Shown: positions 1-64,000 of the stretch, piece after piece | Position numbering within the stretch: position 1 is the first letter of the stretch | Layout of the letters: each line of letters opens with the position of its first letter | Origin: a virus | DNA: 64,000 bases | Reading direction: 5' to 3' (one strand) | Virus record (IMG/VR): IMGVR_UViG_3300023296_001674 | Notes under the pieces: model-generated | Seen by the model: the letters and a program-made list of their open reading frames with translations, nothing else | Databases searched by the model: none | What the model was told of the DNA's origin: nothing | Program-made: the position numbers and the translations under genes

Positions 1-239
1 ATATTGGATAAGATAATAAATTCATTCAATGTTCTTGTTTGTGTGATATTGCAACACTTATTGCATCCAATGCTACGTATATGATCGGCTGCACGTTGTT
101 CAAATATACCATGATCGTCGCATATTATTTTTATTTTAGAATGTGAATGACTATATTCAACTAATGAATAATCATATACATCACCGTGAACGGCGATAGC
201 TTCTTGTATGAATTTAGTGGTGGTTTTTCTTCTTGACAT
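1..239 (-). CDS. Homing endonuclease, N-terminal fragment (gene continues beyond window start); Zn-ribbon-repeat / Vsr-like family
   Basis: Reverse translation from ATG at 239-237 reads MSRRKTTTKFIQEAIAVHGDVYDYSLVEYSHSHSKIKIICDDHGIFEQ... and stays open to position 1. N-terminus and leader are near-identical to the 11698-12435 gene. Confidence 0.8.
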   Translation of the reverse strand, partial: MSRRKTTTKFIQEAIAVHGDVYDYSLVEYSHSHSKIKIICDDHGIFEQRAADHIRSIGCNKCCNITQTRTLNEFIILSN

Positions 240-305
240 GTGTTATCCTTCCGGGTTATAAATACGTGTGGCGGTTGGATTACCTTCCGGTGTCCAATGT
301 GATGA
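240..305 (-). promoter_or_regulatory. Conserved homing-endonuclease 5' leader (copy 1)
   Basis: Minus-strand cacattggacaccggaaggtaatccaaccgccacacgtatttataacccggaaggataacacATG. About 90 percent identical to 12436-12500. Contains two CCGGAAGG boxes and is preceded by a hairpin. Confidence 0.5.
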
Positions 306-408
306 ATGTTCGTAGCAAACATCACGCCGTCATTTTTATTTATCATTATTTCCTTGACATATAATATCAAACTGGTATTATAATAAAAACCACATAGGAG
401 ATTTAACA

Positions 409-618
409 ATGAAAAAGTTCTGGATTATTTTTAGCACTACGTCTGACCCAAGACGATGTTCGAAACCAACACGAGAGGCGAAAAAGCATTATGATAAAGA
501 AAAAGCCTTGACTGAGTTGAACAGACTTGCTAAACAAGAACGAGGCAGAGAATTTATTTTGTTGGAATCTATTTGTTCTGCTGTTGTAACAGATGTTGCA
601 ATCACGCCGCATACCTGA
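409..618 (+). CDS. Hypothetical small protein (tandem paralog 1 of 2)
   Basis: ORF track. Promoter TTGACA 354-359 / TATTAT 376-381, RBS GGAG. Shares FWIIF...KALxELxRL pattern with the next ORF. Confidence 0.7.
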   Translation: MKKFWIIFSTTSDPRRCSKPTREAKKHYDKEKALTELNRLAKQERGREFILLESICSAVVTDVAITPHT

Positions 619-824
619 TGCAAATATTTTGGATCATATTTAACTTATCAGGCAATCCAGAACGGGAATCAAAACCCGCCTATAAGTTAAAGCAATACAC
701 CGATGAACAAAAAGCATTGGCAGAATTGGAACGCTTATCAAAGTTTTATACTGGACAAAAATATGTCCTAATGGAAACCGTTGGTTATGCCGACAAAGAT
801 GGAGTTAAAAATGCCAAAATCTAA
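618..824 (+). CDS. Hypothetical small protein (tandem paralog 2 of 2)
   Basis: ATG at 618 overlaps the TGA of the previous ORF (TGATG). MQIFWIIFNLSG... aligns with MKKFWIIFSTTS... The track ORF from 573 was trimmed. Confidence 0.7.
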   Translation: MQIFWIIFNLSGNPERESKPAYKLKQYTDEQKALAELERLSKFYTGQKYVLMETVGYADKDGVKNAKI

Positions 825-1344
825 AGGAATGATTCTACCTAACCCAAATCGTAAGGCTGGCGACTTGGTTGTATATGGCTTGATCCCCACCGATCTACCG
901 TCGTTGCGTGAACCTAATGGCGTTGGCTCTAAGGGTGGAAAATGCGCAGCGCATGGGCATCACGGGGGCGTTCAAATGCTTAAGTATGCCAATCATCCAG
1001 ACGTCCAAGCATACATCGAAGACGGTAATGCACATGGCGCGGATTACTTTAATACGTGTATCACACTTGATGCACATAGCAAACAGATTGATTCAATCAT
1101 CGAAACCGCACAGTTGTTGGGTTATGTTGCTGATAAAGTAACTGACCCAGAATATCCGTGGTTCGTTGATCGTGAGACTGCTAAGTGGATGGACACTGAT
1201 AACGTTCAGATCATTTGGGACGTCCAGAAAGGTAACACGGTTCTTGCTCTTCGTAAAGCAACGACGTTTGGTTGGTTGCTAGGCGACAAAGGTAATGATC
1301 CAATTTTTCGTGGGCTGGTTGGCGCACTTACATTAGCTGAATAG
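811..1344 (+). CDS. Hypothetical protein
   Basis: ORF track frame. Start moved to ATG 811, preceded by GGAG at 800-803. Confidence 0.65.
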   Translation: MPKSKGMILPNPNRKAGDLVVYGLIPTDLPSLREPNGVGSKGGKCAAHGHHGGVQMLKYANHPDVQAYIEDGNAHGADYFNTCITLDAHSKQIDSIIETAQLLGYVADKVTDPEYPWFVDRETAKWMDTDNVQIIWDVQKGNTVLALRKATTFGWLLGDKGNDPIFRGLVGALTLAE

Positions 1345-1356
1345 AAAGGGCACATT

Positions 1357-1569
1357 ATGACACTTAATGAATGGTCAACCATCTGCACAATCAAACAAGA
1401 GCCTTCATACCGATTCGTCGGCAATGAAGGCGTTGTTGCTCTACGCATGGAACGTAAGTGTTGGCTGCGTGTCAAAGGCGACAAGACATATACCGTAACC
1501 CCATTGGGTGAAGGAATTTACACTGAAAACAAAGACACGTGGAACGACGAAAGTCGTTTCAAACTTTGA
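1357..1569 (+). CDS. Hypothetical protein
   Basis: ORF track; 12 nt after the previous stop. Confidence 0.6.
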   Translation: MTLNEWSTICTIKQEPSYRFVGNEGVVALRMERKCWLRVKGDKTYTVTPLGEGIYTENKDTWNDESRFKL

Positions 1570-1594
1570 ATACGCATACCAGAAGGAACGAGTA

Positions 1595-1795
1595 ATGAAT
1601 AAACAATATGAAGACGTCGACTTTGATACACTTAATAACGAATTTGCGAACGAACGAATAAGTGATTTTCCAGATGGATTAATCAAAGATACGACAATAG
1701 TCGTCGATCAGTATGGATTTAAAATAAAAAACCCAACATTAGAAATCGAAGAGGATGGATTCATAACTGTATTCCCACCAATCATAAAAGAATAA
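1595..1795 (+). CDS. Hypothetical protein
   Basis: Track ORF 1508-1795 trimmed to ATG 1595, preceded by AAGGAA. Confidence 0.6.
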   Translation: MNKQYEDVDFDTLNNEFANERISDFPDGLIKDTTIVVDQYGFKIKNPTLEIEEDGFITVFPPIIKE

Positions 1796-1800
1796 AAGAA

Positions 1801-1841
1801 AACCCATAGGTCTAATTCAATAGCACCTATGGGTTTTTCTA
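1801..1841. terminator. Bidirectional rho-independent terminator
   Basis: aacccatagg (1801-1810) pairs with cctatgggtt (1827-1836), followed by a T-run and preceded by an A-run. Lies between convergent genes. Confidence 0.75.
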
Positions 1842-1852
1842 TATGGGTTCTA

Positions 1853-2503
1853 TTAGAATGTCATGCAATTTTCTATGACTCGAAGTTGAACATTTCCTAA
1901 ACTGCGATGTCTGGTTTGTTTTAGGTTGAGTTTGAATTTAATATCATCACTTTCTTCTAAGACTTTAGCAAACAGTTCGGGTTGCATTGTTAATCCAATA
2001 TACAATAACCGCATAGTGCTTAATATCTTTCTTATTGGTTTGTCGAGTACAACTATTTCCTTGCCGGTAATAAGTGCGATAAACTTATCAAGGTTCATAC
2101 AACCACGCACTGAGTTGCATTCGGAACAAGCCATAGCAAAGTTATGCTTGAAATTAGAACCACCTTTTGTCCTTGCAACAACATGTTCAACCGTGGCGCG
2201 GTTAGTGTCGTGGTGTGGAATCGCATCACCGTCGTCCAGTTTTGGATACCACATTGGGTCACCACAATAGCAGCATCTATGATTTTGTGCTTCTAATAAT
2301 TTGATATTGCGGCGGCGGAGAAATCGAGTATTTCTACCGCGTTTATTTTTACGCGTATTTTCTTTAGTTTTTTCTACGTTGCCACCATTAGCCGCATCAT
2401 TCTCGAGACGTAGCGCACGCACTTCTTCGAGAGACATGCCTTTTTCTCGCTCACGTTTGTGTTTTCGTTTTTCGGTTCGTCTGAGTTTTCCTAATGGTGT
2501 CAT
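1853..2503 (-). CDS. HNH endonuclease (probable free-standing homing endonuclease)
   Basis: CCYCGDPMW...TVEHVVARTKGG...NFAMACSECNSVRG is an HNH/Zn-finger motif. Basic N-terminus. Confidence 0.85.
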   Translation of the reverse strand: MTPLGKLRRTEKRKHKREREKGMSLEEVRALRLENDAANGGNVEKTKENTRKNKRGRNTRFLRRRNIKLLEAQNHRCCYCGDPMWYPKLDDGDAIPHHDTNRATVEHVVARTKGGSNFKHNFAMACSECNSVRGCMNLDKFIALITGKEIVVLDKPIRKILSTMRLLYIGLTMQPELFAKVLEESDDIKFKLNLKQTRHRSLGNVQLRVIENCMTF

Positions 2504-2515
2504 TACAAATCCTTT

Positions 2516-2553
2516 CAGTGGGGATAGTATAGAACCATCCCCACTGATGTCAA
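2516..2553 (-). promoter_or_regulatory. Sigma70-type promoter embedded in a palindrome (stem-loop promoter) for the HNH gene
   Basis: Minus strand: TTGACA (2553-2548), 16-nt spacer, TATACT (2531-2526). Arms cagtgggga (2516-2524) and tccccactg (2538-2546) flank the -10. Confidence 0.6.
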
Positions 2554-2556
2554 GGG

Positions 2557-3096
2557 TTATCGCATTTGTTTATGAATCAGTGAACCACCGTTTGGCTTAC
2601 GCTTACACTTAGGGTGATATCGATTTTCTGCGTTTGCAAGTTTACGCTGTCTTGGTATCACTGTGCCACAATCTTTGCATGTATATGTATGCTTTGCGAC
2701 TTTCTTGCGTATTTCGTTAAGAATGGTAGATGAACCACATCGTTTAACGTTCGTTATTCCAAGATCAAACATTATTACACGCCATTCTCTACCATGTGCA
2801 GCAATCTTTCTGCCATTGATATAAGAACCAAATCGTTCTTTGACGAGTATGTGTGCTGTTTCATGTAGCAGTGTGTTAATAAAATCATCCATTTCTTCTG
2901 GTTTCACTGCACCATGCAAATAATATTCGCTGGTTACTTCGACCAGTTTCTTGGAATACTTACAGCAACCAAAGCGATTCTTTGCACGCCAATTGATTGC
3001 GAATTTCCATTGTTCTAATGCATCAAAATCATCACCAGCCGCGTTTCTAACACGATCTAATAAATCGAATTTTTCAAGATATGTAAGAAGTTTCAT
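2557..3096 (-). CDS. SprT-like zinc metalloprotease-domain protein
   Basis: HETAH (HExxH) in LLHETAHILVKERFG, plus C-terminal CxxC...CKRK zinc-ribbon-like tail. Confidence 0.75.
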   Translation of the reverse strand: MKLLTYLEKFDLLDRVRNAAGDDFDALEQWKFAINWRAKNRFGCCKYSKKLVEVTSEYYLHGAVKPEEMDDFINTLLHETAHILVKERFGSYINGRKIAAHGREWRVIMFDLGITNVKRCGSSTILNEIRKKVAKHTYTCKDCGTVIPRQRKLANAENRYHPKCKRKPNGGSLIHKQMR

Positions 3097-3222
3097 GGTA
3101 GTTCCTTCCGTTTCAATAAGTGCATTAGATACTATAGTGTATATGATGTCAACACTTTATTTTCACTTGACACCATTGTGCAATCGTGTATAGTGATAAT
3201 CCAAACAACGAAAGGAACCGTT

Positions 3223-3414
3223 ATGTTATCAGAAGAAGAAAAACGTTTTATTGCATTTTGTGCCGAACTTGGCAAACTTTCCGTGAAACATGGCGTTACC
3301 ATTTATTCATGTGGTGGTGTTACTATTCACGACGTGCCATTATTAGAAGTGCTTTACATCGACGATGTATCAAGTGGTGATTTGGATTCAGTTATTGTAG
3401 AAAAGGAAATATAA
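3223..3414 (+). CDS. Hypothetical protein
   Basis: Track ORF trimmed to ATG 3223 after AAAGGAA. Promoter TTGACA 3165-3170 / TATAGT. Confidence 0.65.
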   Translation: MLSEEEKRFIAFCAELGKLSVKHGVTIYSCGGVTIHDVPLLEVLYIDDVSSGDLDSVIVEKEI

Positions 3415-3800
3415 TGCCAACACTAAACATATGGGAATTACCGGACAACACTGAAGTTGTTTATATCGACGTTGAAGGAAATCGTGTAACTGGTCGATTG
3501 GTAGAGAATTATGGTTCATATTTTGAATTCGTGCCAAAAGACGAAGATGCAAGTATGATGATTATGCATGACGTGGTTGATACCGTTGTTAAAGTCAGCG
3601 CAATAAAAACGGTTTCATTTGATTTTATCATGGATTCGTTTGTGTCTATACAGGCACCCGAAGGCACTGATCCTGATACATTGATTGAAAAAGCGATGAT
3701 TGCGTTTCATGATTTATTGGCTGCGAATCAAGCCGATGTCATATTTGATTCAACCATTCCAACATCTGAAAACACCGACCCATATGGAAACAAGTTATGA
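3414..3800 (+). CDS. Hypothetical protein
   Basis: ORF track; start overlaps the previous stop (TAATG). Confidence 0.7.
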   Translation: MPTLNIWELPDNTEVVYIDVEGNRVTGRLVENYGSYFEFVPKDEDASMMIMHDVVDTVVKVSAIKTVSFDFIMDSFVSIQAPEGTDPDTLIEKAMIAFHDLLAANQADVIFDSTIPTSENTDPYGNKL

Positions 3801-4150
3801 AAATATTTGAACCCATCGAACAATTATTTGATGAAATGGAAGAGACCGGCATTAATATTGCACGCGCCGCAATAAGTGTCGAACTGAAAGCATTGAATGA
3901 AATGTTTCCGCGTCATACGTTCATGTATGAAGGACGACAATGTTTGGATTATGTCAAGGTTTCGCCGCCGTTGCTTGGTGAAGAAAAACTTGTACCTTGG
4001 ACATTTTCTGGTCCTAATTATTGGGATGGCAGGGCGAGTCAATTCCCCGCAATACAAAACATGGTGGAACACTTACAGCGGATTAATGATATCCATACCG
4101 AGTTGACTGTAATTACCCGCCGCAATACTGGTGTAGAAGAAGTTTTCTAA
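3797..4150 (+). CDS. Hypothetical protein
   Basis: ORF track; ATGA overlap with the previous gene. Confidence 0.7.
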   Translation: MKIFEPIEQLFDEMEETGINIARAAISVELKALNEMFPRHTFMYEGRQCLDYVKVSPPLLGEEKLVPWTFSGPNYWDGRASQFPAIQNMVEHLQRINDIHTELTVITRRNTGVEEVF

Positions 4151-4159
4151 ACAAAGGGG

Positions 4160-4206
4160 TTGACATAGCCCCTTGACTTCCCTACTATACTGGTAGGGAG
4201 GGATGA
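4160..4206 (+). promoter_or_regulatory. AGGGAGGGATGA-class promoter, copy A
   Basis: -35 TTGACA 4160-4165, 17-nt spacer, -10 TACTAT 4183-4188, 6 nt, 12-mer AGGGAGGGATGA 4195-4206. Confidence 0.6.
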
Positions 4207-4325
4207 GGTTTATTTGGCTGCGAAAAATAACTGCACCAAAATGAAATAAAGTATTGACACCTTCTATCCAACCTGTATAATACCCACAGATTGAACGAAA
4301 CGACTTACCCCGAAGGAACGAACAA

Positions 4326-4664
4326 ATGGCTGATTCAAATTTTGTAGCGAAGCGAGTAGATGCCGGTGTCCCAATATGGACAATATTTGCTTACGGTAGG
4401 GACATTGGTTCTGCTACGGTTTTCGATTGGGAAGACGAAGGCCCAATGGCAACTGTTCGTTATGGGTATGATGATTTACCAGTTACGTTTTCGGGTTCTT
4501 CTATACGCGATGTATTGGCTAAGGTTGGCGCATTTTTGCGCACCATTGATTCTGATATGGAAGGCGAAGCCGCCGCCGAGTATTATAGCGAAGTTACAGG
4601 ACCAATGGAAGCGGCGGAGCGTTTAGCAGAACGCGGGTATCGGGATGATGACCCTATTTGGTAA
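4326..4664 (+). CDS. Hypothetical protein
   Basis: ORF track. Promoter TTGACA 4254-4259 / TATAAT 4276-4281, RBS GAAGGAA. Confidence 0.7.
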   Translation: MADSNFVAKRVDAGVPIWTIFAYGRDIGSATVFDWEDEGPMATVRYGYDDLPVTFSGSSIRDVLAKVGAFLRTIDSDMEGEAAAEYYSEVTGPMEAAERLAERGYRDDDPIW

Positions 4665-4727
4665 TAGGGGTTGACATTAGGAATTGGGTGGTCTATAACG
4701 CCCTGAACTTAACAAAGGAACAAACAA

Positions 4728-4952
4728 ATGTATAGCGTATATGATAGTTCGAGAGACCCGCGCATGGTAATACCCGAAGTTATGGCACGGACTGTATTCG
4801 ATAGTATTATCGGCGAGTGGAAAATTGCCAAGTTAAAGGGTGGCGAAACTGAACGACGGTTTAAAGTTAAAGAATCGGCGCAATTCGTATTCGATAAACT
4901 TGGCGGTTTTACTATTTGTTTTATTGAAGGCGACTTAATAATTAAGGGTTGA
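4728..4952 (+). CDS. Hypothetical protein
   Basis: ORF track. Promoter TTGACA 4671-4676 / TATAAC 4694-4699, RBS AAAGGAA. Confidence 0.7.
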   Translation: MYSVYDSSRDPRMVIPEVMARTVFDSIIGEWKIAKLKGGETERRFKVKESAQFVFDKLGGFTICFIEGDLIIKG

Positions 4953-5002
4953 CTCGCCCAATCCAATAGGCTATACAATAGGTCAACCAACGGAGAGAGA
5001 TT

Positions 5003-6511
5003 ATGCAAATACCAGAAATCACACTTTCAACGCAGCAAGTTAATATTCTTGATTGGGTTAAATCAGGAAAAGGTAATGTCATTATCGAAGCTGTAGCTGG
5101 CAGTGGTAAGACCTTCACATTGGTTGAAGCCGTTAAGTTGATGGTAGGCACTGTATTCCTTGGTGCTTATAACTCTGCTATGGGTTATGAGTTGAAGGAA
5201 AAAACCAAGGGCATGAAAAATGTTCGGGCTGGCACGTTCCATAGTGCAGGCTTTGGCGCACTTCAATATCGTTACGGAAAAATGCAAGTTGATGCTAACA
5301 AAGTGCGAGATATCGTTAATGGTATGGCGGAGGGCGACGACTTGTTTGCTGTATACGGCAACTTCATTAACAAGATGGTAGCACTTGCCAAGGATTCCGG
5401 CATTGGGTTCTTTAATAAAATTAACGACCCTATCATGTGGAATGAACTTGTTGATAAGCACGACCTTATGGATCAACTCGACGAACACTTAACAGTTGAT
5501 GTTGGTATTCAGTTATCAATGGACGTCTTAAAGGCATCTAACTCTAATCTTAAAGTTATTGATTTTAGTGATATGATTTATCTTGTATTGTTAAACAACC
5601 TCCGCCTTTTCCAACAAGATTGGGTTTTGGTTGACGAAGCCCAAGATACCAATAGCACGCGACGCGCACTGGCAAAGAAAATGTTAAAACCCGGTGGGCG
5701 TTTGATCGCGGTTGGTGATCCTCGCCAAGCAATCTTTGGCTTCACTGGTGCTGATTCCGATGCGCTGGACTTGATCTCCAAGGACTTCGGTACAACGACG
5801 CTTCCTTTGACTAGCACGTTCCGTTGCCCTAAATCGGTTGTTAAACACGCCCAACAATGGGTATCACACATTGAAGCGTATGATACTAATATCGAAGGCG
5901 AAGTTATCAACGCTAAATTCGACGACGTGTTCGGTGAAAAATCCGAATATAAGTTTACCGGTTCCGATGCAATCATTTGCCGCCTTAACGCGCCTATCGT
6001 TGAACTTGCATTCAAGTTGATTCGTAAGGGTGTTCCTTGCCGCATTGAAGGTAGAGATATCGGCACACAACTTGCAGCACTTGCAAACAAGTGGAAAGTA
6101 GTCCGCCTTGACGCCTTACGCAATCGCCTTGAGAAGTATAAGGAACGTGAAGTATCTAAGGCTATGGCAAAAGGGCAAGAACAGAAAGCCGGTAGCATTA
6201 CTGACCGCGTGGGCTGCCTTAATGTTCTTATCGAACGCGCCGAAGAAAAGAAACTTGACGTTGCTGGTTTGATTGTAATGATCAAGGGCATGTTTTCAGA
6301 CGCCCAAGATAAAACCACAAATAAGAACATTTTGGTTTTATCATCCGTTCATAAATCAAAAGGTAAAGAATGGCCTAGAGTGTTCTTGTTAGGACGCCAA
6401 GAAAATATGCCAAGTCCTTTTGCTAGACAGACATGGCAACTTTTACAAGAGGATAACCTTATCTACGTTGCTGTAACGAGGGCGATGGAAACGTTAATCG
6501 AAGTGGATTAA
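5003..6511 (+). CDS. UvrD/Rep-type superfamily 1 DNA helicase
   Basis: Walker A AVAGSGKT, VLVDEAQD, VGDPRQAIFGFTGA, SVHKSKGKEW, IYVAVTRA. Promoter TTGACT 4949-4954 / TATACA. Confidence 0.9.
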   Translation: MQIPEITLSTQQVNILDWVKSGKGNVIIEAVAGSGKTFTLVEAVKLMVGTVFLGAYNSAMGYELKEKTKGMKNVRAGTFHSAGFGALQYRYGKMQVDANKVRDIVNGMAEGDDLFAVYGNFINKMVALAKDSGIGFFNKINDPIMWNELVDKHDLMDQLDEHLTVDVGIQLSMDVLKASNSNLKVIDFSDMIYLVLLNNLRLFQQDWVLVDEAQDTNSTRRALAKKMLKPGGRLIAVGDPRQAIFGFTGADSDALDLISKDFGTTTLPLTSTFRCPKSVVKHAQQWVSHIEAYDTNIEGEVINAKFDDVFGEKSEYKFTGSDAIICRLNAPIVELAFKLIRKGVPCRIEGRDIGTQLAALANKWKVVRLDALRNRLEKYKEREVSKAMAKGQEQKAGSITDRVGCLNVLIERAEEKKLDVAGLIVMIKGMFSDAQDKTTNKNILVLSSVHKSKGKEWPRVFLLGRQENMPSPFARQTWQLLQEDNLIYVAVTRAMETLIEVD

Positions 6512-6536
6512 CTATGGTTTTTTGATAAATACTTAT

Positions 6537-7271
6537 ATGGTAAAACGCAAAACAACAGAACAGTTTATACAAGAATCGACTGCAATTCATGGTGATGTAT
6601 ATGATTATTCATTGACCAATTATATCAATAGACGTACCAAAGTAAAAATAATATGCACCGTTCATGGTATATATGAACAAACTGCGGGAAATCATTTATA
6701 TCAAAAACAAGGTTGCTCAAAATGTGCCGGTGATAAACAGGCATCGAGACAGCGAAAATCACTATCACAGTTTATTCAAGAGGCAACAATAGTTCACGAT
6801 TCTTTATATGATTATTCGTTGGTGGATTACAATCATACTGATATAAAAGTAAAAATAATATGCCCAACGCATGATATATTTAAGCAAACGCCGCATGATC
6901 ATTTACATGGAAAAGGTTGCCCTAAATGCGTTCATACTATATCAAAAGGTGAAACTAACTGGCTTAATCGCATTGGTTTACCAGACGATACACAACATAG
7001 ACAAGTGCGCTTGCCTATGAATAATAATAAAAATCGAAGGGTTGATGGTTATGATCCATTAACCAATACTGTTTATGAATTTCATGGTGATTACTGGCAT
7101 GGCAACCCCGCACGTTTTAATCTCGATGATATAAACCCAACCATTAAAAAACCATACAGACAACTCTATGAAGCCACCTTAACCAAGGAAGTGCTTATCA
7201 AAGATTCCGGTTATAATCTTGTAGTTATGTGGGAGCATGATTGGAAAGCTCATCCCTCCCTAACAGTATAA
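6537..7271 (+). CDS. Homing endonuclease, two Zn-ribbon repeats plus Vsr/PD-(D/E)XK-like nuclease domain
   Basis: MVKRKTTEQFIQESTAIHGDVYDYSL...KVKIICTVHG...CSKC repeated twice, then DGYDPLTNTVYEFHGDYWHGNP. Paralog of 11698-12435. Starts 26 nt after the helicase stop with no promoter of its own. Confidence 0.8.
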   Translation: MVKRKTTEQFIQESTAIHGDVYDYSLTNYINRRTKVKIICTVHGIYEQTAGNHLYQKQGCSKCAGDKQASRQRKSLSQFIQEATIVHDSLYDYSLVDYNHTDIKVKIICPTHDIFKQTPHDHLHGKGCPKCVHTISKGETNWLNRIGLPDDTQHRQVRLPMNNNKNRRVDGYDPLTNTVYEFHGDYWHGNPARFNLDDINPTIKKPYRQLYEATLTKEVLIKDSGYNLVVMWEHDWKAHPSLTV

Positions 7272-7296
7272 TATTAAATTACTCGTAAAAAAGCAA
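7250..7296 (-). promoter_or_regulatory. AGGGAGGGATGA-class promoter, copy B (overlaps the 3' end of the homing endonuclease ORF)
   Basis: Minus strand: TTGCTT (7296-7291), 17 nt, TATTAT (7273-7268), 6 nt, 12-mer at 7261-7250. Confidence 0.45.
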
Positions 7297-7404
7297 TGAT
7301 TATTTTTATAATATGACGTAAATTACTTGTTGACATTGGTTCAGTTAGTTTGTAATATCTTTTTATCAGAACATCATACATTCACAAATGAAAGATTGAA
7401 AATA

Positions 7405-7824
7405 ATGCCAACATATCGAAAAAGAATACTCATATCAGAATTCGCTGAACCAGAAATATTTTTTGAATATAAAGGTGTGAAAATATATCATACTTATACA
7501 GACAATGCTGAAACACTTTCATCATTGAATTTTGACCGTGATTGTAAAAGCAAGCGGTTGTTTACCACGAACAAAAAATGCGGCATGGTTCCCATGTTTG
7601 ATGTTTATTTTGAAAACGATCTTCGTGTATGGGACAAACAATCAAAAAATGAAACCCGTGGGGTGTTTAACATTCAAAACATTCCAAATCCTAAAGGGCA
7701 TCATATTACGACTCATGCTGGTATTTCAAGAGTTCTTATGGAAGCAATTGACACCGGTTGGATTAAAACTAATAAAACACCAGAGTGTATTCACGATTGT
7801 CATATACTCGCACATCCAAAATAA
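7405..7824 (+). CDS. Hypothetical protein
   Basis: Track ORF trimmed to ATG 7405, downstream of promoter TTGACA 7330-7335 / TAATAT 7353-7358. Confidence 0.65.
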   Translation: MPTYRKRILISEFAEPEIFFEYKGVKIYHTYTDNAETLSSLNFDRDCKSKRLFTTNKKCGMVPMFDVYFENDLRVWDKQSKNETRGVFNIQNIPNPKGHHITTHAGISRVLMEAIDTGWIKTNKTPECIHDCHILAHPK

Positions 7825-7913
7825 TCACATCAAGGGGAGAAGTAAAACCTTTTCCCCTTGACTAACTTTAATAAGTGTGCTATGAATATATCATAATTGA
7901 AAAGGATACGAAA

Positions 7914-8138
7914 ATGCATAACGCAGATGTTCTACATAATGCCTTACTTACCGCAACGATGATGATGCGTAAAGGTCGTGCGTTTAAGATTGTTAGATAT
8001 TCACCCAAACAAGAAACGGTTTATTATAGACCATTTTTCGCCAACGACCTGACTGACATACGCACTGACGAGTTGGATCACTTGTGCGACGATGATTCGA
8101 TTCAGTTATTCACCACAACGCAACTCGAAACACAATAA
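7914..8138 (+). CDS. Hypothetical protein
   Basis: Track ORF trimmed to ATG 7914 after AAAGGA. Promoter TTGACT 7857-7862. Confidence 0.65.
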   Translation: MHNADVLHNALLTATMMMRKGRAFKIVRYSPKQETVYYRPFFANDLTDIRTDELDHLCDDDSIQLFTTTQLETQ

Positions 8139-8147
8139 GGAAAACCG

Positions 8148-8345
8148 ATGCAAACTTATACCACCCCACGCTTAACGAACATAAGTGATACATTTCGCGC
8201 CGACGTTGCTGCGGGTGAATTAACTACATGGTGTGAAGAAAACAGTGTAGGTGCTTGGTTCATCCACGCCGTTGATCATGTGGAGTTTGAATTCCCCACA
8301 GATGCCAAACAATTTATGATGAAGTTTTGGGAGCTAGACTCCTAA
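8148..8345 (+). CDS. Hypothetical protein
   Basis: ORF track; RBS AAGGAAAA; followed by a terminator. Confidence 0.7.
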   Translation: MQTYTTPRLTNISDTFRADVAAGELTTWCEENSVGAWFIHAVDHVEFEFPTDAKQFMMKFWELDS

Positions 8346-8439
8346 AAATCCCCCCGCATGTTCCTACGCAAGTAATGAAGACACTCCATGCGGGGGTTCT
8401 TTTTGTTTTGGCGCACCCAAAAAAAGCTCATCCCTCCCT
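8344..8439 (-). ncRNA. Predicted ~96-nt RNA from copy C, ending at the shared terminator. Carries micro-ORF MSFFWVRQNKKNPRMECLHYLRRNMRGDF.
   Basis: Predicted +1 at A 8439. Hairpin 8396-8350 followed by a U-run on the minus strand. Confidence 0.35.
8350..8405. terminator. Bidirectional rho-independent terminator
   Basis: ccccccgcatg (8350-8360) pairs with catgcggggg (8388-8396). T-run after, A-run before. Confidence 0.75.
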
Positions 8440-8473
8440 ATCAGCATAATAGCAGGGTCAATAGATAAGTCAA
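8428..8473 (-). promoter_or_regulatory. AGGGAGGGATGA-class promoter, copy C
   Basis: Minus strand: TTGACT (8473-8468), 16 nt, TATTAT (8451-8446), 6 nt, 12-mer 8439-8428. Confidence 0.6.
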
Positions 8474-8550
8474 CCATTATTATTAAAAATAAACCATTGA
8501 CAACGGCTTTTGTATTTTATATAATATATAGATTGAAAAGGAGAATTGAA

Positions 8551-8958
8551 ATGTCGCGCACTTATCGTAAGCTTCCTTATTGGTCAAATGATCCAAAATT
8601 AACACGTGAGCGAGGCTCCAAATGGACTGGCATGCGTGTTTTTGTTGCTCCTAATGGAAATGTATTCGGTTGGGATGATGAAGCCCTACGTAAAAAATCA
8701 TCTAAACGTCGCACCAATCGCATTCGCCGTTTGATGGGCAAGAAAGAAATTGTTCTTGCCGTTGCTGCTATGGCAGAAGACGCAATGGAAGACCTCAACG
8801 AAATGATGGATTGGGAAGCCGAAGAGTATTGCGATACATATTACGACGAGTATGAATTGTCTGAATGGGCTGATTGGAAACAGCGTGAAATTGATGATCA
8901 AGCAATTGAAGAATATTATTTAAATGAAGACCCATATTATTACGATTTTGATTATTAA
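8551..8958 (+). CDS. Hypothetical protein with basic N-terminus and acidic C-terminus
   Basis: Track ORF trimmed to ATG 8551 after AAAGGAG. Promoter TTGACA ~8499 / TATAAT. Confidence 0.65.
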   Translation: MSRTYRKLPYWSNDPKLTRERGSKWTGMRVFVAPNGNVFGWDDEALRKKSSKRRTNRIRRLMGKKEIVLAVAAMAEDAMEDLNEMMDWEAEEYCDTYYDEYELSEWADWKQREIDDQAIEEYYLNEDPYYYDFDY

Positions 8959-9000
8959 GGGTTGACATCACTATTTGATTTCGTTATGATTCATCCAAGC

Positions 9001-9034
9001 TAACAACACAACATAAATCTTGAAAGGATTTAAC
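9001..9034 (+). repeat. 34-bp identical 5'-UTR repeat, copy 1
   Basis: taacaacacaacataaatcttgaaaggatttaac, identical to 9308-9341. Immediately precedes the ATG of 9036. Confidence 0.85.
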
Positions 9035-9035
9035 T

Positions 9036-9293
9036 ATGGCTAATAAATTCACAATCACACGCACTTATGATCGCGATGAAATTATTGACACAGTTAATAA
9101 ATCCATTGAACAAAACGGAACATATCATCAAATCAAATCGTTGCTTGATACTTTATATACTGGATGGTTTTTTGATATAGAAACGGCTTGCGAAGTTGAA
9201 TTGATTTTACGCGAAAAGGGCGATTTTATTCGCGAGTTTTATCAAGAACGGCTAGACGAAATGAATGCTGCCAAGAAATTTGACTTGGTATAA
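9036..9293 (+). CDS. Hypothetical protein
   Basis: ORF track. Promoter TTGACA 8962-8967 / TATGAT 8985-8990. Confidence 0.7.
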   Translation: MANKFTITRTYDRDEIIDTVNKSIEQNGTYHQIKSLLDTLYTGWFFDIETACEVELILREKGDFIREFYQERLDEMNAAKKFDLV

Positions 9294-9307
9294 CTATTCA
9301 CTTAAGA

Positions 9308-9341
9308 TAACAACACAACATAAATCTTGAAAGGATTTAAC
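9308..9341 (+). repeat. 34-bp identical 5'-UTR repeat, copy 2
   Basis: Identical to 9001-9034. Promoter TTGACT 9279-9284 / TAAGAT 9302-9307 lies inside the end of the previous gene. Confidence 0.85.
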
Positions 9342-9342
9342 A

Positions 9343-9672
9343 ATGTCTAAAACAATTTCCCGCGTAGACTTCATTGAACTTATGGCAGATGCTGCAATGC
9401 GACTTCCAGTAACACGCAAGCGCAAGCCAGAGGATGACCCATCTGAATTCATCGACTTGTTTGATTATGATGCAATGTCAAACGAATGGTCGAAAGGTGT
9501 TCAGTGGCTTCGTGGCGTTGGTGATAGTGGCACTTATAAAGTTCCGACACCCGATGGAACATTCAAGCGCGTTCCAATGCGAACTATTGCTGAAATGCCA
9601 GCGTTCATTCAAGAGATTGTTACCGAGGCACAAACTCATTTGAATATCGATTCGATTGTCGAGATCGCTTAA
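9343..9672 (+). CDS. Hypothetical protein
   Basis: ORF track. Confidence 0.7.
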   Translation: MSKTISRVDFIELMADAAMRLPVTRKRKPEDDPSEFIDLFDYDAMSNEWSKGVQWLRGVGDSGTYKVPTPDGTFKRVPMRTIAEMPAFIQEIVTEAQTHLNIDSIVEIA

Positions 9673-9723
9673 CTAATCTTTAATCATTCGGTGCGATACT
9701 TCTTTATGAAAGGAGTATCGCAC

Positions 9724-9879
9724 ATGATTGATTTTTTATTATACTATTCACTTGGTGGGGTTGTTTGGTGTGTATGGACTGAAGTTCTACACCGGAAAGG
9801 ATTCTTAGCCAGACTAGGGTTGATTGTATTCATCCCTTTTGTTGCAATCACTTTAATGTTGGAATCAATACGAAATTAG
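9724..9879 (+). CDS. Small membrane protein (two predicted TM segments)
   Basis: Track ORF trimmed to ATG 9724. AAAGGAG lies in the loop of hairpin gtgcgatact/agtatcgcac (9691-9723). Confidence 0.55.
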   Translation: MIDFLLYYSLGGVVWCVWTEVLHRKGFLARLGLIVFIPFVAITLMLESIRN

Positions 9880-9951
9880 TTATTGACTCTTTTATTAAAA
9901 AATGGTACACTTAGTTATACACTTATTATTAACATTTGAAAAGGAATTGTA

Positions 9952-10452
9952 ATGAGACGTTCATTAAAATTAGTATTAGCCTCGATGTTGATCGTGGCGC
10001 TATCCGGTTGTGTTACACAAGGGAGTGGCGGCGGCGTTGGCACTAAAGGTTTGCTTGGCGGTCTTCTAGGGGCTGGCGTTGGCGGATATGCCGGTTCAAA
10101 TATCGGCGGTGGTAAAGGCAAACTTGCTGCTACTGCAATCGGCGTTCTTGCTGGTGCATGGCTTGGAAATAACGTTGGAAACACGCTTGACGACGTTGAT
10201 CGGTTGAAATCGCAAAAGGTAACACAACGCGCACTTGAACGAAATCCGCAAGGTTCTCCAGCGGTTTGGTCGAACCCCACCAATCGAACCTCGGGAACCA
10301 CGACACCGACTCGAACGTATAAGTCACGAAATAATGAAGATTGTCGAACATATAAACAATCAATAGTTATCAATGATAAAATTGAAACAAAACATGGAAC
10401 TGCATGTAGAATAAATGGGCTTTGGGTAGAACAACAACCGCCCGGCTCATAA
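9952..10452 (+). CDS. Outer-membrane lipoprotein, glycine-zipper / 17-kDa surface-antigen-like
   Basis: Lipobox LSGC after the signal peptide MRRSLKLVLASMLIVA. GxxxG-rich zipper. C-terminal CRTYKQ...GTACRINGLW module. Confidence 0.8.
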   Translation: MRRSLKLVLASMLIVALSGCVTQGSGGGVGTKGLLGGLLGAGVGGYAGSNIGGGKGKLAATAIGVLAGAWLGNNVGNTLDDVDRLKSQKVTQRALERNPQGSPAVWSNPTNRTSGTTTPTRTYKSRNNEDCRTYKQSIVINDKIETKHGTACRINGLWVEQQPPGS

Positions 10453-10577
10453 TATTAAAGATAAAACCAATCTTTTTTTCTATCATCTTTTAAATATTTA
10501 ATAGTTGACAAACTGAAATAATTTGGTATAGTTAAATCATCAACAAACACAAACAACGAAAGAAGAGGCTTAAGACG

Positions 10578-10775
10578 ATGGGTAAAACATTTTCGCGTGA
10601 TCCAGATAGTGACAATTATGCAGGTGGACATATGAAGGCAAATCGCCAAGAAACAAAATTCCGCCGACAAAAATCGGTTCGGAAAGATGCATTGCTAGAC
10701 GAAAGCATGCAACCTGATGAACCAACTTATGGCAAACACACGGATGATTTTAGCCCACGGAAAGACGGCTGGTAA
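10578..10775 (+). CDS. Hypothetical protein
   Basis: ORF track. Promoter TTGACA 10505-10510 / TATAGT 10527-10532. Terminator follows. Confidence 0.65.
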   Translation: MGKTFSRDPDSDNYAGGHMKANRQETKFRRQKSVRKDALLDESMQPDEPTYGKHTDDFSPRKDGW

Positions 10776-10786
10776 TCAATTAAAAA

Positions 10787-10813
10787 GGGAAGCAGAAATG
10801 CTTCCCTTTTTTT
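10787..10813 (+). terminator. Rho-independent terminator
   Basis: gggaagc (10787-10793) pairs with gcttccc (10800-10806), then T7. Confidence 0.8.
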
Positions 10814-10941
10814 ATGCTTGACACTGGTTTAGTTAATTGCTATGTTAAATCGTCGTTGCCCAAGAAAGCGGGTTGATAAAGACTTGACTGACACTACGAA
10901 GTGTTCTATTGATTAATCATAACAACAAAAAGGAACCGAGT

Positions 10942-11301
10942 ATGACTACAGCAGAAGTAATCCCTTTCGCCGTTCTTAAAGCCAAGATCGATGACCGTGA
11001 CATTACACCAGAAGCAATTGAAGAAGCATCGTTTTCACCCGAGGTTGAAGCTGATGTTTTGACAAATTTGCTGGTATCCGGTTTATACAAAGGCATGACG
11101 AATTCTGGCATTGACACCCTTTCGGATGTAAATCAAGAATTACTTGGTGTTATATATGAAATGGTTGGCGCGGTTGTTGATCGCAAATATAAATTGTTTA
11201 ATGAATTCAATGCAATACGTGATATTCAAGCCGAAAAGGGCGATGTTCAACTTGAAACAAATGTTTTTCTAAAACCAAAACAGGAGACAACTGATGCCTA
11301 A
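10942..11301 (+). CDS. Hypothetical protein
   Basis: Track ORF trimmed to ATG 10942 after AAAGGAA. Tandem promoters at 10818 and 10884. Confidence 0.65.
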   Translation: MTTAEVIPFAVLKAKIDDRDITPEAIEEASFSPEVEADVLTNLLVSGLYKGMTNSGIDTLSDVNQELLGVIYEMVGAVVDRKYKLFNEFNAIRDIQAEKGDVQLETNVFLKPKQETTDA

Positions 11302-11704
11302 AGCCGTAACGCAATATGAAACATTCGACGGAAAAGTATTCTCCGACGAAAATGCCGCTGAACAATGGGAACGCAATACAAATAAAGCAAACGCAATCAT
11401 ATCGATGTTTCCGAACAACGGTCATCTTTCATCTGGCGATTTCTATCAGTTATCAAGAGATTTGATTAGCACCGCGAGAATTAAACTTGCCGATGCTTTA
11501 ACTCGTGGCGGCTTCGATGACGAAATGATTAAAGCATTTCGTGATAATACCAGCGATGTAATCGGACGCTATCTCGACGACGGCGGTTCAACATATTATA
11601 AAGCATGGTGGTTATTTTCTTGTATTGACAATCAAGGGCGGATGTTCAATCAACCGTTCTTTGCCAATAATCCAAGAGAAATAAGAGATGAAGTTTCCTA
11701 TTGA
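11294..11704 (+). CDS. Hypothetical protein
   Basis: ORF track; 8-nt overlap with the previous gene. Confidence 0.7.
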   Translation: MPKAVTQYETFDGKVFSDENAAEQWERNTNKANAIISMFPNNGHLSSGDFYQLSRDLISTARIKLADALTRGGFDDEMIKAFRDNTSDVIGRYLDDGGSTYYKAWWLFSCIDNQGRMFNQPFFANNPREIRDEVSY

Positions 11705-12435
11705 TTCTTCCAATCATTTTCCCATATCGTGACAAGATTATAGCCGTGAGATTTAATAAGAGTCTCACGGTTCATAGTCTTTTGATATAACTCGCCGAAT
11801 GATTTTTTATTATTGGTGTTGATATGTTCGGGATTGTGTGTATTAGGATTCCCATGCCAATAATCACCATAGAACTCATATATGGTATTTGTGTCAGGGT
11901 CATAACCGTCTGGATATATCCATTGATTATTTAATATTAAAGTTCGTCGCCTATAATCATTTGTATCAGGTAATCCAATATGATCAAGCCACGATTTTTC
12001 CATATATGATTTATTCTGTATAGTTAATGGTCGCAACATAATGGCGCACTTATTACATCCATGATTTAAATGTGCTGATGGTTCTTGTTGAAATATTCCA
12101 TGTTCAGGGCAAATGATATTCACCTTTGTATGCGTGTTATGATAATCAACTAATGAATAATTATATTTATCGCCATGTTTTATCAACGATTTTTGTATAA
12201 ATTTTAATGTAGTTCCCCGTATTTTATCTGAATTATTTTTTATTGCACATTTAATACAGCCTTTTCCACTACTAGTGTGCGAACAAGGCGTCTGTTCAAA
12301 TATTCCATGAGTTGTGCATATTATTTTAACTTTGGTATGGGCGGCAATATATATAGACAATGAATAGTCATATCTATCACCATGAATGGCGATAGCATCT
12401 TGAATGAATTTTGAGGTAGTTTTTCTTCTTGACAT
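11698..12435 (-). CDS. Homing endonuclease, two Zn-ribbon repeats plus Vsr/PD-(D/E)XK-like nuclease domain
   Basis: MSRRKTTSKFIQDAIAIHGDRYDYSL...KVKIICTTHG...CIKC repeated twice, then DGYDPDTNTIYEFYGDYWHGNP. Lone minus-strand gene within a + strand gene array. Confidence 0.85.
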   Translation of the reverse strand: MSRRKTTSKFIQDAIAIHGDRYDYSLSIYIAAHTKVKIICTTHGIFEQTPCSHTSSGKGCIKCAIKNNSDKIRGTTLKFIQKSLIKHGDKYNYSLVDYHNTHTKVNIICPEHGIFQQEPSAHLNHGCNKCAIMLRPLTIQNKSYMEKSWLDHIGLPDTNDYRRRTLILNNQWIYPDGYDPDTNTIYEFYGDYWHGNPNTHNPEHINTNNKKSFGELYQKTMNRETLIKSHGYNLVTIWENDWKNQ

Positions 12436-12500
12436 GTGATATCCTTCCGGTTATAAATACATTGGCGGTAGGACTTACCTTCCGGTGTCCATGTGATACA
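12436..12500 (-). promoter_or_regulatory. Conserved homing-endonuclease 5' leader (copy 2)
   Basis: Minus-strand cacatggacaccggaaggtaagtcctaccgccaatgtatttataaccggaaggatatcacATG. Preceded by the 10-bp hairpin gtgatacata/tatgtatcac. Confidence 0.5.
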
Positions 12501-12616
12501 TACTTGAAATATGTATCACACCGCTCCTATCTATTTATCTTTTTTATTATTAAAACCCTTGACAATGATGGATGTTTGCTTTATATCTAAATCAACTTTA
12601 ATGAAAAGGAATTATT

Positions 12617-13462
12617 ATGAAACTCATAGCGATTAATGCAGATATCACCACGTTGGAAGTTGATTGTATCGTAAATGCATCTAATCCAGCACTAATGCAT
12701 GGCGGTGGGGTATGCGGTGCAATATTTGAAGCCAGTGGCGCAAATGAACTTGCGGGATTTATTGCGCAGAACTATGGGCTAGGATGCTTAACAGGGCAAG
12801 TAGTTGTGACTCCGGGGTTCAACCTACCGGCGAAGTTCATCTTGCACACTGTCGGGCCTGATATGCGCCTATATGCACAAGAAGCGGGTGATACATTGTT
12901 GCAGTTATGTTATATCAACTGTATTGAGGCGGCATTCGATGAAGGGTTGACTTCTATTGCCTTCCCTGCTATCAGTACTGGAATCTTTGGATTTGATAAA
13001 AAACGTGCTGCTACGATTGCAGTTACTACATTGATGGACTACAGTGGTAGCGAAGATATCGAAATTACCTTTGCTTGCTTTGGCGATGAAGATACCGCAA
13101 TAGTTCAAGCCGCGATTGATGATGAAGATGCATCACGGCATTATCTATCATGGTCAATGTATAATGAACAATACGATATTGATTCGGCGGCTGGAAAGTG
13201 TGACATTGAAGGCGATTGGGAAGTGTTATACGCTGACTTATCTACGGATGTTCCTACTGGCATTTACATGGTATCAACAACCTATGATGGCAACCTCGGT
13301 GTAGCGAAAGGCGTTGTTATCAATGATGGTGTATTCGATATCGACCAAACCCTACGCGCTTGTGCGGTTGCCCGTAACAATGCAGGATATTGGGGAACTT
13401 TTCTTGAAGGATTGGATTGGAATAGCGAAACCGAAGAATTTACAGCACACTTCGGTTCTTAA
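12617..13462 (+). CDS. Macrodomain protein (ADP-ribose binding/hydrolase fold) with ~115-aa C-terminal extension
   Basis: ADITTLEVDCIVNASNPALMHGGGVCGAIFEASG and AFPAISTGIFGF are macro motifs. Promoter TTGACA 12559-12564. Confidence 0.85.
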   Translation: MKLIAINADITTLEVDCIVNASNPALMHGGGVCGAIFEASGANELAGFIAQNYGLGCLTGQVVVTPGFNLPAKFILHTVGPDMRLYAQEAGDTLLQLCYINCIEAAFDEGLTSIAFPAISTGIFGFDKKRAATIAVTTLMDYSGSEDIEITFACFGDEDTAIVQAAIDDEDASRHYLSWSMYNEQYDIDSAAGKCDIEGDWEVLYADLSTDVPTGIYMVSTTYDGNLGVAKGVVINDGVFDIDQTLRACAVARNNAGYWGTFLEGLDWNSETEEFTAHFGS

Positions 13463-13520
13463 CACTTGACATCATCGATTAAGTGTTCTATGGTTCACTT
13501 AACAACGAAAGGATAATACA

Positions 13521-13763
13521 ATGTCGGAAATTCGCCACAAAGTAACATTCATGCATGAGGTAGATGGAAAAGACGAACCCTTGACCGTGATGTATGTTTA
13601 TCGTATTCCACAACTCAACGAAATTGTAGTTATGTTGGATTCGAAAATTCGATATCGGGTTCTTGAGGTTCTTAATATTATTGATGATCGAAACATCGAT
13701 TTTAAAAAAGATTATATAACGATGTGTGAAATCGAATATTTCATCAAAGTGTCTTGGAAATAA
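13521..13763 (+). CDS. Hypothetical protein
   Basis: ORF track. Promoter TTGACA 13466-13471 / TATGGT 13489-13494. Confidence 0.7.
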   Translation: MSEIRHKVTFMHEVDGKDEPLTVMYVYRIPQLNEIVVMLDSKIRYRVLEVLNIIDDRNIDFKKDYITMCEIEYFIKVSWK

Positions 13764-13808
13764 TATACAAAGCCTTGACTCTATTATCTAATAGTGTTAA
13801 ATAACATC

Positions 13809-14096
13809 ATGGAACTAAACGACCTCCCATCGGTTGCAGCAATGCACCAACACAAGAACCCCGATCAGAAACGGAATGAACGTCGTATGCAGGAATTTAT
13901 AACTGACGATATGATACACCCCGACGAGCCAGCACCACAACATAGGTCGCCTTCGTTGTTGAATGACACCGCCTCGACAGTTGTGTTCGAGGCTGGCATT
14001 GATACACCGCAAATGAGCCGCGATTGTATCATTGCTATATATGAAAAAATATTGGGTGGCAATCCAGAAACTGAACTTAAAAATCTTTTTGCTTGA
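13809..14096 (+). CDS. Hypothetical protein (possibly leaderless mRNA)
   Basis: Track ORF trimmed to ATG 13809. TTGACT-16-TTAAAT ends 6 nt before the ATG and there is no RBS. Confidence 0.55.
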   Translation: MELNDLPSVAAMHQHKNPDQKRNERRMQEFITDDMIHPDEPAPQHRSPSLLNDTASTVVFEAGIDTPQMSRDCIIAIYEKILGGNPETELKNLFA

Positions 14097-14147
14097 CATT
14101 GGTTCAGTTAGTTGCTATAAAGTAGGTAACTTAACCCGAAAGGAAAC

Positions 14148-14456
14148 ATGATGAGTGATCAAGTAGAAAGCCTGTTAAATGACGTCGTGAAAGATTTTCG
14201 CGAAAAAACTCTCGCCAAAGCAATTGGTGATCATGTCGGAAAAGTCACAGTTCAACATGCAATCACCCTTTTCAAACTGACGACAATTATTTCTGCATTC
14301 ATGGCAATGTTTAAGTTTGCCGCGTTGGGTGGATTCGTAACGATGAGTTGGGGTTGGGTTGCATTTGTATTCTTGTTGCCACTTCCAATTGCGTTTTTTG
14401 ATGCAATCGCTCTTTCATATGTTGCACATCGTATATATGATAAGGACGAGTCATGA
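14148..14456 (+). CDS. Membrane protein
   Basis: ORF track. Promoter TTGACA 14093-14098 / TATAAA 14116-14121. Hydrophobic C-terminal half. Confidence 0.7.
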   Translation: MMSDQVESLLNDVVKDFREKTLAKAIGDHVGKVTVQHAITLFKLTTIISAFMAMFKFAALGGFVTMSWGWVAFVFLLPLPIAFFDAIALSYVAHRIYDKDES

Positions 14457-14716
14457 AAATTGATACCTCACGACTTGCAAATATTATGCGCATCGCGTAT
14501 AACAATCATCACATGAACATGGGTAGCCGTTATTTCTGCAATCGCACCGATGAGATATTATATAACACAATGCGTCGGGCAAACTTAACTGGTTTAGATT
14601 TTTTGGATTGCAGCACGATGTCAAAGAACATATCAACAGTTATGCATGGGTTGTTGCCGTGGAGCAATGATTTATATGAAGAACTTCGTGCATTGTTATT
14701 TGTAGAAACCGCTTGA
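14453..14716 (+). CDS. Hypothetical protein
   Basis: ORF track; ATGA overlap. Confidence 0.7.
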   Translation: MKIDTSRLANIMRIAYNNHHMNMGSRYFCNRTDEILYNTMRRANLTGLDFLDCSTMSKNISTVMHGLLPWSNDLYEELRALLFVETA

Positions 14717-14770
14717 CTCTGGTTCAGTTAGTTGCTATAAAGTAGGTAACTTAACCCGAAAGGAAACACA

Positions 14771-15610
14771 ATGTTCACTTATACCGCAAAAGAAATCAAA
14801 AGCCATATATACAATCATTATAAAATTGATGATGATACTGGCAGGGTCGACGAAGTGTTCGGATGGACTAACTACGGCGTTGATGATTTTCGTGAAGCAT
14901 TGTCGCACGGTATCGAAGTGGCGTTACATAATCACATCGAAAAATCAAAGAAATTATCTACGCGTTTGCGTATTTTGGCTGGTAAGTGGTTGAAATCTAA
15001 AACCATTATCGACGCCATATTTAAATTGGAAGGCAATGTTGTCGACCTGCATGATACCATCACATTGCTCATCGCGTTAAAGCATCGTATCAGAAACGCA
15101 ACCGATCTATCCGACGCAGATCGCCCATCTTATACATATCGTGCCAAAGTGTCCGATTCGTTGCGCGACGAATGTAGCAAATATATTAAAATTACAACAT
15201 TGCGCGACGATGAATTGTTTGTATTGGATTCTCCTCTTTTGGTATGGAGGAACAACGACGACAACAAGTTTTATTCGGTTGCCCACGACTTCGAAATCCG
15301 CGAACATCGCGTAGGTGTAGCGGGTTATGAACATGATCTTGCCAAAGGGGCTGTATCGGTTTCATACTTGATGCATAACTTTAAAACTGATTACACACAA
15401 TATGGTGTATCATATGATGCAGAAACCGGAAACTATTTGCATTGTTCAGTGAATTGTAATGGACCCGAACGCATCGAAAGTTATGAAATTTTCTATGCCA
15501 ATATCGAAGACGCGATTATGGAATCTAAAAAAGGAATTGCGGCATTGAAGAAGAAAAATCGTGCTGTAACAAAAGCCGCAACTGAACACCTTGATAGATT
15601 AGCCGCATGA
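14771..15610 (+). CDS. Hypothetical protein
   Basis: ORF track. Promoter TTGACT 14713-14718 with a UTR identical to that of 14148. Confidence 0.75.
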   Translation: MFTYTAKEIKSHIYNHYKIDDDTGRVDEVFGWTNYGVDDFREALSHGIEVALHNHIEKSKKLSTRLRILAGKWLKSKTIIDAIFKLEGNVVDLHDTITLLIALKHRIRNATDLSDADRPSYTYRAKVSDSLRDECSKYIKITTLRDDELFVLDSPLLVWRNNDDNKFYSVAHDFEIREHRVGVAGYEHDLAKGAVSVSYLMHNFKTDYTQYGVSYDAETGNYLHCSVNCNGPERIESYEIFYANIEDAIMESKKGIAALKKKNRAVTKAATEHLDRLAA

Positions 15611-15738
15611 TCGGATATTTTATCGCTATCGTTTTTGCCTTGACACTTGTGTTGTTTGGTTCTATAACTGTAACCAACGACGCCGAGACGTGTGTCAAGG
15701 CGGAACGCGAGATTTACATGACCTGCACTGAAAGGTAA
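15607..15738 (+). CDS. Small membrane protein (43 aa)
   Basis: Not in the ORF track. ATGA overlap with 14771-15610. MIGYFIAIVFALTLVLFGSITV... Confidence 0.45.
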   Translation: MIGYFIAIVFALTLVLFGSITVTNDAETCVKAEREIYMTCTER

Positions 15739-15742
15739 TACA

Positions 15743-15922
15743 ATGGATTTTACTGGAATATTTTACTTACTTGTCGTGATGTATAATTTGTTTATGCTTT
15801 GGAATATATCTGCTTACAGTTTTTCCGCGTTCGTGATATACAAAGTGCCGACATTTTTAATCGCGGGTGGTATGCTTTGGCTTGCGTTGACCCATTTCGG
15901 TTTTCTTATACAGGTGGGATAA
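15743..15922 (+). CDS. Small membrane protein (59 aa)
   Basis: Not in the ORF track. MDFTGIFYLLVVMYNLFMLW... Its stop overlaps the next ATG (TAATG). Confidence 0.45.
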   Translation: MDFTGIFYLLVVMYNLFMLWNISAYSFSAFVIYKVPTFLIAGGMLWLALTHFGFLIQVG

Positions 15923-16278
15923 TGTATTTTCTTGGCGGCATAGTTGCGCTATTGCCTTGGTTGGGGGGTGTCTACCATGTAATCGTAGCACCCAAACCTG
16001 AAAAAAAGAAACGAGAGAAAAACGAACATCTTTCGATGTGTTATCCAAACCCATCTACAACTATAATTCGTGCTTCAAGATATACATCGTTCATGATAGT
16101 TCGTGAACACGATGAAACATACACTGTTTATGAATGCAGGCACCTTACCAAACTTCGAGCAAACATGAATAGTAAATTGAGGTGCGGCAACAAATTAACC
16201 GCCGAAGGTGCTAGAGCACTTGTAACTGCATTAAGCATTGAAAGCGAATGGGTCGATACACCAATAGTATTCGATTAG
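15922..16278 (+). CDS. Hypothetical protein with N-terminal TM segment
   Basis: Track ORF 15799-16278 trimmed to ATG 15922, coupled to the upstream ORF. Confidence 0.6.
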   Translation: MYFLGGIVALLPWLGGVYHVIVAPKPEKKKREKNEHLSMCYPNPSTTIIRASRYTSFMIVREHDETYTVYECRHLTKLRANMNSKLRCGNKLTAEGARALVTALSIESEWVDTPIVFD

Positions 16279-16335
16279 TGCTTGACAGTGGTTCAGTTAG
16301 TTGCTATAACAAGGCAACAGATAAAGGACAATCAA

Positions 16336-16944
16336 ATGAAAACGCTTCGTAAAAAACTTCTTGAACTTGAACAGATAAATGTTGATCTGCACAAACTCAA
16401 AGCACCCATCGATAAGAAACTTAAAAAGAATTGGGAAGCGATCAAAGTCGTCAGAAAATCTATTGATGAAGAAGACATTGCGACAATGCTCAAGTTAGGC
16501 GTTGATTGGAAATTTCTTTTGAAACCGGCTAATGATTTTGGCAGTACCGAGATGTATAATTATTTCGACACCCAAGTGCATGAATTGGGAATGCATTCCG
16601 GCGGACGCTGGAGAGACACGCGACAGCCAGTGGTGTCAATCATGCTAACACATGGCGACGAGAAAAGCCTTATGAATAACATCGCAGGAGTTAAACTTCT
16701 TTCACCGTTTTATGAACAGGTTGACGGTGCGGTTCCGTTTGCAATATTTGATCATGGTTTGTCAGAATATGCAGTATATTCAATGACTTATAACCCAACA
16801 ACCAATGAAGTTATTCTAAAGACATTGCGTCATGGCAGAACCGAAGAGAATTTCCTTGGGGCGTTGCCGGATGCTATGAAGCACATACAAGATCATCATT
16901 GGTATGATGGGAAAGAAGAAGATCATGACGACGATGATTATTAA
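16336..16944 (+). CDS. Hypothetical protein
   Basis: Track ORF trimmed to ATG 16336. Promoter TTGACA 16282-16287 / TATAAC 16305-16310. Confidence 0.7.
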   Translation: MKTLRKKLLELEQINVDLHKLKAPIDKKLKKNWEAIKVVRKSIDEEDIATMLKLGVDWKFLLKPANDFGSTEMYNYFDTQVHELGMHSGGRWRDTRQPVVSIMLTHGDEKSLMNNIAGVKLLSPFYEQVDGAVPFAIFDHGLSEYAVYSMTYNPTTNEVILKTLRHGRTEENFLGALPDAMKHIQDHHWYDGKEEDHDDDDY

Positions 16945-17009
16945 TTAGTGCTTGACAGCGATTTGGATAACTGCTATACAATGATCATCTTAAACAAAAG
17001 GTGGACAAC

Positions 17010-17216
17010 ATGACCGACAAACCAAAATTCTTATTCGAATATACAGTTGTGTATTCAAAAGGTGCAACGTCAGCACGGTCTGATCTTAAAGACCGAGTCG
17101 AAGAACTTCTTAATGATGGATGGGAGTTGGCTGGCGGTGTTGCTATGAATGAAACCGATAAATTGTTCAGTATATGTCAGGCATTAACCAAAAAGGTGGA
17201 ACTTCACTATGATTAA
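17010..17216 (+). CDS. Hypothetical protein
   Basis: Trimmed to ATG 17010 after AAAGGTGG. Promoter TTGACA 16952-16957 / TATACA. Confidence 0.65.
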   Translation: MTDKPKFLFEYTVVYSKGATSARSDLKDRVEELLNDGWELAGGVAMNETDKLFSICQALTKKVELHYD

Positions 17217-17451
17217 TACATTTGCAAAAGGCGACAGCGTTCGCGTGCATCATCAGTATACGCATTTCACCACCATTGGTGTTGATATGACTGTCACCGA
17301 CGTTGTCATTGAAGACGTTGACGGCGAACTGGTAACGTTTTATGAAACCAATAAGCCATGTTCAGTTAATGGCCCATATTACAACGACTTTGAGTTGGTC
17401 AAACTGGACGATACATCGAAACCATTTATCTTTAAGATGGCAATCGCATAG
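17209..17451 (+). CDS. Hypothetical protein
   Basis: ORF track; 8-nt overlap. Confidence 0.7.
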   Translation: MINTFAKGDSVRVHHQYTHFTTIGVDMTVTDVVIEDVDGELVTFYETNKPCSVNGPYYNDFELVKLDDTSKPFIFKMAIA

Positions 17452-17468
17452 CTTCCATAGCAAAATAG

Positions 17469-17512
17469 CCATAGCACCTATAGGAAATAACCTATAGAAG
17501 CTATGGTTTTTT
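17469..17512 (+). terminator. Rho-independent terminator
   Basis: ccatagcacctatagg pairs with cctatagaagctatgg (internal mismatches), then T6. Confidence 0.7.
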
Positions 17513-17569
17513 CACTCGACAATGGTATAGTTAATTGGTATAACTGTATCAACTTGAAAAGGAACCGTT

Positions 17570-17854
17570 ATGAAATTCACATACAGAACACGCCACATTC
17601 CTTCTGGATCAATATCAGATACCGATGTTGAATGCTATACCGAAGTTGATTTTTTACGGTACTTGAACAAATGGAATGTTGAAGGTAGGGGTTGGTATAT
17701 ATACACCGCTGTTAGCATAACGAATCATTTCCCAATGGCAGGCGCTGCACACGCCCTGAGTAATACAGTTATCGTCCGTAAACCATTGCGCGATATGGAT
17801 GGAGTCAACGCGGACGGTGGATACTGGCAGTCAATTACCGAAACAACCCATTAA
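17570..17854 (+). CDS. Hypothetical protein
   Basis: ORF track. Promoter TCGACA 17516-17521 / TATAAC 17539-17544. Confidence 0.7.
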   Translation: MKFTYRTRHIPSGSISDTDVECYTEVDFLRYLNKWNVEGRGWYIYTAVSITNHFPMAGAAHALSNTVIVRKPLRDMDGVNADGGYWQSITETTH

Positions 17855-17875
17855 CATTAACAAAAGGGAACGATC

Positions 17876-18091
17876 ATGACCGACAATAAACGAAAGACTG
17901 AACTCGATGCCGCTGACATAGCCAAGATCATCGGAACTATTTGTGGTCTTATTGCAATCGCTTTTGCAATGTGGCATCTTGGCAGTTGGATTCATTGGGA
18001 ATACTTAACCAAGCCGCATGTTCTCGATGCGATGTGTGAAGTTATCGACCCGGCGACGTTCAATGACCCGACAATTTGTCATCGGGAATAA
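17876..18091 (+). CDS. Small membrane protein
   Basis: ORF track; RBS AAAGGGAA; TM segment IIGTICGLIAIAFAMW. Confidence 0.7.
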   Translation: MTDNKRKTELDAADIAKIIGTICGLIAIAFAMWHLGSWIHWEYLTKPHVLDAMCEVIDPATFNDPTICHRE

Positions 18092-18200
18092 GTGTGTCAT
18101 AAATGACACAGGTGTGATATAATTATCACACATTGAAAACTGCCTCGATTGGTGGTGTATTCATACCGATAAAAAAAGATAAGTCAACCTAAAATAATGG

Positions 18201-18246
18201 TTGACTTATCTATTGACTCTGTTATTATACTGGTAGGGAGGGATGA
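18201..18246 (+). promoter_or_regulatory. AGGGAGGGATGA-class promoter, copy D
   Basis: TTGACT 18201-18206, 16 nt, TATTAT 18223-18228, 6 nt, 12-mer 18235-18246. The -35 lies in the right arm of the 13-bp hairpin agataagtcaacc/ggttgacttatct (18177-18211). Confidence 0.6.
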
Positions 18247-18338
18247 CCTTTTTATAAATAAAATGATTAAAATAAGGTGTTGACTATGATTCACTTATCC
18301 TTTATAACTGAACCAACGCTTTAACAAGGAGATTTTTT

Positions 18339-18569
18339 ATGAGTGTATTCAAAGACGTTCCAAAGATTGTTTGGACTAATTTTTATTTGGTCGTTGATAC
18401 GGCGGAGTTGGAATATGTCGATAATGGACGCGCTTATCGTGTTAAAGATGATTTTTTGAAAGAAGAATATCTTACCGCCAAGTCAGAAGGATGTTGTGGA
18501 TTTTTCGACACTGTTATCTTTGACGATATTGGTGACGAATGGATGGTTGGTTGCAATCACGGGCATTGA
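18339..18569 (+). CDS. Hypothetical protein
   Basis: ORF track. Promoter TTGACT ~18281 / TATAAC. RBS AAGGAG. Confidence 0.7.
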   Translation: MSVFKDVPKIVWTNFYLVVDTAELEYVDNGRAYRVKDDFLKEEYLTAKSEGCCGFFDTVIFDDIGDEWMVGCNHGH

Positions 18570-18582
18570 AAGGAATTAAATC

Positions 18583-18789
18583 ATGATACATTGTAGATTC
18601 AGGGATATTCGAGGTATGGGCATTGAAGTCGTTAGAGTCGATCAAGTGCCACCCGTTGATGATATAATTACAATCAATTATGTTATGTATGAAATATTTT
18701 CACGCGAATGGTCGGTGATCGATGCTGAAAAAGATACGCGAATGCTTGCTTGTGATGTATGGTTAACGGAATATAAAAAATCAAGATAA
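18583..18789 (+). CDS. Hypothetical protein
   Basis: ORF track; RBS AAAGGAA. Confidence 0.7.
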   Translation: MIHCRFRDIRGMGIEVVRVDQVPPVDDIITINYVMYEIFSREWSVIDAEKDTRMLACDVWLTEYKKSR

Positions 18790-18793
18790 TGTG

Positions 18794-18836
18794 TTGACTC
18801 TGGTTTGATTGTTCTTTATAACTTAATAATCAAACC
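18794..18836 (+). promoter_or_regulatory. Stem-loop promoter
   Basis: TTGACT 18794-18799, 17 nt, TATAAC 18817-18822. Arms ggtttgatt 18802-18810 and aatcaaacc 18828-18836. Confidence 0.65.
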
Positions 18837-18849
18837 AAGGAGAGATACA

Positions 18850-19050
18850 ATGTTAGTTCAATTATCCGGTAAAACAAACCACGGCAAAAACCGTATTCGT
18901 GAACATGGTTCGAGTTGGATGGTTCAAGACCTTCCGACTGGTGTAATATCAGCAAACCCAATGCCTACCCGCAAAACCCTAGTGTCTGTTTTAACAGGCG
19001 CGGAACGTTGGGTGAGTATGACAAACGATAAAGATTTTATTATCGCTTGA
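18850..19050 (+). CDS. Hypothetical protein
   Basis: Track ORF trimmed to ATG 18850 after AAGGAGAG. Confidence 0.65.
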   Translation: MLVQLSGKTNHGKNRIREHGSSWMVQDLPTGVISANPMPTRKTLVSVLTGAERWVSMTNDKDFIIA

Positions 19051-19109
19051 CTCTGATTCGATTGTTCTTTATAACTGAATAATCAAAACAACCCCGAAGG
19101 ATTAAGCAA

Positions 19110-19448
19110 ATGACAGGCATGAATTTTTCAGTATATCGTAACGGACGCGGCGACACTACTAACGGCGGCGTTTCCAGTTATCACGAGTCGCTGAACGTAT
19201 GCGCCGAAGGCATTGCGGAAATCTTTGACGCGACGTATGACACTCCAGCGGTTGCGCTTGTTATTCGTAATGTTTGCAACACCGCTTTTCCGATCATCGT
19301 TCCCATTGACAGCACTGAGGCAGGTGGGACAGAGCGTTACATGTTCGGCGGTAACTTTGCATGGACTTCCGATTCCCGTGTTTCGGAATGGTTGGAAGAA
19401 CGCGGATTTACAAACGCCCCAATCAAAATATTTGACCGACAGGAGTAG
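19110..19448 (+). CDS. Hypothetical protein
   Basis: ORF track. Promoter TTGACT 19047-19052 / TATAAC 19070-19075. Confidence 0.7.
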   Translation: MTGMNFSVYRNGRGDTTNGGVSSYHESLNVCAEGIAEIFDATYDTPAVALVIRNVCNTAFPIIVPIDSTEAGGTERYMFGGNFAWTSDSRVSEWLEERGFTNAPIKIFDRQE

Positions 19449-19451
19449 GCA

Positions 19452-19556
19452 ATGAGAAACGAAGGCACACTCGAAGAACGATATGAAATTTATAAAACCA
19501 ACGCGGAACTTTTGGGTTGGTACATTAAAACTTTTGATGAATGGATGAACAGCTAA
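19452..19556 (+). CDS. Small hypothetical protein (34 aa)
   Basis: Not in the ORF track. GGAG RBS at 19441-19445. MRNEGTLEERYEIYKTNAELLGWYIKTFDEWMNS. Terminator follows. Confidence 0.5.
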   Translation: MRNEGTLEERYEIYKTNAELLGWYIKTFDEWMNS

Positions 19557-19621
19557 AAAGGAGACGGGGTTCGCCCCGTTTTCTTTTAGGTATATATTCC
19601 AGAAAAAACTCATCCCTCCCT
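19555..19621 (-). ncRNA. Predicted ~67-nt RNA from copy E (micro-ORF MSFFWNIYLKENG...)
   Basis: Predicted +1 at 19621. Ends at hairpin 19579-19564 plus a U5 run. Confidence 0.35.
19564..19587. terminator. Bidirectional terminator
   Basis: acggggttcgccccgt hairpin, T-rich after and A5 before. Confidence 0.75.
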
Positions 19622-19655
19622 ACCGTAATAATACCACAATCAACCAAAGAGTCAA
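19610..19655 (-). promoter_or_regulatory. AGGGAGGGATGA-class promoter, copy E
   Basis: Minus strand: TTGACT (19655-19650), 16 nt, TATTAT (19633-19628), 6 nt, 12-mer 19621-19610. Confidence 0.6.
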
Positions 19656-19666
19656 GCGTTAAAGAC

Positions 19667-19788
19667 AAAAAAAGACCCGCCAATTATTAGCGAGTCTTTT
19701 TTCTTTCTCAGGGTACGCCCTCCGATAGCCGAAGGGCAAAATGAATTCGCTACTTAACCGATCCCTCAATTATTTTCGCTGCATCAGA
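19667..19788 (-). ncRNA. Candidate ~120-nt small RNA
   Basis: Minus promoter TTGACT (19823-19818), 17 nt, TATATT (19800-19795). Internal hairpin CCCUUCGGCUAUCGGAGGG. Terminator AGACUCGC/GCGGGUCU plus U7, which pairs fully (one G-U) only on the minus strand. No plausible ORF. Confidence 0.45.
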
Positions 19789-19899
19789 AGTTATAATATA
19801 CCACCTACATTAAAAAGAGTCAACATCTATTATTCGCTTGACTATGGTTCAGTTATGTTCTATGTTTAATCATCAATAACAAATAGAAAGGTTTCAACC

Positions 19900-20445
19900 A
19901 TGAAAATCAAACACGCAAAATTCGGACTGGCAGCAAAGAACATCAAGGTATCTGATACGGATGATGGATATATGTGGAGTGCATCTTTTTATCTTGATGG
20001 TGCAAAAATTGGAACTGCACACGATCAAGGGCATGGCGGCGAAATGAATACACGCGGCATAGATAAAACGGCAATGGCGAAAATCGAAACATATGCGGCA
20101 AGTTTGCCACATGATACCACTTACGGACTCGATATGGCACAAAGTGCCGAAATTGTTCTTGAAGAAAACGCAATGAGTACCGATTCATTCAACAGCGTTC
20201 TAAAGAAAACAAAAGCCGCATTGCGAAAGAAAGTTATGGCAAAAGGTAATAAAGAAGGAATTTTTCGCACTTGGAAAATTCCCACTGGTATGACTGCTGA
20301 AACGAAAATGACTAAACTCCGCGAACAAAAAATCGGTGAAACGTTTGAATTTTTGAACGAACTACCACCAGAAGATGCAATGGATTTTCTTTATGTGGTT
20401 GAACCAGAACCCGATTTTAGCAAGCCGTTTGAACTGGTAACATAA
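19900..20445 (+). CDS. Hypothetical protein
   Basis: ORF track. Promoter TTGACT 19838-19843 / TATGTT 19861-19866. Confidence 0.75.
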   Translation: MKIKHAKFGLAAKNIKVSDTDDGYMWSASFYLDGAKIGTAHDQGHGGEMNTRGIDKTAMAKIETYAASLPHDTTYGLDMAQSAEIVLEENAMSTDSFNSVLKKTKAALRKKVMAKGNKEGIFRTWKIPTGMTAETKMTKLREQKIGETFEFLNELPPEDAMDFLYVVEPEPDFSKPFELVT

Positions 20446-20455
20446 GTAAAACAAA

Positions 20456-20482
20456 GGGTGGGGATATTCCCCATCCTTTTTT
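20456..20482. terminator. Bidirectional terminator
   Basis: gggtgggga/tccccatcc hairpin, then T6. Confidence 0.7.
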
Positions 20483-20507
20483 ACATCCATTAACATCCAT
20501 AAAATGC

Positions 20508-20554
20508 TCATCCCTCCCTATCATCACAATACGACCTAACTGTATCAAAGTCAA
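20508..20554 (-). promoter_or_regulatory. AGGGAGGGATGA-class promoter, copy F
   Basis: Minus strand: TTGACT (20554-20549), 17 nt, TATTGT (20531-20526), 6 nt, 12-mer 20519-20508. Confidence 0.55.
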
Positions 20555-20618
20555 CACTTATTTTTCACTTGACATATAATATTTTAATGGTATTATACTT
20601 ACAGAAAGGACAAAAATT

Positions 20619-20924
20619 ATGAAACGATTATTAGTAATAGCCGCAGCATTATTAATTATTTCTTCTAATGTTGCAAAAGCAGAACCAGAAATCACTTATG
20701 AGAAATGCACTTCATCGTTGGTGAATGGATTTACATCTGGTATAACTGCATTCAAATGCAATGACAAATACTCCCTTCCGAGTGCATTCATGTATAAGTG
20801 TTCGTATATTGAAAAATATCCTAACAATAAAACACTTGTGGAAGAATGTGAAATATTTTTGAAATCATTGAAGGCTAAACGCCTCAGTCGATTAATGCGC
20901 CAAGGTAAAAAAATATCAATATAA
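20619..20924 (+). CDS. Secreted protein (signal peptide)
   Basis: MKRLLVIAAALLIISSNVAKA signal sequence. Promoter TTGACA ~20568 / TATTAT. Confidence 0.75.
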   Translation: MKRLLVIAAALLIISSNVAKAEPEITYEKCTSSLVNGFTSGITAFKCNDKYSLPSAFMYKCSYIEKYPNNKTLVEECEIFLKSLKAKRLSRLMRQGKKISI

Positions 20925-20934
20925 GGAGTCGACC

Positions 20935-21186
20935 ATGCGATCCAATGAAGTAATATTTTACAGAACCATAAATATATTTTTTGGTATATATCAATGGTTT
21001 ACCGAACATGATTTTCTACGTTGTTTCGCGATAGGATTGTCATCTTTATATCTTCTTATCGCGTTTATATCGTGGGACTTAATGTGGGTTTCGTTTGTTA
21101 CAACGGATGCCAGATTAGAATTCGTGTTTTATACGTTTATTTCCATCGTTATTTCTTGGGCAGTTTGGGGAATTAAATACAAATAA
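20935..21186 (+). CDS. Membrane protein
   Basis: ORF track; RBS AAGGAG; multiple hydrophobic segments. Confidence 0.7.
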   Translation: MRSNEVIFYRTINIFFGIYQWFTEHDFLRCFAIGLSSLYLLIAFISWDLMWVSFVTTDARLEFVFYTFISIVISWAVWGIKYK

Positions 21187-21250
21187 TCATTGACACCGCC
21201 TATCTTTCTTGCTAAGTTCTAATCATCAATCAAACAAAAGGAACTGAACC

Positions 21251-21511
21251 ATGAAATTCATATATAAAGATTTAACAGTTTGCGATTTCGATGCGATGTG
21301 TGATATGTTCGCGTCAAACTGCGAAGTGGTCGATTACGTTTATTATGACGGCGAATACGTTGTCGGTGATATCACCGGTATAACAAGTGACCGCCGTTTC
21401 GTGTTAAGTGTGGATGGCGTTGGAACTGAATTGTATTCTAATGCTGGCACGATGTTCGCCGTTGAAGATTATGGTTCTGAAATGCAGGTTCGTATTATTT
21501 CTATAAAATAA
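21251..21511 (+). CDS. Hypothetical protein
   Basis: ORF track. Promoter TTGACA ~21190 / TAAGTT. Confidence 0.7.
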   Translation: MKFIYKDLTVCDFDAMCDMFASNCEVVDYVYYDGEYVVGDITGITSDRRFVLSVDGVGTELYSNAGTMFAVEDYGSEMQVRIISIK

Positions 21512-21514
21512 CTG

Positions 21515-21554
21515 TTGACTCTGGTGTAGTTAGTTCGTATATTAACTACACCAG
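21515..21554 (+). promoter_or_regulatory. Stem-loop promoter (12-bp perfect palindrome arms)
   Basis: TTGACT 21515-21520, 17 nt, TATATT 21538-21543. Arms ctggtgtagtta 21521-21532 and taactacaccag 21543-21554. Identical copy at 29314-29353. Confidence 0.7.
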
Positions 21555-21570
21555 AACAAAGGAACTGAAT

Positions 21571-21786
21571 ATGCAAAACGCAATCGAACAAGCGACGCAC
21601 CTCGGAATTCAATCATTTAACTCGGGCGAGTCGCTTGTGCCATTCCGCAATAATTCATTGATGGATTTGCTGGAAACACAACGAAATCGCTCATGGGATT
21701 GCACCCCGATTTTAACTGCATATCAAAACGGATTCATAACCGCGCAACAATCTGCGCCCGTACCGGAGGAATTGTTAGTTGCGTAA
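21571..21786 (+). CDS. Hypothetical protein
   Basis: ORF track. Confidence 0.7.
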   Translation: MQNAIEQATHLGIQSFNSGESLVPFRNNSLMDLLETQRNRSWDCTPILTAYQNGFITAQQSAPVPEELLVA

Positions 21787-21852
21787 AAACCCCTTGACTC
21801 TGGTTCAGTTAGTTGCTATAACTGTATCAACTTAACCCGAAAGGAACACACA

Positions 21853-22278
21853 ATGTCTGATGAACTTCCAGTAACACAAACGAAAATCTTGCGCGAAGGT
21901 TTTGTCGCATGTTATGAACACAGAATATGGGGAACTGGATATTTGGACTCCAGCGGCGGAGGTAATTCATTTGTTCAAAAATTGCCCGATAACAAAATTC
22001 GTGACGATATTGAAAAGGCTAATAACGACGCCAAAAGCATCAAATCGATGACAAATTATTATGGCAAAGAACAGGTATCATTCGATACAGTTAAGGTCGT
22101 TTATTATATGGAACGTGCCACACACACAGACGTCACGAATGAAACCGTGTTGAAAAATTTCATCGCTGAACGCGCCTTGAAAAAACTATCCGAGGCCGAA
22201 GTCGAAGCACTTCAAGAATATTATCGATCAGCGGCGATCAGCGAAGATGATGGTCGCCACGGAATGCAAACCCGATAA
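21853..22278 (+). CDS. Hypothetical protein
   Basis: ORF track. Promoter TTGACT 21794-21799 / TATAAC 21817-21822. Confidence 0.75.
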   Translation: MSDELPVTQTKILREGFVACYEHRIWGTGYLDSSGGGNSFVQKLPDNKIRDDIEKANNDAKSIKSMTNYYGKEQVSFDTVKVVYYMERATHTDVTNETVLKNFIAERALKKLSEAEVEALQEYYRSAAISEDDGRHGMQTR

Positions 22279-22348
22279 TAACTGTTGACAATGGTGTAGT
22301 TATATCGTATAACTACATCAACGTTTAACCACTTAAAGGATTTCAATC

Positions 22349-22885
22349 ATGGGAACTTGGGCTGTACCATTTACCGAAAAACAAGCAAACGAACTTCGTG
22401 TTATCATGTCAAAGCATGTTGACGTAAAAGACGCCGCCGAGGTATTTTATAATTATGTTGGCGATGATGGGTTGTTTGATTTGTTCATTGATACCGAACG
22501 CAAAAATGGTTCCGAACAAGATTCTCGTGCGTATGTTATGGATCATTTACAAACTTGGTTTGGTGCAACTGGTGATAGCGAACAGGTTCGCAAAGATTGG
22601 AATTTTAGCCAAAAATTCGAACCGGGCGCACTTGATATCATTCGCCTAATGCTTACCGATTGGCATTTGGATACTACATTTCCAAAATGCACAGAACTAA
22701 GCGCGACAAGTATGTTAAACGGTCTTGCGCAAATGTTGGAGACCGATGGTTGGGATTCATTGAGAGAAACCGGCGTCGAAATTGAACAAATAAGTGTTGC
22801 GCTGAATGGCATCATGTATTTAACCCTTGGCGATGGTAGCGGAAATAGAAAGGCGTTTCGTGTTTCTGTTGTTGACGACGAATAA
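22349..22885 (+). CDS. Hypothetical protein
   Basis: ORF track. Promoter TTGACA 22285-22290 / TATAAC 22308-22313. Confidence 0.75.
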   Translation: MGTWAVPFTEKQANELRVIMSKHVDVKDAAEVFYNYVGDDGLFDLFIDTERKNGSEQDSRAYVMDHLQTWFGATGDSEQVRKDWNFSQKFEPGALDIIRLMLTDWHLDTTFPKCTELSATSMLNGLAQMLETDGWDSLRETGVEIEQISVALNGIMYLTLGDGSGNRKAFRVSVVDDE

Positions 22886-22951
22886 CCCTTGACACTGGTT
22901 CAGTTAATCGCTATAACTTAATCAACGAAACACCAACAGAAAGACAATCAA

Positions 22952-23248
22952 ATGTCAATCGGACAAACAATCATTAGCCAGATCAACGAAATCGATTTTT
23001 GGGCACGCGCCCGTTGGGGTGTAACCGGTGGAACTGGACGAAGACCCATCAAAATCGAGAACGGCGTTAAGTTCAAAACGTGCGGAATAGTTAAGTGGAA
23101 AGGTTGGGTTTCAATTACCCTGAACGGTATGGACACTTATGATATCTCATTCTTTCGTATTCGTGCCGGTGAAATTAGGGTTGACAAGGTGGTTAATAAT
23201 GTTTACAATGACCAACTTGTAACAATCATTGACGAACAGGTTGGTTAA
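22952..23248 (+). CDS. Hypothetical protein
   Basis: ORF track. Promoter TTGACA 22889-22894 / TATAAC 22912-22917. Confidence 0.7.
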   Translation: MSIGQTIISQINEIDFWARARWGVTGGTGRRPIKIENGVKFKTCGIVKWKGWVSITLNGMDTYDISFFRIRAGEIRVDKVVNNVYNDQLVTIIDEQVG

Positions 23249-23249
23249 A

Positions 23250-23420
23250 ATGGATATACTTTTAAGTTTTTTCTTCGGATACATATATTTAATATGTTTT
23301 ATGGTTAGAATATCATGGATTGATACATTTCCAATTAGGAATTGGAAAGATTTGATCTTGCTTCAAACTTCCACTTATCGCCATTACGACGGCACGGAAT
23401 CTAAATCTAGGAAATACTAA
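23250..23420 (+). CDS. Small membrane protein
   Basis: Track ORF trimmed to ATG 23250. TM segment ILLSFFFGYIYLICFMV. Its stop overlaps the next ATG. Confidence 0.5.
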   Translation: MDILLSFFFGYIYLICFMVRISWIDTFPIRNWKDLILLQTSTYRHYDGTESKSRKY

Positions 23421-23683
23421 TGACTGAATATCGCATTGTAACAACACATGATGAAACCAAAGTGACGATTGACGAGCAAACTGCGAGTCAGCTTGCATTG
23501 GCTTCAAATGGTGAATGGACACACGAAACCTTTACGAAGGCTGGTAAATGCAGAGTCCTTGTATTTACTGAAAACCATTCATTGGCTGAACGCGACTATT
23601 GGGGCAACGCCAAAATGGTTGTATATATCAATCCTAACGATAAAATGGTTGTTATCGAAAAAGACTTGACACTGTATCGCTAA
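23420..23683 (+). CDS. Hypothetical protein
   Basis: ORF track. Confidence 0.7.
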   Translation: MTEYRIVTTHDETKVTIDEQTASQLALASNGEWTHETFTKAGKCRVLVFTENHSLAERDYWGNAKMVVYINPNDKMVVIEKDLTLYR

Positions 23684-23728
23684 GACGCTAAGTTCTAATC
23701 ATCGAAACACAAACAGAAAGCAAAACCA

Positions 23729-24010
23729 ATGACCGACGAAACCGAAACCCCCGAATTGATTTCAGTTACAGAATTTTACAAACGGACGGTTAGTTTCCGT
23801 GAAAAATTCGGAACCAAACTCGAGCCGGAAATGTATGCAAATCTCAGCAAGATGTATACGATATCCTACTTTCGAATGGATAACAAAGACCCAATGTGGG
23901 ACGTCGCCGTTGAGATCTATCAATCAACTATCGATGAATTTCATCGCCGTATGGAAATGATGGGATACCCCGACATCACTGAATATGAAATGGTCGAAGA
24001 CAATGGCTGA
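23729..24010 (+). CDS. Hypothetical protein
   Basis: ORF track. Promoter TTGACA 23666-23671 / TAAGTT 23689-23694, inside the end of the previous gene. Confidence 0.7.
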   Translation: MTDETETPELISVTEFYKRTVSFREKFGTKLEPEMYANLSKMYTISYFRMDNKDPMWDVAVEIYQSTIDEFHRRMEMMGYPDITEYEMVEDNG

Positions 24011-24209
24011 TTCAGAACGCGACTGTTTGCTGGTGTTCGCTGGTGAAACTCATTATCCCCTTGGTGGTTACGAGGACTGTAAAGGTATGTTCACCAGCGA
24101 AGCGCAAGCAATGGAACACATCGCAAAAATACATTGTGAATGGTGGCAAGTGTGTCGCATGGATGAACTAATTGGTATGGTTCTTATTAATAGCGGCAAA
24201 CGAAAATAA
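24003..24209 (+). CDS. Hypothetical protein
   Basis: Track ORF trimmed to ATG 24003 (ATGGCTGA overlap). Confidence 0.65.
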   Translation: MADSERDCLLVFAGETHYPLGGYEDCKGMFTSEAQAMEHIAKIHCEWWQVCRMDELIGMVLINSGKRK

Positions 24210-24273
24210 GTGCTTGACAGTGGTTCAGTTAATTGCTATGTTAAATCATCGAAACGAACAAAGGATGACCCAG

Positions 24274-24519
24274 ATGAGAAAAACAATTTTTGCTAACGTT
24301 GATCGCAAGCCTCACCAAGCACCCGGCGGCGAGTTTGAAGTTTTCGACACCGCCACTTCGATGACTATGACGACGGGTATGGGTTGGAAGGCAGCATGGG
24401 AAGAATTCGATAAACTCCACGTTGACGGCGATAACTTAGACGTTCGCCCAAGCACCCCAATTCCTGTTGTTGGTTTCGTTGGTAATATCAATCCGTTATT
24501 GTTGACCGAATTTCGTTAA
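24274..24519 (+). CDS. Hypothetical protein
   Basis: Track ORF trimmed to ATG 24274, downstream of promoter TTGACA 24214-24219 / TATGTT 24237-24242. Confidence 0.65.
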   Translation: MRKTIFANVDRKPHQAPGGEFEVFDTATSMTMTTGMGWKAAWEEFDKLHVDGDNLDVRPSTPIPVVGFVGNINPLLLTEFR

Positions 24520-24551
24520 AAGTTTCATGGTAAACTAAGGGTTTTCCCCTA

Positions 24552-24591
24552 CCCGGTGAATTGAGCGCAAGTTCTTCATCGGGATTTTTTT
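24552..24591 (+). terminator. Rho-independent terminator
   Basis: cccggtgaa pairs with ttcatcggg (one G-U), then T7. Confidence 0.7.
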
Positions 24592-24629
24592 GTCTTGACA
24601 TTATTAAAACGTCGTGGTATAGTTAAATC

Positions 24630-24742
24630 TAAATAGGGTGAAAGTTCAGTTAGACCTAGTTCAAGTAGCCCGAACATTATAAAGATGAATAATTCTTAAA
24701 CAAACATAAAGGGAAACACCGGAATGATTCCGGTGTTTTTTT
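24630..24742 (+). ncRNA. Candidate ~113-nt small RNA with its own promoter and terminator
   Basis: TTGACA 24595-24600, 17 nt, TATAGT 24618-24623. Terminator acaccgg/ccggtgt (24716-24736) plus T7. Only a 4-codon ORF inside. Confidence 0.5.
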
Positions 24743-24753
24743 GTCTGGAACCC

Positions 24754-24807
24754 ATAGCATCAACAGGTTTTTTCCTATAGCATCAACAGGTTTTTTCCTA
24801 TAGCATC
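24754..24807 (+). repeat. 23-bp tandem repeat x2.3 (atagcatcaacaggttttttcct)
   Basis: Units at 24754-24776 and 24777-24799, partial unit 24800-24807. Immediately upstream of promoter TTGACT 24823-24828. Confidence 0.85.
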
Positions 24808-24880
24808 TATGGAATTTTCCCCTTGACTCCTATGGCTTTACTTGCTATGGTTCTATCAATTCAAACGAAAGGACAATATT

Positions 24881-25327
24881 ATGATTACCGGAAGTCGCGC
24901 ACGAATATTGGCAGAAACCACTTGGGGAACTGGTGGGACTCACTCTGCAAGAACCAATCGCAAAGGTGCATTCTATTATTCGTGTTCAGGACATGGTGGA
25001 TACATCGTCGACGGTAATGCCCTAACCGTTGCGGAGCGTGATCACATAGACCGATTTAAAAAACCTGAATATGTATGGGCAATTATCAACGATGAAACCA
25101 GTGCGGTTCGTAAAACATCGAACCCGTTTTCAACTAAACGTTTCTTTGCCCATATGCGCGTAGGTGAAAGACTGGACAAAAACTATCCGATTTATTATTT
25201 TGAAGAAGATTGCGACTGGTCAATCCTTGAAAAGTTCACTGACATTCGCGCAGGTGGTAAGGATACCGACGCAGATACAATTCTCAATATATTCTATCGC
25301 TGGTGCCATGATCGCGAGGCGGCATAA
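24881..25327 (+). CDS. Hypothetical protein
   Basis: Track ORF trimmed to ATG 24881 after AAAGGA. MITGSRARILAETTWGTGGTHSARTN... Confidence 0.7.
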   Translation: MITGSRARILAETTWGTGGTHSARTNRKGAFYYSCSGHGGYIVDGNALTVAERDHIDRFKKPEYVWAIINDETSAVRKTSNPFSTKRFFAHMRVGERLDKNYPIYYFEEDCDWSILEKFTDIRAGGKDTDADTILNIFYRWCHDREAA

Positions 25328-25381
25328 AGTGATCAAAGAGGTTACATTTATGTAACCTCTTTGACTAACTTAAAATAGTTC

Positions 25382-25427
25382 TTGCATTATCGATTGACTC
25401 GTGTATGATCATATCAGGGAGGGATCA
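25382..25427 (+). promoter_or_regulatory. AGGGAGGGATGA-class promoter, copy G (variant AGGGAGGGATCA)
   Basis: TTGCAT 25382-25387, 16 nt, TATGAT 25404-25409, 6 nt, 12-mer 25416-25427. Confidence 0.5.
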
Positions 25428-25577
25428 GCGTTTTTTATGGCGCAAGATTATTACAAAATTAAGTGAAACAAAGTAATAAAATAATGCATTATTCGGTTGA
25501 CCATGTTACAGTTATTTGCTATATTTAAATTGTTCCAAGGCACTAACGCCTAACACAGATTGAAAGGGAACCACAAA

Positions 25578-26054
25578 ATGTTAAACCGCAACCAAGTAAA
25601 TGAGATTTTAGCCCCGCTTAACGGAAACACGTTTATCGGCTTAACCGCCACAACGATTCCAAAATTAACTGGCGGCAAGAAAAACGATATGCAGGGTGAA
25701 ATCACCAAACGCACCGTTTCTGTTGTTCAGGTTTTCCAGAACAAATCCACGAACGGATATGAAAACAAGCGCTTGAAAGCGAATCCAGACTTCAAATTGG
25801 GTGATCGCCCTTGGGGAACACGCGTTAAAGGAACACCGTTCATTGAACATAAAGGCGCGGATTACATGGAAGTAATTTTCGTAAGCACCGATTCAGTTGA
25901 TTATTTTCGCAATGGCGAACCAATCGAAAAAGATCAAATCGTTGGTTTGCCTGCCAGCCGCCCCGCTGGTGATACGGATAATGTAATTATTCGAACATAT
26001 AAACTGGAAAGCATCGATTCACTTCGGGCGTTTGGGGCGGAATACACCGCCTAA
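25578..26054 (+). CDS. Hypothetical protein
   Basis: Track ORF trimmed to ATG 25578 after AAAGGGAA. Promoter TTGACC 25497-25502 / TATATT 25520-25525. Confidence 0.7.
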   Translation: MLNRNQVNEILAPLNGNTFIGLTATTIPKLTGGKKNDMQGEITKRTVSVVQVFQNKSTNGYENKRLKANPDFKLGDRPWGTRVKGTPFIEHKGADYMEVIFVSTDSVDYFRNGEPIEKDQIVGLPASRPAGDTDNVIIRTYKLESIDSLRAFGAEYTA

Positions 26055-26073
26055 CCGATTCATACAAGGAAAA

Positions 26074-26104
26074 GAAAGTCAAGAGAAATCTTGACTTTCT
26101 TTTC
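26074..26104. terminator. Bidirectional terminator carrying TTGACT in its arm
   Basis: gaaagtcaaga-gaaa-tcttgactttc, then T-run. The same core agtcaagagaaatcttgact recurs at 27839-27858. Confidence 0.75.
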
Positions 26105-26153
26105 GATTCATTTGTTCACGTTTTGTTCTTATAAGATGATACCCAAAAAAAAC

Positions 26154-26201
26154 TCATCCCTCCCTGATACAAAATTACCACGTTTACCCCATACGAGTCA
26201 A
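26154..26201 (-). promoter_or_regulatory. AGGGAGGGATGA-class promoter, copy H
   Basis: Minus strand: TTGACT (26201-26196), 18 nt, TAATTT (26177-26172), 6 nt, 12-mer 26165-26154. Confidence 0.55.
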
Positions 26202-26217
26202 CACTTAATTTATTTTT

Positions 26218-26277
26218 ATTTAGGGGGTTGACTCATCTGATGCCTACCTTTATAACTACAAATAGAAACCAACCACA
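26218..26277 (+). repeat. 60-bp direct repeat (promoter plus UTR cassette), copy 1
   Basis: atttagggggttgactcatctgatgcctacctttataactacaaatagaaaccaaccaca, identical to 26713-26772. Contains TTGACT 26228-26233 / TATAAC 26251-26256. Confidence 0.9.
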
Positions 26278-26292
26278 TAAGGAATTGCCCAC

Positions 26293-26595
26293 ATGAAAAA
26301 CACTTACATAAACGCAGTATTCTTTAATGTATCTAACGAAAACGGTTTGGATACGTTTGCCGATAAGGTCCAGAAAGCATTGGATTGCGAATTGTTTTAT
26401 TATGAAAATGGTAGGGAAATAGGCGTGGTTACGTGTGGCGGTTCCCCATCTGGCAAGGATTACCAGTTTGGCATGGGTGGTGGCAACTTTGATTTGGATC
26501 ATAACGTGGTGCTATATTCCGAACCCGCTACCGTGTTCGTTATGTTCGATGACGCTAGTGGTAGCAGGTGCGTTCAGCCAGTAAGCCACCGATAA
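26293..26595 (+). CDS. Hypothetical protein
   Basis: ORF track; RBS AAGGAA. Confidence 0.7.
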   Translation: MKNTYINAVFFNVSNENGLDTFADKVQKALDCELFYYENGREIGVVTCGGSPSGKDYQFGMGGGNFDLDHNVVLYSEPATVFVMFDDASGSRCVQPVSHR

Positions 26596-26627
26596 GAAAA
26601 GAAATCGGCGCGGGGGCAAATTAGCCC

Positions 26628-26674
26628 TTGCGCCTTTTTTTGTTTCGTGGTATAAAATCCGTAGGGGGGGATGA
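26628..26674 (+). promoter_or_regulatory. AGGGAGGGATGA-class promoter, copy I (variant AGGGGGGGATGA)
   Basis: TTGCGC 26628-26633 (in the terminator arm), 17 nt, TATAAA 26651-26656, 6 nt, 12-mer 26663-26674. Confidence 0.45.
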
Positions 26675-26712
26675 GCCGATTTTATCATCAAAATTTATTT
26701 TAATAATAGTGC

Positions 26713-26772
26713 ATTTAGGGGGTTGACTCATCTGATGCCTACCTTTATAACTACAAATAGAAACCAACCACA
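26713..26772 (+). repeat. 60-bp direct repeat (promoter plus UTR cassette), copy 2
   Basis: Identical to 26218-26277. TTGACT 26723-26728 / TATAAC 26746-26751. Confidence 0.9.
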
Positions 26773-26790
26773 ACCCCGAAGGAACTTATC

Positions 26791-27168
26791 ATGCAAAAAG
26801 TAATCGCCCACATCGAAGCAATCAACGCAGCAACCGGCAGCACTTGGGTTTTGAACGCGGATCATTGGGCTGGCTACGAAATAACCACACCCGAAGCGTT
26901 TGATCGTTATGTGCTTACCACAAGCATTTGGGATGCATACAAATATGGCTTGGGCTTTAAGCCACACGGCATGATGATGGAAGCAATGAGCATGGAACAG
27001 TTGGAACGCGAACTGGAAAGCGTTCGCGCTTCAATCGATGCGAACGCCGAACACGAAGCCGAACGGGAACGGGTGAACAATTTCACTTGGCAAGAACATC
27101 TTGCTTGCGCCAACATGCCAGCAATGGCAAACGACTCCCCCTTCGCAGTGTTGCAGGGGGTGCGATAA
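26791..27168 (+). CDS. Hypothetical protein
   Basis: ORF track; RBS GAAGGAA. Confidence 0.7.
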   Translation: MQKVIAHIEAINAATGSTWVLNADHWAGYEITTPEAFDRYVLTTSIWDAYKYGLGFKPHGMMMEAMSMEQLERELESVRASIDANAEHEAERERVNNFTWQEHLACANMPAMANDSPFAVLQGVR

Positions 27169-27182
27169 CCAACCGAAAGGGG

Positions 27183-27205
27183 CGGGGGATTTTCCCCCGT
27201 TTTTT
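27183..27205. terminator. Terminator hairpin
   Basis: cggggga-ttt-tcccccg, then T6. Confidence 0.7.
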
Positions 27206-27229
27206 CGCGCCAGCAATTCCAAAAAAAAG

Positions 27230-27277
27230 ACATCCCTCCCTATGGTGATATTAGCACTATTGCCCAAACAGAGTCAA
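27230..27277 (-). promoter_or_regulatory. AGGGAGGGATGA-class promoter, copy J (variant AGGGAGGGATGT)
   Basis: Minus strand: TTGACT (27277-27272), 18 nt, TAATAT (27253-27248), 6 nt, 12-mer 27241-27230. Confidence 0.55.
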
Positions 27278-27431
27278 CACTTATTTTCGCCCCCAAATTT
27301 CAGGCATCACCCAATCTTACCACGTTTTCGAATTACAAGTCAACCCCCTATTTTAATTCATTTAAGGGGTTGACTCTGTTTGGGTTGGGTAGTAATATCC
27401 CTTTATCAACTTAACAAAAGGAAACAAACAC

Positions 27432-27821
27432 ATGGATTCATTAAACGTTTTTGCGGATTCGAAAGTTGGCGATGGTGCAACGATCAATATGTATAGCGAT
27501 TCAAAGGCTTGCACGATTGTGGCGATTAGTGATAAGCGTATCACGGTTCAATATGACGATGTTAAATTGTTGAACGGTGCGAAATCTGGCGAACCCGATG
27601 CACTGGTTTTTGATGTAGGCGGATTTTCCGCACACTGTTCAGGTCGCCAGCGTTGGGAAACAACACCAAACCCCGAAGGCGGCAAGGTGACTTATTCCCT
27701 GCGCAAGTGGAACGACTACAAAAATGAACCAGTTATGCGGTGGGCACCAGTTGGCAGCAAACGCCACGAAGGTTCAGGCTTAACCGAAGGAAGGCATCAC
27801 CACTACGATTTCAATTTCTAG
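27432..27821 (+). CDS. Hypothetical protein
   Basis: ORF track. Promoter TTGACT 27370-27375 / TAATAT 27393-27398. Confidence 0.75.
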   Translation: MDSLNVFADSKVGDGATINMYSDSKACTIVAISDKRITVQYDDVKLLNGAKSGEPDALVFDVGGFSAHCSGRQRWETTPNPEGGKVTYSLRKWNDYKNEPVMRWAPVGSKRHEGSGLTEGRHHHYDFNF

Positions 27822-27836
27822 GCACAAGGAAAAAGG

Positions 27837-27870
27837 AGAGTCAAGAGAAATCTTGACTTTTCTTTTTTTA
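27837..27870. terminator. Bidirectional terminator carrying TTGACT in its arm
   Basis: agtcaaga-gaaa-tcttgact (27839-27858), then a T-rich run. Confidence 0.75.
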
Positions 27871-27893
27871 TTTTTTCCGCCGCCAAAAAAAGG

Positions 27894-27939
27894 TCATCCC
27901 TCCCTACCACCATAATACACTATTCGAACAACGAGTCAA
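27894..27939 (-). promoter_or_regulatory. AGGGAGGGATGA-class promoter, copy K
   Basis: Minus strand: TTGACT (27939-27934), 16 nt, TATTAT (27917-27912), 6 nt, 12-mer 27905-27894. Confidence 0.6.
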
Positions 27940-27947
27940 GACTATAA

Positions 27948-28074
27948 ACGGGGAACCACGAATGATTCCCCGTTTTCTTTTCTATAATGGCTTGGCTTGC
28001 CGTGTCGCCAGACGATTAGATCATGATGTCAAATCCTTCCGTTAATTTTTATCCGGTGTTTGAACTTACTCTCT
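27948..28074 (-). ncRNA. Candidate ~125-nt small RNA, with similarity to the homing-endonuclease leader
   Basis: Minus promoter AAGTGTTGACA (28107-28102), 16 nt, TATTAT (28085-28080). Terminator acggggaa/ttccccgt (27948-27973). Contains ACACCGGA...CGGAAGGAUUUGACAUCAUGAUCUAA, a two-codon ORF. Confidence 0.4.
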
Positions 28075-28180
28075 ACACCATAATACATTAAACAAAATAG
28101 ATGTCAACACTTATTTTAGGGGTTGACACTAACAATCGAAACCGCTATAACTGTATCAACTTAACCAAAAGGAACACCCA

Positions 28181-28390
28181 ATGTCAAACCAAGCATTTGT
28201 AGTTTATAACGGCAAAATCACAGTCAAGACTGAGATTTACGACGGCGGTTTATATTTCGCCGACACCGTGAAAGAAGTGACACAACGCTTGCGCGATTGC
28301 GAGACGTTGGTTGTTAAATCTGGCAGTGAACGCGACCTTAAGAAAATCGTCACCGTCGCCGACCTTTTCACAAACAATCCCCAAGGATAA
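28181..28390 (+). CDS. Hypothetical protein
   Basis: ORF track. Promoter TTGACA 28123-28128 / TATAAC 28146-28151. Confidence 0.7.
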   Translation: MSNQAFVVYNGKITVKTEIYDGGLYFADTVKEVTQRLRDCETLVVKSGSERDLKKIVTVADLFTNNPQG

Positions 28391-28394
28391 GACA

Positions 28395-28889
28395 ATGTCA
28401 AATCCCAAACACATAAACGATTTTTGCAAAGAACTTCGCGCACTTATGGAAAAGCACGGAATTGATTCATTAGGTGTCGAAATTGAGGGCGACACACACG
28501 GCATAAGTGAACAATTCGTTATCGATGATAATCAAAATAAAACACACGTGATCGACGGATTTTCAAGTTATTTGGATAAATCAGATTTGCGTGATTATAT
28601 CGAAGTAACCAGCGAATTATTGAAACGCGACGACGTTCAATTTGTTATCAACGATTTGCAAGATGATGGAGAAGAAAGTTCCGCTAAACTTTTTGAAGAC
28701 TATATCATCAAAGCGGAAAACAACGGCTTAAACATCGACCAAGCATTCCAAGGCACTATCGCACTAAGGGAAGCAATGAATATTATGGGAAGTTATTTCG
28801 ACGCCCTGAATACTAATAATCTTGTTTTTGTTAATCAAATCAATGCGATTGATTCAGCAATGCTACATTATAAAGATAGTTTAAAATAA
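28395..28889 (+). CDS. Hypothetical protein
   Basis: Track ORF 28311-28889 trimmed to ATG 28395 after AAGGA. Confidence 0.7.
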   Translation: MSNPKHINDFCKELRALMEKHGIDSLGVEIEGDTHGISEQFVIDDNQNKTHVIDGFSSYLDKSDLRDYIEVTSELLKRDDVQFVINDLQDDGEESSAKLFEDYIIKAENNGLNIDQAFQGTIALREAMNIMGSYFDALNTNNLVFVNQINAIDSAMLHYKDSLK

Positions 28890-28950
28890 CCGTTGACACT
28901 GGTACATGAAACCGATATAACTGTATCAACTTAACCAAAAGGATCATATC

Positions 28951-29310
28951 ATGGAAACAATATCGCGGTTTTATGCGCACGCTGGCAAAATTGCCATAAC
29001 GATTGGCGCGGGTGATACTACATATATCACCACAGACCAAGCCGAAATGATCGGCGCTAAATTATCTGAACTTGCCAGTCAAGTGAAAAACGGCAATCAT
29101 TCGACTACGGTTGAAGTTCCCGCAACTGAAGAACAAATGAAACGGATGCGTGAGGATGCGCCCGAAATTTATAAAATCATTCGTTGTTATCGCAATGGCA
29201 ATAGCCCCCGCACAATTGCACGTAGTGTAACGATTTTCGAAGCGCAAGAACATTGTAGCGATCCATCAACCTCAAACACCAAATATTTTGATGGATATGA
29301 GTTGAAATAG
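28951..29310 (+). CDS. Hypothetical protein
   Basis: ORF track. Promoter TTGACA 28893-28898 / TATAAC 28916-28921. Confidence 0.7.
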   Translation: METISRFYAHAGKIAITIGAGDTTYITTDQAEMIGAKLSELASQVKNGNHSTTVEVPATEEQMKRMREDAPEIYKIIRCYRNGNSPRTIARSVTIFEAQEHCSDPSTSNTKYFDGYELK

Positions 29311-29313
29311 GTC

Positions 29314-29353
29314 TTGACTCTGGTGTAGTTAGTTCGTATATTAACTACACCAG
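29314..29353 (+). promoter_or_regulatory. Stem-loop promoter (second copy of the 21515 cassette)
   Basis: TTGACT 29314-29319, TATATT 29337-29342. Arms 29320-29331 and 29342-29353. Confidence 0.7.
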
Positions 29354-29370
29354 AACAAAGGAACAAACAA

Positions 29371-29511
29371 ATGTCAAACGCTGAAATGTATCTCGATTGG
29401 GTTAACAATTTTTTAACTGTTGCACGGTTCGCCGAATATTACAATATCTCCGAGACCGAAGCTCTTGCCGTGATCGAAAAAGGTCGCATCGACCACCACG
29501 CAAATCTGTAA
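29371..29511 (+). CDS. Small hypothetical protein (46 aa)
   Basis: Not in the ORF track. AAAGGAA RBS. MSNAEMYLDWVNNFLTVARFAEYYNISETEALAVIEKGRIDHHANL. Confidence 0.6.
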   Translation: MSNAEMYLDWVNNFLTVARFAEYYNISETEALAVIEKGRIDHHANL

Positions 29512-29529
29512 ACAACGAAAGACAAACCC

Positions 29530-29829
29530 ATGCAAGTCACAACCGAACAACTCGAAACTTTCCTAACTAAAGCGCAAGCACATGTAAACGCTGATTACAG
29601 CACTAACTTTGAAGGCGATGCGCCAACACTTTCGATTGACCCAATGACCGAACGATCTAAGTACGCCAAAATCGTGAAAGATACCGGTCAACGTTCATTG
29701 TGGGGTTTCGTTGAACTATCAACCGGCAATCTGTTGACAGGCAGTTGGAAAGCACCACGCAAATCAAAATCAACATGCGGTCATATTGACGAGCCATTCT
29801 TACCACGGACTCGCTGGATGAGTGTATAA
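29530..29829 (+). CDS. Hypothetical protein
   Basis: ORF track. Confidence 0.7.
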   Translation: MQVTTEQLETFLTKAQAHVNADYSTNFEGDAPTLSIDPMTERSKYAKIVKDTGQRSLWGFVELSTGNLLTGSWKAPRKSKSTCGHIDEPFLPRTRWMSV

Positions 29830-29895
29830 TAAACCCTTGACTCTGATTCAGTTATTCTTTATAACTGAATAATCAGAACAACGAAAGAAAATCCA

Positions 29896-30072
29896 ATGGT
29901 AGGCAAACTTAATTTTCGTGTATTCCAAGATGGCAAACAACACATTGTTTCCGCACGTAGCATCGTGGTTCGTTTTGAACAAGGTGCATTCATATCAGCT
30001 AACATAAGACAAGATAGTGCCGAATATCTTGAAGCATGTGAAGCAATGGTTAAACATGATATGGGCGAATGA
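29896..30072 (+). CDS. Small hypothetical protein (58 aa)
   Basis: Not in the ORF track. Promoter TTGACT 29837-29842 / TATAAC 29860-29865. MVGKLNFRVFQDGKQHIV... Confidence 0.6.
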   Translation: MVGKLNFRVFQDGKQHIVSARSIVVRFEQGAFISANIRQDSAEYLEACEAMVKHDMGE

Positions 30073-30073
30073 T

Positions 30074-30253
30074 ATGACTGAAATTGCACAAGGCACTGAA
30101 GTCAAATTAAAATTCATTAACGGCGAAAATCGTTATGGCGCACTTATGGATAATCGAAAAAAACATTTGATTTATCGCCCCGTTGATGGTATCAATACCA
30201 TTGTTTTTCATAAAGACTTGAAAAGTGTTGCACCCGTATATATTCCATCTTAA
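30074..30253 (+). CDS. Small hypothetical protein (59 aa)
   Basis: Track ORF 30017-30253 trimmed to ATG 30074, directly after the previous stop. Confidence 0.6.
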   Translation: MTEIAQGTEVKLKFINGENRYGALMDNRKKHLIYRPVDGINTIVFHKDLKSVAPVYIPS

Positions 30254-30282
30254 TAAAAACAACAGCCGGAGTCACTTAGGTG

Positions 30283-30328
30283 TTGACTCCGGCATTTTTC
30301 CTGCTAATATACTATCAGGGAGGGATGA
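30283..30328 (+). promoter_or_regulatory. AGGGAGGGATGA-class promoter, copy L
   Basis: TTGACT 30283-30288 (inside the right arm of terminator hairpin ccggagtca/tgactccgg, 30266-30292), 16 nt, TAATAT 30305-30310, 6 nt, 12-mer 30317-30328. Confidence 0.6.
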
Positions 30329-30444
30329 GTAAAATTCGCCCCGAAAAAAACTTTCATTTTATTTCATTTAAGGGGTTGACTCTGATCGGGTTGGGTAGTA
30401 ATATCACTACATCAAAACAAACCAACAACCCAAGGAACAAAACC

Positions 30445-31029
30445 ATGGCAACCGATAAAAATGGCTTAACACTTTCAAACGCTTCTGATTCTGGTTATAA
30501 ATTTGTAACTACTTTGTTTGAAGGACCGCTGGCTGGAAAGTTCGTCGCCTTCGCGGATGTTAAAACCGCCGAATTGCAACGCCTGAACAAATCTCACGCG
30601 CACGGAATAAACGGTTTCTTTGGATTCAAAAACGTTGTTCCGTTGGGCGTTTTCGATGATGTGCGCGACGCCGCATACGTTGGACAAACATTCCACGCAG
30701 GGAACGCAGATGACCGCGACGACAACCTTGCCGAATTATACGCTGGCAATGAGTCAGTTATCCCTAAATCATTGACCGATTGGGATAATCCCGCCGATGT
30801 TACTTCAATGAAAAAAGCCGCAACCCGCGCAAAAACCCGACGCATGGGTAAAACATTCGATGCAAAAAAAGCCGAGACCGCAATCGATAAGTTTGCCAAC
30901 AATTTCAAATCATACAAAATCGGTAACATGGATGTCCGCGTAATCTTGGAACGCATGAAAGAACTGTTTGATAACGGAACAAGCTTAACCCTTTCCGCCG
31001 AAACCGTTTGCTCCGATTACCAGCGATAA
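30445..31029 (+). CDS. Hypothetical protein, possible AP2-like DNA-binding domain
   Basis: Track ORF trimmed to ATG 30445 after AAGGAA. SGYKFV...GKFVAF...LGVFDDVRDAAYV resembles the AP2/HNH-associated fold, recalled by eye only. Confidence 0.6.
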   Translation: MATDKNGLTLSNASDSGYKFVTTLFEGPLAGKFVAFADVKTAELQRLNKSHAHGINGFFGFKNVVPLGVFDDVRDAAYVGQTFHAGNADDRDDNLAELYAGNESVIPKSLTDWDNPADVTSMKKAATRAKTRRMGKTFDAKKAETAIDKFANNFKSYKIGNMDVRVILERMKELFDNGTSLTLSAETVCSDYQR

Positions 31030-31032
31030 CCC

Positions 31033-31073
31033 TTGACTCTGGTGTAATTGATAAGTATAATTGATTACACCAG
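31033..31073 (+). promoter_or_regulatory. Stem-loop promoter
   Basis: TTGACT 31033-31038, 17 nt, TATAAT 31056-31061. Arms ctggtgtaat 31039-31048 and attacaccag 31064-31073. Confidence 0.7.
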
Positions 31074-31090
31074 AACAAAAGGAATTTAAC

Positions 31091-31363
31091 ATGGATAAAC
31101 GCGATGTGATTGTAATTTGCGTTGGCAGTGCCGCCGATGATATACGCGCACTTAATCACGCAACAAACTCCGCAGTTCTAGTCGTTGAAGATAAACCCGC
31201 AATTCACGAAATGGCATTGATGGATGATATATTTTTAACCGATGAAGCAAAAGATATGTTTGTGCTTGAATTAATCGAAGACGCGTTGCCAAAGAATTTT
31301 CTAAGTGAACCAAAACCCCGAAAGGCTTGGAAAAACGAATTCGAAAATCTAGGTCGTAAATAA
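31091..31363 (+). CDS. Hypothetical protein
   Basis: Track ORF trimmed to ATG 31091 after AAAGGAA. Confidence 0.7.
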   Translation: MDKRDVIVICVGSAADDIRALNHATNSAVLVVEDKPAIHEMALMDDIFLTDEAKDMFVLELIEDALPKNFLSEPKPRKAWKNEFENLGRK

Positions 31364-31386
31364 ATCAAAACCAGAGTCACTTAGGT

Positions 31387-31432
31387 GTTGACTCTGGATT
31401 TCTTTCTGCTATTATACTGTCAGGGAGGGATG
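31387..31432 (+). promoter_or_regulatory. AGGGAGGGATGA-class promoter, copy M
   Basis: TTGACT 31387-31392 (in the right arm of hairpin ccagagtca/tgactctgg, 31371-31396), 16 nt, TATTAT 31409-31414, 6 nt, 12-mer 31421-31432. Confidence 0.6.
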
Positions 31433-31455
31433 ACTTTATTTTATTCCCGCACTTA

Positions 31456-31557
31456 TAATAAAAGCCAGACTCGCGTCTGACCTTTATCCTTTCTTTCTAT
31501 CCGGTTTATGTCCGCCACGTCGGGTCGGAACTATGTATCGCCGAACGCGTCGGCTAG
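31456..31557 (-). ncRNA. Candidate ~100-nt RNA convergent with the copy M transcript
   Basis: Minus promoter TTGACA (31591-31586), 16 nt, TATTAT (31569-31564). Terminator GGUCAGAC-GCGA-GUCUGGCU (31482-31463) plus a U-rich run. Confidence 0.35.
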
Positions 31558-31672
31558 ATTTATATAATACCACAACAACCAAACATGTCAACAAAAAAGA
31601 TTCAATAATAACACTTGACTCCGTTTGGGTTGGGTGTATACTATCCATAGATTGAAACAAAGGATTAATCAA

Positions 31673-32593
31673 ATGGCAAAAGCAACCCGCACCAAAATCG
31701 ATCATGAGCAACAAATCACTAACGCTATTGTCGCCCACGTTGAAGGGTATATCGCCGCCGAGGCTACAGGCGAAGAGATCGCACGTTGGGAAAGCCCCTT
31801 CGGAAAATTCTTCCGTGAAGGCCATTTTTGCGCCGCAACCGATAACCAGTATAAAGGCTGGACTAACAATTTTTTCCTTACACTTATGGCGCACGCAAGC
31901 GGATTCAATTCCGATGCATGGGGAACATTCAAGCAATGGAAAAGCATGGGAACGGATGAAACACCCGTATCTGTTAAGCATGGTCAAAAAGGTTCCGCTT
32001 GGATTGCTTTTCCATATATCAACAAAGATAAAGTAACCGGCGACGACACCGTAACCGGATTCGGATATCGCGCCGTATTCAATGCCGATCAAATCGAAGG
32101 ATATACGCCCGAGGTTGTTGAACTACCAGAGTCGCAGGTTGTGCAACATGCCAAAGCTGAAACATTCTTGAAAAATCTGGACGTAACATTCCAGCATATC
32201 GGAAACCGCGCTTTCTATAGCCCTGCTAGTGATGCAATCAGCATGCCCCCAGAAGGCGCGTTTAAGGCGACTGAATACAGTACCGCAACCGAAGGCTACT
32301 ATGGCACCAAGTTTCATGAATACGCCCACGCAACCCTGCACGCTAGCCGGTGCAATCGCGAACAAGGCGCGGATAAAGCTTCATACGCTTTCGAAGAGTT
32401 GGTCGCCGAATTGACCTCGACTATCCTATGTTCGCGCTTTGGTATATCCGCACAACCACGCGAAGACCACGCTAAGTATATACATTCATGGTTGAAAGCA
32501 CTGAAAAGCGACAAGACCATGATTATGAAGGCAATGAAGAAAGCAAGCCAAGCAATCGCTTGGATGGATAAAAAGCAACCAACATCAAAATAA
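31673..32593 (+). CDS. ardC: ArdC-like protein: N-terminal ssDNA-binding (DUF1738-like) domain plus C-terminal zincin metalloprotease
   Basis: Trimmed to ATG 31673. YKGWTNNFFL...WGTFKQW, HEYAHATLH (HExxH), YAFEELVAELTSTILCSRFGI, AKYIHSWLKALKSD. Promoter TTGACT 31615-31620 / TATACT 31637-31642. Confidence 0.8.
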   Translation: MAKATRTKIDHEQQITNAIVAHVEGYIAAEATGEEIARWESPFGKFFREGHFCAATDNQYKGWTNNFFLTLMAHASGFNSDAWGTFKQWKSMGTDETPVSVKHGQKGSAWIAFPYINKDKVTGDDTVTGFGYRAVFNADQIEGYTPEVVELPESQVVQHAKAETFLKNLDVTFQHIGNRAFYSPASDAISMPPEGAFKATEYSTATEGYYGTKFHEYAHATLHASRCNREQGADKASYAFEELVAELTSTILCSRFGISAQPREDHAKYIHSWLKALKSDKTMIMKAMKKASQAIAWMDKKQPTSK

Positions 32594-32597
32594 AAGG

Positions 32598-32636
32598 TTG
32601 ACAGTAAGGATATGATATCGTATTATATCCTTACTG
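32598..32636 (+). promoter_or_regulatory. Stem-loop promoter (12-bp perfect arms)
   Basis: TTGACA 32598-32603, 17 nt, TATTAT 32621-32626. Arms cagtaaggatat 32602-32613 and atatccttactg 32625-32636. Confidence 0.7.
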
Positions 32637-32654
32637 AAACGAAAGGAACACACA

Positions 32655-32756
32655 ATGACACACGGTAACGGCAAGATCAGGCGATTCGCAGGCAATCTAG
32701 GGGCGCTAATGCTGGCAGCGCTGGCAGGCTACGCGACGCTGGTGGTCCTAGCATAA
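32655..32756 (+). CDS. Small membrane peptide (33 aa)
   Basis: Not in the ORF track. AAAGGAA RBS. MTHGNGKIRRFAGNLGALMLAALAGYATLVVLA. Confidence 0.5.
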   Translation: MTHGNGKIRRFAGNLGALMLAALAGYATLVVLA

Positions 32757-32959
32757 CGCCAGAACCGAGTCAAGCACTTATTTCACGGTGTTGCACTTAT
32801 GACACAGTCAAGTCTTTTATTATAAAATAAAAATAAAAAAAGACTTGACATTCGAAAAAAAGAGTGCTCGTGCAGTGTTTTGAAGTTTTTTATTTAATGG
32901 ATACCTTACCCTTAGCTCGAAATACGCCAAAATTTTTCAGGCTAAATCGGAACTCTGGC

Positions 32960-33053
32960 TATCGTGACACTTATCGTGACAAAATGTCGCGATACCATTA
33001 TAATGGGTCATTTATTCATCCTATCGTGACATTTGACCCATTATAATGGGTCA
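32960..33053. repeat. Iteron/palindrome block in the 380-bp noncoding boundary region
   Basis: TATCGTGACA at 32960, 32972 and 33022. Inverted TATCGCGACA at 32985-32994. CCATTATAATGGGTCA at 32995-33010 and 33038-33053. 18-bp perfect palindrome gacccattataatgggtc at 33035-33052. Confidence 0.85.
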
Positions 33054-33164
33054 ATACACCCCCCACCCCCTTTTCTATGAAACACTTATTCATTCAATAT
33101 AAAAAAAATTCTGCGCCAAAATTTTAATAAATAATATTAGGTTTTTAACATAGGAACATTTAAC

Positions 33165-33320
33165 ATGAAAACATTATCCGATAAACAACATGCTACCATT
33201 AAAGAGAACATGCGTGCTATTCCAAAAGCATCATATACAGACATTGATCGCACCGCAGTTCTTAAAGAAGAATATGCTGAATTTATAAAAAATATCAACG
33301 AAAGCGACAAACCAGAATAA
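33165..33320 (+). CDS. Small hypothetical protein (51 aa)
   Basis: Not in the ORF track. TAATAAATA motif 40 nt upstream. MKTLSDKQHATIKENMRAIPKASYTDIDR... Preferred over the antisense track ORF 33137-33379. Confidence 0.55.
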   Translation: MKTLSDKQHATIKENMRAIPKASYTDIDRTAVLKEEYAEFIKNINESDKPE

Positions 33321-33323
33321 ACA

Positions 33324-33755
33324 ATGAGAGCATCCGACTTCATCGCTGAAACACTTATATCTGTTTCGCACGGAACCAATACCGATTTTGATCAATTAGA
33401 TGTGGCAAAAACATCCGATGGTGGAATTCACTTTGGTTCCAATCAACAAGCAGCGTTACGATCAACTGGAAAAAATTCGCGCATCATCGATACACAAATT
33501 GATGTTAGAAAACCAAAACGTTGCAAAGACGATGGATCAGGATGGAAAAACAAAATAAAATCCGCCAAACGTTCTGGATATGACAGTATTGTATATTTGA
33601 ACCGTTATGAAAATATGACCACTGAACGAGTAGAACAGTTATCACAATCCGGCAAACTAGATACTTTGGATTCATTATCCGATGCCGCATTCAAAAAATT
33701 AGTTCCTGAAGCACAAGACAGTTATATTGTGTTCGACAACGATCAAATAAAATAG
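33324..33755 (+). CDS. Hypothetical protein; weak resemblance to ADP-ribosyltransferase-like domains of polyvalent proteins (speculative)
   Basis: ORF track. SHGTNTDFD...GIHFGSNQQAALR...YLNRYEN gives an H / S-Y / E spacing. First 15 nt are identical to the next gene. Confidence 0.6.
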   Translation: MRASDFIAETLISVSHGTNTDFDQLDVAKTSDGGIHFGSNQQAALRSTGKNSRIIDTQIDVRKPKRCKDDGSGWKNKIKSAKRSGYDSIVYLNRYENMTTERVEQLSQSGKLDTLDSLSDAAFKKLVPEAQDSYIVFDNDQIK

Positions 33756-33765
33756 GACACTTATC

Positions 33766-34152
33766 ATGAGAGCATCCGAAATCACAGAAACAACAACGTC
33801 TTTAAAATGGGCAACCCGCAACCCATCACCAAAAGATTATGAAATAGTTATGATCGACATTAAAGCACTTATGGATAATACCAATCGCATACAAAAAATT
33901 TCATTATCTGCTGTAACCAAAGCAGACGATGAAAACATTATAGGTGATCGCGTTTCAAGAGCAAAACAATTTTGGCTAGATGGTGGCGAAATGCGACTAT
34001 CAATGGTTGGATACAGTGATTATTCCAAGATGGTAGACTTCACCGACGGTAGACACCGCCTAATAGCCGCGTATCAACTTGGTGAACGCCATGCACCCGT
34101 ATTGGCAGACAAGGACGGCATAGAAGAATTTAAAGCGCTGGTAGGGGCTTAA
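33766..34152 (+). CDS. ParB-like nuclease-domain protein
   Basis: FTDGRHRLIAAYQLGE (DGxHR ParB/Srx motif). Confidence 0.65.
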   Translation: MRASEITETTTSLKWATRNPSPKDYEIVMIDIKALMDNTNRIQKISLSAVTKADDENIIGDRVSRAKQFWLDGGEMRLSMVGYSDYSKMVDFTDGRHRLIAAYQLGERHAPVLADKDGIEEFKALVGA

Positions 34153-34227
34153 AACCCATCACCCCCAAACTATATTGACACCGTAAAACCACAATGATAT
34201 ACTTATTCTTTAATAAAAGGAAATAAT

Positions 34228-34338
34228 ATGATAAAAGGCAATGACGACAATTTCAGTAGCGATACAGGCAATACCATCGAATGGGGTTTGATCGTTATTT
34301 TACTATTAGGATTTCTTATAATTCCCCTGTTCGGGTAA
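34228..34338 (+). CDS. Small membrane peptide (36 aa)
   Basis: Not in the ORF track. Promoter TTGACA-17-TATACT, RBS AAAGGAA. ...EWGLIVILLLGFLIIPLFG. Confidence 0.5.
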   Translation: MIKGNDDNFSSDTGNTIEWGLIVILLLGFLIIPLFG

Positions 34339-34434
34339 TTAATCATTTGTTAGATTATACCAGTAACGACATATTTGGAATACTTATTGTTATTGTGTGT
34401 ATAGTCCTTATTATATTTGGCCCCATATATATTT

Positions 34435-34665
34435 TTATGTAGTACCCACAATATTTACATTATGCTGCGTGCTAGGAAAATTCAATAGATCATATTGTGT
34501 TATATTATGATTAGCAAATGACATATCATGTGGAAATTTTATTGTTGTATACATTATTGATCCATTAATATTTGCTGTTATATCATGATACCGTTCACGC
34601 GATGGTGATTTATCAATGTTTATTACTGTAAACATCAAAATATTGTTAGTATCGCAGCAGTGCAT
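34435..34665 (-). CDS. Hypothetical protein (tandem paralog family, 1 of 3)
   Basis: ORF track. C-terminal ITQYDLLNFPSTQHNVNIV resembles ITQQSLLMYYGTVNNVTI of the neighbouring gene. Confidence 0.55.
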   Translation of the reverse strand: MHCCDTNNILMFTVINIDKSPSRERYHDITANINGSIMYTTIKFPHDMSFANHNITQYDLLNFPSTQHNVNIVGTT

Positions 34666-34699
34666 ATTAACAATACGGCTAATATATCATCATTAAACC

Positions 34700-34924
34700 T
34701 CACGATATAGTTACATTATTAACTGTGCCATAATACATCAATAATGATTGTTGTGTTATGCTATTATCATTGATAAATTCATTTAACGGATAAGCCAACG
34801 CTACTCGCATAGCCCTCATTTTACCGTCAACAAATGCTTTTTCCACAAAGTCATATTTAATTTCATATTTATGATGTAGTTTAGGTTTAGTTTTTGTTTT
34901 CGTAATATCTATTATGTTTATCAT
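34700..34924 (-). CDS. Hypothetical protein (tandem paralog family, 2 of 3)
   Basis: ORF track. Confidence 0.6.
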   Translation of the reverse strand: MINIIDITKTKTKPKLHHKYEIKYDFVEKAFVDGKMRAMRVALAYPLNEFINDNSITQQSLLMYYGTVNNVTIS

Positions 34925-35109
34925 TTTAATTCACTTATTTCCACACGTTTTTTTGTACTGATTATTGACAGTAAATCACGTTGTGATAATGTCATATTAT
35001 GAACAATGGATACTACGCTATATTTCATAGTCACATCCATAATTATACCATCCTTCCAATATACAATATAATGCATACGATTGAAAACAATATCTGTTCC
35101 ATTTCTCAT
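34921..35109 (-). CDS. Hypothetical protein (tandem paralog family, 3 of 3)
   Basis: ORF track; ATGA overlap; LSQRDLLSIISTKKRVEI tail. Confidence 0.6.
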   Translation of the reverse strand: MRNGTDIVFNRMHYIVYWKDGIIMDVTMKYSVVSIVHNMTLSQRDLLSIISTKKRVEISELK

Positions 35110-35299
35110 TTATTGGTTGCCCCCAAACAGTATTGCATTATGGTTACATTATTTTTAGTATCGTATAACGGTAGGAGATCACATTCATAATATCATAATG
35201 CAAAAAGCAAAGAATACGTTGACTACCACCAATGATTCAGTATCCATTATACGACAGCCAATATTATAAAAATCATAAAAATCCAATCATCATCATCCA

Positions 35300-35479
35300 T
35301 TATTCAAATCCTTTTATTACGGTACAAGTCATTTTGTTACCTGGGTATCGTTCAGTATCCCACGATTCTTCTGGTTGGGAGAATGTATATTCACCGTGAT
35401 TAACGCAGTCATCATAAATGGATGACGTTGTCATTGTATAAGTGAGCGAAAATGTAAGTACTGCTACGCAAGCAAGCAA
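35300..35479 (-). CDS. Small membrane/secreted protein, third member of the Cys-x-G-x-F...C family (TTG start or frameshifted)
   Basis: Not in the ORF track. (M)LACVAVLTFSLTYTMTTSSIYDDCVNHGEYTFSQ...MTCTVIKGFE aligns with 35502-35708 and 35705-35899. The nearby ATGATG is out of frame. Confidence 0.35.
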   Translation of the reverse strand: MLACVAVLTFSLTYTMTTSSIYDDCVNHGEYTFSQPEESWDTERYPGNKMTCTVIKGFE

Positions 35480-35501
35480 ACATCATAGTAACTTTGTATC
35501 A

Positions 35502-35708
35502 TTATTCATTTTCAATTACCTTACATCTAATTGTTTTACCGAAATATTGGTGTGATGAGTATGCTGTATCAAATGTTGAGAATTTGTATGTCCCGTTGGT
35601 ATTGCAATGGTTATATATGGTACCAATTGTGCTATAATAAGTGATACTCACCGTGGTAAGTCCTAATATTAATATTATCACACTTATAGCAATTGTATTA
35701 AAGATCAT
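35502..35708 (-). CDS. Small membrane protein (paralog family)
   Basis: ORF track; TM segment then IYNHCNTNGTYKFS...IRCKV. Confidence 0.65.
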   Translation of the reverse strand: MIFNTIAISVIILILGLTTVSITYYSTIGTIYNHCNTNGTYKFSTFDTAYSSHQYFGKTIRCKVIENE

Positions 35709-35899
35709 TTATCGATACTCCTTATTTGGCAATCCATTATTCTATCATCGAAAGGACGTGTGTCAATAGCATTACGTGAAATGAATTCATGATTGCCATA
35801 TGTTGCACAATTTTCAAACACAGCGGTCAATGCGACTGAATAGGAAACATATGATGTAATCAAAATTGTAACGATTGCTGGTAGCACCATATCTCTCAT
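35705..35899 (-). CDS. Small membrane protein (paralog family)
   Basis: ORF track; TM segment then VFENCATYGNHEFIS...MDCQI. Confidence 0.65.
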   Translation of the reverse strand: MRDMVLPAIVTILITSYVSYSVALTAVFENCATYGNHEFISRNAIDTRPFDDRIMDCQIRSIDK

Positions 35900-36468
35900 T
35901 GTTTTTTCTCCTTTTCGAATTGTTTGACTTCATCAAGAAATTTTCTAATATCTTTATTTCCACCACCGAATATACCAAGCTCTATCATTTCTTGTCGTTT
36001 TCTAAGGTAATCAAAATCACAATTACCATCATATAATCCAGAACCGGTTTGCATAGACCAAAACCGATACATCATGGCTCTTGATGTGTAATGTGGTCCA
36101 TGGTGGTATGATTGTTTTTCAACATCCCAACTACAATCATCTATTAGTTTAAATGCTAACTGCACGTATGCGATAGCAGGGTCTGATAGCCAATCTCTTA
36201 CATTGGTATCGAAGTAACCGGGATCACGGTTCCATTCACGGTCAGCCATTTCGGTAGCCCTACGTATTTCTTTTAGGTAGTCGGGTGGTATGGCATATTT
36301 AAGTTGTGTTATCATATCGAGGTATGGTTTAGGGAGCGCTGTTTTACCATTTTGCAATTTGTCATTATTCGACCAAGCTAAGTGATATATGACTACATCA
36401 TCGGTTTTTTGGGCACCATCGATCAAAGTAGGAAAGACGAGATTAATATCTTTGGTATTAAACAGCAT
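35896..36468 (-). CDS. Hypothetical protein
   Basis: Track ORF 35896-36537. Start placed at the internal ATG 36468 to limit overlap with 36458-36643. ATGs at 36486 and 36537 are also possible. Confidence 0.55.
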   Translation of the reverse strand: MLFNTKDINLVFPTLIDGAQKTDDVVIYHLAWSNNDKLQNGKTALPKPYLDMITQLKYAIPPDYLKEIRRATEMADREWNRDPGYFDTNVRDWLSDPAIAYVQLAFKLIDDCSWDVEKQSYHHGPHYTSRAMMYRFWSMQTGSGLYDGNCDFDYLRKRQEMIELGIFGGGNKDIRKFLDEVKQFEKEKKQ

Positions 36469-36643
36469 CTTTGATATCGATATCATTTTCAAAATATTTA
36501 ACTGAGGACATAACGACAACTTGATTATATGATTCACGTTTCATTATTAATTCGTCGCGATTATGGCTGATATAAGTGCCACTTAGGTATGATCTGCTAT
36601 TTGTTTCTCTAAAGTACACTTTTATTTTATCACCGTTTTTCAT
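36458..36643 (-). CDS. Hypothetical protein
   Basis: ORF track. Confidence 0.6.
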   Translation of the reverse strand: MKNGDKIKVYFRETNSRSYLSGTYISHNRDELIMKRESYNQVVVMSSVKYFENDIDIKDAV

Positions 36644-36870
36644 TATATTTCCTCTATGAGTAATATTTTATCTAGTGGGATGAATGCTCGAAGGGGTTGA
36701 TCATTTACACCAACGATATTGTTTATATCACGATGTATGATAAGACTATCTTCAGAATATGAATAAAATTCACCTATTGTAGTTGATTTATCGGTACTGT
36801 AACGGACATCGATAAACACTTTTATTCTAGTGCCTACCATTAATTGTCTTAATGTATGAGTGTCGATCAT
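36643..36870 (-). CDS. Hypothetical protein
   Basis: ORF track; RBS AGGAGA. Confidence 0.65.
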   Translation of the reverse strand: MIDTHTLRQLMVGTRIKVFIDVRYSTDKSTTIGEFYSYSEDSLIIHRDINNIVGVNDQPLRAFIPLDKILLIEEI

Positions 36871-37327
36871 TTATATCTCCTATGTTTTTTATAGTATATA
36901 GGATAATTGATCATTGTCAAGGGAATAGTGGATTACGGTTTTGGGCGGACTGATTTTACATTGTGGGGAAATTATGGTTCACTTATCGGGTTTATAAGTG
37001 AAAAGGTTTCCACAGTAGAAGCATGCGGTTACGTTTCTTTTATGAAGGGGGATTGTATAGTATACGATGGGGTGATTATGCGGGGGATTTGGTCCTGCGC
37101 ACTTAACATTTGGTGTATTTGTGTAGATTATTTTGGGATTATGTGTCATAAGTGTATTTATTATGGGGTATTATGGGGTATAAGCGCTCAAAAAATTTGC
37201 TTAAAGCCTACGGCTTTTTATGATTTCGTTGTTTAATTGTTGAAGGGCGGCGGCGTAAAACACCGATTGTTACTGTTGATCTATTGTGTCATTACTAAAT
37301 AACATCGTATTTAACAGGAGAAGTAGT

Positions 37328-37543
37328 ATGAATAACAAATTAGGATTGATGGTATTTTATATACATGTTGGAACGTTACCAATGCATAGATCGATGTCAT
37401 ATATAGAGTCGATAAAAAAACAAATAATGGATGGTAAGAAAGAAACGCAGTTAACAAGGAATTATGATACCATGTTTATTCCGTCGTCTGATCCAGATAA
37501 TCGAGATACTGTAATAGAGATGTTTCCATACGAGAATGTATAA
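37328..37543 (+). CDS. Hypothetical protein
   Basis: Track ORF trimmed to ATG 37328 after AGGAGAAG. Confidence 0.6.
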   Translation: MNNKLGLMVFYIHVGTLPMHRSMSYIESIKKQIMDGKKETQLTRNYDTMFIPSSDPDNRDTVIEMFPYENV

Positions 37544-37595
37544 ATATATATATAATAATAAATAACATTAGACTTTACTTATCGGAGATATAACA

Positions 37596-38357
37596 ATGTC
37601 ACAGAATGCAACAAACATGCGAAAATTAATGGAAAGCGTTAATCCAGTGCAACATATGGAAATGAGCGATATTCCTGTTGATAACATGGGCGCAATTGAT
37701 AACAATGGCGACATGGACGCACAAGTAGGCGGCGACATGGCTCCTGATATGGGAATGGACGCTGCTCCTGAAGCACCAGCACCAGATATGGGCATGGAAA
37801 TGCCTGATATGGGAATGGATATGGCAGCACCTGAAGGCGCAAGCAGTGACATCATTGATGCACTTGACGGCGAATTCAAGCGTTTGACAACTGAATTCTT
37901 GCAAACCGGTGGTGAACTGGATGAAGCGGGACTTGGTGATGTTCGTGAAAAACTAGGTAAGCATATGACAAGTATTCTTGATGTATTGCATTCTGGTTGG
38001 ATGGATAACATGATGGATCAAGGCGCTAACGAAGAAGCACCATCTTTTGGTGGTGATTCTGACGGCGACGCACCTGATTTCAGTGGTGGCGATAGTGATG
38101 ATTCCGATGATTCTTCTTCAGATGACGACTCTGGTGATTCCGATGATAAAGCACCTAACTTTGGTGGTGATGATTCTGATGATTCCGGCGACGATGAAGA
38201 AAAAGATTCTGATGACTCTGATGATGATAAATCTGATGACGACGATGGTGACAAAGAAGATAAAGAAGTTGACGAAAGCGAAAATCCTCTTAAGAATGCA
38301 CACATCAATGAATCAACAAAAATGCGCAATTTACAAAATATCATACTAAACGGTTAA
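37596..38357 (+). CDS. Highly acidic low-complexity repeat protein
   Basis: PDMGMD/PDMGME repeats, then FGGDSDGDAPDFSGGDSDDSDD...KAPNFGGDDSDDSGDDEEKDSDDSDDDKSDDDDGDKEDKE. TAATAAATA motif 40 nt upstream. Confidence 0.75.
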   Translation: MSQNATNMRKLMESVNPVQHMEMSDIPVDNMGAIDNNGDMDAQVGGDMAPDMGMDAAPEAPAPDMGMEMPDMGMDMAAPEGASSDIIDALDGEFKRLTTEFLQTGGELDEAGLGDVREKLGKHMTSILDVLHSGWMDNMMDQGANEEAPSFGGDSDGDAPDFSGGDSDDSDDSSSDDDSGDSDDKAPNFGGDDSDDSGDDEEKDSDDSDDDKSDDDDGDKEDKEVDESENPLKNAHINESTKMRNLQNIILNG

Positions 38358-38382
38358 TACACTATGATTAAAGAATTATAGA

Positions 38383-38414
38383 AACCCTACCATTAATTTG
38401 GTGGGGTTTTTTTT
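38383..38414 (+). terminator. Rho-independent terminator
   Basis: aaccctacc pairs with ggtggggtt (one G-U), then T8. Confidence 0.75.
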
Positions 38415-38431
38415 AATTACTAAATAAATCC

Positions 38432-38740
38432 ATGCTTTCAAAGAATGATATCAAACATCACATAGCGTTAAATGAAATGGGAATGTATTCTACATTAGAA
38501 CATGTAGCTCCTGGAGCACTTAGTTTTATTGATTCTGTGATAATGATGATGAACTCACAGGGTTGGTATGACTTAGCGTGGTGTCTATCAGAAGATGTTA
38601 AGCGTGGGGTTTATCCACCGCGCAAAGATTCGATACATCGCACCCTAACTTATAAGTATCTCAAAATCAATAAACCTTTATCTAATATGGATAAAATGAT
38701 ATTGACTTTAAAGAATCTATATAATACAATATCACGATAA
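38432..38740 (+). CDS. Hypothetical protein
   Basis: ORF track. Confidence 0.6.
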   Translation: MLSKNDIKHHIALNEMGMYSTLEHVAPGALSFIDSVIMMMNSQGWYDLAWCLSEDVKRGVYPPRKDSIHRTLTYKYLKINKPLSNMDKMILTLKNLYNTISR

Positions 38741-38753
38741 TAAAGGAGTTAAT

Positions 38754-39134
38754 ATGTTTGAAGAAGATAAACCAACTGCATGTATAATTGGTAGATTTAG
38801 TCCATGGAATGATGGTCATACTAAACTTATCCAAACCACAATAAAATATTGTGATCCTACATATAAGAATAAAAAATCAGAAGCAGAACAATTGCTTGTT
38901 TTGGTTCGTGATACTGGACAGGATATAAGTGGCATAGAAAACAAAATATCCAGTTTAATTGATAATGATTTTAAAGTAGTTAAGATACCCAATATAACAG
39001 ATATGTTTTTTGGTAAACAATTAACTGTTGATATGCATAGAATAGACATTGGTGATGAAGAACCGGTGAATTTACAGAAAACGTCTGCTGAAGAGGGTGC
39101 CTTTCAAAAGGATTTTTTTAAAAACAGAGGTTAA
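38754..39134 (+). CDS. Small cytidylyltransferase-fold nucleotidyltransferase-like protein
   Basis: GRFSPWNDGH resembles the GRFxPxHxGH signature of NMNAT/cytidylyltransferase enzymes. Only 126 aa. RBS AAGGAG. Confidence 0.5.
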   Translation: MFEEDKPTACIIGRFSPWNDGHTKLIQTTIKYCDPTYKNKKSEAEQLLVLVRDTGQDISGIENKISSLIDNDFKVVKIPNITDMFFGKQLTVDMHRIDIGDEEPVNLQKTSAEEGAFQKDFFKNRG

Positions 39135-39152
39135 CAACAAAAGAGATATATT

Positions 39153-39536
39153 ATGAAAAAATTATTATTAGCGGCAACACTTATGGTATTGCCATTTACT
39201 GCGATGGCAGAAGAACAAACAGTTGGAATGTCTGCTACATTTATGTGTAGAGTGGCATCAACAGTAGACGCGCATTTAACTAGATTGGGTTATACCAAAG
39301 GTGTTGAACTTGATGGATTAAATATGGGAACCATTATTATATGGTACGGAACAGAAAACGGCATCAAATCTTGGATGCTTACTGCGAATACACCCAATGG
39401 TTTAACTTGCAAATTAGATAATGGTTATGTTGATCTCAAAAACCCAACCGAAACTACTCCTGAATCGTCAAAACCAAAACTGGATGAAGAATCATTAAAG
39501 AAAATGATGGACAACGCGAAAAAAGACTCACTTTAA
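39153..39536 (+). CDS. Secreted protein (signal peptide)
   Basis: MKKLLLAATLMVLPFTAMA signal sequence. Confidence 0.75.
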   Translation: MKKLLLAATLMVLPFTAMAEEQTVGMSATFMCRVASTVDAHLTRLGYTKGVELDGLNMGTIIIWYGTENGIKSWMLTANTPNGLTCKLDNGYVDLKNPTETTPESSKPKLDEESLKKMMDNAKKDSL

Positions 39537-40207
39537 CATTTGATTATATAAATATAATTTGGAAAATTGACCGACTTCAATCTCCTTCTTACAGTTTCTT
39601 CGCCGAGTTTTAATATTTTTGCCGACTCGATGACTGATGAATATATAACGTCGTCTATTTTAACAGATTTTTTGCGATGATTATTTTCTGGATGTTTTCC
39701 ATATAACGGATGTTTATCACCGATTTTTCCATACATGCCATTTTTTTCACCAGAATTTTTTTCACTTATTTTTTGTTTAGTTTCATCTGTTCTTGGCACA
39801 CCGAATAATGGATTATTTTTTCCAGTTCTGCCCCACATTGGATTATTTTTTCCTTTCATTTTCTCTGCAAATTTAGGTCTTTTAACACCTGTTCTGTTGG
39901 GTGGTCTTCTATCAACGCAAATATTAGTAAGTATGCCATTTTTGTCATAACCATTTCGACCAAGTTTTTTAATCCACGTTTTTTCTAAATCATATGCATC
40001 CTTTTCTGGCATATTTTTTTCTATGAATTTAACACCAGGTTCTAATCCTTCTTTTCGTATCGCATTTATTTTATTCCATTTTTGTATATTTTCTGTTGTG
40101 TGTATAGTTTCCGTCAGATGTCTCTTCCATCGGTCTTTTGATCCTTTTCCTATATAAAATTCTATATTATCATGTCTTGGGTCTAGCAATGCGTATACGT
40201 AATACAT
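39533..40207 (-). CDS. GIY-YIG homing endonuclease with NUMOD3-like repeats
   Basis: YYVYALLDP...FYIGKGSKDRW (GIY-YIG). Repeated GKNNPMWGRTGKNNPLFG, GEKNGMYG, DKHPLYGK. Confidence 0.85.
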   Translation of the reverse strand: MYYVYALLDPRHDNIEFYIGKGSKDRWKRHLTETIHTTENIQKWNKINAIRKEGLEPGVKFIEKNMPEKDAYDLEKTWIKKLGRNGYDKNGILTNICVDRRPPNRTGVKRPKFAEKMKGKNNPMWGRTGKNNPLFGVPRTDETKQKISEKNSGEKNGMYGKIGDKHPLYGKHPENNHRKKSVKIDDVIYSSVIESAKILKLGEETVRRRLKSVNFPNYIYIIKC

Positions 40208-40288
40208 GTATATCCTTATTCGTTATATGTTTTATCCCATCATATATTTATAATAAATATTAATAATGTATAAAATAAGGAATATATC

Positions 40289-40642
40289 ATGACTGAAAAA
40301 ATTATAAACGAGCATCCATTTAAAAAATATTGGCGTCCAGCAGCGGCTACGGTATATTTAATAATATGCATATTCGATTTTATAATAATGCCATCAATAA
40401 TAGAAATTTCTAACACTAAAATAACAAATCAGCAAGCAATAACGCTGGCGTTAAAATTTAATGATTCAGCATCACAAATGCAATCATTGAGTGTGTTTAT
40501 GGAAAAGCGAACATGGAACCCATTAACCCTTCTGGGTAGTGGGTTTTTTCACCTTAGTTTTGGTGCGTTGTTAACAGGTTCGGCTATCACACGTGGCTTA
40601 GAGAAGAAGCAGCACGCTAGCAATGGCAAAGTTATGAAATAA
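40289..40642 (+). CDS. Membrane protein
   Basis: ORF track; two hydrophobic segments; TAATAAATA motif 38 nt upstream. Confidence 0.7.
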   Translation: MTEKIINEHPFKKYWRPAAATVYLIICIFDFIIMPSIIEISNTKITNQQAITLALKFNDSASQMQSLSVFMEKRTWNPLTLLGSGFFHLSFGALLTGSAITRGLEKKQHASNGKVMK

Positions 40643-41120
40643 TAAGTTCTACGCTTACAAAACCTTCTGATTTTGTAGGTCGTTCGTATGTTTCTATCAT
40701 TTGGTTAACTATCTTGTCGCTAACACTTTTACCAGTTTCGTTCTGGCGCTTTTCAAGGCGGCGGAACAATTCGTCATAATCCAATTCGAATGCAACTGCC
40801 TTATGAACATACTTAGGGGTTTGCAACATCTTCTTACGACGAATTTTAATCGAAAGGTTAGTTTGATCCCAAATGATGTGTTTTTTTTTGTTGACAGCCT
40901 CGCGCAGAGCGATGTTGAACTTAGTCTTAGTTTTGAACGGCAACTTGTAGAATGCTTCAGAGTAGGTGATACCTTGCTCCGCAGCATACTTTTCAATGAA
41001 GACGTCGGTGCTAATAACGGTCCAATCGTTTGAATCGTTTTCCATGAACTGCTTAATCCAAGTTGATTTACCGGAACCTGGTGGTCCGATTAACATCATA
41101 ATTGTTGGTTTGTGTAACAT
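40632..41120 (-). CDS. P-loop kinase (AAA_33 / polynucleotide-kinase-like)
   Basis: Walker A IGPPGSGKST, DxT (VISTDVF). About 160 aa. Confidence 0.7.
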   Translation of the reverse strand: MLHKPTIMMLIGPPGSGKSTWIKQFMENDSNDWTVISTDVFIEKYAAEQGITYSEAFYKLPFKTKTKFNIALREAVNKKKHIIWDQTNLSIKIRRKKMLQTPKYVHKAVAFELDYDELFRRLEKRQNETGKSVSDKIVNQMIETYERPTKSEGFVSVELIIS

Positions 41121-41131
41121 AATATTATTCC

Positions 41132-41536
41132 TTAGTGTTTATTTCTTTTCTTTCCAAGATTAATAACGTCAATACCTTCGTTATGTAAATCATATTGTTC
41201 GTGTGCTGTTGCGGTTCCATGTATGCCGCGCTCTTCTTTGTCGCCATAATGGATAGCACGCACTTCGTCAGCAAATCTTTCTCCTACATCTTCGCAGTTT
41301 TTTTCAACCCACTCTAATGCTTGTTGTTCATTATCTGATGACTTAGCATAATCTGATTTAGGGCGCGAACCTTTTTTCGAAATATTAGGAGCCATCAATG
41401 CTTTGCTGGTGTGTGTATCACCGCATACAGGGCATTCAATCGCCTTGGTTCCAAGCAGTTCATCGCATTTTGCGGAACTTACGAACCAAGACTCGAACAC
41501 GTGTTCATTTTTGCACTTAATATTATATTTTATCAT
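41132..41536 (-). CDS. DUF1178-like zinc-ribbon protein
   Basis: MIKYNIKCKNEHVFESWFVSS...IECPVCGDTHTSKALMAPNI matches the remembered DUF1178 N-terminal pattern. Confidence 0.6.
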   Translation of the reverse strand: MIKYNIKCKNEHVFESWFVSSAKCDELLGTKAIECPVCGDTHTSKALMAPNISKKGSRPKSDYAKSSDNEQQALEWVEKNCEDVGERFADEVRAIHYGDKEERGIHGTATAHEQYDLHNEGIDVINLGKKRNKH

Positions 41537-41616
41537 GTTGTTATTATATATGGTTTGTGCAATATGTCAAGATGTTTATTATTGACTTATGGACGGTGTT
41601 TTTATATAATGATATT

Positions 41617-41844
41617 ATGAGATATTTACATGTAGAAGCACATAGTGGTCGTCCATATTGGATTGTGATTGAAGAAAAAAACAAAGATAATCATTGGGGT
41701 CAAATGTTGAATATAGGAATGAGTGTTTGGTTGTGTGAAAATATATCAACATCGGGCGATGATTGGTGTTTTTTAGACACTAACAATGCAGTTAGTTTTT
41801 TAAATCTTGATGATGCGATGGCATTCATTTTGCGATGGGCATAA
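41617..41844 (+). CDS. Hypothetical protein with C-terminal MAFxLRW motif (possibly leaderless mRNA)
   Basis: Track ORF trimmed to ATG 41617. TTGACT 41582-41587, 17 nt, TATAAT 41605-41610 ends 6 nt before the ATG. Confidence 0.55.
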   Translation: MRYLHVEAHSGRPYWIVIEEKNKDNHWGQMLNIGMSVWLCENISTSGDDWCFLDTNNAVSFLNLDDAMAFILRWA

Positions 41845-42098
41845 ATATAGATATGATAACTGTTAAATTATGCGATCACGGAATAAATGTTACCATGCAT
41901 CAAGATGCCGAATTTATTGAAACTGAAAAGGGTATATGGTTAGAGGATAATAACATCGATTATCGCATTTGTTCTATTGTTAATATCTTGGCTATGAATA
42001 TAGACGGTAAGACAATTGATGCGATATCTATTGAAAATATGTCATTTTTTAGCGAAGAAGACTTTATGGCATTTAAATTGCGATGGAGCAATCAATAA
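41835..42098 (+). CDS. Hypothetical protein with C-terminal MAFKLRW motif
   Basis: ORF track; 10-nt overlap with the previous gene. Confidence 0.65.
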   Translation: MGINIDMITVKLCDHGINVTMHQDAEFIETEKGIWLEDNNIDYRICSIVNILAMNIDGKTIDAISIENMSFFSEEDFMAFKLRWSNQ

Positions 42099-42580
42099 GA
42101 AGCAAGTTTGGGTGCAAGGAAATCCATATGTGACATAGGGGTATTAATGACAACTGAAAAAGGTAACATCGAAAAATCACCAGCCCAATCTGTACCATTA
42201 TATAACACTTGGTTTAAGAATCTATCATATTTCAATCTAATACTTGAGACTGTTATTACGCATTGTATGCCATCGTCGTTGATATAATATCGCAATCGAT
42301 TGTTATGCAAATCGACAAATCCACCATAATGCATAGTGCCATCTATTAAAATGGTCGCATTACGATAATCATAGCAGTCAGTTCCACCACGTCTTGCTTT
42401 ATACACTTTTTCTTGTTTCCAATTCAATGAATAAGTATTATCTTGATATGTATGTATGCCATCTATTTTTAAGGCGTTACCGTGGAGAACTTTTTGTTTA
42501 AATGAGTTTTCTGTTTGAACGGTTAATGCTTCACCATGAAGTAAATAGCATCCAGTTTCTGATTGTTTTATTGTATTCAT
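42092..42580 (-). CDS. Hypothetical protein
   Basis: ORF track. Confidence 0.65.
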   Translation of the reverse strand: MNTIKQSETGCYLLHGEALTVQTENSFKQKVLHGNALKIDGIHTYQDNTYSLNWKQEKVYKARRGGTDCYDYRNATILIDGTMHYGGFVDLHNNRLRYYINDDGIQCVITVSSIRLKYDRFLNQVLYNGTDWAGDFSMLPFSVVINTPMSHMDFLAPKLASY

Positions 42581-42655
42581 AAGTATTCCTATACTAAATA
42601 TTAAAACAGGATATAATAAATCACAGTAAAAGTCAATAAAACAGGAAAGTATATT

Positions 42656-43045
42656 ATGAGTTTTAATAAAATCATCGACGATATTAAGATTAAGTATTTA
42701 ACGATGGACCCAAGCGTTGATCCAAAGAATAAAGAATCGCGCCGGAACTGGATATTATTCATGGCGAACAAGACACAACGGTTTCCTGTACGTCAGGTAT
42801 ATGATAGATTGATACCGTCTGTAACAAAGATGACAGTCAATACAGATATGAAATACCTTGAAGATCAAGGACTTATCAGGCGCGAGAAAGAAAGTGATGG
42901 AACATCGCATATCGTTCCATTGTTTGATGATTCAGGTGAAGCACCTGAACCAAAGCACGTCATATATAAAAGATGGGCGAAAAATGTAATATTACCACTT
43001 ATTGCCTTGACATTACTTGTCGTATTTGTTATTATCAGTGGTTGA
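42656..43045 (+). CDS. Winged-helix-like protein with C-terminal membrane anchor
   Basis: DMKYLEDQGLIRREKESDG is wHTH-like. C-terminal ILPLIALTLLVVFVIISG. Confidence 0.55.
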   Translation: MSFNKIIDDIKIKYLTMDPSVDPKNKESRRNWILFMANKTQRFPVRQVYDRLIPSVTKMTVNTDMKYLEDQGLIRREKESDGTSHIVPLFDDSGEAPEPKHVIYKRWAKNVILPLIALTLLVVFVIISG

Positions 43046-43065
43046 TATTAACGAGGAAAAAGAAT

Positions 43066-43803
43066 ATGTTATACAGTATAGGCGACGTTCATGGAAGATA
43101 TGATTTACTTAGATATCTTCATGAAAAAATAATGGAACATTCTAAACAATTTGATGAAGTGCATACAATAGTTATGTTGGGCGATTATATTGATCGTGGT
43201 CCAGATAGTAAACAAGTCATTGATTTTTTGATAACTGAACCATTTACAGATTTTAAGCATGTATATTTAAAAGGCAATCATGAAGATATGATGATAAAGT
43301 CATTATATAGTGATGAAGAAACCGTTATATATGATGTATACAAACAAGATATGTATAATGCTAGGAATATATTCTTAGGCAATGGTGGAACAACGACGTT
43401 AGAATCATTCGGGGTTGAATATATCAGACTAATGAATGATAAAGAATCCTTGGATCATGTATTTTTGCCATATTTGCCATTTTTCATGGGTTTAGAATAT
43501 TATTATGATGTTAATGGATATTATTTTGTTCATGCTGGCATTGTTCCTGGTGTTCCATTGGATCAGCAAGACCCTAACGCTGTGCTTTGGATACGTGATA
43601 GGTTTTTAAATAATACTGATGATCATGGCAGATTGATAATACACGGACACACGCCCACGACAACGCGTGGTATGGGTGCTCATCCAGAAGTTAAACCCAA
43701 CCGTATTAATATAGATACGTGTGCATATCGTACTGGAATTTTAACAGCGGTATGTCTCGACGAAGCGCATCTCCGAGTGCCAGAGTTTATTAGCACAGAA
43801 TAA
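43066..43803 (+). CDS. PPP-family Ser/Thr protein phosphatase / ApaH-like metallophosphatase
   Basis: Trimmed to ATG 43066. GDVHGRYD, GDYIDRGPDS, GNHE, HAG, GHT. Confidence 0.85.
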   Translation: MLYSIGDVHGRYDLLRYLHEKIMEHSKQFDEVHTIVMLGDYIDRGPDSKQVIDFLITEPFTDFKHVYLKGNHEDMMIKSLYSDEETVIYDVYKQDMYNARNIFLGNGGTTTLESFGVEYIRLMNDKESLDHVFLPYLPFFMGLEYYYDVNGYYFVHAGIVPGVPLDQQDPNAVLWIRDRFLNNTDDHGRLIIHGHTPTTTRGMGAHPEVKPNRINIDTCAYRTGILTAVCLDEAHLRVPEFISTE

Positions 43804-43886
43804 ATTGTTTTTTATTTGACATATGTGATATATATATGTTACTATCATGTTATAAAATAACAATAATCTTTAATATGGAGTAACAA

Positions 43887-44288
43887 ATGAATAAAAATCT
43901 GCTTACAACTTTGATAAATATTAATATAGTAAAGCCCGGAACCGAAATAGCAATGTTGCGTATCGGAAACTCGATGGTTGGATCAGGAGCAACCTCTTTG
44001 AAAATGAGGGTGTTTAGCACAGAAGATAAGGACGGTAATCAACAACAAATAGAAGTGAATGCAAATCATCTCGTAGAAATATATAAGTGTGAAATAATCG
44101 ATGAAGAAATATCTATATATGCACATAGCGTTGTAGATGGCGAAAAATTCATATTAAATGACGAAGATATTGTATTGATTGACAGCATGTTACCAGAAAA
44201 ATTAGCTGCGGTTTACGGATACACACCAGACGGAATCAAAAAGATACAAGGCAAAAAGCGGGGGCGTAAACCAAAAATAAGAGAGTAA
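43887..44288 (+). CDS. Hypothetical protein with basic AT-hook-like tail
   Basis: ORF track; C-terminal GKKRGRKPKIRE. Confidence 0.65.
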   Translation: MNKNLLTTLININIVKPGTEIAMLRIGNSMVGSGATSLKMRVFSTEDKDGNQQQIEVNANHLVEIYKCEIIDEEISIYAHSVVDGEKFILNDEDIVLIDSMLPEKLAAVYGYTPDGIKKIQGKKRGRKPKIRE

Positions 44289-44296
44289 CATAACAT

Positions 44297-44590
44297 ATGG
44301 GCAAATTAATAAGTTTTCATGATAATCCAGTAACAAGTTTAAAAAAAGAATTGATCGAAACAGAAGAAAAATTAAAAATTGCCCAACATGAGTTATCGTT
44401 TTTTAAAAGTATATATTCTACAACGCATTCAATTGGTGATTTAATAAAATTGCAGTTGGCGGATTTATCACAAAATGTAATGACGCATCAAGGACATCTT
44501 AAAATGGTTCAAGAAAATATAAATGCAATCAGAGTTAAGTTGGAAAACCTTGAAGAAATGAAGAATAGAGTAAAAATGATTGATGAATAA
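44297..44590 (+). CDS. Coiled-coil protein
   Basis: ORF track; heptad-like EEKLKIAQHEL... Confidence 0.65.
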   Translation: MGKLISFHDNPVTSLKKELIETEEKLKIAQHELSFFKSIYSTTHSIGDLIKLQLADLSQNVMTHQGHLKMVQENINAIRVKLENLEEMKNRVKMIDE

Positions 44591-44596
44591 CAAAAA

Positions 44597-44622
44597 ATCC
44601 ACCCTGCGAGGGTGGATTTTTT
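44597..44622 (+). terminator. Rho-independent terminator
   Basis: tccaccct-gcga-gggtgga, then T6. Confidence 0.8.
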
Positions 44623-44669
44623 GTCTCTAATAATAAATAATAGTAGGTTTTTATTTAGAGGAATAAAAA

Positions 44670-44858
44670 ATGGCAAAATTAGCAACACAAACATTTACCA
44701 TAACATTATCTAGAGCCGTTCCATCCGATGCGTCGGGTGGTATCACTGCTTTAAATGAAGAAGCAATAGATCAATTAAAAGAAGCAATAGTTGCTTTAGC
44801 AAATGATGATAGCATAGTGGTTGATTTTGTAGAAGCATTATATGTAGGAGATGAATAA
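44670..44858 (+). CDS. Hypothetical protein
   Basis: ORF track; TAATAAATA motif 39 nt upstream. Confidence 0.65.
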   Translation: MAKLATQTFTITLSRAVPSDASGGITALNEEAIDQLKEAIVALANDDSIVVDFVEALYVGDE

Positions 44859-45330
44859 AATGAATGATATACAATTGAGTGGAAATTTTAAATTATCAGA
44901 GTTGGTTAAGTCAGATACGGCGGAAAGGTTAGATATTGATAACTGGCCCACAGACAATGATACTATTGAAGCGTTAAGGGTGACAGCAAACAGAATATTG
45001 CAGCCCGTCAGAATGAATTACGGTATTTCTTTTTCGCCTACTAGCGGGTTTCGTTGCTTAACCTTGAATAGAGCATTAAAATCGAAAGATACATCTGATC
45101 ATGTTTTAGGTAGAGCAGTAGATTTTGAAGTACCAGGAATACCAAATAAAGATTTGGCTGTGTGGATACGAGATAACCTATCTTTTGATCAGGTTATATT
45201 AGAATTTTGGGATGGGATAAATCCAAACTCTGGGTGGGTGCATTGTTCTTTTAGATCAGAAACTGAAAATAGAAATCAGTGTTTAACTATTAATAAAAAT
45301 GGCGTATTTAATGGATTTAGAGCAAATTAA
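44851..45330 (+). CDS. Peptidase M15-family cell-wall endopeptidase (probable endolysin)
   Basis: FKLSELVKSDTA...SGFRCLTLNRALKSKDTSDHVLGRAVDFEV (SxHxxGxAxD zinc site). Confidence 0.8.
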   Translation: MNKMNDIQLSGNFKLSELVKSDTAERLDIDNWPTDNDTIEALRVTANRILQPVRMNYGISFSPTSGFRCLTLNRALKSKDTSDHVLGRAVDFEVPGIPNKDLAVWIRDNLSFDQVILEFWDGINPNSGWVHCSFRSETENRNQCLTINKNGVFNGFRAN

Positions 45331-46024
45331 ACAAGAAATTTATTATTTATATGAAATTGAAAATATTATCAATGGAAAGAAATATATCGGATATACTAAT
45401 AATCCAAGACTTCGCCAAAAAGCACATTTTGTTTGGAAAAATAGTGGGTCTATATTGGTTGAACATGCTATTAAAAAATATGGATTAGATTCATTGCGGT
45501 TTAAAATACTTGTTAAATCAGACAATGAAGTATATATTAAAGATTTAGAAATTGCAGCCATTAGCTCTCTTAATACCAAAGCACCACAAGGGTATAATTT
45601 AACTGATGGCGGCGAAGGAACTCGTGGTTTGACATTATCTGATAATCAAAAAGCAGATAGAAGTAAAAACATGAAAGGTAAAATGATTGGTGAGAAAAAT
45701 CCCTTTTATGGAAAGAAACATGATCCAGAAACTCTAAAAAGAATGGTAGAAACTAGAAGAAAAAATGGATCATATGTTGCGTGGAATAAAGGCGGCGGAC
45801 ATAAATTAAGTGCTAAAAGTCGCAAAAGTCTCCGTGAAAACAGACCTGTTGGCGGGACAAAAAATCCAAACGCCAAGTTGACGGAAGAAAAAGTACGAGA
45901 AATATATAATCTAAAAGGACAAATGACTGGTGAAAAGGTCGTCATGTTCTTAGGTTTGAATGTATCTGGTGAGACCGTTAGACGTATATGGAATAGAACT
46001 ACATGGTCGAGTTTAGTATATTAA
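45299..46024 (+). CDS. GIY-YIG homing endonuclease with NUMOD3-like repeat
   Basis: IYYLYEIENIINGKKYIGYTNNPRLRQKAH (GIY-YIG), GEKNPFYGKKH. Overlaps the endolysin 3' end by 32 nt. Confidence 0.85.
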   Translation: MAYLMDLEQIKQEIYYLYEIENIINGKKYIGYTNNPRLRQKAHFVWKNSGSILVEHAIKKYGLDSLRFKILVKSDNEVYIKDLEIAAISSLNTKAPQGYNLTDGGEGTRGLTLSDNQKADRSKNMKGKMIGEKNPFYGKKHDPETLKRMVETRRKNGSYVAWNKGGGHKLSAKSRKSLRENRPVGGTKNPNAKLTEEKVREIYNLKGQMTGEKVVMFLGLNVSGETVRRIWNRTTWSSLVY

Positions 46025-46069
46025 TATACTATAATAAATAATACTATATTAACGTGAAGGATCAATACT

Positions 46070-46486
46070 ATGAGTAAACAAAGCATCGTAATGTTAGACG
46101 ACACCGGCATTATTCAAAGTGTCTCTGGTGAGGCAATCCGTGCTGATGCATGGTTTGGACTTAAAGATGGATTACATACCGTTACATTTCATATGGAAGA
46201 CTTTACTGGTAGAATATACATTGAAGCCTCATTAGAAACTGAACCAGCGGAAATCGATTGGTTTCCGGTTCACTTGAATGGTGGAAATGCGTATATGCAA
46301 TATCCATTAGACCCGTTGGTTCCTACTGGCACAGCCGGTGATACATTTGTTGATGCGTTTACGTTTCAAGGTAATTTTCTTTATCTTAGAGCAAGAATTG
46401 ATCGCAGTTATTATGTCCCTGTTCCAACTACAGATGACGAAAAATCACTACTTGGGTCAGTAAAGAAGATATTATTAAATCATTAA
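46070..46486 (+). CDS. Hypothetical protein
   Basis: ORF track; TAATAAATA motif 38 nt upstream. Confidence 0.7.
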   Translation: MSKQSIVMLDDTGIIQSVSGEAIRADAWFGLKDGLHTVTFHMEDFTGRIYIEASLETEPAEIDWFPVHLNGGNAYMQYPLDPLVPTGTAGDTFVDAFTFQGNFLYLRARIDRSYYVPVPTTDDEKSLLGSVKKILLNH

Positions 46487-46489
46487 TAC

Positions 46490-46518
46490 TTGACAGTGGC
46501 GGATTGTTTTGTTATAAT
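46490..46518 (+). promoter_or_regulatory. Consensus sigma70 promoter for the methyltransferase operon
   Basis: TTGACA 46490-46495, 17 nt, TATAAT 46513-46518. Confidence 0.7.
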
Positions 46519-46551
46519 TCATAATATAAAACAAGTAAAAAGAGTTCATAT

Positions 46552-47391
46552 ATGAAATCACCATTACGATATCCGGGTGGCAAAACGCGTGCAACCAAAA
46601 CATTATACTCGTTAATACAATACCATATACAACAAAATAATATAACTGATATATGTTCGCCATTTTTGGGTGGAGGATCATTTGAATTATTTTTATGTAC
46701 AACTGGCATTAATGTTACCGGATATGACATTTTTGATCCGTTGGTAGATTTTTGGCAGTGCATGTTAACTGATCCAGATAAATTAGTTGCGGTTATAGAA
46801 ACTTATAAAAAATCATATGACAGTGGAATACCAACAGCAAAAGAACAATTTTATATATTACAAAAAACACAACACGAATATTCCGACGTATGGCACAGGG
46901 CGGCAATATTTTTCACATTGAATAGATCGTCTTTTTCTGGATCGACGATGTCTGGTGGATGGTCGCCCGATTATCCACGTTTTAATGATTCTTCTATCGA
47001 AAGAGTTAAATCATTTAACGAACCATTGCTGCAAGTTAATAAATTATCGTTTGATCAATCTATAACAAAACATAAAAACAGTTTTCTATATCTCGATCCG
47101 CCATACATGATTGAACACAATCTTTATGGAAAAAAAGGAAACACCCATAAAGATTTTGATCATTTAGGATTATATGACATATTAACAACTAGAGATAATT
47201 GGATTATGTCATACAACGATGATGCTGATATTCGAAATTTATATCAGAATTATAAAATAGAAACGGTAAATTGGGCATATGGCATGACTTCTAATCGCAA
47301 ATCAAATGAAATCGTTATATTCAGTGATGATATAATATCCGACCCTTACTCTATAGATGCTATATCAAAAGGCGCGAATATAATTTGGTAG
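46552..47391 (+). CDS. dam: DNA N6-adenine methyltransferase, Dam/D12 class
   Basis: RYPGGK, SPFLGGGS (FxGxG), LNRSSFSG, DPPY (LYLDPPYM). Confidence 0.85.
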   Translation: MKSPLRYPGGKTRATKTLYSLIQYHIQQNNITDICSPFLGGGSFELFLCTTGINVTGYDIFDPLVDFWQCMLTDPDKLVAVIETYKKSYDSGIPTAKEQFYILQKTQHEYSDVWHRAAIFFTLNRSSFSGSTMSGGWSPDYPRFNDSSIERVKSFNEPLLQVNKLSFDQSITKHKNSFLYLDPPYMIEHNLYGKKGNTHKDFDHLGLYDILTTRDNWIMSYNDDADIRNLYQNYKIETVNWAYGMTSNRKSNEIVIFSDDIISDPYSIDAISKGANIIW

Positions 47392-47401
47392 AAATAATGC
47401 A

Positions 47402-48535
47402 ATGTCAAGTTTGAAATATAGGAAAATACGAAAACATATGCTTGAAAATGTTATTAATTGGGGCAATTTTAAATATGTCCCAACGAAAAAAATAAAGAAA
47501 AAAACGAATATCGTTGACCGCGATGCATATAAAAATGCGTTCGGGATAGATTTAGTTTTATCCAATAATAAATCTAACAAATCCGGCGACGTTCTAGAAT
47601 GCGCAACTGCTATTGTCTTATCCAAAAAATTACATGGATCGACTATATATAAAAACAACAGAAAATCTGATAGGGTACATAATGCATTTAATGAATTATC
47701 AGAAATTGAACAATTAAAATGGTTGACGTTAGTAGAAAAAAGCGTAGATGAAATTATAGCAGCAGAAAAATTAGACGAATACACTGATATAATAATATAC
47801 TTTTGCGATCAATCACTCGAAGATGATCAACGTGATATTGTAGTAAAGTCTAATAATGATGACATTTGTGGTATATCTTGCAAGAGAAACAACACCTCTA
47901 ATAAATCTATATCGTGGTATGCCCTGACGACATTTGATAATTTTATAGTTAAGTATACCAATGGATCGATAATCGCCGATGTCATAGATCAAAATATTAT
48001 TGCGGGTTTTTACCACAGGGGTATAAAATTTATTAATCACACCACCAATATCATCGATAATATCAGAAGATGGCCTTCAACAAAAAAAGGTTATTTGCAA
48101 ACACCGCGTGAAAAAGTTATATTAAGAAATAGAATAAACATGTTACAATTAATGACTGATTATATACATAAAATGTTTGTTAGATATATAGAAATGTCAT
48201 CAAATGAAGAATATGATATACGATTATTATATAACATATTGAATGGCATAGGAAAATATGATTATTATAAAGTATCGACGACTAACGATAAACCTAACGA
48301 CGTCGAATCCATCAATACTCATAACACATTGAATAATTATACAGCAATTAAAACCCCCCTTATAATACCAAAATCATTAAATATTACGATGGGTTATGAT
48401 AAACAAAATCGTGTTATAATTATATATGATTTTGGTGGTACCAATATAATGCACATGAGATTACACACCAAGTCTGGTCGTATGTTAAATTCACATATGG
48501 GCATAGAATGCGTGAACGAAACTGCTAAAAAATGA
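47402..48535 (+). CDS. Candidate type II restriction endonuclease partnered with the Dam-class methyltransferase (function unproven)
   Basis: Starts 10 nt after the methyltransferase stop. Very AT-rich. ...EDDQRDIVVKSNNDDICGISCKRNN... could be a PD-(D/E)xK-type block (by eye). Confidence 0.6.
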   Translation: MSSLKYRKIRKHMLENVINWGNFKYVPTKKIKKKTNIVDRDAYKNAFGIDLVLSNNKSNKSGDVLECATAIVLSKKLHGSTIYKNNRKSDRVHNAFNELSEIEQLKWLTLVEKSVDEIIAAEKLDEYTDIIIYFCDQSLEDDQRDIVVKSNNDDICGISCKRNNTSNKSISWYALTTFDNFIVKYTNGSIIADVIDQNIIAGFYHRGIKFINHTTNIIDNIRRWPSTKKGYLQTPREKVILRNRINMLQLMTDYIHKMFVRYIEMSSNEEYDIRLLYNILNGIGKYDYYKVSTTNDKPNDVESINTHNTLNNYTAIKTPLIIPKSLNITMGYDKQNRVIIIYDFGGTNIMHMRLHTKSGRMLNSHMGIECVNETAKK

Positions 48536-48578
48536 CATACACAACCCCCTAATTCTATTATATAACAAACCTAAGCCA

Positions 48579-48593
48579 TTCTAATAAATATAA
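48579..48593 (+). promoter_or_regulatory. Candidate late promoter motif (TTCTAATAAATATAA)
   Basis: The 15-mer is identical to 50986-51000. Core TAATAAATA (48582-48590) lies 43 nt before ATG 48625. Resembles the T4 late -10 TATAAATA. Confidence 0.5.
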
Positions 48594-48624
48594 AGAGAAC
48601 ATATTTAATAGGACTATTGTATCT

Positions 48625-50991
48625 ATGGCTATACATGCACAAAAAACAACATTCAGATCGTCTGCACAATTTCCTGATTTTCTTGTAACGGGTCCGTTAA
48701 CCAATGGTCATATATTAGTTTATAGTGATGAAGTCAATGCATTTATTAATACCACAGGAACTATTGGCGGTGGCGGTGATGGCACATTAGATGGCGCAGT
48801 CAATATTGGAACTGGTTCAGAAATATTTAAAGCCATTAATGTTACAGACGAATTAGAATTAAGAACGCTACTTGGCGGTCAAGGTATATCATTACTTGAA
48901 GGCGCTAATGAAATAGAAATATCCAATGATATTATAACTGATTCTGCTATTAGTGTTGCAGATTCTTTTGTTGTAACGATAGATAATGATAACACCACAA
49001 CAGACACTGCGGTATTTGGTGTTAGCACTAATAGTTCTCCTGCAACGATAGTTGTTGCACCAGTTGCCACATATGTTGCCCCAAATTTAGATATATCGGT
49101 TGTGTTACCGAGTTCATTTGTCACTGCATCTGGTGATTTCGTAGCGGACGGTTTTGTTACCGGTATGTGCTTGAAATCAACCGGAACCACTGAACAAGAT
49201 GGTATTTGGATAATAGATACGGTAACAACCAATACAATAACAATAACTGTTCCATTTACAAATCAAACCGACGCGGGTGATCAACCAGACACAACATTGG
49301 AAGGAATGTTTGTTGTATTTACTGCTACAACTTTAACGATGACAGGGCGTGATTTCTACGAAGATGGATTTAGAGTAGGATATACAGTTGACGTAACTGG
49401 AACTACTGATAATGATGGAACATATACAATTGCAGTAATATCTGGCGCAGATATGCTTATCAATGAAACATTTCCGGTAGCGGGATGTGATGTAGGAACT
49501 ATAACTGTAGCGGTTCCTGTTCAGGATCATTCAACTGGATGGTCTGTTAATGAACTTGGTGTCACAATTTCTAACGGTGGAACATTTAACGGTGATATAA
49601 CTGTCACATCTGCCAATAATATAAACATAGACCAAGGAACATTGTTAATCGATAGTGTAGATATTATTGATACTATAAACGCTGCGATATTTACAGTTCC
49701 AACTAATGGTCTTATAACACAAACAACATCGGGCAATTTCACATCCAGAGTGGTTGCAGTTAGTGGTGGATTATCCATCGTTGACGGAGATGGAATAGCA
49801 GGCGATCCTACTATAAGCGTTGATGCATTTGACATTACGTTAGATGGAGATATAACAGGAACGGCAACTGTCACGGATTTAGGTAATACAACCATAACTA
49901 CTACATTAGGAGACAATGGCGTAGTTAATGGGACATTTAACCATGTAACCGTTGATAGCACAGGACGAGTAACAAATGGAACAAATGATGCAATCGTAGG
50001 GGCGAATGGAATAACTGTTACCAATGGTGATGGTGTTGCAGGAACTCCAACTATTACGGCGGCGGATTTTGACATAACAATAGCAGGTGATGTTATTGGA
50101 ACGGCAACAGTTACTGGATTAGCTGATGTCGTTATAACTGTAGCACTAGATGCTATAGCTGCACCAGGAACTTATAACTCAGTTACGATTGATGCAACTG
50201 GTCGAGTTACTTCTGGTTCAGTGATACCGGGCGGCAGTTATCAAGCTGCTGATCCAGAGTTAGATGATTTATCTGGCGGTTTAACCGATCCCGGTTTTAC
50301 AGTATGGGATGGCACGCAATACATCGATAGAACTATAAATGGTTCTACTAATGAGATTGTGGTAACGAATGGAGACGGTGTTGCAAGCGACGCAGTAATT
50401 GGATTGGCTGATGACCCAATCATTCCGGGAACTGGTTCTATGACAATACCAAGAGGCCCAGCGGTTGATAGACCAGGGTCGGGTGTTGAAGGTATGATTA
50501 GATATCACGCTGATGCACAAGATTTCTTTGAAGGATACACCGATACAGGGTGGCTACCATTTATGATGGATGAGGGTGTTTCATTCTTACCATTGGCTGG
50601 TGGCACAATGACTGGTGATATCACTATGGATAGCAACGATATCATCGATATTGGATTAGTTGATGGTCGTGACGTTGCAGTAGATGGTGCAATATTAGAT
50701 GATTTGAATACTGGAACCGGTATCAAAGCACAAGTAGCGGCTGGCGACTTTGAAAGTAGAACAATCGTTGGTACCGCACCAATCGTAGTCACTGATGGTG
50801 ATGGCGTAGCAGGCAATCCTACGGCATCAATGGATATTACAACTGTTACTGCCCTTGAAGTTGGGCAAGTGGTTGATGAAATAAATGATGAATTAATTAT
50901 TTACGATGATTCACAATCAGCAATGAGACGTATATCGCCAAGACAATTAAATAATAGATTTGCCCGTAGATATTTTATGGCGCAATTCTAA
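48625..50991 (+). CDS. Tail-fibre-like structural protein with internal repeats
   Basis: 788 aa, rich in Thr/Gly/Val/Ile. Repeats SIVDGDGIAGDPTISVDAFDITLDGDITGTATVTDLGN, ITVTNGDGVAGTPTITAADFDITIAGDVIGTATVTGL, VVTNGDGVASD, VVTDGDGVAGNPT. Confidence 0.8.
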   Translation: MAIHAQKTTFRSSAQFPDFLVTGPLTNGHILVYSDEVNAFINTTGTIGGGGDGTLDGAVNIGTGSEIFKAINVTDELELRTLLGGQGISLLEGANEIEISNDIITDSAISVADSFVVTIDNDNTTTDTAVFGVSTNSSPATIVVAPVATYVAPNLDISVVLPSSFVTASGDFVADGFVTGMCLKSTGTTEQDGIWIIDTVTTNTITITVPFTNQTDAGDQPDTTLEGMFVVFTATTLTMTGRDFYEDGFRVGYTVDVTGTTDNDGTYTIAVISGADMLINETFPVAGCDVGTITVAVPVQDHSTGWSVNELGVTISNGGTFNGDITVTSANNINIDQGTLLIDSVDIIDTINAAIFTVPTNGLITQTTSGNFTSRVVAVSGGLSIVDGDGIAGDPTISVDAFDITLDGDITGTATVTDLGNTTITTTLGDNGVVNGTFNHVTVDSTGRVTNGTNDAIVGANGITVTNGDGVAGTPTITAADFDITIAGDVIGTATVTGLADVVITVALDAIAAPGTYNSVTIDATGRVTSGSVIPGGSYQAADPELDDLSGGLTDPGFTVWDGTQYIDRTINGSTNEIVVTNGDGVASDAVIGLADDPIIPGTGSMTIPRGPAVDRPGSGVEGMIRYHADAQDFFEGYTDTGWLPFMMDEGVSFLPLAGGTMTGDITMDSNDIIDIGLVDGRDVAVDGAILDDLNTGTGIKAQVAAGDFESRTIVGTAPIVVTDGDGVAGNPTASMDITTVTALEVGQVVDEINDELIIYDDSQSAMRRISPRQLNNRFARRYFMAQF

Positions 50992-51000
50992 TAAATATAA
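50986..51000 (+). promoter_or_regulatory. Candidate late promoter motif (TTCTAATAAATATAA)
   Basis: Identical 15-mer. Core lies 32 nt before ATG 51021 and overlaps the stop of the fibre gene. Confidence 0.45.
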
Positions 51001-51020
51001 GATAAAAAGGGAAATTAAAA

Positions 51021-51359
51021 ATGGCAGCAAGAAGATTCGGCGCATTAGACTTAGCAGCAACTACTGATACAGTATTGATGAGTGGCGCTTCTGGTTTTGA
51101 TTCAACCGTTAATGTTAGATTTACAAATAGAAACAGTTCAGCCGTTACGGTTAGAATGGCGCTTGTTGATGATGTATCAGGTAGCGCATTGGGAAGTTTA
51201 TCTGATGAAGATTATTTAGAATACGATACAACAATAGAAGCAAATGATGTATTAGAAAATACTGGATTAGTGATACCCGAAGATCATACAATAGTGGTTA
51301 GGTCGGACACAACATTGGTTACGGTTTTATCTTACGGTTTTGAGGAGCAAATAGTTTAA
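51021..51359 (+). CDS. Hypothetical protein between fibre genes (structural or assembly factor?)
   Basis: ORF track; RBS AAAGGGAA. Confidence 0.7.
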   Translation: MAARRFGALDLAATTDTVLMSGASGFDSTVNVRFTNRNSSAVTVRMALVDDVSGSALGSLSDEDYLEYDTTIEANDVLENTGLVIPEDHTIVVRSDTTLVTVLSYGFEEQIV

Positions 51360-53152
51360 TGGCGAGATATTCAACAAATAATCCGGTAGCGGTATTACCC
51401 GATTCTGGCGTGACTGCTGGTTCATATACAAATGTTGACCTTACAGTCAATAGTAAAGGTATAGTAACAGTAGCGGCTAACGGTGCTTCAGTTGCATCGG
51501 TGCTTAATGATTTAACCGATGTTACACTAACTGGACCAATAACCGATCAAGTGTTACAATATGATGGTGCAGATTGGCTTAATACAACATTAACTGTTGC
51601 ATCATTGAGTGATATTAATTTATCTGGAGTAACATCTGGGGACTTTTTAACTTTTGATGGCGCAGATTGGATTAACAGCACAATAGATGTGGTGGTAACA
51701 GGCGATATAGGCACCACAGTTCAAGCGTGGGATGCCGAACTTGACGCAATGGCAGGATTAAGTGGGACAGGATATGTCATCCACACAGGCGCAGGTACAG
51801 CCGTAGAACGCACAATCACAGGCAGTGATGGAATAATTGTAACAGACGGCGACGGAGTTGCTGGAAATACTGAAATAACTGTTACCATAGACACATTGCC
51901 ATTCACAGGACCAATAGACCCAGTTAACGATTTATTGATATTTTATAATTTAGATACTACACAAAATGAGCAAGTATCAGTTGAAGACGCAGTATTATCA
52001 GCGACACCTATTACCGATGCAATCAGCGTTGGTGGCGGATTTGAGGTGTTTAAGCAAATTAATAGCAAAGTATTAGAATTTAGAGACATATCTAGCGGCA
52101 GTGCTAGCATAGTTGTTGACATACTTTCAGATAATATTAGAATTAGTGGAACTGCCGCGTTGGATAATTTGTCTGGATTGACACCAACCGATAATAATTT
52201 TATTGTTGGTAATGGTGGATCGTGGGCGGTTGAAGATGCAACTGCATCAAGAACTTCGTTAGGATTAGGAACGATGGCGGTAGAAACCGCAGCCGATTAT
52301 TTGGCATTGGCTGGTGGAGCGATGACTGGCGATATTGATATGGCAACTAATACAATATCCGATTTGAGTGATCCGGTATTAGCACAAGATGCAGCAACAA
52401 TGAATTTCGTCGAGTTGAATTTAGCCGTTGCTGGTGATGGTATGGTTAAAATCGGCAACGAAATTGATGTTGTTGGTGGCGATGGTATTACAGCAAACGC
52501 AGATGATATTGAACTTGATTTAGTATTTCTTGATGCTCACACAGATGCATTATATTATACACAAACACAATTGGCAGACACAACCGATTCAACAGAGGGT
52601 GCATCATTAATAGGTACAGAAACCAAAGTTGGATTAAGTAATGCGACAACAGTTGAAGCCGCATTGGATTATATTGATACCACATTACCTTTTGTGTTAA
52701 CTAAATTTAGTCAAGGATTGAGTTGGAATATTAATATAACTGCTCCTTCGCCAGTGTATGTCATTGTTGATACTATCCAAGTAACACAATTTGCTGAAAA
52801 CGAAGACGGATCGGCGTATAGTGATTTCTTATTACCGATAGATTTTGATACTACCAAAGAAATGACAGTATATTTATCGATGGCAAAATCTTCCGTTGTT
52901 GCTGGCAATGTTAGTGTTGCATTAGCATGGCAACATCAACGCGTACCTGGTTTCACCTCCAATTCGTTAATTGTATTTGCCCCAGGTACAACCACCGTTC
53001 CAGATGCTAGTACATTAATATGGACTATCCCTGCTTCTACTTTTTTACCTCTTGATGTAGTAACATTGCGCGTTCAACGATTGGGTACTGATAATGGAAA
53101 TGATACATACACGGACACTGTAAATTTATTTGCGGGACATATAACACAATAA
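51359..53152 (+). CDS. Tail-fibre-like structural protein
   Basis: 597 aa. Shares IIVTDGDGVAGNTEITVT, LALAGGAMTGDIDM and the N-terminal SGVTAGSYTNVDLTVNSKGIVT-type modules with 48625-50991. Confidence 0.8.
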   Translation: MARYSTNNPVAVLPDSGVTAGSYTNVDLTVNSKGIVTVAANGASVASVLNDLTDVTLTGPITDQVLQYDGADWLNTTLTVASLSDINLSGVTSGDFLTFDGADWINSTIDVVVTGDIGTTVQAWDAELDAMAGLSGTGYVIHTGAGTAVERTITGSDGIIVTDGDGVAGNTEITVTIDTLPFTGPIDPVNDLLIFYNLDTTQNEQVSVEDAVLSATPITDAISVGGGFEVFKQINSKVLEFRDISSGSASIVVDILSDNIRISGTAALDNLSGLTPTDNNFIVGNGGSWAVEDATASRTSLGLGTMAVETAADYLALAGGAMTGDIDMATNTISDLSDPVLAQDAATMNFVELNLAVAGDGMVKIGNEIDVVGGDGITANADDIELDLVFLDAHTDALYYTQTQLADTTDSTEGASLIGTETKVGLSNATTVEAALDYIDTTLPFVLTKFSQGLSWNINITAPSPVYVIVDTIQVTQFAENEDGSAYSDFLLPIDFDTTKEMTVYLSMAKSSVVAGNVSVALAWQHQRVPGFTSNSLIVFAPGTTTVPDASTLIWTIPASTFLPLDVVTLRVQRLGTDNGNDTYTDTVNLFAGHITQ

Positions 53153-53168
53153 TAAGGCAGAATTACAC

Positions 53169-54890
53169 ATGGCTAATGAATTTATAGTACAAAACGGATT
53201 GATAGTTGGACGGGCGAGTGGGGCGAATATAACAGTCGTGCCAGACGTGGATGGCAGTGGGTCAGTTATATTCGATGATCGTTCTGGTGGTGTAATAGGC
53301 GATGTTAATTATAATCATACAACAGACATTTTAAGTTTGGATGTTAATGGAATATCACAAATAGCCATTTCTGCAACTGGTGTTACAGTTAGTGGTGATT
53401 TAAGTGTTACAGGAACAACCACAACAACCGACGTATTAAATTTGGTCGTAACTGATAATATCATCACCATAAATGATGGCGAAGTTGGTGCTGGTGTTGC
53501 TAACGGTGTTGGTTATGCAGGGATAGATGTTGATCGCGGAACATTAGATAATTCAGGTTGGTATTATAGCGAACCGAATAATTGGTGGGGGCCAGCGGGG
53601 CCAGAAGGAACATATGGCGCTGGTATAGGAGCAACACAAACCCTTGGTAATATAGCAGCAATCGATGCAACCGATTCAACTGATCAAATTCTAACAATCG
53701 TTTCAAATGCGGCGGTTATTCTCCCTCTTGGTAGTACCGCACAGCGACCTACTGGTGCGGAGGGTATGTTACGACAAAATTCAGATACAAACACACCAGA
53801 AATATATGATGGAACTAATTGGTCGCAAATGATAGCAACTACATCGGGAACAGCAATAGCTATAACCGGTGATATAGACATGATTAATACGCATAGCTTA
53901 TTAAATCCTATTGATCCAACAACTGATTCTGAAGTTGGTGATCGCGGTTATACCGATGGAAGATATTTGCAAATAGATAATAATTTAAGTGATTTAACTA
54001 ATGTAACACGAGCAAGACTTAATTTAGGTCTTACCGCTAGTGTATTAGATGCTGTTGGACGTGATGGTGATACTATGTATGGGTCGTTAACGGTGGGTGA
54101 TACCAGCGACGTAGAAGTAGTAGCCACAACTATAGCAGTTGCAGGAACTGGTTATGTATCAGAAGAATTAGTTACAATCGTAGGCGGAACATTTTCGAAT
54201 GCATTAGTAGTAAAAGTGTTAACGGTTGGCGGTAGTGGTGAAATATTAACATATTCACGATTTTTGAAAGGTATATATACCGTAGGGCCGGGTTCTCCAG
54301 CAGCAACAACCTCGAGTGGTTCTGGTGTAAATGCTACATTTAACCTTACTGTAACAGCATCCGATGTAAGTATATTACCAGACGAAGATTATGCAACTGC
54401 GGTTGAGCCACGTGATATAGGTAAAACTAACGGCGAAGATGGATATGCTGGCGCTAATTTAAGATTTAGAACAGTTAATGCAGAAACATTTAGAGGTGTT
54501 GCAACATCAGCGTTGTATGCCGATTTGGCTGAAAGATATGAAGCTGATGATTTATATGACGAAGGAACGGTAGTTGTATTTGGCGGTGACAAAGAAATAA
54601 CAGTAACAGGATTGAGATTTGATACCAGAGTGGCAGGTGTTATATCTATCAAGCCTGCATATAGAATGAATGAAGGTGCAGGCACAGACGAAACACACCC
54701 ATTCGTTGCACTTAAAGGAAAAGTGCCATGTAAAATTATTGGTGTGGTTAAAAAAGGTGATTTATTGACAACATCACATAAACAAGGGTATGCTATAAGT
54801 AACTCCAATGCTTTACCCTATACTGCATTCGCAAGGGCGCTGGAAGATTCAGATGGTTCAAACGATATAATCTACGTAAGTATAATATAA
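53169..54890 (+). CDS. Tail-fibre-like structural protein
   Basis: 573 aa. N-terminal MANEFIVQNGLIV... Central GAEGMLRQNSDTNTPEIYDGTNW module, also seen in 48625 (GVEGMIRYHADAQDFFEGYTDTGW). C-terminal ALYADLAERYEAD...GTVVVFGG domain. Confidence 0.75.
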   Translation: MANEFIVQNGLIVGRASGANITVVPDVDGSGSVIFDDRSGGVIGDVNYNHTTDILSLDVNGISQIAISATGVTVSGDLSVTGTTTTTDVLNLVVTDNIITINDGEVGAGVANGVGYAGIDVDRGTLDNSGWYYSEPNNWWGPAGPEGTYGAGIGATQTLGNIAAIDATDSTDQILTIVSNAAVILPLGSTAQRPTGAEGMLRQNSDTNTPEIYDGTNWSQMIATTSGTAIAITGDIDMINTHSLLNPIDPTTDSEVGDRGYTDGRYLQIDNNLSDLTNVTRARLNLGLTASVLDAVGRDGDTMYGSLTVGDTSDVEVVATTIAVAGTGYVSEELVTIVGGTFSNALVVKVLTVGGSGEILTYSRFLKGIYTVGPGSPAATTSSGSGVNATFNLTVTASDVSILPDEDYATAVEPRDIGKTNGEDGYAGANLRFRTVNAETFRGVATSALYADLAERYEADDLYDEGTVVVFGGDKEITVTGLRFDTRVAGVISIKPAYRMNEGAGTDETHPFVALKGKVPCKIIGVVKKGDLLTTSHKQGYAISNSNALPYTAFARALEDSDGSNDIIYVSII

Positions 54891-54902
54891 GGAAATAATG
54901 TA

Positions 54903-55565
54903 ATGAGTTTTAATAATAGACCAGATAGACCTATAGAATCATCCATTTACCTACGATTGGTAACTGAAGGCGAAATGAGAAAAAACACAATAAAATCATT
55001 TTACTCTACTGTTAAAGAAAACGCACCGGAAAATGTATTAAGTCATTACGATGTTCAAGACCCTGATGGAAATCCTGCTACAACGTTGTTATTACATCGC
55101 GTTAATGAAGACAATAAGCATGAATACGAAATACCATTGGTTAGAAACCTTACACCAGATGAAATATACGAAGTAGCATTAAATCTTAACACTAAATTAA
55201 ATGAAGGTGATTTTTTATTAGAATCGAGTTCATTTGACGATGATTGCTGCCTTACGGAAGATGATGATCCATCTGAATATATGGAAGCAGACGTTTTTGA
55301 ACGATTTGCAGAGAAATTATCTGAGCGCATGCATAATGTATGGTATAAAGAACGCGAAGATGCTGGCTGGAGATTTGGTACACAGCGCCTCGAAGAAGAA
55401 AAAACACACCCATTAATGAAACCATGGAATCAATTAACCGAAGAAGATAAACAAATAGACTATTCATTGCCTGAATTTTTTATTGATTTGTTAGAAGAAT
55501 TTGGGTATGCAGTTGTAAGTCATGATGAATTAGATGGATTTTCAGAAGAAATATCTAAAAAATAA
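54903..55565 (+). CDS. RyR (ryanodine-receptor-type) domain protein
   Basis: FAEKLSERMHNVWYKEREDAGWRFGTQRLEEEKTHPLMKPWNQLTEEDKQIDYS matches the RyR domain pattern. Confidence 0.7.
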   Translation: MSFNNRPDRPIESSIYLRLVTEGEMRKNTIKSFYSTVKENAPENVLSHYDVQDPDGNPATTLLLHRVNEDNKHEYEIPLVRNLTPDEIYEVALNLNTKLNEGDFLLESSSFDDDCCLTEDDDPSEYMEADVFERFAEKLSERMHNVWYKEREDAGWRFGTQRLEEEKTHPLMKPWNQLTEEDKQIDYSLPEFFIDLLEEFGYAVVSHDELDGFSEEISKK

Positions 55566-55567
55566 CT

Positions 55568-55596
55568 TTGCATTAAATGTAATATCATGTTATAAT
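55568..55596 (+). promoter_or_regulatory. Sigma70 promoter for the 55.6-61.1 kb operon
   Basis: TTGCAT 55568-55573, 17 nt, TATAAT 55591-55596. Confidence 0.65.
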
Positions 55597-55627
55597 GTTT
55601 GCTTAATAATATTATAAGGATTCCATT

Positions 55628-55882
55628 ATGGTAACTGAAAACTATCCCACTGTCCCATTAGCAAAGTTTGATGGTCGACCAATTGGGAAGGCTGGATATA
55701 AAGAACCGGTATTCAAAAGAAATATATTTCAAAATAGATTTATTGATGTGATTGTCACAGTCTATTCAGGCGAGATACAGCACCCAACATCGGGTCATGT
55801 ATTGGTTCCAGTTATGTTTGGCGAAATGAATGTCATACGATATTTAGATAAAACACAACTGGATTATACTATTGCTAATTGA
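55628..55882 (+). CDS. Hypothetical protein
   Basis: ORF track; RBS AAGGA. Confidence 0.7.
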   Translation: MVTENYPTVPLAKFDGRPIGKAGYKEPVFKRNIFQNRFIDVIVTVYSGEIQHPTSGHVLVPVMFGEMNVIRYLDKTQLDYTIAN

Positions 55883-56657
55883 TCCACTTACCAAATATTC
55901 CAACGACGAACAAGATAAAATAATTGAGGTGGCAAAACGGCATCACGCTCATACGTATCATCGTGGAACTAACTTTGATTTATATAAAGAATATGATGCA
56001 CCATATTGGGGTGACGGCGAATGTGAACACGGGAGTTGTAAACATTGTAAATATAATACCATTGATGAAATACGTTCTAAAATGGTGTATGAAAATCATT
56101 ATGACGACAACGAAGAACGATGTTATGAATATTCAGATGGAGCATTTTATGAATGGTTTAACTCTATTATAACCAATGATGAAAAAATATGGATTGAAAA
56201 TATAGATAAACCATTTGAAAAAGCAATTGTTTTTTATGACAATGAGGAATATTGGGAGAAGATTTACGACGATTATGTCGATTTAACATTGCTGAAATGG
56301 TTAAATGATAAAAATATAACGTATCATATCATAAAAGGATTGCTTGACTTTTCTGTAAATCTGTATTATAAAAAAGAATCCATTTGGGATGATCATATAA
56401 GAGAATATAGACTTAGATTTGGTGACGCGACAACTATCGACTATATGTACGCAATATCACATTTAGGTTGGTATAGAATATCAATATATGATATGGCAAT
56501 AAATGATGATGATATCAATGATGCTATAGAATGGATAGATGAAAATCACACCGGTATTGTTCTTAAATATTCCAACGTTGATGGTTATAGTAGCAATGAT
56601 TATTTGTTTGAAAATGATGAAGATATAATGGGTTTAAAATTAAGATGGATGGAGTAA
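55872..56657 (+). CDS. Hypothetical protein with C-terminal MGLKLRW motif (start uncertain)
   Basis: Track ORF begins at TTG 55872, overlapping the previous gene by 11 nt. The first in-frame ATG is far downstream. Confidence 0.55.
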   Translation: MLIDPLTKYSNDEQDKIIEVAKRHHAHTYHRGTNFDLYKEYDAPYWGDGECEHGSCKHCKYNTIDEIRSKMVYENHYDDNEERCYEYSDGAFYEWFNSIITNDEKIWIENIDKPFEKAIVFYDNEEYWEKIYDDYVDLTLLKWLNDKNITYHIIKGLLDFSVNLYYKKESIWDDHIREYRLRFGDATTIDYMYAISHLGWYRISIYDMAINDDDINDAIEWIDENHTGIVLKYSNVDGYSSNDYLFENDEDIMGLKLRWME

Positions 56658-56661
56658 TAAA

Positions 56662-57513
56662 ATGTATAACACAAGAATAGCGCCATCACCAACGGGTGAT
56701 ATGCACCTTGGTACTGCTAGAACCGCTTATCATAATTTTTTGATGGCAAGGGCGTCCGGTGGAAAATTTATATTGCGCATCGACGATACTGATGCTGCAC
56801 GCAGTAAACAGTCGCACGTCGACGTCATCCTTGAAACTATGGATTGGTTGGGTTTAGACTACGACGAAATCGTTTATCAAAGTGATAGAAATGATCGTTA
56901 TATGGAAGTAATCAAACAGATGGATGCAGATGATCTTGTTTGCGAGTTAGACAATGGTGCATTTGGCACATTCATCGAAAGGGTTCCTGATGAATGGACA
57001 GATGAAATTGCTGGTGATATTATAGTGTCAGAGACCGATAGTGATATTAGTTCTAGTCTTATATTAATGAAAAGTGATGGAACTCCTACTTATCATTTTG
57101 CATCAGTAATAGATGATATGGATTTCAATATTAATTATATTATCAGAGGACACGATCATATATCTAATACACCAAAGCAACTCAATATTATGAACAACCT
57201 TGGTATGGTCATACCTAAGTTCGCACACGTGGGTCTTATTCACAAAGACGGTAAGAAATTATCTAAACGTGACGGCGCAGCAAGTATGTTGCACTATCGC
57301 GATCAAGGATATGACCCTGATGCAATGCTCAATTTTTTATTGAATCTTGGGTGGGCACCAACAAATCAAGGCAAGCAACATAAAATAATAGATCGTGATT
57401 TTGCTCTAGAGATTTTTATCAATGGTGGAAAATTGCGCAATCAATCAGCAAATATGGATTTAGCATTACTAGATTCATACAATAAAAAGTATAAGTATAT
57501 CAAGAGGAAATAA
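56662..57513 (+). CDS. Truncated glutamyl-tRNA-synthetase-like enzyme (catalytic core only; GluQRS-type architecture)
   Basis: RIAPSPTGDMHLGTARTA (HIGH-type), FILRIDDTD, DGTPTYHFASVIDD, IIRGHDHISNTPKQ, KLSKR (KMSKS-type). 283 aa, so no anticodon-binding domain. Confidence 0.85.
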   Translation: MYNTRIAPSPTGDMHLGTARTAYHNFLMARASGGKFILRIDDTDAARSKQSHVDVILETMDWLGLDYDEIVYQSDRNDRYMEVIKQMDADDLVCELDNGAFGTFIERVPDEWTDEIAGDIIVSETDSDISSSLILMKSDGTPTYHFASVIDDMDFNINYIIRGHDHISNTPKQLNIMNNLGMVIPKFAHVGLIHKDGKKLSKRDGAASMLHYRDQGYDPDAMLNFLLNLGWAPTNQGKQHKIIDRDFALEIFINGGKLRNQSANMDLALLDSYNKKYKYIKRK

Positions 57514-57514
57514 A

Positions 57515-58351
57515 ATGAAGTACGATTTAGGTTCAGATTTACACGTAGATATTAATGCGGGTCGCATTGGTATGGTTAGATTTAAAGAAATGAAAAACGC
57601 AGGTAGTGATACTATAGTATTGGCAGGTGATATATCAAATGATCCAGAACTCACTGTTAAAGTATTAGCGATGGCGGCATCGGCATATGAAAATGTAATA
57701 TTTGTGGATGGAAATCACGAACATTATAGTAACGGAAAATATGGGTTAGACGTTTCTGGTGCTATGGGATTCTTCAAAGAAGCAATAGATTTAATACCAA
57801 ATGTCACATATTTATCTGGCGACAATAACGTTATTATTGACGACACGATGTTCGTTGGGGCTAATGCTTGGTATGATTTTAGAATGGCACCACCACAATA
57901 CACGCCTGAAAAATGCAAAGAAGCATGGGAAACAAGCCTAAATGATTTTAGATTATCTAATTTTGACGTAGAGCCAGAAGTATTGGCGGGTATTCAGTCT
58001 GCATTGATTGCGGATCAAGTATCCAAAGCGCAAGATAATGACGATGTTAAAAAAATAGTAGTTGTTACCCACACCGTGCCGAACACTAAAGGATTATTAG
58101 TTAAAAATAATCCATCGTGGGATATATTAAATGGCTGTTTTGGAAATTCAACGATGTCAAACGTATGGCAAGTTGATACAAATCGCAAAATTATTCACGC
58201 AGTTTGTGGACATACACATTATCCAAATGATTTTGTCGACAACGATGGTATAAGATTTGTAATAAATCCAAGAGGTTATCATGGTGCTGAAAACGAACTT
58301 GGTGATAGATGGTTTTTAGTTCAAATGGATACATCAGACGAACGTATATAA
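57515..58351 (+). CDS. Calcineurin-like metallophosphoesterase
   Basis: SDLHVD, LAGDISND, VDGNHEHY, VVTHTVP, CGHTHY. Starts 1 nt after the previous stop. Confidence 0.8.
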   Translation: MKYDLGSDLHVDINAGRIGMVRFKEMKNAGSDTIVLAGDISNDPELTVKVLAMAASAYENVIFVDGNHEHYSNGKYGLDVSGAMGFFKEAIDLIPNVTYLSGDNNVIIDDTMFVGANAWYDFRMAPPQYTPEKCKEAWETSLNDFRLSNFDVEPEVLAGIQSALIADQVSKAQDNDDVKKIVVVTHTVPNTKGLLVKNNPSWDILNGCFGNSTMSNVWQVDTNRKIIHAVCGHTHYPNDFVDNDGIRFVINPRGYHGAENELGDRWFLVQMDTSDERI

Positions 58352-58360
58352 AATAAAATA

Positions 58361-58395
58361 AACCGGTTGGATACAGTTCTAACCGGTTTTATTTT
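58361..58395 (+). terminator. Terminator-like hairpin inside the operon
   Basis: aaccggtt (58361-58368) pairs with aaccggtt (58381-58388), then TTATTTT. Confidence 0.55.
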
Positions 58396-58426
58396 GATAA
58401 ATACCTTTACATAAAGAGGTTTCATA

Positions 58427-60076
58427 ATGACAAAATATTACATGGGTGTATCCGCTTATCATCACGATAGTGCTGCCGCGCTAATAGATGAACACGGAAA
58501 CATTATTTGCGTTAGCCAAGAAGAACGTAGAACACTTATAAAGAATGACAAATCGTGGCCTGAAGAAAGTATTAATTTTTGTTTACGTCATGCAAAATCG
58601 CAACAGTTAGATACATCCGATATCACTTATGGATTTTATGAAAAACCATGGATTAAATTTACACGTAGATTTTGTCAAAATCCTAAAGACACCGTTCGAT
58701 ATTTCAAAGAAGCATATAATACTACGAAAAAAATAAAAGGTTATAAAACCATAATGCATCACGATGCTCATGCATTGGCTGGATGTGCAACATCGCCATT
58801 TGATAATTGTGTATATTTAATAGTTGATGCAGTGGGTGAATGGGAGACGACAACTTGGGGAACATTTAATAAAATCGATGGTATAAAAAAAGAAGGGTCT
58901 ATTAGATATCCGCACAGTATAGGATTAATGTATTCATCATTTACGAGATGGTTGGGATTAAAACCAAACGAAGATGAATATATTGTAATGGGTGCGGCGG
59001 CTTTCGGTAAACCACGATTTGCTAATAAAATAAGAAAAGATTTTTTATCAGAAGTAACAGCATCGCCACATGGAATAGAATTTAAAAAAGGAGTTCATAA
59101 CGGTATAGAGCAATACTACGGCGACGAAGTTCCCGTAAAAGATTGGTATGATTGGTGTGCGAGCATCCAGTATGTATGCGAACAAATGATGATAGATTTG
59201 GTTAGAATGTTAGAGCAACAATACGGCAAAGGTCATAATTTGGTATTAGGCGGCGGTGTAGCACTTAATTGTGTGGCAAATTCTAAAATAATGAAATCAA
59301 CGCATGTGAAAGAATTATGGATATTACCAAGCCCCGGTGATAGTGGAAACGCGCTAGGGGCTGCTGCGCACGCCGCTGGCATCAATGATTTAGTTTGGGA
59401 TAGTCCTTACCTTGGAATGGACATGGATAACGACAGTAACCCAACACAGGAACTAATACGCAACGTTGTAGCAAGATTGGATAATGGTGAAATTATAGGT
59501 TGGATACAAGGCAAAGAAGAATTTGGTCCGCGCTCTTTGGGTCATCGTTCATTGCTTGCCGATCCAAGATCATCGAAAATTAAAAATAAAATAAATTTAA
59601 TAAAAAATCGACAAACATTTAGACCTTTCGCACCGTCTGTGTTAGAAGAAGAAACATATATGTATTTTGACTTACCAAATGGCACAACAAGTAGATACAT
59701 GCAATTTACAGCAAGAGTAAAAAATCCAAATATGTTACCTGCAATATGTCATATTGATGGAACCACCAGAGTTCAAACCGTACCTAAATCAACCGATCCA
59801 TTTAGACGATTGCTTGAGCATTGGAAAGAAACCACTGGTTGTGCAGCATTGTTGAACACCAGTCTTAATATCAAAGGTCAACCATTAATGAGTAATCGAA
59901 AAGATGCTATTCAAATGTTATTAGATACACCAATGGATGCATTGGTTATAGGCAATAGATTGTACTATAAAATAACAAAAGATGGATTAAGCGATGAACC
60001 CGGCGAAACGGTTCAAATAGCAGAATGTATAGATTACAGCCAAGGCGTTGATGACATGATTAAAGGTCGTTTCTAA
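58427..60076 (+). CDS. NodU/CmcH-family carbamoyltransferase
   Basis: YMGVSAYHHDSAAALIDEHGNIICVSQEERRT (Kae1-like N-terminal domain), LGGGVALNCVAN, EFGPRSLGHRSLLADPR, RPFAPSVLEE, DGTTRVQTV. Confidence 0.85.
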   Translation: MTKYYMGVSAYHHDSAAALIDEHGNIICVSQEERRTLIKNDKSWPEESINFCLRHAKSQQLDTSDITYGFYEKPWIKFTRRFCQNPKDTVRYFKEAYNTTKKIKGYKTIMHHDAHALAGCATSPFDNCVYLIVDAVGEWETTTWGTFNKIDGIKKEGSIRYPHSIGLMYSSFTRWLGLKPNEDEYIVMGAAAFGKPRFANKIRKDFLSEVTASPHGIEFKKGVHNGIEQYYGDEVPVKDWYDWCASIQYVCEQMMIDLVRMLEQQYGKGHNLVLGGGVALNCVANSKIMKSTHVKELWILPSPGDSGNALGAAAHAAGINDLVWDSPYLGMDMDNDSNPTQELIRNVVARLDNGEIIGWIQGKEEFGPRSLGHRSLLADPRSSKIKNKINLIKNRQTFRPFAPSVLEEETYMYFDLPNGTTSRYMQFTARVKNPNMLPAICHIDGTTRVQTVPKSTDPFRRLLEHWKETTGCAALLNTSLNIKGQPLMSNRKDAIQMLLDTPMDALVIGNRLYYKITKDGLSDEPGETVQIAECIDYSQGVDDMIKGRF

Positions 60077-61098
60077 TGCACCCATATATGTTTGTTTTAA
60101 AACTTGCGACACTTAAAAAAATGGCTGATAAAAAAACGGTGTTGCGCGGTGCAGCGGTAGATGGATGCATCAATTTATTTGAAGGTTTTCAATTAGCGTT
60201 TGATAAAAAACGAGTATTTCATGTTAAAAGTGTGCCATTGATTGAAATAGATGAAACAATGTCACAAGATGAAATAACCGAAAATGGAACATACACTTGG
60301 GATATGTTTAAGGCGTTGGTTGGTTTATTAGAAAAAAATGATATTGATGAAGAAACGAAAAAAACGCTATTATATGAAGCGTGTGAACAATCGGGAATAT
60401 TAGAATGGAATGGATTCTATCGTCCCATACTCATGAAAAATATTAAATGTGGGGTAATGCCAAAAACAATAAACGCGATATTGGATGAATTCGGCGGAAC
60501 GGCATTGAAATATAAAATACCAATATGGAAAATACAACGAATACATCAAAATGGATTACATGTAGGTGAAAAATATGTAGAACCATTATTAGATGGCAAA
60601 CGAGCAATCACGATTGTAAATAAAGAATTAAAAATTGCTCAAATGTTTTCTGAAACTGGTGTATTAATAAAAACCCACAAAATAGATTTGGAACCATTGG
60701 CAGAATTGTCATATCAATTTCCAGCAAGTATGGTATTCGATGGTAATATAATCGATAGAAGTTATGGTGAACTTATGGATAAATCTGGAACCGATTCATA
60801 TTATGCGATATATGACATTATTCCGTTATCTGATTTTGAAAAAAGTTATTGCCCAATGGCGCTAACAGATCGAAAAAATACATTAAATGACCTTAACCTC
60901 ATTCTACGCGAAGAAACGAATGGGCAGATATATGTCCTACCGTCTTTACTGATGGATTTTTCTGCTGAAAATAAAGAAAAGAAACTAAAAGAAATTTCCG
61001 ATGAAATAAAAAATGCCGGATTTAAAGCATCAGTTGTCAAAGATAGCAAATCATTCTACACTTGTGCACGCGATTTATCATGGTTCAAAACACAATAA
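60076..61098 (+). CDS. ATP-dependent DNA-ligase-like nucleotidyltransferase-domain protein with non-canonical active-site residues
   Basis: By-eye alignment to T7-type ligase. YVEPLLDGKRA versus motif I KxDGxR (Leu at the Lys position), MVFDGNII versus DGE, YAIYDIIPL, GFKASVVKD versus EGLIVK, SWFKTQ versus WxKxK. No OB domain. ATGA-type overlap with the carbamoyltransferase gene. Confidence 0.5.
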   Translation: MHPYMFVLKLATLKKMADKKTVLRGAAVDGCINLFEGFQLAFDKKRVFHVKSVPLIEIDETMSQDEITENGTYTWDMFKALVGLLEKNDIDEETKKTLLYEACEQSGILEWNGFYRPILMKNIKCGVMPKTINAILDEFGGTALKYKIPIWKIQRIHQNGLHVGEKYVEPLLDGKRAITIVNKELKIAQMFSETGVLIKTHKIDLEPLAELSYQFPASMVFDGNIIDRSYGELMDKSGTDSYYAIYDIIPLSDFEKSYCPMALTDRKNTLNDLNLILREETNGQIYVLPSLLMDFSAENKEKKLKEISDEIKNAGFKASVVKDSKSFYTCARDLSWFKTQ

Positions 61099-61128
61099 TA
61101 AAAAATCTATACTTGGTTATTATTTAAG

Positions 61129-61157
61129 TTGACTTATAGTTGGCGATTCATTATTAT
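61129..61157 (+). promoter_or_regulatory. Sigma70 promoter
   Basis: TTGACT 61129-61134, 17 nt, TATTAT 61152-61157. Confidence 0.65.
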
Positions 61158-61191
61158 GTATCTACATTAATTAACTAGGAGATACAAAATA

Positions 61192-61461
61192 ATGGCTTTA
61201 GATTCATTAACACCAGATAACACAACCGCAATTAAACAAACTATTGAAGCAGGCGTTCAAGTATTGCGCGAAGTGGATACACTAAAAGAAGATATGAAAG
61301 TCTATGTAACAAATCTTTCCGAAGAATTGGACATCAAACCGGCAACCGTATCAAAGGCAATTCGTCTAGCGCATAAAAACGAGAAAGATGATGCCATCAA
61401 ACAAGCACAAGAAGAAATGACTGATGTAGAATTGATTCTACACGCTGCTGGAAAAATATAA
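61192..61461 (+). CDS. Hypothetical protein
   Basis: ORF track; RBS AGGAGA. Confidence 0.7.
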   Translation: MALDSLTPDNTTAIKQTIEAGVQVLREVDTLKEDMKVYVTNLSEELDIKPATVSKAIRLAHKNEKDDAIKQAQEEMTDVELILHAAGKI

Positions 61462-61538
61462 TAATCAGTGTTGGTTAGACACTTTAACTGTAACCAAAAC
61501 TTTAAAGTCACTCGGGACATAAACCGAGAAGGATAAGA

Positions 61539-64000
61539 ATGACATACGTAGACGCAATAAAAGTTAAAGATACCATTTATATCGCAGAACGCGATGCTAA
61601 TGGAAAAAGGATAACACAACAATATCCAGCAACATATACACTATATAAGAAACAGCCACATGGCGAACATACTTCTATCTATGGTGATTCGTTAACGAAA
61701 TACACATTCGGAACATATCAAGACCATAGAAATGCGGTGAATGGTGCGCAACCTAGCACATTATTCGAACATGATATTAATCCAGTTTTCAGTTTTCTTG
61801 AAGAACACTATTCTAATGCTCCATTGCCTATGTTGCATGTTGCATTTTTTGATATTGAGGTCGACTTTGATCCTAATATTGGTTTCTCAAGTCCTGAAGA
61901 CCCATATTGTGCTGTGAATGCTATATCGGTGCATCAATCTTGGACGGGGCAAAACCATACGGTTGTTTTGAAACCAAAAACCATAAGAAAAACACTTATG
62001 ATTAATGGCAAAGAAGTGACTAAACTAGTTCCGTTAACAGAAGAAGAAGCAGTAGAAATATGCAATAAATTCGAAAATACCATATTATGTAGAGATGAAA
62101 TCGAATTATATAATAAATTTTTCGAATTGATATATGATGCGGATATTTTAAGTGGATGGAACAGCACCGGATTTGATATACCATATTTGGTTAGACGATT
62201 AGAAAAAATCAAACATACCGAAAAAAATAAGAAGTTTTGTTTATGGGATCAAAAACCCAGAAAAAGAAATTTTGAAAAATTCGGTAAAGAGCAATTCACA
62301 TATGATTTGTTTGGTCGTGTTCATTTGGACTATCTTGATTTGTATCAAAAACATACGTATCACGAAATGCACAGTTATAGTCTAGATGCTGTTGGCGAGT
62401 ATGAAGTTAAAGAACGCAAAGTAGCATATGCTGGAAGTTTGGATATGCTATATAAGGCGGATTTTGAAAAATTTATCGAATATAACCGTCAAGACGTTAT
62501 GGTGTTAGTTAAAATCGATAAGAAAAACAAATTCATCGAGTTATCCAATAACCTTGCGCACGAAATGACTGTAACATTGCAGACTACACTTGGTTCTGTT
62601 GCGTTGATAGAATCAGCCATATGTAAGGAAATACATTCTCAGGGGCTGATAGCACCAAGTAAGAAAAAACCTTCTGGTGAGTCAACGTCGGTGGCTGGTG
62701 CCTATGTTGCTACCCCTATTAAGGGTTTGCATAATTGGGTTGGTAGCGTAGATATCAATTCGTTATATCCTTCGGTTATTCGAGCACTCAATATAAGCCC
62801 TGAAACAATAGTTGGTCAGATCAGATTAACAGAGACAATGACACACATTTCAGATTATTTGAATGAAAAATCAACCAATACGTTAGCAGAAGCGTGGGGG
62901 GATTTCTTTGGTGTTCATGAATACAATAAATTGATGAGAAAATCTCCTGATGAGAAAATCATTGTAGATTTAGAAGATGGGTCGGCATTAGAACAATCTG
63001 TCGAAGATTGGTTTAATTCTATACACGATGAAGATTCAAGTATGTGCGTAAGTAGTAATGGGACATTATTCAGAATAGACAAAAAAGGCATTATTCCAGG
63101 TTTGCTTGAACGTTGGTATAATGAACGCGTTATTATTCGCAAAGAAGCATCGGATATGTATAAGCAAGTAGAAAATATGGAAGATGGTCCCGAAAAGGAT
63201 GAACTTAATAAACAAATAGCATTCCGTGATCAACGACAATTGATTAAAAAGATTTTGCTTAACAGTTTGTATGGTGCGTTACTTAATCCATATTGTAGAT
63301 TTTTTGATCAACGTATGGGACAGTCAGTTACATTAACTGGGCGTTGTATTACCAAACACATGATGTCAAAAATGAATGAAATATTTACCGGTGAATATGA
63401 TCATGAAGGTGAATCGATAATTTATGGCGATACTGATTCTGCATATTTCTCCGCGTATCCAATTTTCAAAGATATAAAAGATTTTGACTGGTCTGCGGAT
63501 AATATAATTGAATTATATGATACCGTATCAAGTCAAATGAATGAATCGTTTCCGGGTTATATGGTAGATGCGTTTCATACATCATTAGAAAACGGAAAGA
63601 TAATTGAAGCAGGGCGCGAAGTTATTGCACAGAAAGGTGTATTCATTAAAAAGAAACGTTATGCTTTATTATGTAATGATATTGAAGGTAGACGTTTTGA
63701 TCAAGGTGATGAACCAGGAAAAATGAAAGCGATGGGCGTTGAACTTAAACGTTCTGATACACCCGCAAGCATTCAAGTGTTTCTAAAAGACACATTAATG
63801 ATGGCACTATCTGGTTCCAGCGAAGAAGAAATTAGATTATACATTAAAGATTTCCGTGAAGATTTTAGATCATGGGATGGATGGAATAAAGGCGCACCAA
63901 AACGCGTCAACAATCTTACAGAAAAAGTCGATAAAGAAAAAACGTTGGGAATGAGAACCAGCATGGCAGGACATCAACGTGCATCAATGGCATGGAATGA
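61539..64000 (+). CDS. Family B DNA polymerase (partial; continues beyond window end)
   Basis: Not in the ORF track (no stop within the window). ATG 61539 after GAAGGA. Exo I FFDIEV, motif A DINSLYPSVI, KKILLNSLYG, motif C YGDTDS (63424). Confidence 0.9.
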   Translation, partial: MTYVDAIKVKDTIYIAERDANGKRITQQYPATYTLYKKQPHGEHTSIYGDSLTKYTFGTYQDHRNAVNGAQPSTLFEHDINPVFSFLEEHYSNAPLPMLHVAFFDIEVDFDPNIGFSSPEDPYCAVNAISVHQSWTGQNHTVVLKPKTIRKTLMINGKEVTKLVPLTEEEAVEICNKFENTILCRDEIELYNKFFELIYDADILSGWNSTGFDIPYLVRRLEKIKHTEKNKKFCLWDQKPRKRNFEKFGKEQFTYDLFGRVHLDYLDLYQKHTYHEMHSYSLDAVGEYEVKERKVAYAGSLDMLYKADFEKFIEYNRQDVMVLVKIDKKNKFIELSNNLAHEMTVTLQTTLGSVALIESAICKEIHSQGLIAPSKKKPSGESTSVAGAYVATPIKGLHNWVGSVDINSLYPSVIRALNISPETIVGQIRLTETMTHISDYLNEKSTNTLAEAWGDFFGVHEYNKLMRKSPDEKIIVDLEDGSALEQSVEDWFNSIHDEDSSMCVSSNGTLFRIDKKGIIPGLLERWYNERVIIRKEASDMYKQVENMEDGPEKDELNKQIAFRDQRQLIKKILLNSLYGALLNPYCRFFDQRMGQSVTLTGRCITKHMMSKMNEIFTGEYDHEGESIIYGDTDSAYFSAYPIFKDIKDFDWSADNIIELYDTVSSQMNESFPGYMVDAFHTSLENGKIIEAGREVIAQKGVFIKKKRYALLCNDIEGRRFDQGDEPGKMKAMGVELKRSDTPASIQVFLKDTLMMALSGSSEEEIRLYIKDFREDFRSWDGWNKGAPKRVNNLTEKVDKEKTLGMRTSMAGHQRASMAWN

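Follow-up and report, generated by a model that had tools for sequence, protein, structure and literature searches.

What do two short, putative transcription units without open reading frames do when they stand in tandem on the strand opposite to the genes of a huge phage, and is it their arrangement or one of their parts that evolution preserves? The question is raised by a window of 64,000 nucleotides (IMG/VR record IMGVR_UViG_3300023296_001674), i.e., the whole stretch of DNA that was analysed, which represents an ORFan-rich, promoter-dense, early-type region of an uncultivated phage contig of ~570 kb (570,549 bp). The protein rIIB is encoded 8-10 kb to the left, a weak match to T4 Y07C is also found nearby, and the genes flanking the units are ORFans. 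Close relatives were found neither among annotated phages nor among annotated plasmids. Promoter/terminator modules recur throughout the region, indels are frequent in it, and 46 plus-strand promoters with conserved class spacers are present in 34 kb. Knowledge of huge phages comes almost exclusively from metagenomes, and the window displays a dense, modular transcription grammar composed of gene class promoters, bidirectional terminators and a second class of promoters marked by an invariant 12-nt tag, predicted to be transcribed, which is used in sense, antisense, tandem and face-to-face orientations.

The first locus (locus 1, minus strand, 19823-19555) contains the following parts, of which the hexamers, hairpins and reading frames are read directly from the DNA and the RNAs, with their starts and ends, are predicted.

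19838-19866, plus strand: class promoter TTGACT-17-TATGTT (family D4) of the downstream ORFan gene 19900-20445
19795-19823, minus strand: promoter of long unit 1, TTGACT-17-TATATT with a TG extension and a predicted start at ~19788; same hexamers and unrelated spacer in the orthologue L073
19667-19788, minus strand: predicted RNA of long unit 1, ~122 nt, without an ORF; body at 60% identity to the orthologue and 14 gap columns in the alignment
19717-19737, minus strand: internal hairpin GCCCUUCG/CGGAGGGC of long unit 1, kept in L073 with bases changed
19673-19697, minus strand: internal terminator T2, AGACUCGC-loop-GCGGGUCU, followed by the U-run 19672-19667; minus-strand specific through G.U pairs
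19628-19655, minus strand: AGGGAGGGATGA-class promoter TTGACT-16-TATTAT, TG-extended, whose -35 starts 11 nt past the T2 U-run
19610-19621, minus strand: AGGGAGGGATGA, the predicted +1 to +12 of the short RNA, 6 nt past the -10
19555-19621, minus strand: predicted short RNA of ~66 nt (motif, U6, GGAAUAUAUACC, terminator), 80% identical to the orthologue
19564-19579, both strands: bidirectional terminator hairpin T1, ACGGGG-CGAA-CCCCGU (19579-19555 with its U-rich tail), common to the converging plus-strand gene and the short RNA

The -35 hexamers of the gene promoter and of the long-unit promoter stand back-to-back and are separated by 14 nt. The initial annotation had described this locus as a structured ~120-nt transcript followed directly by a unit of the AGGGAGGGATGA class, and its long-unit promoter is present as placed. 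T2 does pair fully on the minus strand only, the plus strand having a C.A mismatch where the minus strand has G.U, and the distance of about 12 nt between this terminator and the -35 of the motif promoter (copy E) is measured as 11 nt after the U-run. The ~67-nt RNA proposed for copy E, ending at the terminator of the converging gene, agrees with the prediction of ~66 nt for 19621-19555; the stop of that gene lies at 19556, and T1 serves both the gene and the predicted short RNA.

A second locus (locus 2, minus strand, 28107-27828) is built in the same way.

28123-28151, plus strand: class promoter TTGACA-17-TATAAC (D1, D7) of gene 28181-28390, back-to-back with the long-unit-2 promoter at 15 nt
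28080-28107, minus strand: promoter of long unit 2, TTGACA-16-TATTAT (D18), 72% similar to the motif promoter 27908-27943
27945-28073, minus strand: predicted RNA of long unit 2, ~125 nt, without an ORF; body 57% identical to the orthologue L064
27948-27973, minus strand: internal terminator T2 of locus 2, ACGGGGAAUCA...UGGUUCCCCGU; L064 keeps the minus-strand U-tail and loses the plus-strand T-tail
27912-27939, minus strand: AGGGAGGGATGA-class promoter of locus 2, TTGACT-16-TATTAT
27828-27905, minus strand: motif (27905-27894) and predicted short RNA 2, 85% identical to L064

Short RNA 2 is predicted to run into the bidirectional terminator 27828-27869 of gene 27432-27821. The recurrence of the order at 27828-28107, already pointed out in the initial annotation, is thus retained for every part, and both loci share a sigma70-type promoter, ~120 ORF-less nt, an intrinsic terminator, a AGGGAGGGATGA promoter, a predicted short RNA (~66-78 nt) and the bidirectional terminator of a converging gene. 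The end of the T2 U-run and the -35 of the AGGGAGGGATGA promoter are 11-12 nt apart in both cases.

Two further arrangements in the window are related.

31388-31591, both strands: third, related locus, with a plus-strand motif unit (promoter 31388-31415, motif 31422-31433) and a convergent minus-strand promoter 31591-31564
27230-27343, minus strand: variant without an internal terminator (minus promoter 27343-27314, motif promoter 27277-27248, motif 27241-27230)

At the third locus, the minus-strand promoter has ~95 ORF-less nt, shares the terminator 31464-31481 with the motif unit and stands back-to-back with the promoter of an ArdC gene at 31615. In the variant, the minus promoter lies directly upstream of the motif promoter and is back-to-back with a plus-strand promoter at 27370. 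All non-coding, non-motif minus-strand promoters in 1-34 kb (4/4) adjoin a motif unit. Non-coding minus promoters without a preceding leftward promoter are all located 14-26 nt from a plus-strand promoter, as are the promoters at 19823, 27343, 28107 and 31591, and this back-to-back placement recurs in relatives and in the left extension.

The part common to all these loci is the motif unit. The 12-mer AGGGAGGGATGA occurs 13 times in the window with 0-1 mismatch, against 0.14 copies expected, and no copy with 2 mismatches was found; motif units number 14 in this phage and about 28 in other metagenome contigs. Promoter-like sites also exceed expectation (14 found vs 4.7; 6 vs 1.9). The motif begins 6 nt past the -10 in all copies, i.e., at the predicted +1, such that AGGGAGGGAUGA would constitute the first 12 transcribed bases, almost invariant, purine-rich and Shine-Dalgarno-like, with a U-tract next. 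The promoter combines a near-consensus -35/TGn/-10 with A/T-rich or T-rich upstream segments in the family consensus. It stands back-to-back with the promoter of the next gene in most relatives, and face-to-face motif promoters also occur among relatives. Antisense copies, which end in the bidirectional terminator of a converging gene, make up 7 of the 13 in the window, and the other six are in sense, upstream of gene promoters. The AUG of the motif follows its Shine-Dalgarno-like part by 1-2 nt, is replaced by ATC at the DNA level in three independent copies, and opens ORFs of 2 to >100 codons that are not conserved and are frame-shifted between orthologues.

A T7-like phage-polymerase promoter, suggested by a resemblance to TATAGGGAGA, was rejected because the spacer is not conserved and a correctly spaced -35/TGn/-10 is present in nearly all copies. 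A 5′ hairpin of AGGGAGGG with the U-tract reaches only -2 to -4.7 kcal/mol, no better than shuffled sequences, and no significance was reached by a general hairpin following the motif (median z -0.4). True family members were found neither in IMG/VR nor in the GTDB species genomes, and searching the literature for the 12-mer as a string returned only unrelated primer matches. Purine-rich initial transcribed sequences are characteristic of strong promoters in phages, for example T7 A1 (AUCGAGAGGGA...) and T5 N25 (...GAGAGAGGAG). To our knowledge, no promoter class keeps an identical 12-mer at +1 to +12 followed by a U-tract across many copies and diverged phages. The UP/-35/TGn/-10 architecture resembles that of T4 early and other strong phage sigma70 promoters (T7 A1, T5 N25), which act on the host polymerase (review PMC2988021), a function that is predicted here.

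Conservation was evaluated in a moderately diverged relative (ENA ERZ23498442), in which L073 is the orthologue of locus 1 and L064 that of locus 2. The flanking proteins are 68-81% identical and their 4-fold sites 44-58%. Both two-unit loci are present in this relative, the hexamers, the minus-strand-specific terminators and the length being kept. The hexamers of long unit 1 are TTGACT/TATATT in both phages and those of long unit 2 are TTGACA/TATTAT in the window and TTGACT/TAATAT in the relative, with unrelated spacers in each case, and an A-to-G change in the T2 of L073 preserves pairing on the minus strand only. Both units have the appearance of genuine minus-strand transcription units under selection, their spacers having diverged between the two phages and their -35 and -10 hexamers having remained close to consensus. 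The long-unit body is 57-60% identical with indels, close to the 4-fold sites, and the short unit is 80-85% identical; the almost neutral evolution of the body is derived from pairwise comparisons with one informative relative per locus. The length of the long body is kept within about 10% at this divergence (~50% identity of synonymous sites), and it is worth noting that a by-product alone would not have to keep it. Long unit 1 contains two conserved islands, GAUGNAGCGAAAA and AAGUAGCGNANUCA, which, together with the hairpin surviving base changes, could be marks of a functional RNA, the covariation being anecdotal with two sequences per locus. In the relative, two different loci have long units that agree at 97% over a segment of 34 nt.

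More distant orthologues of locus 2 present another picture. L066, L071 and L072 have only the antisense AGGGAGGGATGA unit, standing directly back-to-back with the promoter that follows; the fourth, L022, is rearranged, differs in gene content after the orthologue of gene 27432 and is likewise without the long unit. The two-unit arrangement is found at 2 of the 14 motif copies of this phage; of about 28 copies of the family on other metagenome contigs, none has it. The suggestion of the initial annotation that the arrangement itself is conserved is hence not upheld, its inheritance being locus by locus in one close relative. Since the long unit is kept in one relative and absent from the distant orthologues, comparative sequence evidence indicates that the conserved entity is the motif unit beside a gene promoter and that the long unit looks like an accessory, optional cassette with a barely constrained RNA sequence.

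Searches for a function in the long unit itself point in the same direction. At the gathering score, Rfam 15 had no match in the whole window, and permissive E-values at both loci returned only sub-threshold matches driven by the terminators; tRNA and tmRNA genes were not found. A hidden small protein was rejected, as no conserved ORF emerged from six-frame translation, from tblastx against all loci and the window, or from comparing orthologues, and neither phage has an ORF in any frame of its long units. Blastn-short and nhmmer detected no homologues or paralogues of the long units in the window or in 47 metagenome loci, and in a pairwise alignment of loci 1 and 2 the matches are confined to the promoter and motif parts, in agreement with the earlier statement that the two long RNAs are not obviously homologous. 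Their description as structured holds for the terminators and the hairpin 19737-19717 and not for the bodies, since the significant z-scores vanish without the terminator (z -0.9 and -0.5 vs shuffles). The best duplexes with the translation-initiation regions of the phage were no better than those of shuffled RNAs. Long unit 2 holds GGAAGGA-N9-AUG AUC UAA, with GAAAGGA-N6-AUG CGU UAA at the aligned place in L064, where it is duplicated, a feature easily due to chance; a minigene of this form (Shine-Dalgarno, AUG, codon, stop) is absent from long unit 1 and from the third locus of the window.

The reading favoured here, with a probability of about 0.5, is that these loci are intergenic stacks of promoter/terminator cassettes in which the motif unit would be the core and the long unit an accessory that acts through transcription and not through its RNA sequence. 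The two short ORF-less units in tandem, opposite to the genes, would be of the host-sigma70 type, polymerase and host both being inferred from the promoter consensus alone. The long unit of ~120 nt would be inserted between the motif promoter and the promoter of the next gene, its leftward promoter taking over the back-to-back position, and T2, by ending 11-12 nt before the motif -35, would form a terminator-promoter junction of the kind found in promoter-early stem-loop cassettes (PeSLs). The long-unit promoter could be the divergent partner of the gene promoter, by sharing an A/T-rich upstream region, by local supercoiling or by capture of polymerase, and T2 may block read-in by which the motif promoter would be occluded or antisense transcription would enter the upstream gene. 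An action through transcription itself seems most likely for the long unit and a sequence-specific sRNA less likely. The benefit of a divergent partner is hypothetical, and the role of the invariant 12-mer is not accounted for by the cassette model.

PeSLs combine a terminator stem-loop with a strong sigma70 promoter and drive indels in the hyperplastic regions of T4-type phages (Arbiol et al. 2010, PMC2839356; Comeau et al. 2014, PMC4122927). The present loci resemble them in their near-consensus sigma70 promoters with A/T-rich upstream regions and adjoining terminator stem-loops, in their many repeats within an ORFan-rich hyperplastic region and in their link to indels between relatives, the long unit being present in the window, L064 and L073 and absent from L066, L071, L072 and L022. 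However, PeSLs stand in sense before an ORF with a Shine-Dalgarno sequence, whereas the junction here is antisense and bounds ORF-less units. In addition, the invariant 12-nt motif of one promoter class, predicted to be transcribed, is outside the PeSL description, and the phage is an uncultivated one of ~570 kb that is not classified as a T4-type virus. The two-unit loci suggest that such modules are stackable and mutually insulated by strand-specific terminators, and that selection may keep a transcription unit whose RNA sequence drifts nearly freely. If confirmed, they would widen the idea of mobile regulatory cassettes, as embodied by PeSLs, to include antisense units devoid of genes and would provide a defined promoter/terminator set with a candidate 5′ RNA tag.

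Several other readings deserve consideration. The ~120-nt units might be trans-acting sRNAs, one per locus, each with its own promoter and terminator and working by base pairing or protein binding, with the AGGGAGGGAUGA RNA as the second sRNA of a two-gene locus. In size and shape (5′ single-stranded part, hairpin, A-rich linker, terminator) they resemble typical bacterial sRNAs, the relative conserves their promoter and their minus-strand-specific terminator at both loci, the islands of locus 1 are conserved and its hairpin survives base changes, and the 34-nt segment shared by two loci of the relative suggests exchange or a common module. These features have to be weighed against bodies that diverge nearly as much as 4-fold sites, with indels, that show no excess folding once the terminator is removed, and that have neither an Rfam match nor outstanding duplexes with phage start regions. 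Homologues are also absent from the 47 metagenome loci and the rest of the window, and the unit itself from the more distant orthologous loci, which makes the sRNA reading unlikely, though tenable.

The long units could also be functionless scars, PeSL-type cassettes, inverted or emptied, which recombination between repeated promoters would have left behind and which the two phages would share only through a recent divergence of this region. Insertion and deletion mediated by PeSLs are documented (PMC2839356), the 72% similarity between the long-unit promoter of locus 2 and the adjacent motif promoter would fit such an origin, and the almost neutral body would be expected. Repeated modules and indels indeed abound, as illustrated by the 34-aa ORF 19452-19556, which is missing in L073, and by the different gene content of L022. 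Yet at a 4-fold identity of 44-58% unconstrained hexamers and an 8-bp terminator stem would not stay at or near consensus, as they do at both loci and at a third one, and the G.U pairs of T2, conserved in a strand-specific way, suggest that the hairpin is used on the minus strand. Compact phage genomes tend to lose unused DNA, and about 170 nt have nevertheless been kept at two loci. Scars are accordingly an improbable, if serious, explanation.

The lambda OOP RNA, short and cis-antisense, has a promoter and a terminator of its own and overlaps the coding end of cII. By analogy, the short AGGGAGGGAUGA RNA may be a cis-antisense regulator of the upstream gene, which could trigger mRNA processing, its purine-rich 5′ end acting as a ribosome-binding stabiliser and the long unit only shielding it from read-in. 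Like OOP, the short unit (~66-78 nt) has its own promoter and intrinsic terminator and converges on the 3′ end of a protein gene; its RNA would have full complementarity to the converging mRNA in the 3′ terminator region, a placement shared by the seven antisense copies of the window and kept at the orthologous site in L064, L066, L071 and L072. Unlike in OOP, the overlap comprises no more than the shared hairpin 19564-19579 with its tails, a terminator hairpin of ~35 nt without coding sequence, with the predicted 3′ end at the stop codon, and the copies are many and in both orientations. The 80-85% conservation of the short RNA is partly due to a terminator that also serves the upstream gene, and neither the six sense copies nor the face-to-face promoters of relatives are explained. 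As to stabilisation, AGGGAGG of the motif can pair with the 16S 3′ end 3′-UUCCUCC-5′ if one G.U is allowed (read from the sequence), and the 12-mer lies too near its AUG for normal initiation. PMC3997798 cites 5′ Shine-Dalgarno-like stabilisers (its references 106 and 179), namely the STAB-SD of cryIIIA and the SP82 polypurine element. One of these precedents stems from a phage early RNA, and the known examples are from Bacillus, in which they block RNase J1. The motif is similarly polypurine, 16S-complementary, at or near the 5′ end and not placed for a normal ORF start, but it differs in lying exactly at the predicted +1, and half of the RNAs have only a terminator to stabilise. With 30S binding and stabilisation both hypothetical, a cis-antisense role is regarded as doubtful.

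In a bolder proposal, which we consider a long shot, the AGGGAGGGAUGA 5′ tag would define a new family of short phage RNAs, expressed from many dedicated promoters in a clade of uncultivated huge phages and read by a common partner, either the 30S subunit through its anti-Shine-Dalgarno sequence or a phage RNA-binding or antitermination factor loading at the U-tract. The two-unit loci would then add a fast-evolving companion RNA that tracks a changing target and would be closer to sRNA operons than to regulatory scaffolding.

Finally, the idea that the units are minigenes encoding tiny peptides (ATG-Ser-Phe-Phe(-Trp/stop) in the motif and a two-codon minigene in long unit 2, like the lambda bar minigenes, which consist of a Shine-Dalgarno sequence, AUG, one sense codon and a stop) is highly improbable, for although 7 of the 13 window copies read M-S/T/R-F/I-F/I/L-W, one copy keeps Ser by another codon (ATGTCT), MSFF-stop occurs in many relatives and SD-AUG-NNN-UAA is aligned and duplicated in L064, the T-run trivially accounts for the Phe codons, and the variable and frame-shifted ORFs, the loss of the ATG, the 1-2 nt spacing and the lack of such a minigene in long unit 1 all argue against it.

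A minor observation concerns the distance within the two-unit loci: an identical spacing of 202 nt is present at both loci of the window, and the corresponding values in the relative, counted on the sequences, are about 193 and 212 nt, the identity being thus taken as a coincidence.

Re-reading the parts at 19830-19550 and 28107-27828 showed the coordinates and description of both loci in the initial annotation to be correct and confirmed the two-unit arrangement that it had observed. At locus 1 (minus strand, 19823-19555), a first unit of ~120 nt (the long unit) is closed by an internal terminator (T2) and is followed by a short unit (the motif unit), which starts with the 12-mer AGGGAGGGATGA. 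Transcript starts and ends are predictions throughout. In locus 2 (minus strand, 28107-27828), the parts stand in the same order.

Predicted parts of locus 1, in the order of transcription
19823-19795, minus: long-unit promoter TTGACT-17-TATATT with a TG extension, followed by ~120 nt without any ORF
19697-19667, minus: T2, hairpin AGACUCGC-loop-GCGGGUCU, then a U-run
19655-19628, minus: motif promoter TTGACT-16-TATTAT, eleven nt past the T2 U-run
19621-19610, minus: 12-mer AGGGAGGGATGA, six nt past the motif promoter, then a U6 tract
19579-19555, minus: terminator hairpin ACGGGG-CGAA-CCCCGU with a U-rich tail, common to the short unit and the converging + strand gene (stop 19556)

Orthologous loci were located by way of proteins homologous to the flanking ones. 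One relative (ENA ERZ23498442; metagenome loci L073 for locus 1 and L064 for locus 2) carries both stacks with unchanged order of parts, at a substantial divergence from the window (flanking proteins 68-81% identical, 4-fold sites 44-58%). The short unit is 80-85% identical between the two phages, while the long-unit body reaches only 57-60%, with indels. The long-unit -35 and -10 hexamers are at or near consensus in the relative, with unrelated spacers, and T2 is kept. In T2 of locus 1, the G.U pairs of the minus strand are C.A mismatches on the + strand, and an A-to-G change in L073 preserves pairing on the minus strand only. In T2 of locus 2, L064 retains the minus-strand U-tail and has lost the T-tail of the + strand. 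The retention of hexamers and T2, together with minus-strand-specific pairing and U-tail, argues that the long units are genuine minus-strand transcription units under selection. Beside locus 1, L073 lacks the 34-aa ORF (19452-19556) that the window has between the terminator and the DUF8317 gene, a small indel.

Three more distantly related orthologues of locus 2 (L071, L072 and L066) still have the antisense motif unit directly past the gene terminator; no long unit separates it from the next promoter, with which it stands back-to-back. A fourth (L022) is rearranged. No two-unit stack was found in the remaining copies of the motif family. Because the long unit is missing from the distant orthologues and the other family copies, the sequence comparison identifies the motif unit as the conserved core and the stack as a lineage-specific elaboration. 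The initial interpretation is partly supported: the long units look like selected minus-strand units, but the suggestion that the arrangement itself is conserved does not hold as put forward.

In both phages, all frames of the long units lack a conserved ORF. The long units have no Rfam match and show no homology to each other or to other retrieved sequences. Once the terminator is removed, their folding is no better than that of shuffled sequences (z -0.9, -0.5, -0.1), and their complementarity to phage start regions is nothing outstanding. Long unit 1 and L073 share two short islands and one hairpin kept with base changes, and the long units of two loci in the relative have a 34-nt segment in common (L064 774-807 and 3876-3909, 97% identical); these features leave room for a role at the RNA level, which the long units may have. 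Long unit 2 (28010-28040, minus) carries a Shine-Dalgarno sequence and AUG AUC UAA, which reads AUG CGU UAA in L064, where the 34-nt segment contains this stretch.

Allowing one mismatch, AGGGAGGGATGA occurs 13 times in the window (0.14 expected), and no copy has two mismatches; all copies lie within 4195-31433. Since the 12-mer begins 6 nt downstream of the -10 hexamer in every window copy, it is the predicted +1 to +12 of a transcript. A metagenome scan with the promoter plus 12-mer returned 47 loci. Some 28 copies, on short contigs from several independent projects, are true family members; the remaining matches are ordinary ribosome-binding sites. The family consensus consists of a T-rich upstream region, TTGACt, TGnTAtTATAATGGT, AGGGAGGGATGA and GCTTTTTnTGG, then lineage-specific palindromes at ~+20 to +45 (loci L016-L060; window 19590-19601), of the GGAATATATTCC type or as two GTTAAC(C) copies, which are candidate operator sites.

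In relatives, the motif promoter usually stands back-to-back with a divergent gene promoter, as does that of one extra copy found within 8 kb to the left of the window. Other combinations are face-to-face or tandem. In facing pairs with motifs only ~25-40 nt apart (L047 1150-1260; L040 and L051 ~315-380), the two predicted short RNAs would be fully complementary. In one ORF-less stretch (L026 300-830), three near-identical units, each a promoter with a ~40-nt hairpin, stand in tandem at 78-nt spacing, and two motif units spaced by 146 nt come after them.

Four non-coding, non-motif minus-strand promoters were found in 1-34 kb (19823, 27343, 28107 and 31591). All are 14-26 nt back-to-back with a + strand promoter and all adjoin a motif unit: two in tandem with a terminator between, one in tandem without a terminator (27343/27277), and one convergent with a common terminator (31591 vs 31388), a layout also conserved in L064. 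Wherever the motif promoter is not the partner, another leftward promoter fills the gene promoter's back-to-back place. We infer that gene promoters in these spacers most likely work as divergent pairs, with a leftward partner whose RNA is short and soon terminated. At the two stacks, this partner would come from an accessory cassette, together with a strand-specific terminator that would keep read-in away from the motif promoter downstream and stop antisense transcription from entering the upstream gene. The stacked loci are a variation on a promoter-terminator cassette architecture, not a new kind of element.

The AGGGAGGGATGA tag is invariant, purine-rich and complementary to the 16S 3′ end. 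It could serve as a 5′ stabiliser or ribosome-binding tag, for which precedents are cited in PMC3997798, as a site where a factor loads, or as an initial transcribed sequence that has been optimised. The minigene reading is weak: the gap between the tag and its AUG is too short for normal initiation, the downstream ORFs are not conserved, and ATG is changed to ATC in three independent copies (window 25416-25427, L064 63-74, L072 1870-1881), a G-to-C change that lengthens the 16S complementarity (GAUC).

The window exactly matches part of a metagenomic contig of 570,549 bp and has no close relatives in annotated phage or plasmid collections, IMG/VR or GTDB genomes. A gene with an rIIB domain and its 728-aa neighbour lie eight to ten kb to its left. 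Positions 1-34,000 hold ~70 small + strand ORFans and at least 46 + strand promoters, many in a class with a conserved spacer. Genes for an ArdC-like antirestriction/metallopeptidase (31625-32593), a Macro-domain protein (12617-13462) and a UvrD-like helicase (5003-6511) lie between the ORFans, a content that points to early host takeover or anti-defence as what the region serves. The region resembles those where T4-type phages carry PeSLs (PMC2839356, PMC4122927), cassettes in which a strong sigma70 promoter is joined to a terminator stem-loop and which flank ORFans and bring about indels. Its promoters share the UP/-35/TGn/-10 build of T4 early promoters (PMC2988021).

Near 34000, at the end of the promoter-rich small-gene region, G+C drops from ~0.40 to 0.33-0.36. 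Three DUF723 paralogues (window 97-254, 12085-12450; genes 11698-12435, paralogues in L078) show DNA repeats of 93-158 nt, 72-80% identical, with HNH-like and SprT-like genes nearby. The + strand gene-promoter class (at least 13 copies in 12558-31072, e.g., 14092-14132, 21793-21833 and 28122-28162) has the conserved spacer CTTGACtcTGGTTCAGTTAgTTGCTATAAC and a conserved 5′ UTR downstream (..ATCAACTTAACC..AAAGGAAC..ATG). A 60-nt stretch of promoter and 5′ UTR is repeated exactly, in direct orientation, on either side of a small gene (26218-26277 and 26713-26772, 495 nt apart).

Follow-up and report, generated by a model that had tools for sequence, protein, structure and literature searches.

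The locus examined here raises the question of whether a short stretch without an open reading frame (ORF), bounded by a promoter and a terminator of its own, encodes a small RNA (sRNA), or whether the two signals are there for some other reason. It lies in a 64-kb stretch of DNA (hereafter the window), which is part of a ~570-kb contig of an uncultured huge phage represented by metagenome contigs only. A helicase and a ligase are encoded in the window, as are tail-fibre and structural proteins of phage type. From ~3 to 32 kb, small orphan genes follow one another in an array; almost all of them are encoded on the + strand, and each has a sigma70-type promoter of its own. The spacer CTTGACAnTGGTTCAGTTAGTTGCTATAA is common to at least 19 promoters of the window, many of the early promoters carry an operator-like inverted repeat across the -10 element, and this early region resembles the hyperplastic regions of T4-type phages. 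The protein of 148 aa encoded downstream of the locus was found with 100% identity on a contig of 570,549 bp, and other samples contributed four short contigs that encode it in identical form; since all five of these other contigs are 100% identical across the gap that holds the unit, the locus shows no population variation. Comparison of the window DNA (near and distant searches) or of the flanking proteins (tblastn) with ~50,000 phage records of INPHARED gave no match, and for the upstream gene of 81 aa no homologue was found anywhere. When IMG/VR was searched with both flanking proteins, only homologues of 24-42% identity (148-aa family alignment) from phages of ~30-110 kb were obtained.

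The gap between the two genes (24520-24880) measures 361 nt and is composed of three modules, namely the terminator of the upstream gene, the candidate unit and an array of GCYATRGC boxes (Table 1). A preliminary description had called a gap of 360 bp unusual for this region. The gap exists, but it is not unusual, as gaps of 343 nt (19556-19900), 359 nt (27821-28181) and 408 nt (32756-33165) occur nearby, further gaps in the window amount to 309, 263, 250 and 238 nt, and it is only upstream of ~24 kb that gaps typically measure 45-90 nt. The terminator of the upstream gene folds with -23 kcal/mol (z = -3.0; 77-nt segment 24520-24596). On the other side of the unit, the box array (24751-24822, ~75 nt) includes a perfect 23-nt tandem repeat at 24754-24818 and adjoins the proximal promoter of the 148-aa gene (24881-25327), which reads TTGACT-17-TATGGT (24823-24851). 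Box arrays are found upstream of the homologous gene in the related loci L009, L133 and L134, too, and the array therefore belongs to the regulation of the 148-aa gene and not to the unit. A paralogous box array is located at 17445-17512 of the window. Position 24778, where the Logan contigs L005 and L008 start, was considered as a transcript end and rejected, as it represents an assembly break in the 23-nt tandem repeat.

Table 1. Features of the candidate unit, of its surroundings and of the paralogous unit in the window, with the corresponding elements of the homologous unit on the minus strand of contig L133.
Feature	Position	Strand	Sequence and remarks	Counterpart in L133 (-)
Intrinsic terminator of upstream 81-aa orphan gene (24274-24519)	24552-24591	+	hairpin 24552-24583, U7 24585-24591; context, outside the unit	
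sigma70-type promoter	24595-24623	+	-35 TTGACA 24595-24600; 17-nt spacer; TGn 24615-24617; -10 TATAGT 24618-24623	-35 TTGACA; spacer of 16 nt, unrelated sequence; TGn; -10 TATAGT
Predicted transcript	24630-24745	+	~111-116 nt; ends inferred from -10 and terminator	
Conserved 5'-terminal block	24635-24649	+	AGGGTGAAAGTTCAG; family motif AGRGNGNNNGTTCA; aligned from 10 nt after the -10: ATAGGGTGAAAGTTCAG	ATAGAGTGATGGTTCAA
Variable middle of the RNA	24650-24706	+	A/U-rich, unstructured (fold z = +0.10)	
Pre-hairpin, hairpin and T-run	24707-24745	+	A/G-rich pre-hairpin AAAGGGAAAC; hairpin 24714-24738 (core CCGGAATGATTCCGG); T7 24736-24742, then GTC; aligned: GAAACACCGGAATGATTCCGGT + T-run	GAAACGCCGGAATTATTCCGGT + T-run
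GCYATRGC-type box array and proximal promoter of 148-aa gene	24751-24851	+	context, outside the unit	
Paralogous ORF-less unit	27946-28107	-	promoter TTGACA-16-TATTAT (28107-28080), 11/12; ~125-nt body; hairpin 27975-27946	
5' block of paralogous unit	28074-28060	-	AGAGAGTAAGTTCAA	

The preliminary description had placed a promoter of the type TTGACA-17-TATAGT immediately after the upstream terminator, and this assignment proved correct. The promoter agrees with the consensus at 11 of 12 positions, possesses an extended -10 element (TG at 24615-24616) and starts four bases after the U-run of the upstream gene, which ends at 24591. Together with P10505, P10818, P19838 and P24214, all of which are promoters of protein genes, it forms a sub-family characterized by TAT(A)GTTAAATC. 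The terminator (24714-24742), described earlier as clean and followed by seven T, is equally well founded, with AAACACCGGAA-TGA-TTCCGGTGTTT forming an 11-bp stem and a calculated energy of -18.9 kcal/mol (z = -3.6), and on the + strand of the window only two other terminators have a perfect stem.

In a strict scan, promoters were required to match the consensus at 11 of 12 positions or better and terminators to have a perfect stem of at least 8 bp with at least 4 GC pairs, as well as at least 6 T in 8 nucleotides; promoter-to-terminator distances of 40-250 nt were accepted for pairs, and 40 dinucleotide shuffles served as the null. The window contains 23 such promoters versus 4.35 expected and 6 such terminator sites versus 0.125 expected. 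Exactly one strict promoter-to-terminator pair exists in the 64 kb, the candidate unit, whereas the 40 shuffles gave none, indicating that the unit is real and not due to chance, and that it was rightly regarded as a stand-alone promoter-to-terminator unit.

The RNA is predicted to start at 24630 or 24631 and to end at ~24741-24745, within or after the T-run, and ~85 nt of non-coding sequence lie between the promoter and the hairpin. The structure of the 81-nt body (24630-24710) is no better than chance (z = +0.10), and its middle part displays weak conservation when compared with the unit on L133 and none when compared with the paralogue in the window. A 3' hairpin followed by at least 6 U and an A/U-rich single strand upstream of it are both present. 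The 5' block contains the 10-mer GTTCAGTTAG, which is found elsewhere only in the spacers of five early promoters.

Comparative analyses revealed a homologous unit on L133, a contig of 1,679 nt that also carries a homologue (66% identical) of the 148-aa gene. Searching 0.9 Mb of related loci with the whole unit by nhmmer led to a match at 1163-1041 of the minus strand of L133 (E = 0.005), and the unit as a whole, which is ORF-less there as well, extends from 1183 to 1036. The two units can be aligned colinearly and in register between the -10 element and the hairpin, and both the L133 promoter (11/12 with TG) and the L133 terminator were called independently by the scan. The 5' blocks are identical at 15 of 20 positions (manual count; ungapped and in register), the hairpin core CCGGAATNATTCCGG is also present in L133, and the shorter blocks TAGTTC and GCCYGA are common to both units. 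Even for the bodies alone, that is after omission of promoter and hairpin, the similarity exceeds that of dinucleotide shuffles (p = 0.004-0.009), and the body alignment beats those of 33 control promoter-proximal regions. The preservation of both hexamers and of TGn around a spacer of differing sequence is the sort of signature that selection on function would leave. In L133, the unit follows the homologous gene, is encoded on the other strand and points towards this gene, and it converges with a unit of another type (the GGGAGGGAT unit, see below) on a shared bidirectional hairpin. This arrangement argues that the unit is neither the leader of the 148-aa gene nor a recent deletion scar. Judged by the comparison of the two phages, it is an autonomous module that appears to have moved while keeping its working signals.

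A paralogous unit, again ORF-less, was detected on the minus strand of the window itself, 3.4 kb from the candidate and inside the gap of 359 nt, where it points away from the nearest + strand gene start. Its RNA would start at ~AGAGAGUAAGUUCAA and its 3' sequence is GAAAAGAAAACGGGGAATCATTC...TTCCCCGTTT. The counterpart of the hairpin core is GGAATCATTC, and pre-hairpin plus 5' arm of the hairpin are identical to those of L133 at 18 of 23 positions (manual count), the arms having GG...CC in the paralogue where L133 has CC...GG. On the two strands of 1.9 Mb of sequence, the block AGRGNGNNNGTTCA was found five times, and three of the five occurrences, those of the candidate, of L133 and of P28107 (-), are situated within 5-11 nt of the -10 element of a strong promoter, compared with 0.019 such promoter-proximal occurrences expected among 453 promoter-like sites. 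As the motif was defined from the candidate and L133, only P28107 (-) is an independent match, which corresponds to p ~0.02. A family HMM recovers the paralogue with E = 1e-18, a value that has to be read in the light of the paralogue being one of the three sequences from which the model was built. With single-sequence nhmmer, no link between the paralogue and the other units was obtained, the similarity being one of short blocks, and blastn did not make any paralogue of the candidate evident. A profile of the three units found no fourth member in the window and 147 loci.

The three units have in common an 11/12 promoter with TGn, the 5' block AGRGNGNNNGUUCA, which begins ~3-5 nt into the RNA, and an A/G-rich stretch followed by the GGAAUNAUUC hairpin. 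They share no ORF, their middle is unconserved and their length is ~105-125 nt. The consensus fold of the three comprises the terminator only, with 0 compensatory pairs. A conserved promoter, 5' block and 3' hairpin, combined with a length of ~105-125 nt, a variable middle and the lack of an ORF, is the usual signature of a family of sRNA genes, to which these predicted transcripts would conform. The unit is therefore, to the extent that sequence comparison can tell, probably a small non-coding RNA gene that recurs in diverged form once in this phage and once in a related phage. The sRNA interpretation of the preliminary description is thus partly supported: the argument from the gap was overstated, and the comparative evidence, an autonomous ORF-less unit with a homologue in L133 and a paralogue, lends it additional strength.

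Twelve units of the GGGAGGGAT type, defined by AGGGAGGGAT exactly 6 nt after the -10 element and a subsequent T-run, were noticed in the window, and these recurrent units may be a more remarkable feature of the window than the candidate. The candidate was also considered as a degenerate member of the GGGAGGGAT family and rejected, its AGGGTGA being located 11 nt after the -10 element and the T-run being absent. Another ORF-less unit at P31591 (-) has the same architecture as the candidate and was not accepted as a homologue, the body similarity not being significant (p = 0.07-0.27). Like the L133 unit, P31591 (-) is convergent with a GGGAGGGAT unit.

The distribution of the unit among other relatives was studied next to that of the 148-aa gene. 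The closest relatives of this gene are encoded in L001/L002 (75% aa identity), L009-11 (72%) and L092 (72%); the intervals upstream of the homologue there amount to 63, 130 and 64 nt, respectively, and contain no unit. In L001, L009, L092 and L134, the homologous gene is not preceded by the unit. Among the first 102 loci, only identical copies of the candidate were found by nhmmer and blastn; a metagenome scan with the 148-aa family provided 80 loci with the unit in none, and it is missing as well from twelve further loci around homologues of a 158-aa gene. An ORF-less unit downstream of the gene in L001/L023 (6436-6686) was dismissed as a homologue, since only the promoters match. That functional non-coding blocks of this clade are recognisable at such divergence is illustrated by the GGGAGGGAT units and by the 5' UTR of the 158-aa gene, both of which can be identified when the window is compared with L009. 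Pattern scans of IMG/VR for the hairpin and for the 5' block gave 0 matches each, and the 4 matches of the hairpin pattern in genome contigs are all in conserved coding sequence of GC-rich Alphaproteobacteria and were discarded as irrelevant. In the window, ARAGORN detected neither tRNA nor tmRNA and Rfam gave 0 matches at gathering level. Under lenient conditions, the best Rfam matches reached 14-24 bits versus thresholds of 47-100 bits and were driven by the terminator, examples being MicC (20 bits; gathering threshold 90 bits) and sroD (18.5 versus 50).

Target prediction against 5' regions of phage genes, which the preliminary description had suggested as a check, produced nothing above shuffled sequences in the window, the best duplex with a gene 5' region being matched by 57% of the shuffles. 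Likewise, no complementary site stood out in the mRNAs of neighbouring genes in either of the two phages, and the window contains no complement of the 5' block. The boxA consensus used for comparison has a GCTCTT core. Inspection of the body by eye gave no good match to a boxA/nut-like antitermination site; the nearest stretch, TTCTTAAACAA, is without the GCTCTT core and resembles the ordinary 5' UTRs of the phage.

The layout of the unit can be compared with that of several known systems. Lambda OOP RNA, an example of a stand-alone phage sRNA that is 77 nt long and transcribed from pO to tO, exerts its effect through its antisense overlap with the 3' end of cII. The unit is similar to OOP in being short, non-coding and phage-borne, with a sigma70 promoter and a Rho-independent terminator, and transcription by the polymerase of the host is predicted for it. 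In contrast to OOP, it is ~40 nt longer and has no gene opposite to it; no complementary target could be detected for it in the 64 kb, and it shows no relationship to OOP by sequence or Rfam. Trans-acting enterobacterial sRNAs of the Hfq type have an unstructured, A/U-rich 5' part with a conserved extreme 5' end and a 3' terminator hairpin with a U run. With its conserved 5' segment, its hairpin and its 7 U, the unit is like them in layout only, and no seed-target pairing was found for it in the 5' regions of the window or in neighbouring genes. In virulent Pseudomonas phages including phiKZ, candidates for non-coding RNAs derived from 5' UTRs by premature termination have been described, and these small transcripts of lytic and jumbo phages, predicted or observed, are conserved among relatives (Putzeys et al., 2024; PMC10914365). 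The order of promoter, short RNA (predicted in our case) and terminator upstream of a gene in the same orientation is alike. However, in those cases the small RNA and the downstream mRNA start at one common site and relatives have the same gene downstream, whereas the gene downstream of the unit has its own promoter and the L133 unit differs both in its strand and in the side of the gene on which it is located. In T4-type phages, orphan genes are flanked by promoter-early stem-loops (PeSLs), composite motifs of a promoter and a stem-loop that mediate shuffling (Arbiol et al., 2010, PMC2839356; Comeau et al., 2014, PMC4122927). Here, too, a strong early promoter with an adjacent stem-loop (24552-24623) belongs to a set that is repeated in a hyperplastic region, junctions of this sort border the unit, and its location and orientation differ between phages. 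Unlike PeSLs, which flank orphan ORFs, the promoter and the terminator of the unit enclose a non-coding body; moreover, the stem-loops lack the GGGG...CCCC character of those from RB49/phi1.

With moderate confidence, we interpret the unit as a self-contained gene for an early small non-coding RNA, which would be a member of a small family of portable cassettes in this clade of huge phages. Soon after infection, the RNA polymerase of the host would start at ~24630/24631 and stop in the U-run at ~24741-24745, releasing an RNA of ~111-116 nt whose 5' part would be A/U-rich and unstructured and whose 3' end would consist of a hairpin and a U7 tail. The conserved 5' end would be the working part, either as a base-pairing seed or as a protein-binding site, and its partner might, as a tentative suggestion, be found outside the window, either in the host or in the other ~500 kb of phage DNA. 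The cassette itself would move by recombination at its promoter and terminator ends.

Whether the unit encodes, or once encoded, a protein depends on its coding capacity. No + strand ORF of at least 20 aa is present in the body, and the minus strand over the unit has only chance ORFs of 33-37 aa and no called gene. A longest ORF of 4 codons, as reported earlier, is correct for ATG-started ORFs inside the body, the sole one being MNNS*, but there is a GTG-started ORF of 14 codons beginning at 24638 (read from the sequence) and an ATG-started ORF of 18 codons, MIPVFFCLEPIASTGFFL, beginning at 24724 in the loop of the terminator. That one of the two encodes a micro-protein is hardly credible, even though an SD-like AAAGGGA is found 9 nt upstream of ATG 24724. 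Because of its location in the terminator loop, most transcripts would end 6-7 codons into the longer ORF, and neither start codon is kept in the L133 homologue, where the hairpin loop AATTATT is devoid of ATG and the GTG ORF consists of 4 codons. A canonical translation start at ATG 24724 was rejected; in a fixed-spacing position weight matrix it ranks 174 among 1700 ATGs, its score is below that of 85% of real genes, and a gapped translation-start profile gave no match. By this lack of conservation, the micro-protein reading appears close to refuted. It is also very unlikely that promoter and terminator are the functionless leftovers of a small gene whose ORF was deleted recently. In its favour, the promoter sub-family otherwise drives genes, the unit is absent at this position in the closest relatives, and the sequence AAACAAACATAAAGGGAAACACCGGAATG before the hairpin bears a loose likeness to the usual 5' UTR of the phage with Shine-Dalgarno site and ATG. 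However, this likeness is not significant according to the scores just given, the terminator at 10785-10817 by its nature shows the same AAAGGGAA...ATG pattern, and a tblastx search of the gap against all loci and the window for a protein remnant yielded nothing meaningful. The preliminary description had considered that relatives might possess a protein-coding gene in place of the unit; L133, the sole relative with homologous sequence, has the same ORF-less unit, and as this arrangement persists with intact consensus promoters and terminators in both L133 and the paralogue, the unit is neither recent nor decaying.

A role in cis is improbable. P24595 would then be a second promoter of the 148-aa gene and the terminator an attenuator with regulated read-through, either by antitermination in the style of lambda PR'-tR' or by premature termination in a phage 5' UTR. 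The unit is indeed directly upstream of the 148-aa gene and in the same orientation, extra promoter units 70-230 nt upstream of a proximal promoter are common in this phage (4160/4254, 18201/18282, 25394/25497, 30283/30376 and 31388/31615), and premature termination has been described as a source of non-coding 5'-UTR RNAs in virulent phages, among them phiKZ (PMC10914365). This is countered by the location of the L133 unit downstream of the homologous gene on the opposite strand, by the paralogue facing away from the nearest + strand gene start, and by the 148-aa gene having its own promoter and a conserved box array, with four lineages possessing the gene without the unit; in addition, the terminator is very strong and the body offers no good nut/boxA match. 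The main rival is a mobile DNA-level module of the PeSL type, in which the promoter and the stem-loop terminator, perhaps together with an operator half-site, would be what matters and the ~113-nt RNA a by-product; such a module would persist by insulating or punctuating transcription in the array of orphan genes, by titrating a regulator or by spreading through recombination, and its hairpin could be maintained as a terminator or as a recombination site. We regard this combination as possible, if somewhat unlikely. It is suggested by the T4-type hyperplastic look of the region, in which small orphan genes number in the dozens and a repeated sigma70-type promoter is present in at least 19 copies, by terminator stem-loops abutting promoters at 24552-24623 and 10785-10846, by the precedent of PeSLs (PMC2839356, PMC4122927), by the 11-nt direct repeat TTTTTTTGTCT that flanks the unit (24585-24595 and 24736-24746) and by the different place and orientation in L133. 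It would also be in agreement with a unit promoter that is paralogous to gene-driving promoters, with a middle that is neither conserved nor structured, with the lack of targets in our searches, and with the 5' block, which holds the promoter-spacer 10-mer and overlaps GGTTCAGTTA, a recurrent motif of early-promoter spacers, and could thus be a DNA-binding site. On the other hand, a promoter and a terminator around ~85 nt of non-coding sequence have been kept in two diverged phages and a paralogue, the nearly fixed position of the 5' block and the length of ~105-125 nt are explained more simply by an RNA product, and a pure insulator would have no need for a consensus promoter of its own.

A broader version of the sRNA reading, which we consider a long shot, is that many portable small-RNA cassettes of this clade of huge phages are fired early from host-type promoters and act jointly on translation or RNA decay of the host. 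In the window, two candidate-type units, the one analogous unit at 31591 (-) and the twelve GGGAGGGAT units would be its members, and purine-rich SD-like 5' ends (AGGGUGA, AGAGAGU, AGGGAGGGAU) are found in all of them. Instead of classical mRNA targeting, such RNAs could occupy the 16S anti-SD or 30S subunits, or could shield 5' ends.

The cataloguing of small RNAs from virulent and jumbo phages is still at its beginning, and a function is known for hardly any of them. Phage-encoded small RNAs predicted with their own promoter and terminator are a kind already known, of which the unit would be a newly found example. If it were a module at the DNA level only, the finding would be an ordinary one. 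If the unit is expressed, it would represent an sRNA family in an uncultured phage of ~570 kb, borne by a cassette whose location and orientation differ among relatives. The conserved 5' block provides a defined starting point for target searches as soon as the host has been identified. Expression of the unit would also link the modular shuffling at promoter/terminator junctions with the evolution of riboregulators, two subjects which are usually treated separately.

A short promoter-led unit marked by AGGGAGGGAT occurs 12 times in the window, all within about 27 kb (4-31.4 kb), and is also present in loci from related phages or metagenomes. Its promoter has the -35 box TTGACT and the -10 box TATTAT, often with a second TTGACTCTG box within the spacer, and exactly 6 nt past TATTAT follows the invariant AGGGAGGGAT(G/A)(A/C), usually succeeded by a T-run and TGG. 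The Shine-Dalgarno-like AGGGAGGGAU would form the predicted 5' start of the transcripts. Copies on the + strand lie 70-230 nt 5' of a gene's own promoter and those on the - strand reach the terminator of a convergent gene after about 55-90 nt.

The core of the AGGGAGGGAT unit is unchanged among relatives with about 70% amino acid identity, and orthologous terminators differ by compensatory changes (cGgggaaaatccccCg versus cAggggaaaatccccTg, and AcggggcgaaccccgT versus TcggggcgaaccccgA). In IMG/VR, matches to the unit were single and at chance level only. They may be tiny sRNAs of one family, act as a 5' stabiliser tag or represent a promoter class with a specialised role. The ATG of the unit is not a start codon: ATA is found in variants, and ORF length varies between 2 and over 100 codons.

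Two further ORF-less promoter-to-terminator units were found. In the one at 31430-31591, the promoter is followed by about 90 nt and then by the hairpin GGUCAGACGCGAGUCUGGCU with a U-run; this unit (fold z = -2.5) and the GGGAGGGAT unit on the + strand at 31388-31433 converge on one shared hairpin, and the same convergent pairing is displayed by the related locus L133. Its homology to the candidate family, to which the ORF-less unit at 24595-24742 belongs, was not significant. The other, in a related phage (L001), is located immediately 3' of the homologue of the window's 148-aa gene (24881-25327) and its promoter is a duplicate of the one preceding that homologue; nothing similar to its body was found in the window.

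Locations of ORF-less units, box arrays, promoter elements and repeats in the window and in related loci (L numbers)
Feature	Location	Strand	Remarks
AGGGAGGGAT units, window	motif starts 4195, 18235, 25416, 30317, 31422	+	
AGGGAGGGAT units, window	motif starts 27905, 27241, 26165, 20519, 19621, 8439, 7261	-	
AGGGAGGGAT units, related loci	L001 (4 copies), L009 (3), L023, L133 1007-1018		
ORF-less unit	window 31430-31591	-	promoter TTGACA-16-TATTAT, 11/12, with TG
ORF-less unit	L001 6436-6686 (= L002 1115-1365; L023 393-643, 99.7% identical)		about 215 nt
GCYATRGC-type box arrays	window 24751-24850, 17445-17512; L009 4170-4235; L133 225-300; L134 120-205		
Early promoters with TGGTTCAGTTAGTTGC spacer (examples)	14085, 16274, 21786, 22881, 24206		
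-10-centred inverted repeats	window 21515-21565, 29314-29364, 29835-29880, 31033-31078; L001 5940-5978		
Exact 60-nt direct repeat (ATTTAGGGGGTTGACTCATCTGATGCC...)	window 26218-26277, 26713-26772		copies 495 nt apart
93-158-nt segment	window 96-254, 12085-12177, 12292-12450		three copies, 72-80% identical

The 148-aa protein belongs, with its homologues P0001-P0034, to a widespread family of uncharacterised proteins from phages and metagenomes; a match to DUF7007 was weak and sub-threshold, and distant homologues are encoded by phages of about 30-110 kb (IMG/VR) and by Mesorhizobium. Residues invariant in the family, among them C35, H38 and those of the motif E108-E109-D110-C111-W113, point to a metal site or an active site. 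Directly 5' of the promoter of this DUF7007-like gene, and at 24823-24851 within the promoter as well, lie arrays of 5-8 short palindromic boxes each, of the type GCYATRGC (CCATAGC, CTATAGC, GCTATGG, CCATGG). The arrays are kept in four lineages, and the one in the window was partly rebuilt through a perfect 23-nt tandem duplication. Such an array looks like a putative multi-site operator or activator array for a regulator.

A candidate cis-regulatory element worth a look lies ahead of the 158-aa gene, whose conserved 5' UTR (GTTCCAAGGCAnTAACGCCTAACACAGAnTGAAAGG) contains a small GGC...GCC hairpin. This UTR is about 93% identical between the window (25531-25575) and L009 (5056-5100), and the proteins of phages sharing this leader are only 61-74% identical. 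At 137-2784 of the 2,975-nt contig L145, a TonB-dependent receptor gene adjoins a homologue (62% identity) of the 158-aa phage protein. The pairing could hint at the host lineage, or the assembly could be chimeric. As for the 93-158-nt segment, two copies fall within the minus-strand ORF 11698-12435 and the third, at 96-254, lies ahead of the first called gene; repetition of a protein domain, or gene paralogy, probably accounts for the copies.

Conserved sequence is unusual for promoter spacers. At least 19 sigma70-type early promoters (window 7322-31078) have the conserved spacer TGGTTCAGTTAGTTGC in common. The 60-nt repeat comprises promoter and 5' UTR ahead of two different small genes, and near it back-to-back divergent promoters (about 26195-26234 and 27335-27376) have -35 boxes that form the palindrome GTCAACCCC...GGGGTTGAC. 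In many promoters of the TGGTTCAGTTAGTTGC type, an inverted repeat of 9-12 bp has the -10 box at its centre and is built from the spacer together with the initially transcribed bases; its arms vary among promoters yet remain complementary (for example CTGGTGTAGTTA...TAACTACACCAG and GGGTAGGG...CCCTACC). The arrangement points to an operator for a shut-off repressor at these promoters, or else to a hairpin in read-through RNA.

Follow-up and report, generated by a model that had tools for sequence, protein, structure and literature searches.

Two convergent gene-less promoters and a strand-asymmetric hairpin ahead of an ArdC-like gene in a very large phage

Results and discussion

The locus and its genomic setting

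The window, by which we mean the entire stretch of 64,000 nucleotides analysed here, is phage-like, with a GC content of 0.38 and about 100 ORFs, most of which are small and on the plus strand. Its matches to PHROG families are to a tail fibre, a helicase, a ligase and an anti-restriction protein. An ArdC-like protein (31673-32593) is also encoded on an ENA contig of 570,549 bp, the fetched stretch of which is identical to positions 26673-37593 of the window. The setting of the locus is a gene-dense, hyperplastic early region of small genes in a phage of ~570 kb. Between an upstream gene of 90 aa and the ArdC-like gene lie two promoter-like sites that face each other; one of them, termed copy M, belongs to a repeated promoter family that we call class A. 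The features of the locus are as follows:

31367-31401, plus strand: stem-loop with arms at 31367-31379 and 31389-31401 (13 nt, 92% complementary), then a T-rich run
31388-31415, plus strand: class-A promoter of copy M, TTGACT, 16-nt spacer, TG-n-TATTAT (aligns with the 30 other copies)
31422-31433, plus strand: AGGGAGGGATGA, predicted first 12 transcribed bases of copy M (motif count, 31-copy alignment)
31430-31480, plus strand: micro-ORF MTLFYSRTYNKSQTRV, stop codon included (ORF scan, family comparison)
31452-31557, minus strand: predicted transcript of ~100 nt with no credible ORF (fold z-score, ORF scan)
31456-31488, minus strand: predicted strand-asymmetric intrinsic terminator, 14-bp stem then UUUUAUUAU (folding)
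31483-31501, no strand assigned: CU-rich tract (complementarity scan, fold, pairing energies)
31564-31591, minus strand: near-consensus promoter TTGACA, 16-nt spacer, TG-n-TATTAT (promoter scan; homology to L110 11792-)
31615-31642, plus strand: promoter of the ArdC-like gene (promoter scan)
31673-32593, plus strand: ArdC-like anti-restriction gene with ArdcN and MPTase-PolyVal domains (phrog_7245, 1.4e-61; Pfam)

The convergent promoters are 135 bp apart, and the ArdC-like gene is the first real gene downstream of the pair. Its promoter stands back-to-back with the minus-strand promoter, 23 bp separating the two -35 boxes. A preliminary description had seen in this arrangement either a sense/antisense regulatory pair or a module akin to type I toxin-antitoxin loci; all the sequence features on which it drew can be found, and none of its coordinates errs by more than 1 nt.

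Searches for related loci gave uneven returns. No close relative was found among the INPHARED phages by megablast and tblastn, and the motif pattern had no match in the GTDB genomes. IMG/VR, queried with the protein and two motif patterns, gave unrelated single matches only, and the best match among the JGI metagenome contigs with ArdC, at 42% identity, was useless for intergenic DNA. The only useful relatives were obtained through exact-protein look-ups, which uncovered four related phages with the same architecture. One of these is represented by L026, L027, L110 and L111, its ArdC and helicase being respectively 72% and 78% identical to the proteins of the window phage; the further relatives are L112 (77%), L113/L114 (73%) and L115 (69%). 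Some relatives carry genes of the T4 rIIB family (Phage_T4_rIIB). The motif of the class-A units is absent from the P0003 and P0005 contigs, which have a GC content of 46-54%.

The class-A family of gene-less promoters

The family set comprises 31 non-redundant copies from five phages. Every copy has a sigma-70-type promoter in which exactly 6 nt lie between the -10 hexamer and AGGGAGGGAT, itself invariant throughout; position -1 is a pyrimidine in all of them, and transcription therefore most likely begins at the first A of the motif. A T-rich tract follows at about +13 to +21. The copies occur in both orientations, are always intergenic and never have a real ORF behind them. The window holds 13 of them within 4-32 kb, among ~60 small genes, and AGGGAGGGATGA, with one mismatch allowed, occurs there 13 times against 0.14 expected. 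Downstream of plus-oriented copies the promoter of the next gene begins ~46-83 nt on; where a copy is minus-oriented, it leads into the terminator that closes the plus-strand gene before it.

Copy M is an ordinary member by these measures: its boxes (TTGACT 31388-31393 and TATTAT 31410-31415, with TG upstream) match 10 of the 12 positions of the sigma-70-type consensus, which may not be that of the host. The preliminary description had recognized this promoter correctly but set its start at 31421; the 31-copy alignment moves it to A31422, since the motif lies 6 nt past the -10 hexamer and -1 is a pyrimidine in 31/31 copies. The stem-loop at 31367-31401 (-14.9 kcal/mol) holds the -35 box of copy M in its 3' arm and likely terminates the 90-aa gene upstream; at copy 30317+, a paralogous hairpin has preserved its pairing by a compensatory A-T to G-C change. 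Elsewhere in this phage, several gene promoters have differing inverted repeats that bracket the -10 box.

The predicted start of the class-A RNA carries a strong Shine-Dalgarno-like purine run: the motif bearing AGGGAGGGAT pairs with a 16S 3' end over 10 bp with one bulge (-13.6 kcal/mol), compared with -6.2 kcal/mol for the ribosome-binding site of ArdC. The ATG that follows is not the conserved element, because position 11 of the motif is G in only 25 of the 31 copies and the ATG is missing in the other six. Micro-ORFs opening at this ATG run for 2-29 codons or pass antisense through neighbouring genes, and share T-rich codons only, with no conserved peptide. Starts of the MSFFW type first resembled coding conservation (Ser as AGC, AGT or TCT; Phe as TTT or TTC); they derive from the T-run plus GG. 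The conserved downstream boxes are read in differing frames, and the orthologous pair L110 9107+ / L112 9163+ shows 3 synonymous and 6 non-synonymous codon changes, which looks neutral. We dropped the notion of conserved peptides, as at 31 copies the pattern shrinks to the T-rich tract. Two other candidates were likewise rejected. An ORF of 161 aa (19613) that opens at copy 19610- overlaps a plus-strand ORF in antisense and lacks homologs. Several folds of the family RNAs pair the 5' motif with the 3' tail, but this could not be told apart from the general C/U-richness of terminator tails.

The minus-strand unit

The promoter facing copy M has the boxes that the preliminary description gave it, TTGACA at 31591-31586 and TATTAT at 31569-31564; it also has the TG and matches 11 of 12 positions of the same sigma-70-type consensus, again one that may not be the host's. 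It is the best match of the local promoter scan (25-34 kb). In the window as a whole, 35 sites match at 11/12 or better, against 4.65 +/- 2.3 in Markov shuffles, which indicates that such matches are mostly real promoters here. Minus-strand sites account for seven of these, and all but two (31591- and 28107-) lead into a gene on that strand. Over 52 nt, a stretch that opens ~25 nt ahead of the -35 box and takes in the -10 box, the site shares 79% identity with L110 11792-, a motif-bearing promoter that is likewise back-to-back with a plus-strand gene promoter; the two diverge directly after the -10 box. Its spacer resembles that of window copy 19621- and of the gene promoters of the phage. Judged by sequence comparison, the minus-strand promoter is thus homologous to the class-A promoters, a class-A type without the AGGGAGGGAT start. 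No stem-loop of its own accompanies this promoter.

From its 5' end, the predicted RNA would consist of a hairpin (31540-31554), a GC-rich stretch, a purine tract and the terminator. The fold of a 109-nt version has z = -2.75 (2 of 200 shuffles were as good), against z = -0.11 for the plus strand of the same interval. The longest ORF in it, of 21 aa, has a GTG start and no Shine-Dalgarno sequence, and no start codon is usably placed. For the transcribed part of the unit, no paralog was found in the window and no homolog in the fetched loci. Rfam gave nothing at gathering score in the window and only chance-level matches (E about 8) in 31350-31680, and the search for tRNA and tmRNA found none.

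The tract at 31483-31501, CU-rich on the plus strand, is 84% complementary to the leader and ribosome-binding site of ArdC (31650-31668). Pairing with the 5' motif of copy M is predicted as well, the two pairing energies being -12.2 and -12.5 kcal/mol. Read on the minus strand, it is GAUAGAAAGAAAGGAUAAA, a purine tract that looks like a gene leader plus Shine-Dalgarno sequence from which the start codon is missing, and that resembles the leaders of phage genes such as that of ArdC, GAUUGAAACAAAGGAUUAA.

Two more orphan minus-strand units are present in the window, with promoters at 28107- and 19823-. Each stands back-to-back with a gene promoter, is followed by a strong terminator after ~130 nt, and is predicted to fold (z-scores of -2.4 and -3.9, respectively). 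Homology among the three orphan RNAs was sought by sequence comparison and none was found. Back-to-back promoter pairs as such are common in the window; the promoter scan gave the following (minus-strand promoter, then plus-strand promoter):

8473- and 8497+
19823- and 19838+
20554- and 20569+
27343- and 27370+
28107- and 28123+
31591- and 31615+
41570- and 41582+

The shared hairpin and the overlap of the predicted RNAs

Both promoters are directed at a hairpin at 31463-31482, which had been described as pairing better on the minus strand; recomputation agrees exactly (minus strand, 8 bp, -11.1 kcal/mol; plus strand, 5 bp, -6.1 kcal/mol). The asymmetry grows when the hairpin is extended to 31456-31488, where the minus strand forms 14 bp at -17.9 kcal/mol and the plus strand reaches only -7.3 kcal/mol, because two G.U pairs of the minus strand become C.A mismatches on the plus strand. 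A GC-rich stem-loop followed by a U-run, as expected of an intrinsic terminator, is found on the minus strand; on the plus strand the structure is weak and its U-run interrupted. A simple terminator scan did not list this hairpin, the probable reason being that the extended A/U stem takes up the U-run.

The distance from copy M to the -35 box of the next gene promoter is 193 nt, compared with ~46-83 nt for the other plus-oriented copies, which bears out the earlier remark that this is the longest such spacer. It is also relatively GC-rich, as had been noted (0.53-0.58 over 31470-31559, against 0.38 for the window). The additional small hairpin reported within it exists, though one base away from where it had been placed, at 31540-31554. 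The two predicted RNAs would overlap at their 3' ends, as proposed, by ~46 nt that would form a perfect duplex; the duplex energy check gave a ddG of -52.8 kcal/mol, a value that is trivial for overlapping antisense RNAs. At the level of sequence, then, the structural part of the preliminary description holds: two convergent promoter-like sites, a hairpin tuned to the minus strand and a minus-strand RNA of ~100 nt without an ORF.

The micro-ORF and the toxin-antitoxin question

A micro-ORF flanked by convergent promoters can pass for a toxin-antitoxin locus when it is none, and the micro-ORF MTLFYSRTYNKSQTRV, of 16 aa, is indeed present on the plus strand, its stop codon TGA (31478-31480) falling within the 3' arm of the shared hairpin. 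In this reading the peptide would be the toxin and the minus-strand RNA the antitoxin. The convergent geometry with a 3' overlap fits the subclass of type I modules represented by TxpA/RatA and BsrG/SR4, and an antisense RNA with its own promoter and complementarity to the opposing transcript is predicted from the sequence. Beyond this geometry, the defining features of type I toxins are missing. The peptide is hydrophilic and basic (GRAVY -0.84, charge +2.5) and lacks any hydrophobic stretch, whereas three reference type I toxins range from +0.42 to +2.44 in GRAVY; it therefore does not resemble a hydrophobic, membrane-active toxin. Its ATG lies 1 nt after the GGAGG core of the Shine-Dalgarno-like run, and the A and U of this codon fall inside the extended pairing with the 16S 3' end. 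Nor is a translatable ORF conserved among the homologous loci: the ATG is absent in 6/31 copies, and the peptides, 2-29 aa long, are unconserved. Finally, toxin and antitoxin do not co-occur across loci, the opposing promoter being present at 1/31 copies. Hence MTLFYSRTYNKSQTRV is probably not a functional peptide, and we regard the type I toxin-antitoxin idea as scarcely credible.

Comparison across copies and related phages

Copy M is the single member of the 31-copy set to be faced by a strong promoter within 300 nt. The ArdC homolog of L026 also has a class-A copy upstream in the same orientation, but the spacer from that copy to the ArdC promoter is ~70 bp, and both the hairpin and the minus-strand promoter are absent. 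The two sequences diverge immediately after AGGGAGGGATGACT, and the window has ~120 extra bp, corresponding to the inverted unit. The absence of the unit in relatives rests on this single comparison, as one relative covers the ArdC locus. The proposal of a dedicated sense/antisense pair finds no comparative backing in these data, the arrangement occurring at one of 31 copies and the unit being absent at the ArdC locus of L026.

Relationship to known systems

The closest likeness is to the PeSLs (promoter-early stem-loops) of T4-type phages, repeated intergenic cassettes found in hyperplastic regions (Arbiol et al. 2010, PMC2839356; Comeau et al. 2014, PMC4122927). These consist of a near-consensus sigma-70 promoter with a stem-loop on or flanking the -35 or -10 box; the stem-loop terminates upstream transcription, and the cassette ends with a Shine-Dalgarno sequence and an ATG (PMC2839356, PMC4122927). 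PeSLs sit at indels between relatives, with degraded copies nearby, and their crossovers map between the -10 box and the ATG (PMC2839356, PMC4122927). The anatomy seen here resembles that of PeSLs in several respects: 1) The class-A units are short, repeated intergenic cassettes amid small ORFans, 13 in the window and 31 in the five phages. 2) The promoters are near-consensus, copy M at 10/12 plus TG and the minus-strand promoter at 11/12 plus TG. 3) The stem-loop of copy M (31367-31401) overlaps the -35 box and could end upstream transcription. 4) A Shine-Dalgarno-like run and an ATG stand at the 3' end of the class-A units. 5) The locus is an indel relative to L026, with divergence right after the motif, in a single comparison. 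6) The stretch from the -10 box to the ATG is where the window parts from its relatives. Unlike PeSLs, the class-A units have an invariant transcribed 10-nt AGGGAGGGAT beginning 6 nt after the -10 box, occur in both orientations and have no gene behind any copy. The phage itself differs from the T4-type carriers of PeSLs in its size of ~570 kb, an affinity to T4 being hinted at only by the rIIB genes of the relatives. The comparison with PeSLs is thus an analogy for the cassette shuffling suggested here.

Several other arrangements share single aspects with the locus. Lambda OOP, TxpA/RatA and BsrG/SR4, the latter two from Bacillus subtilis, each involve a short RNA of ~77-220 nt with its own promoter and terminator, and TxpA/RatA and BsrG/SR4 constitute the 3'-overlapping subclass of type I toxin-antitoxin systems. 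As in these, a convergent short RNA here would be complementary to the 3' end of the opposing transcript; that transcript, however, has neither a gene nor a toxin-like peptide, and the pair is unconserved. Bidirectional intrinsic terminators, which serve two converging units, have a GC-rich stem set between an A-tract and a T-tract. The present hairpin is similarly common to two converging units, but its asymmetry (-17.9 against -7.3 kcal/mol) means that it effectively belongs to the minus unit. STAB-SD of cryIIIA and the polypurine stabiliser of phage SP82 RNA are Shine-Dalgarno-like stabilisers at RNA 5' ends; class-A RNAs likewise would carry a Shine-Dalgarno-like purine run at the 5' end with no real gene started, but half of the class-A copies face away from any gene and would offer no message to stabilise.

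Evolutionary and functional interpretation

We lean towards the view that the ArdC promoter has been separated from copy M by the insertion of an ORF-less promoter-terminator cassette in inverted orientation, and that this cassette uncouples ArdC from upstream transcription. In this scenario the region would be the junction of two gene-less early-promoter cassettes. One would be an ordinary class-A member, whose stem-loop over the -35 box ends the previous gene. The other would be an inverted class-A-type promoter (31591-31564) in which the motif has been replaced by a unique GC-rich segment, and which also holds a leader-like purine tract without an ORF and a strong terminator of its own. Both units would transcribe into one hairpin, effective for the minus strand only, such that the minus unit yields a short dead-end RNA of ~100 nt, stopped by its own terminator, and copy M transcripts leaking past the weak plus-strand hairpin would meet RNA polymerase head-on as well as a complementary RNA. 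With leak-through blocked in this manner, expression of ArdC would depend solely on the gene's own promoter. In L026, by contrast, the class-A copy would read straight into the ArdC promoter region. The firing of both promoters, the transcript ends, the origin by cassette recombination and the insulating effect are what we infer from this anatomy. The convergent pair thus looks like a product of leftover cassette shuffling combined with transcriptional punctuation, not like a conserved sense/antisense switch, and the role of the inverted cassette would be at most that of an insulator.

Some features count against this reading. The consensus-grade promoter, the G.U pairs favouring the minus strand and the 5' stem-loop have the look of a maintained small-RNA gene, and decay should have worn these features down. 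Complementarity of the CU-rich tract to the ArdC ribosome-binding site could also point to a more specific regulatory design. Such a design would be a selected cis-antisense pair similar to lambda OOP, in which the minus-strand RNA and head-on transcription gate read-through into ArdC from copy M and the upstream gene, with an RNA duplex spanning the shared hairpin, cleavage by RNase III and colliding polymerases as the mechanism. Strong convergent promoters only 135 bp apart, a perfect duplex of 46 bp (ddG -52.8 kcal/mol) and the high quality of both promoter and terminator are in keeping with it, read-through is plausible given the weak plus-strand hairpin, and the read-through RNA would contain the CU-rich tract complementary to the ArdC ribosome-binding site. 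This complementarity, however, is between low-complexity purine and pyrimidine runs and would be shown by any U/C-rich tail; the only RNA overlapped is a gene-less orphan transcript; and the arrangement is unconserved, being found at 1/31 copies and absent at the L026 ArdC locus. We therefore consider a selected cis-antisense pair rather unlikely.

The same promoter, 5' stem-loop, unpaired middle and strong terminator would also suit a stand-alone gene for a trans-acting small RNA that acts on a target at some other place in the host or phage; that the gene converges with copy M would then be incidental. A fold z-score of -2.75 confined to the minus strand, and the two other orphan units of the same architecture, speak for this possibility. 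Yet the RNA has no Rfam match, no homolog was found in the relatives or the searched collections, and its unpaired region is purine-rich, resembling a ribosome-binding site and not complementing one; such a gene appears improbable. We attach a similarly low probability to the converse idea that the minus-strand promoter is inactive in the real host, a chance match or dead remnant, with the hairpin acting as a plus-strand terminator. The consensus used may not be the host's, ~4-5 matches at 11/12 or better are expected per window by chance, and AT-rich intergenic DNA favours such matches; against this, the match includes TG, is part of a 52-nt homology to a conserved promoter family, and faces a hairpin that is clearly better on the minus strand.

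A different question is posed by the class-A start itself. An invariant 10-nt start in 31 gene-less promoters from five phages, whose genes are at 69-78% protein identity, implies a function for AGGGAGGGAT, whether as RNA or as DNA, and no known system explains it; a full-text literature search for the 12-mer gave unrelated primers only. The roles that we considered include a hybrid G-quadruplex plus U-run termination, R-loop priming, an operator for a phage factor, a CsrA-type GGA decoy and a minigene causing peptidyl-tRNA drop-off. A more speculative proposal, which we deem very unlikely, is that class-A units are abundant short-RNA genes in which AGGGAGGGAU acts as a 5' 'super Shine-Dalgarno' decoy that captures the 30S subunit or a phage factor during takeover, the antisense partner of copy M serving to limit or process the RNA.

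Conclusion

The convergent pair is itself of modest importance: on our preferred reading, that of an inserted, insulating cassette, it would show how promoter-terminator cassettes in the early part of such a large phage genome come to be shuffled, turned round and left empty. The locus also provides a natural variant, with the same promoter type lacking the motif. Should the decoy proposal prove true, the decoy RNA and its antisense partner would constitute a new kind of phage takeover RNA with dedicated antisense control. The more interesting lead, however, is the unexplained AGGGAGGGAT start of the class-A units.

The invariant predicted start of gene-less transcripts

All 31 gene-less promoters (class-A copies) from five phages, in the window and in related-phage loci L026, L110, L112, L113 and L115, carry AGGGAGGGAT unchanged, the helicases of these phages being only 69-78% identical. 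The window contributes 13 copies between 4195 and 31433. Both orientations occur, AGGGAGGGAT lies 6 nt downstream of the -10 box in every copy, and a T-rich tract usually follows it. AGGGAGGGAT is predicted to form 10 bp, interrupted by one bulge, with a 16S 3' end at -13.6 kcal/mol, whereas the ribosome-binding site of the ArdC-like gene reaches -6.2 kcal/mol in the same comparison. In three phages, several class-A copies are followed about 30-45 nt downstream by another conserved box, GAACAAAACGTGAACAAA; the micro-ORF of three copies terminates within it, in one common frame (...NKT stop).

Occurrences of GAACAAAACGTGAACAAA
window 26120-26137, minus strand
L026 9893-9912
L026 3950-3930, minus strand
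L113 near 17870, minus strand
L026 3300-3320

Two orphan minus-strand units each combine a strong promoter, placed back-to-back with a gene promoter, with a predicted structured RNA of about 130 nt that lacks an ORF and ends at a strong terminator; a minus-oriented class-A copy lies directly downstream of each.

Orphan units
window 28073-27940, minus strand, promoter 28107-
window 19790-19662, minus strand, promoter 19823-

Inside the 28107- unit, a Shine-Dalgarno sequence precedes ATG ATC TAA (Met-Ile-stop), a reading frame that recalls, by analogy, the bar minigenes of lambda. The long terminator hairpins at window 26069-26104 and 27828-27869 are nearly identical and centred on the palindrome AGTCAAGAGAAATCTTGACT, whose presence in the stem places a -35-like TTGACT box on both strands.

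From copy M to the ArdC-like gene

Immediately beyond the hairpin shared by the plus-strand class-A copy M and the facing minus-strand unit, a CU-rich tract (31483-31501) is complementary, at 84% across 19 nt, to the leader plus ribosome-binding site of ArdC (31650-31668). Read-through RNA could in principle mask this site via the tract, or the complementarity may reflect mere purine/pyrimidine low complexity. An additional plus-strand promoter-like match within the copy M transcript (ATGACT-18-TATAAT, 10/12, 31430-31459), with its predicted start inside the hairpin, is probably due to chance.

The ArdC-like gene (31673-32593) combines ArdcN and MPTase-PolyVal domains, and an ART-PolyVal gene (33324-33755) lies 700 bp downstream. 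All three domains are typical of injected polyvalent anti-defence proteins; here they are encoded in separate small genes. In relatives, a gene for a PTH2-family peptidyl-tRNA hydrolase lies a few kb away from the region rich in class-A copies; the window ORF at the equivalent position (787-1344) gave no PTH2 match.

PTH2-family genes
L113 6820-7311
L114 1260-1751
L115 6878-7336

Conserved elements of gene promoters

Several gene promoters contain an inverted repeat whose arms flank the -10 box; the left arm directly follows the -35 box, and the right arm covers about +1 to +10. Arm sequences vary from promoter to promoter, so it is the structure that is conserved and not one common operator. 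A known subclass of PeSL, the promoter-early stem-loop cassette of T4-type phages, has the same layout.

Inverted repeats bracketing the -10 box
window 31033-31075
window 21515-21560
window 29314-29360
window 32598-32640
window 2553-2510, minus strand

Many gene transcripts apparently open with a common leader, (A)GATTGAAA, and then carry a Shine-Dalgarno sequence of the AAAGGA type.

Occurrences of the (A)GATTGAAA leader
window 31648-31668
window 8530-8545
window 25540-25560
window 4285-4300

Judged from sequence, (A)GATTGAAA appears to be a second conserved transcription start, restricted to gene promoters.
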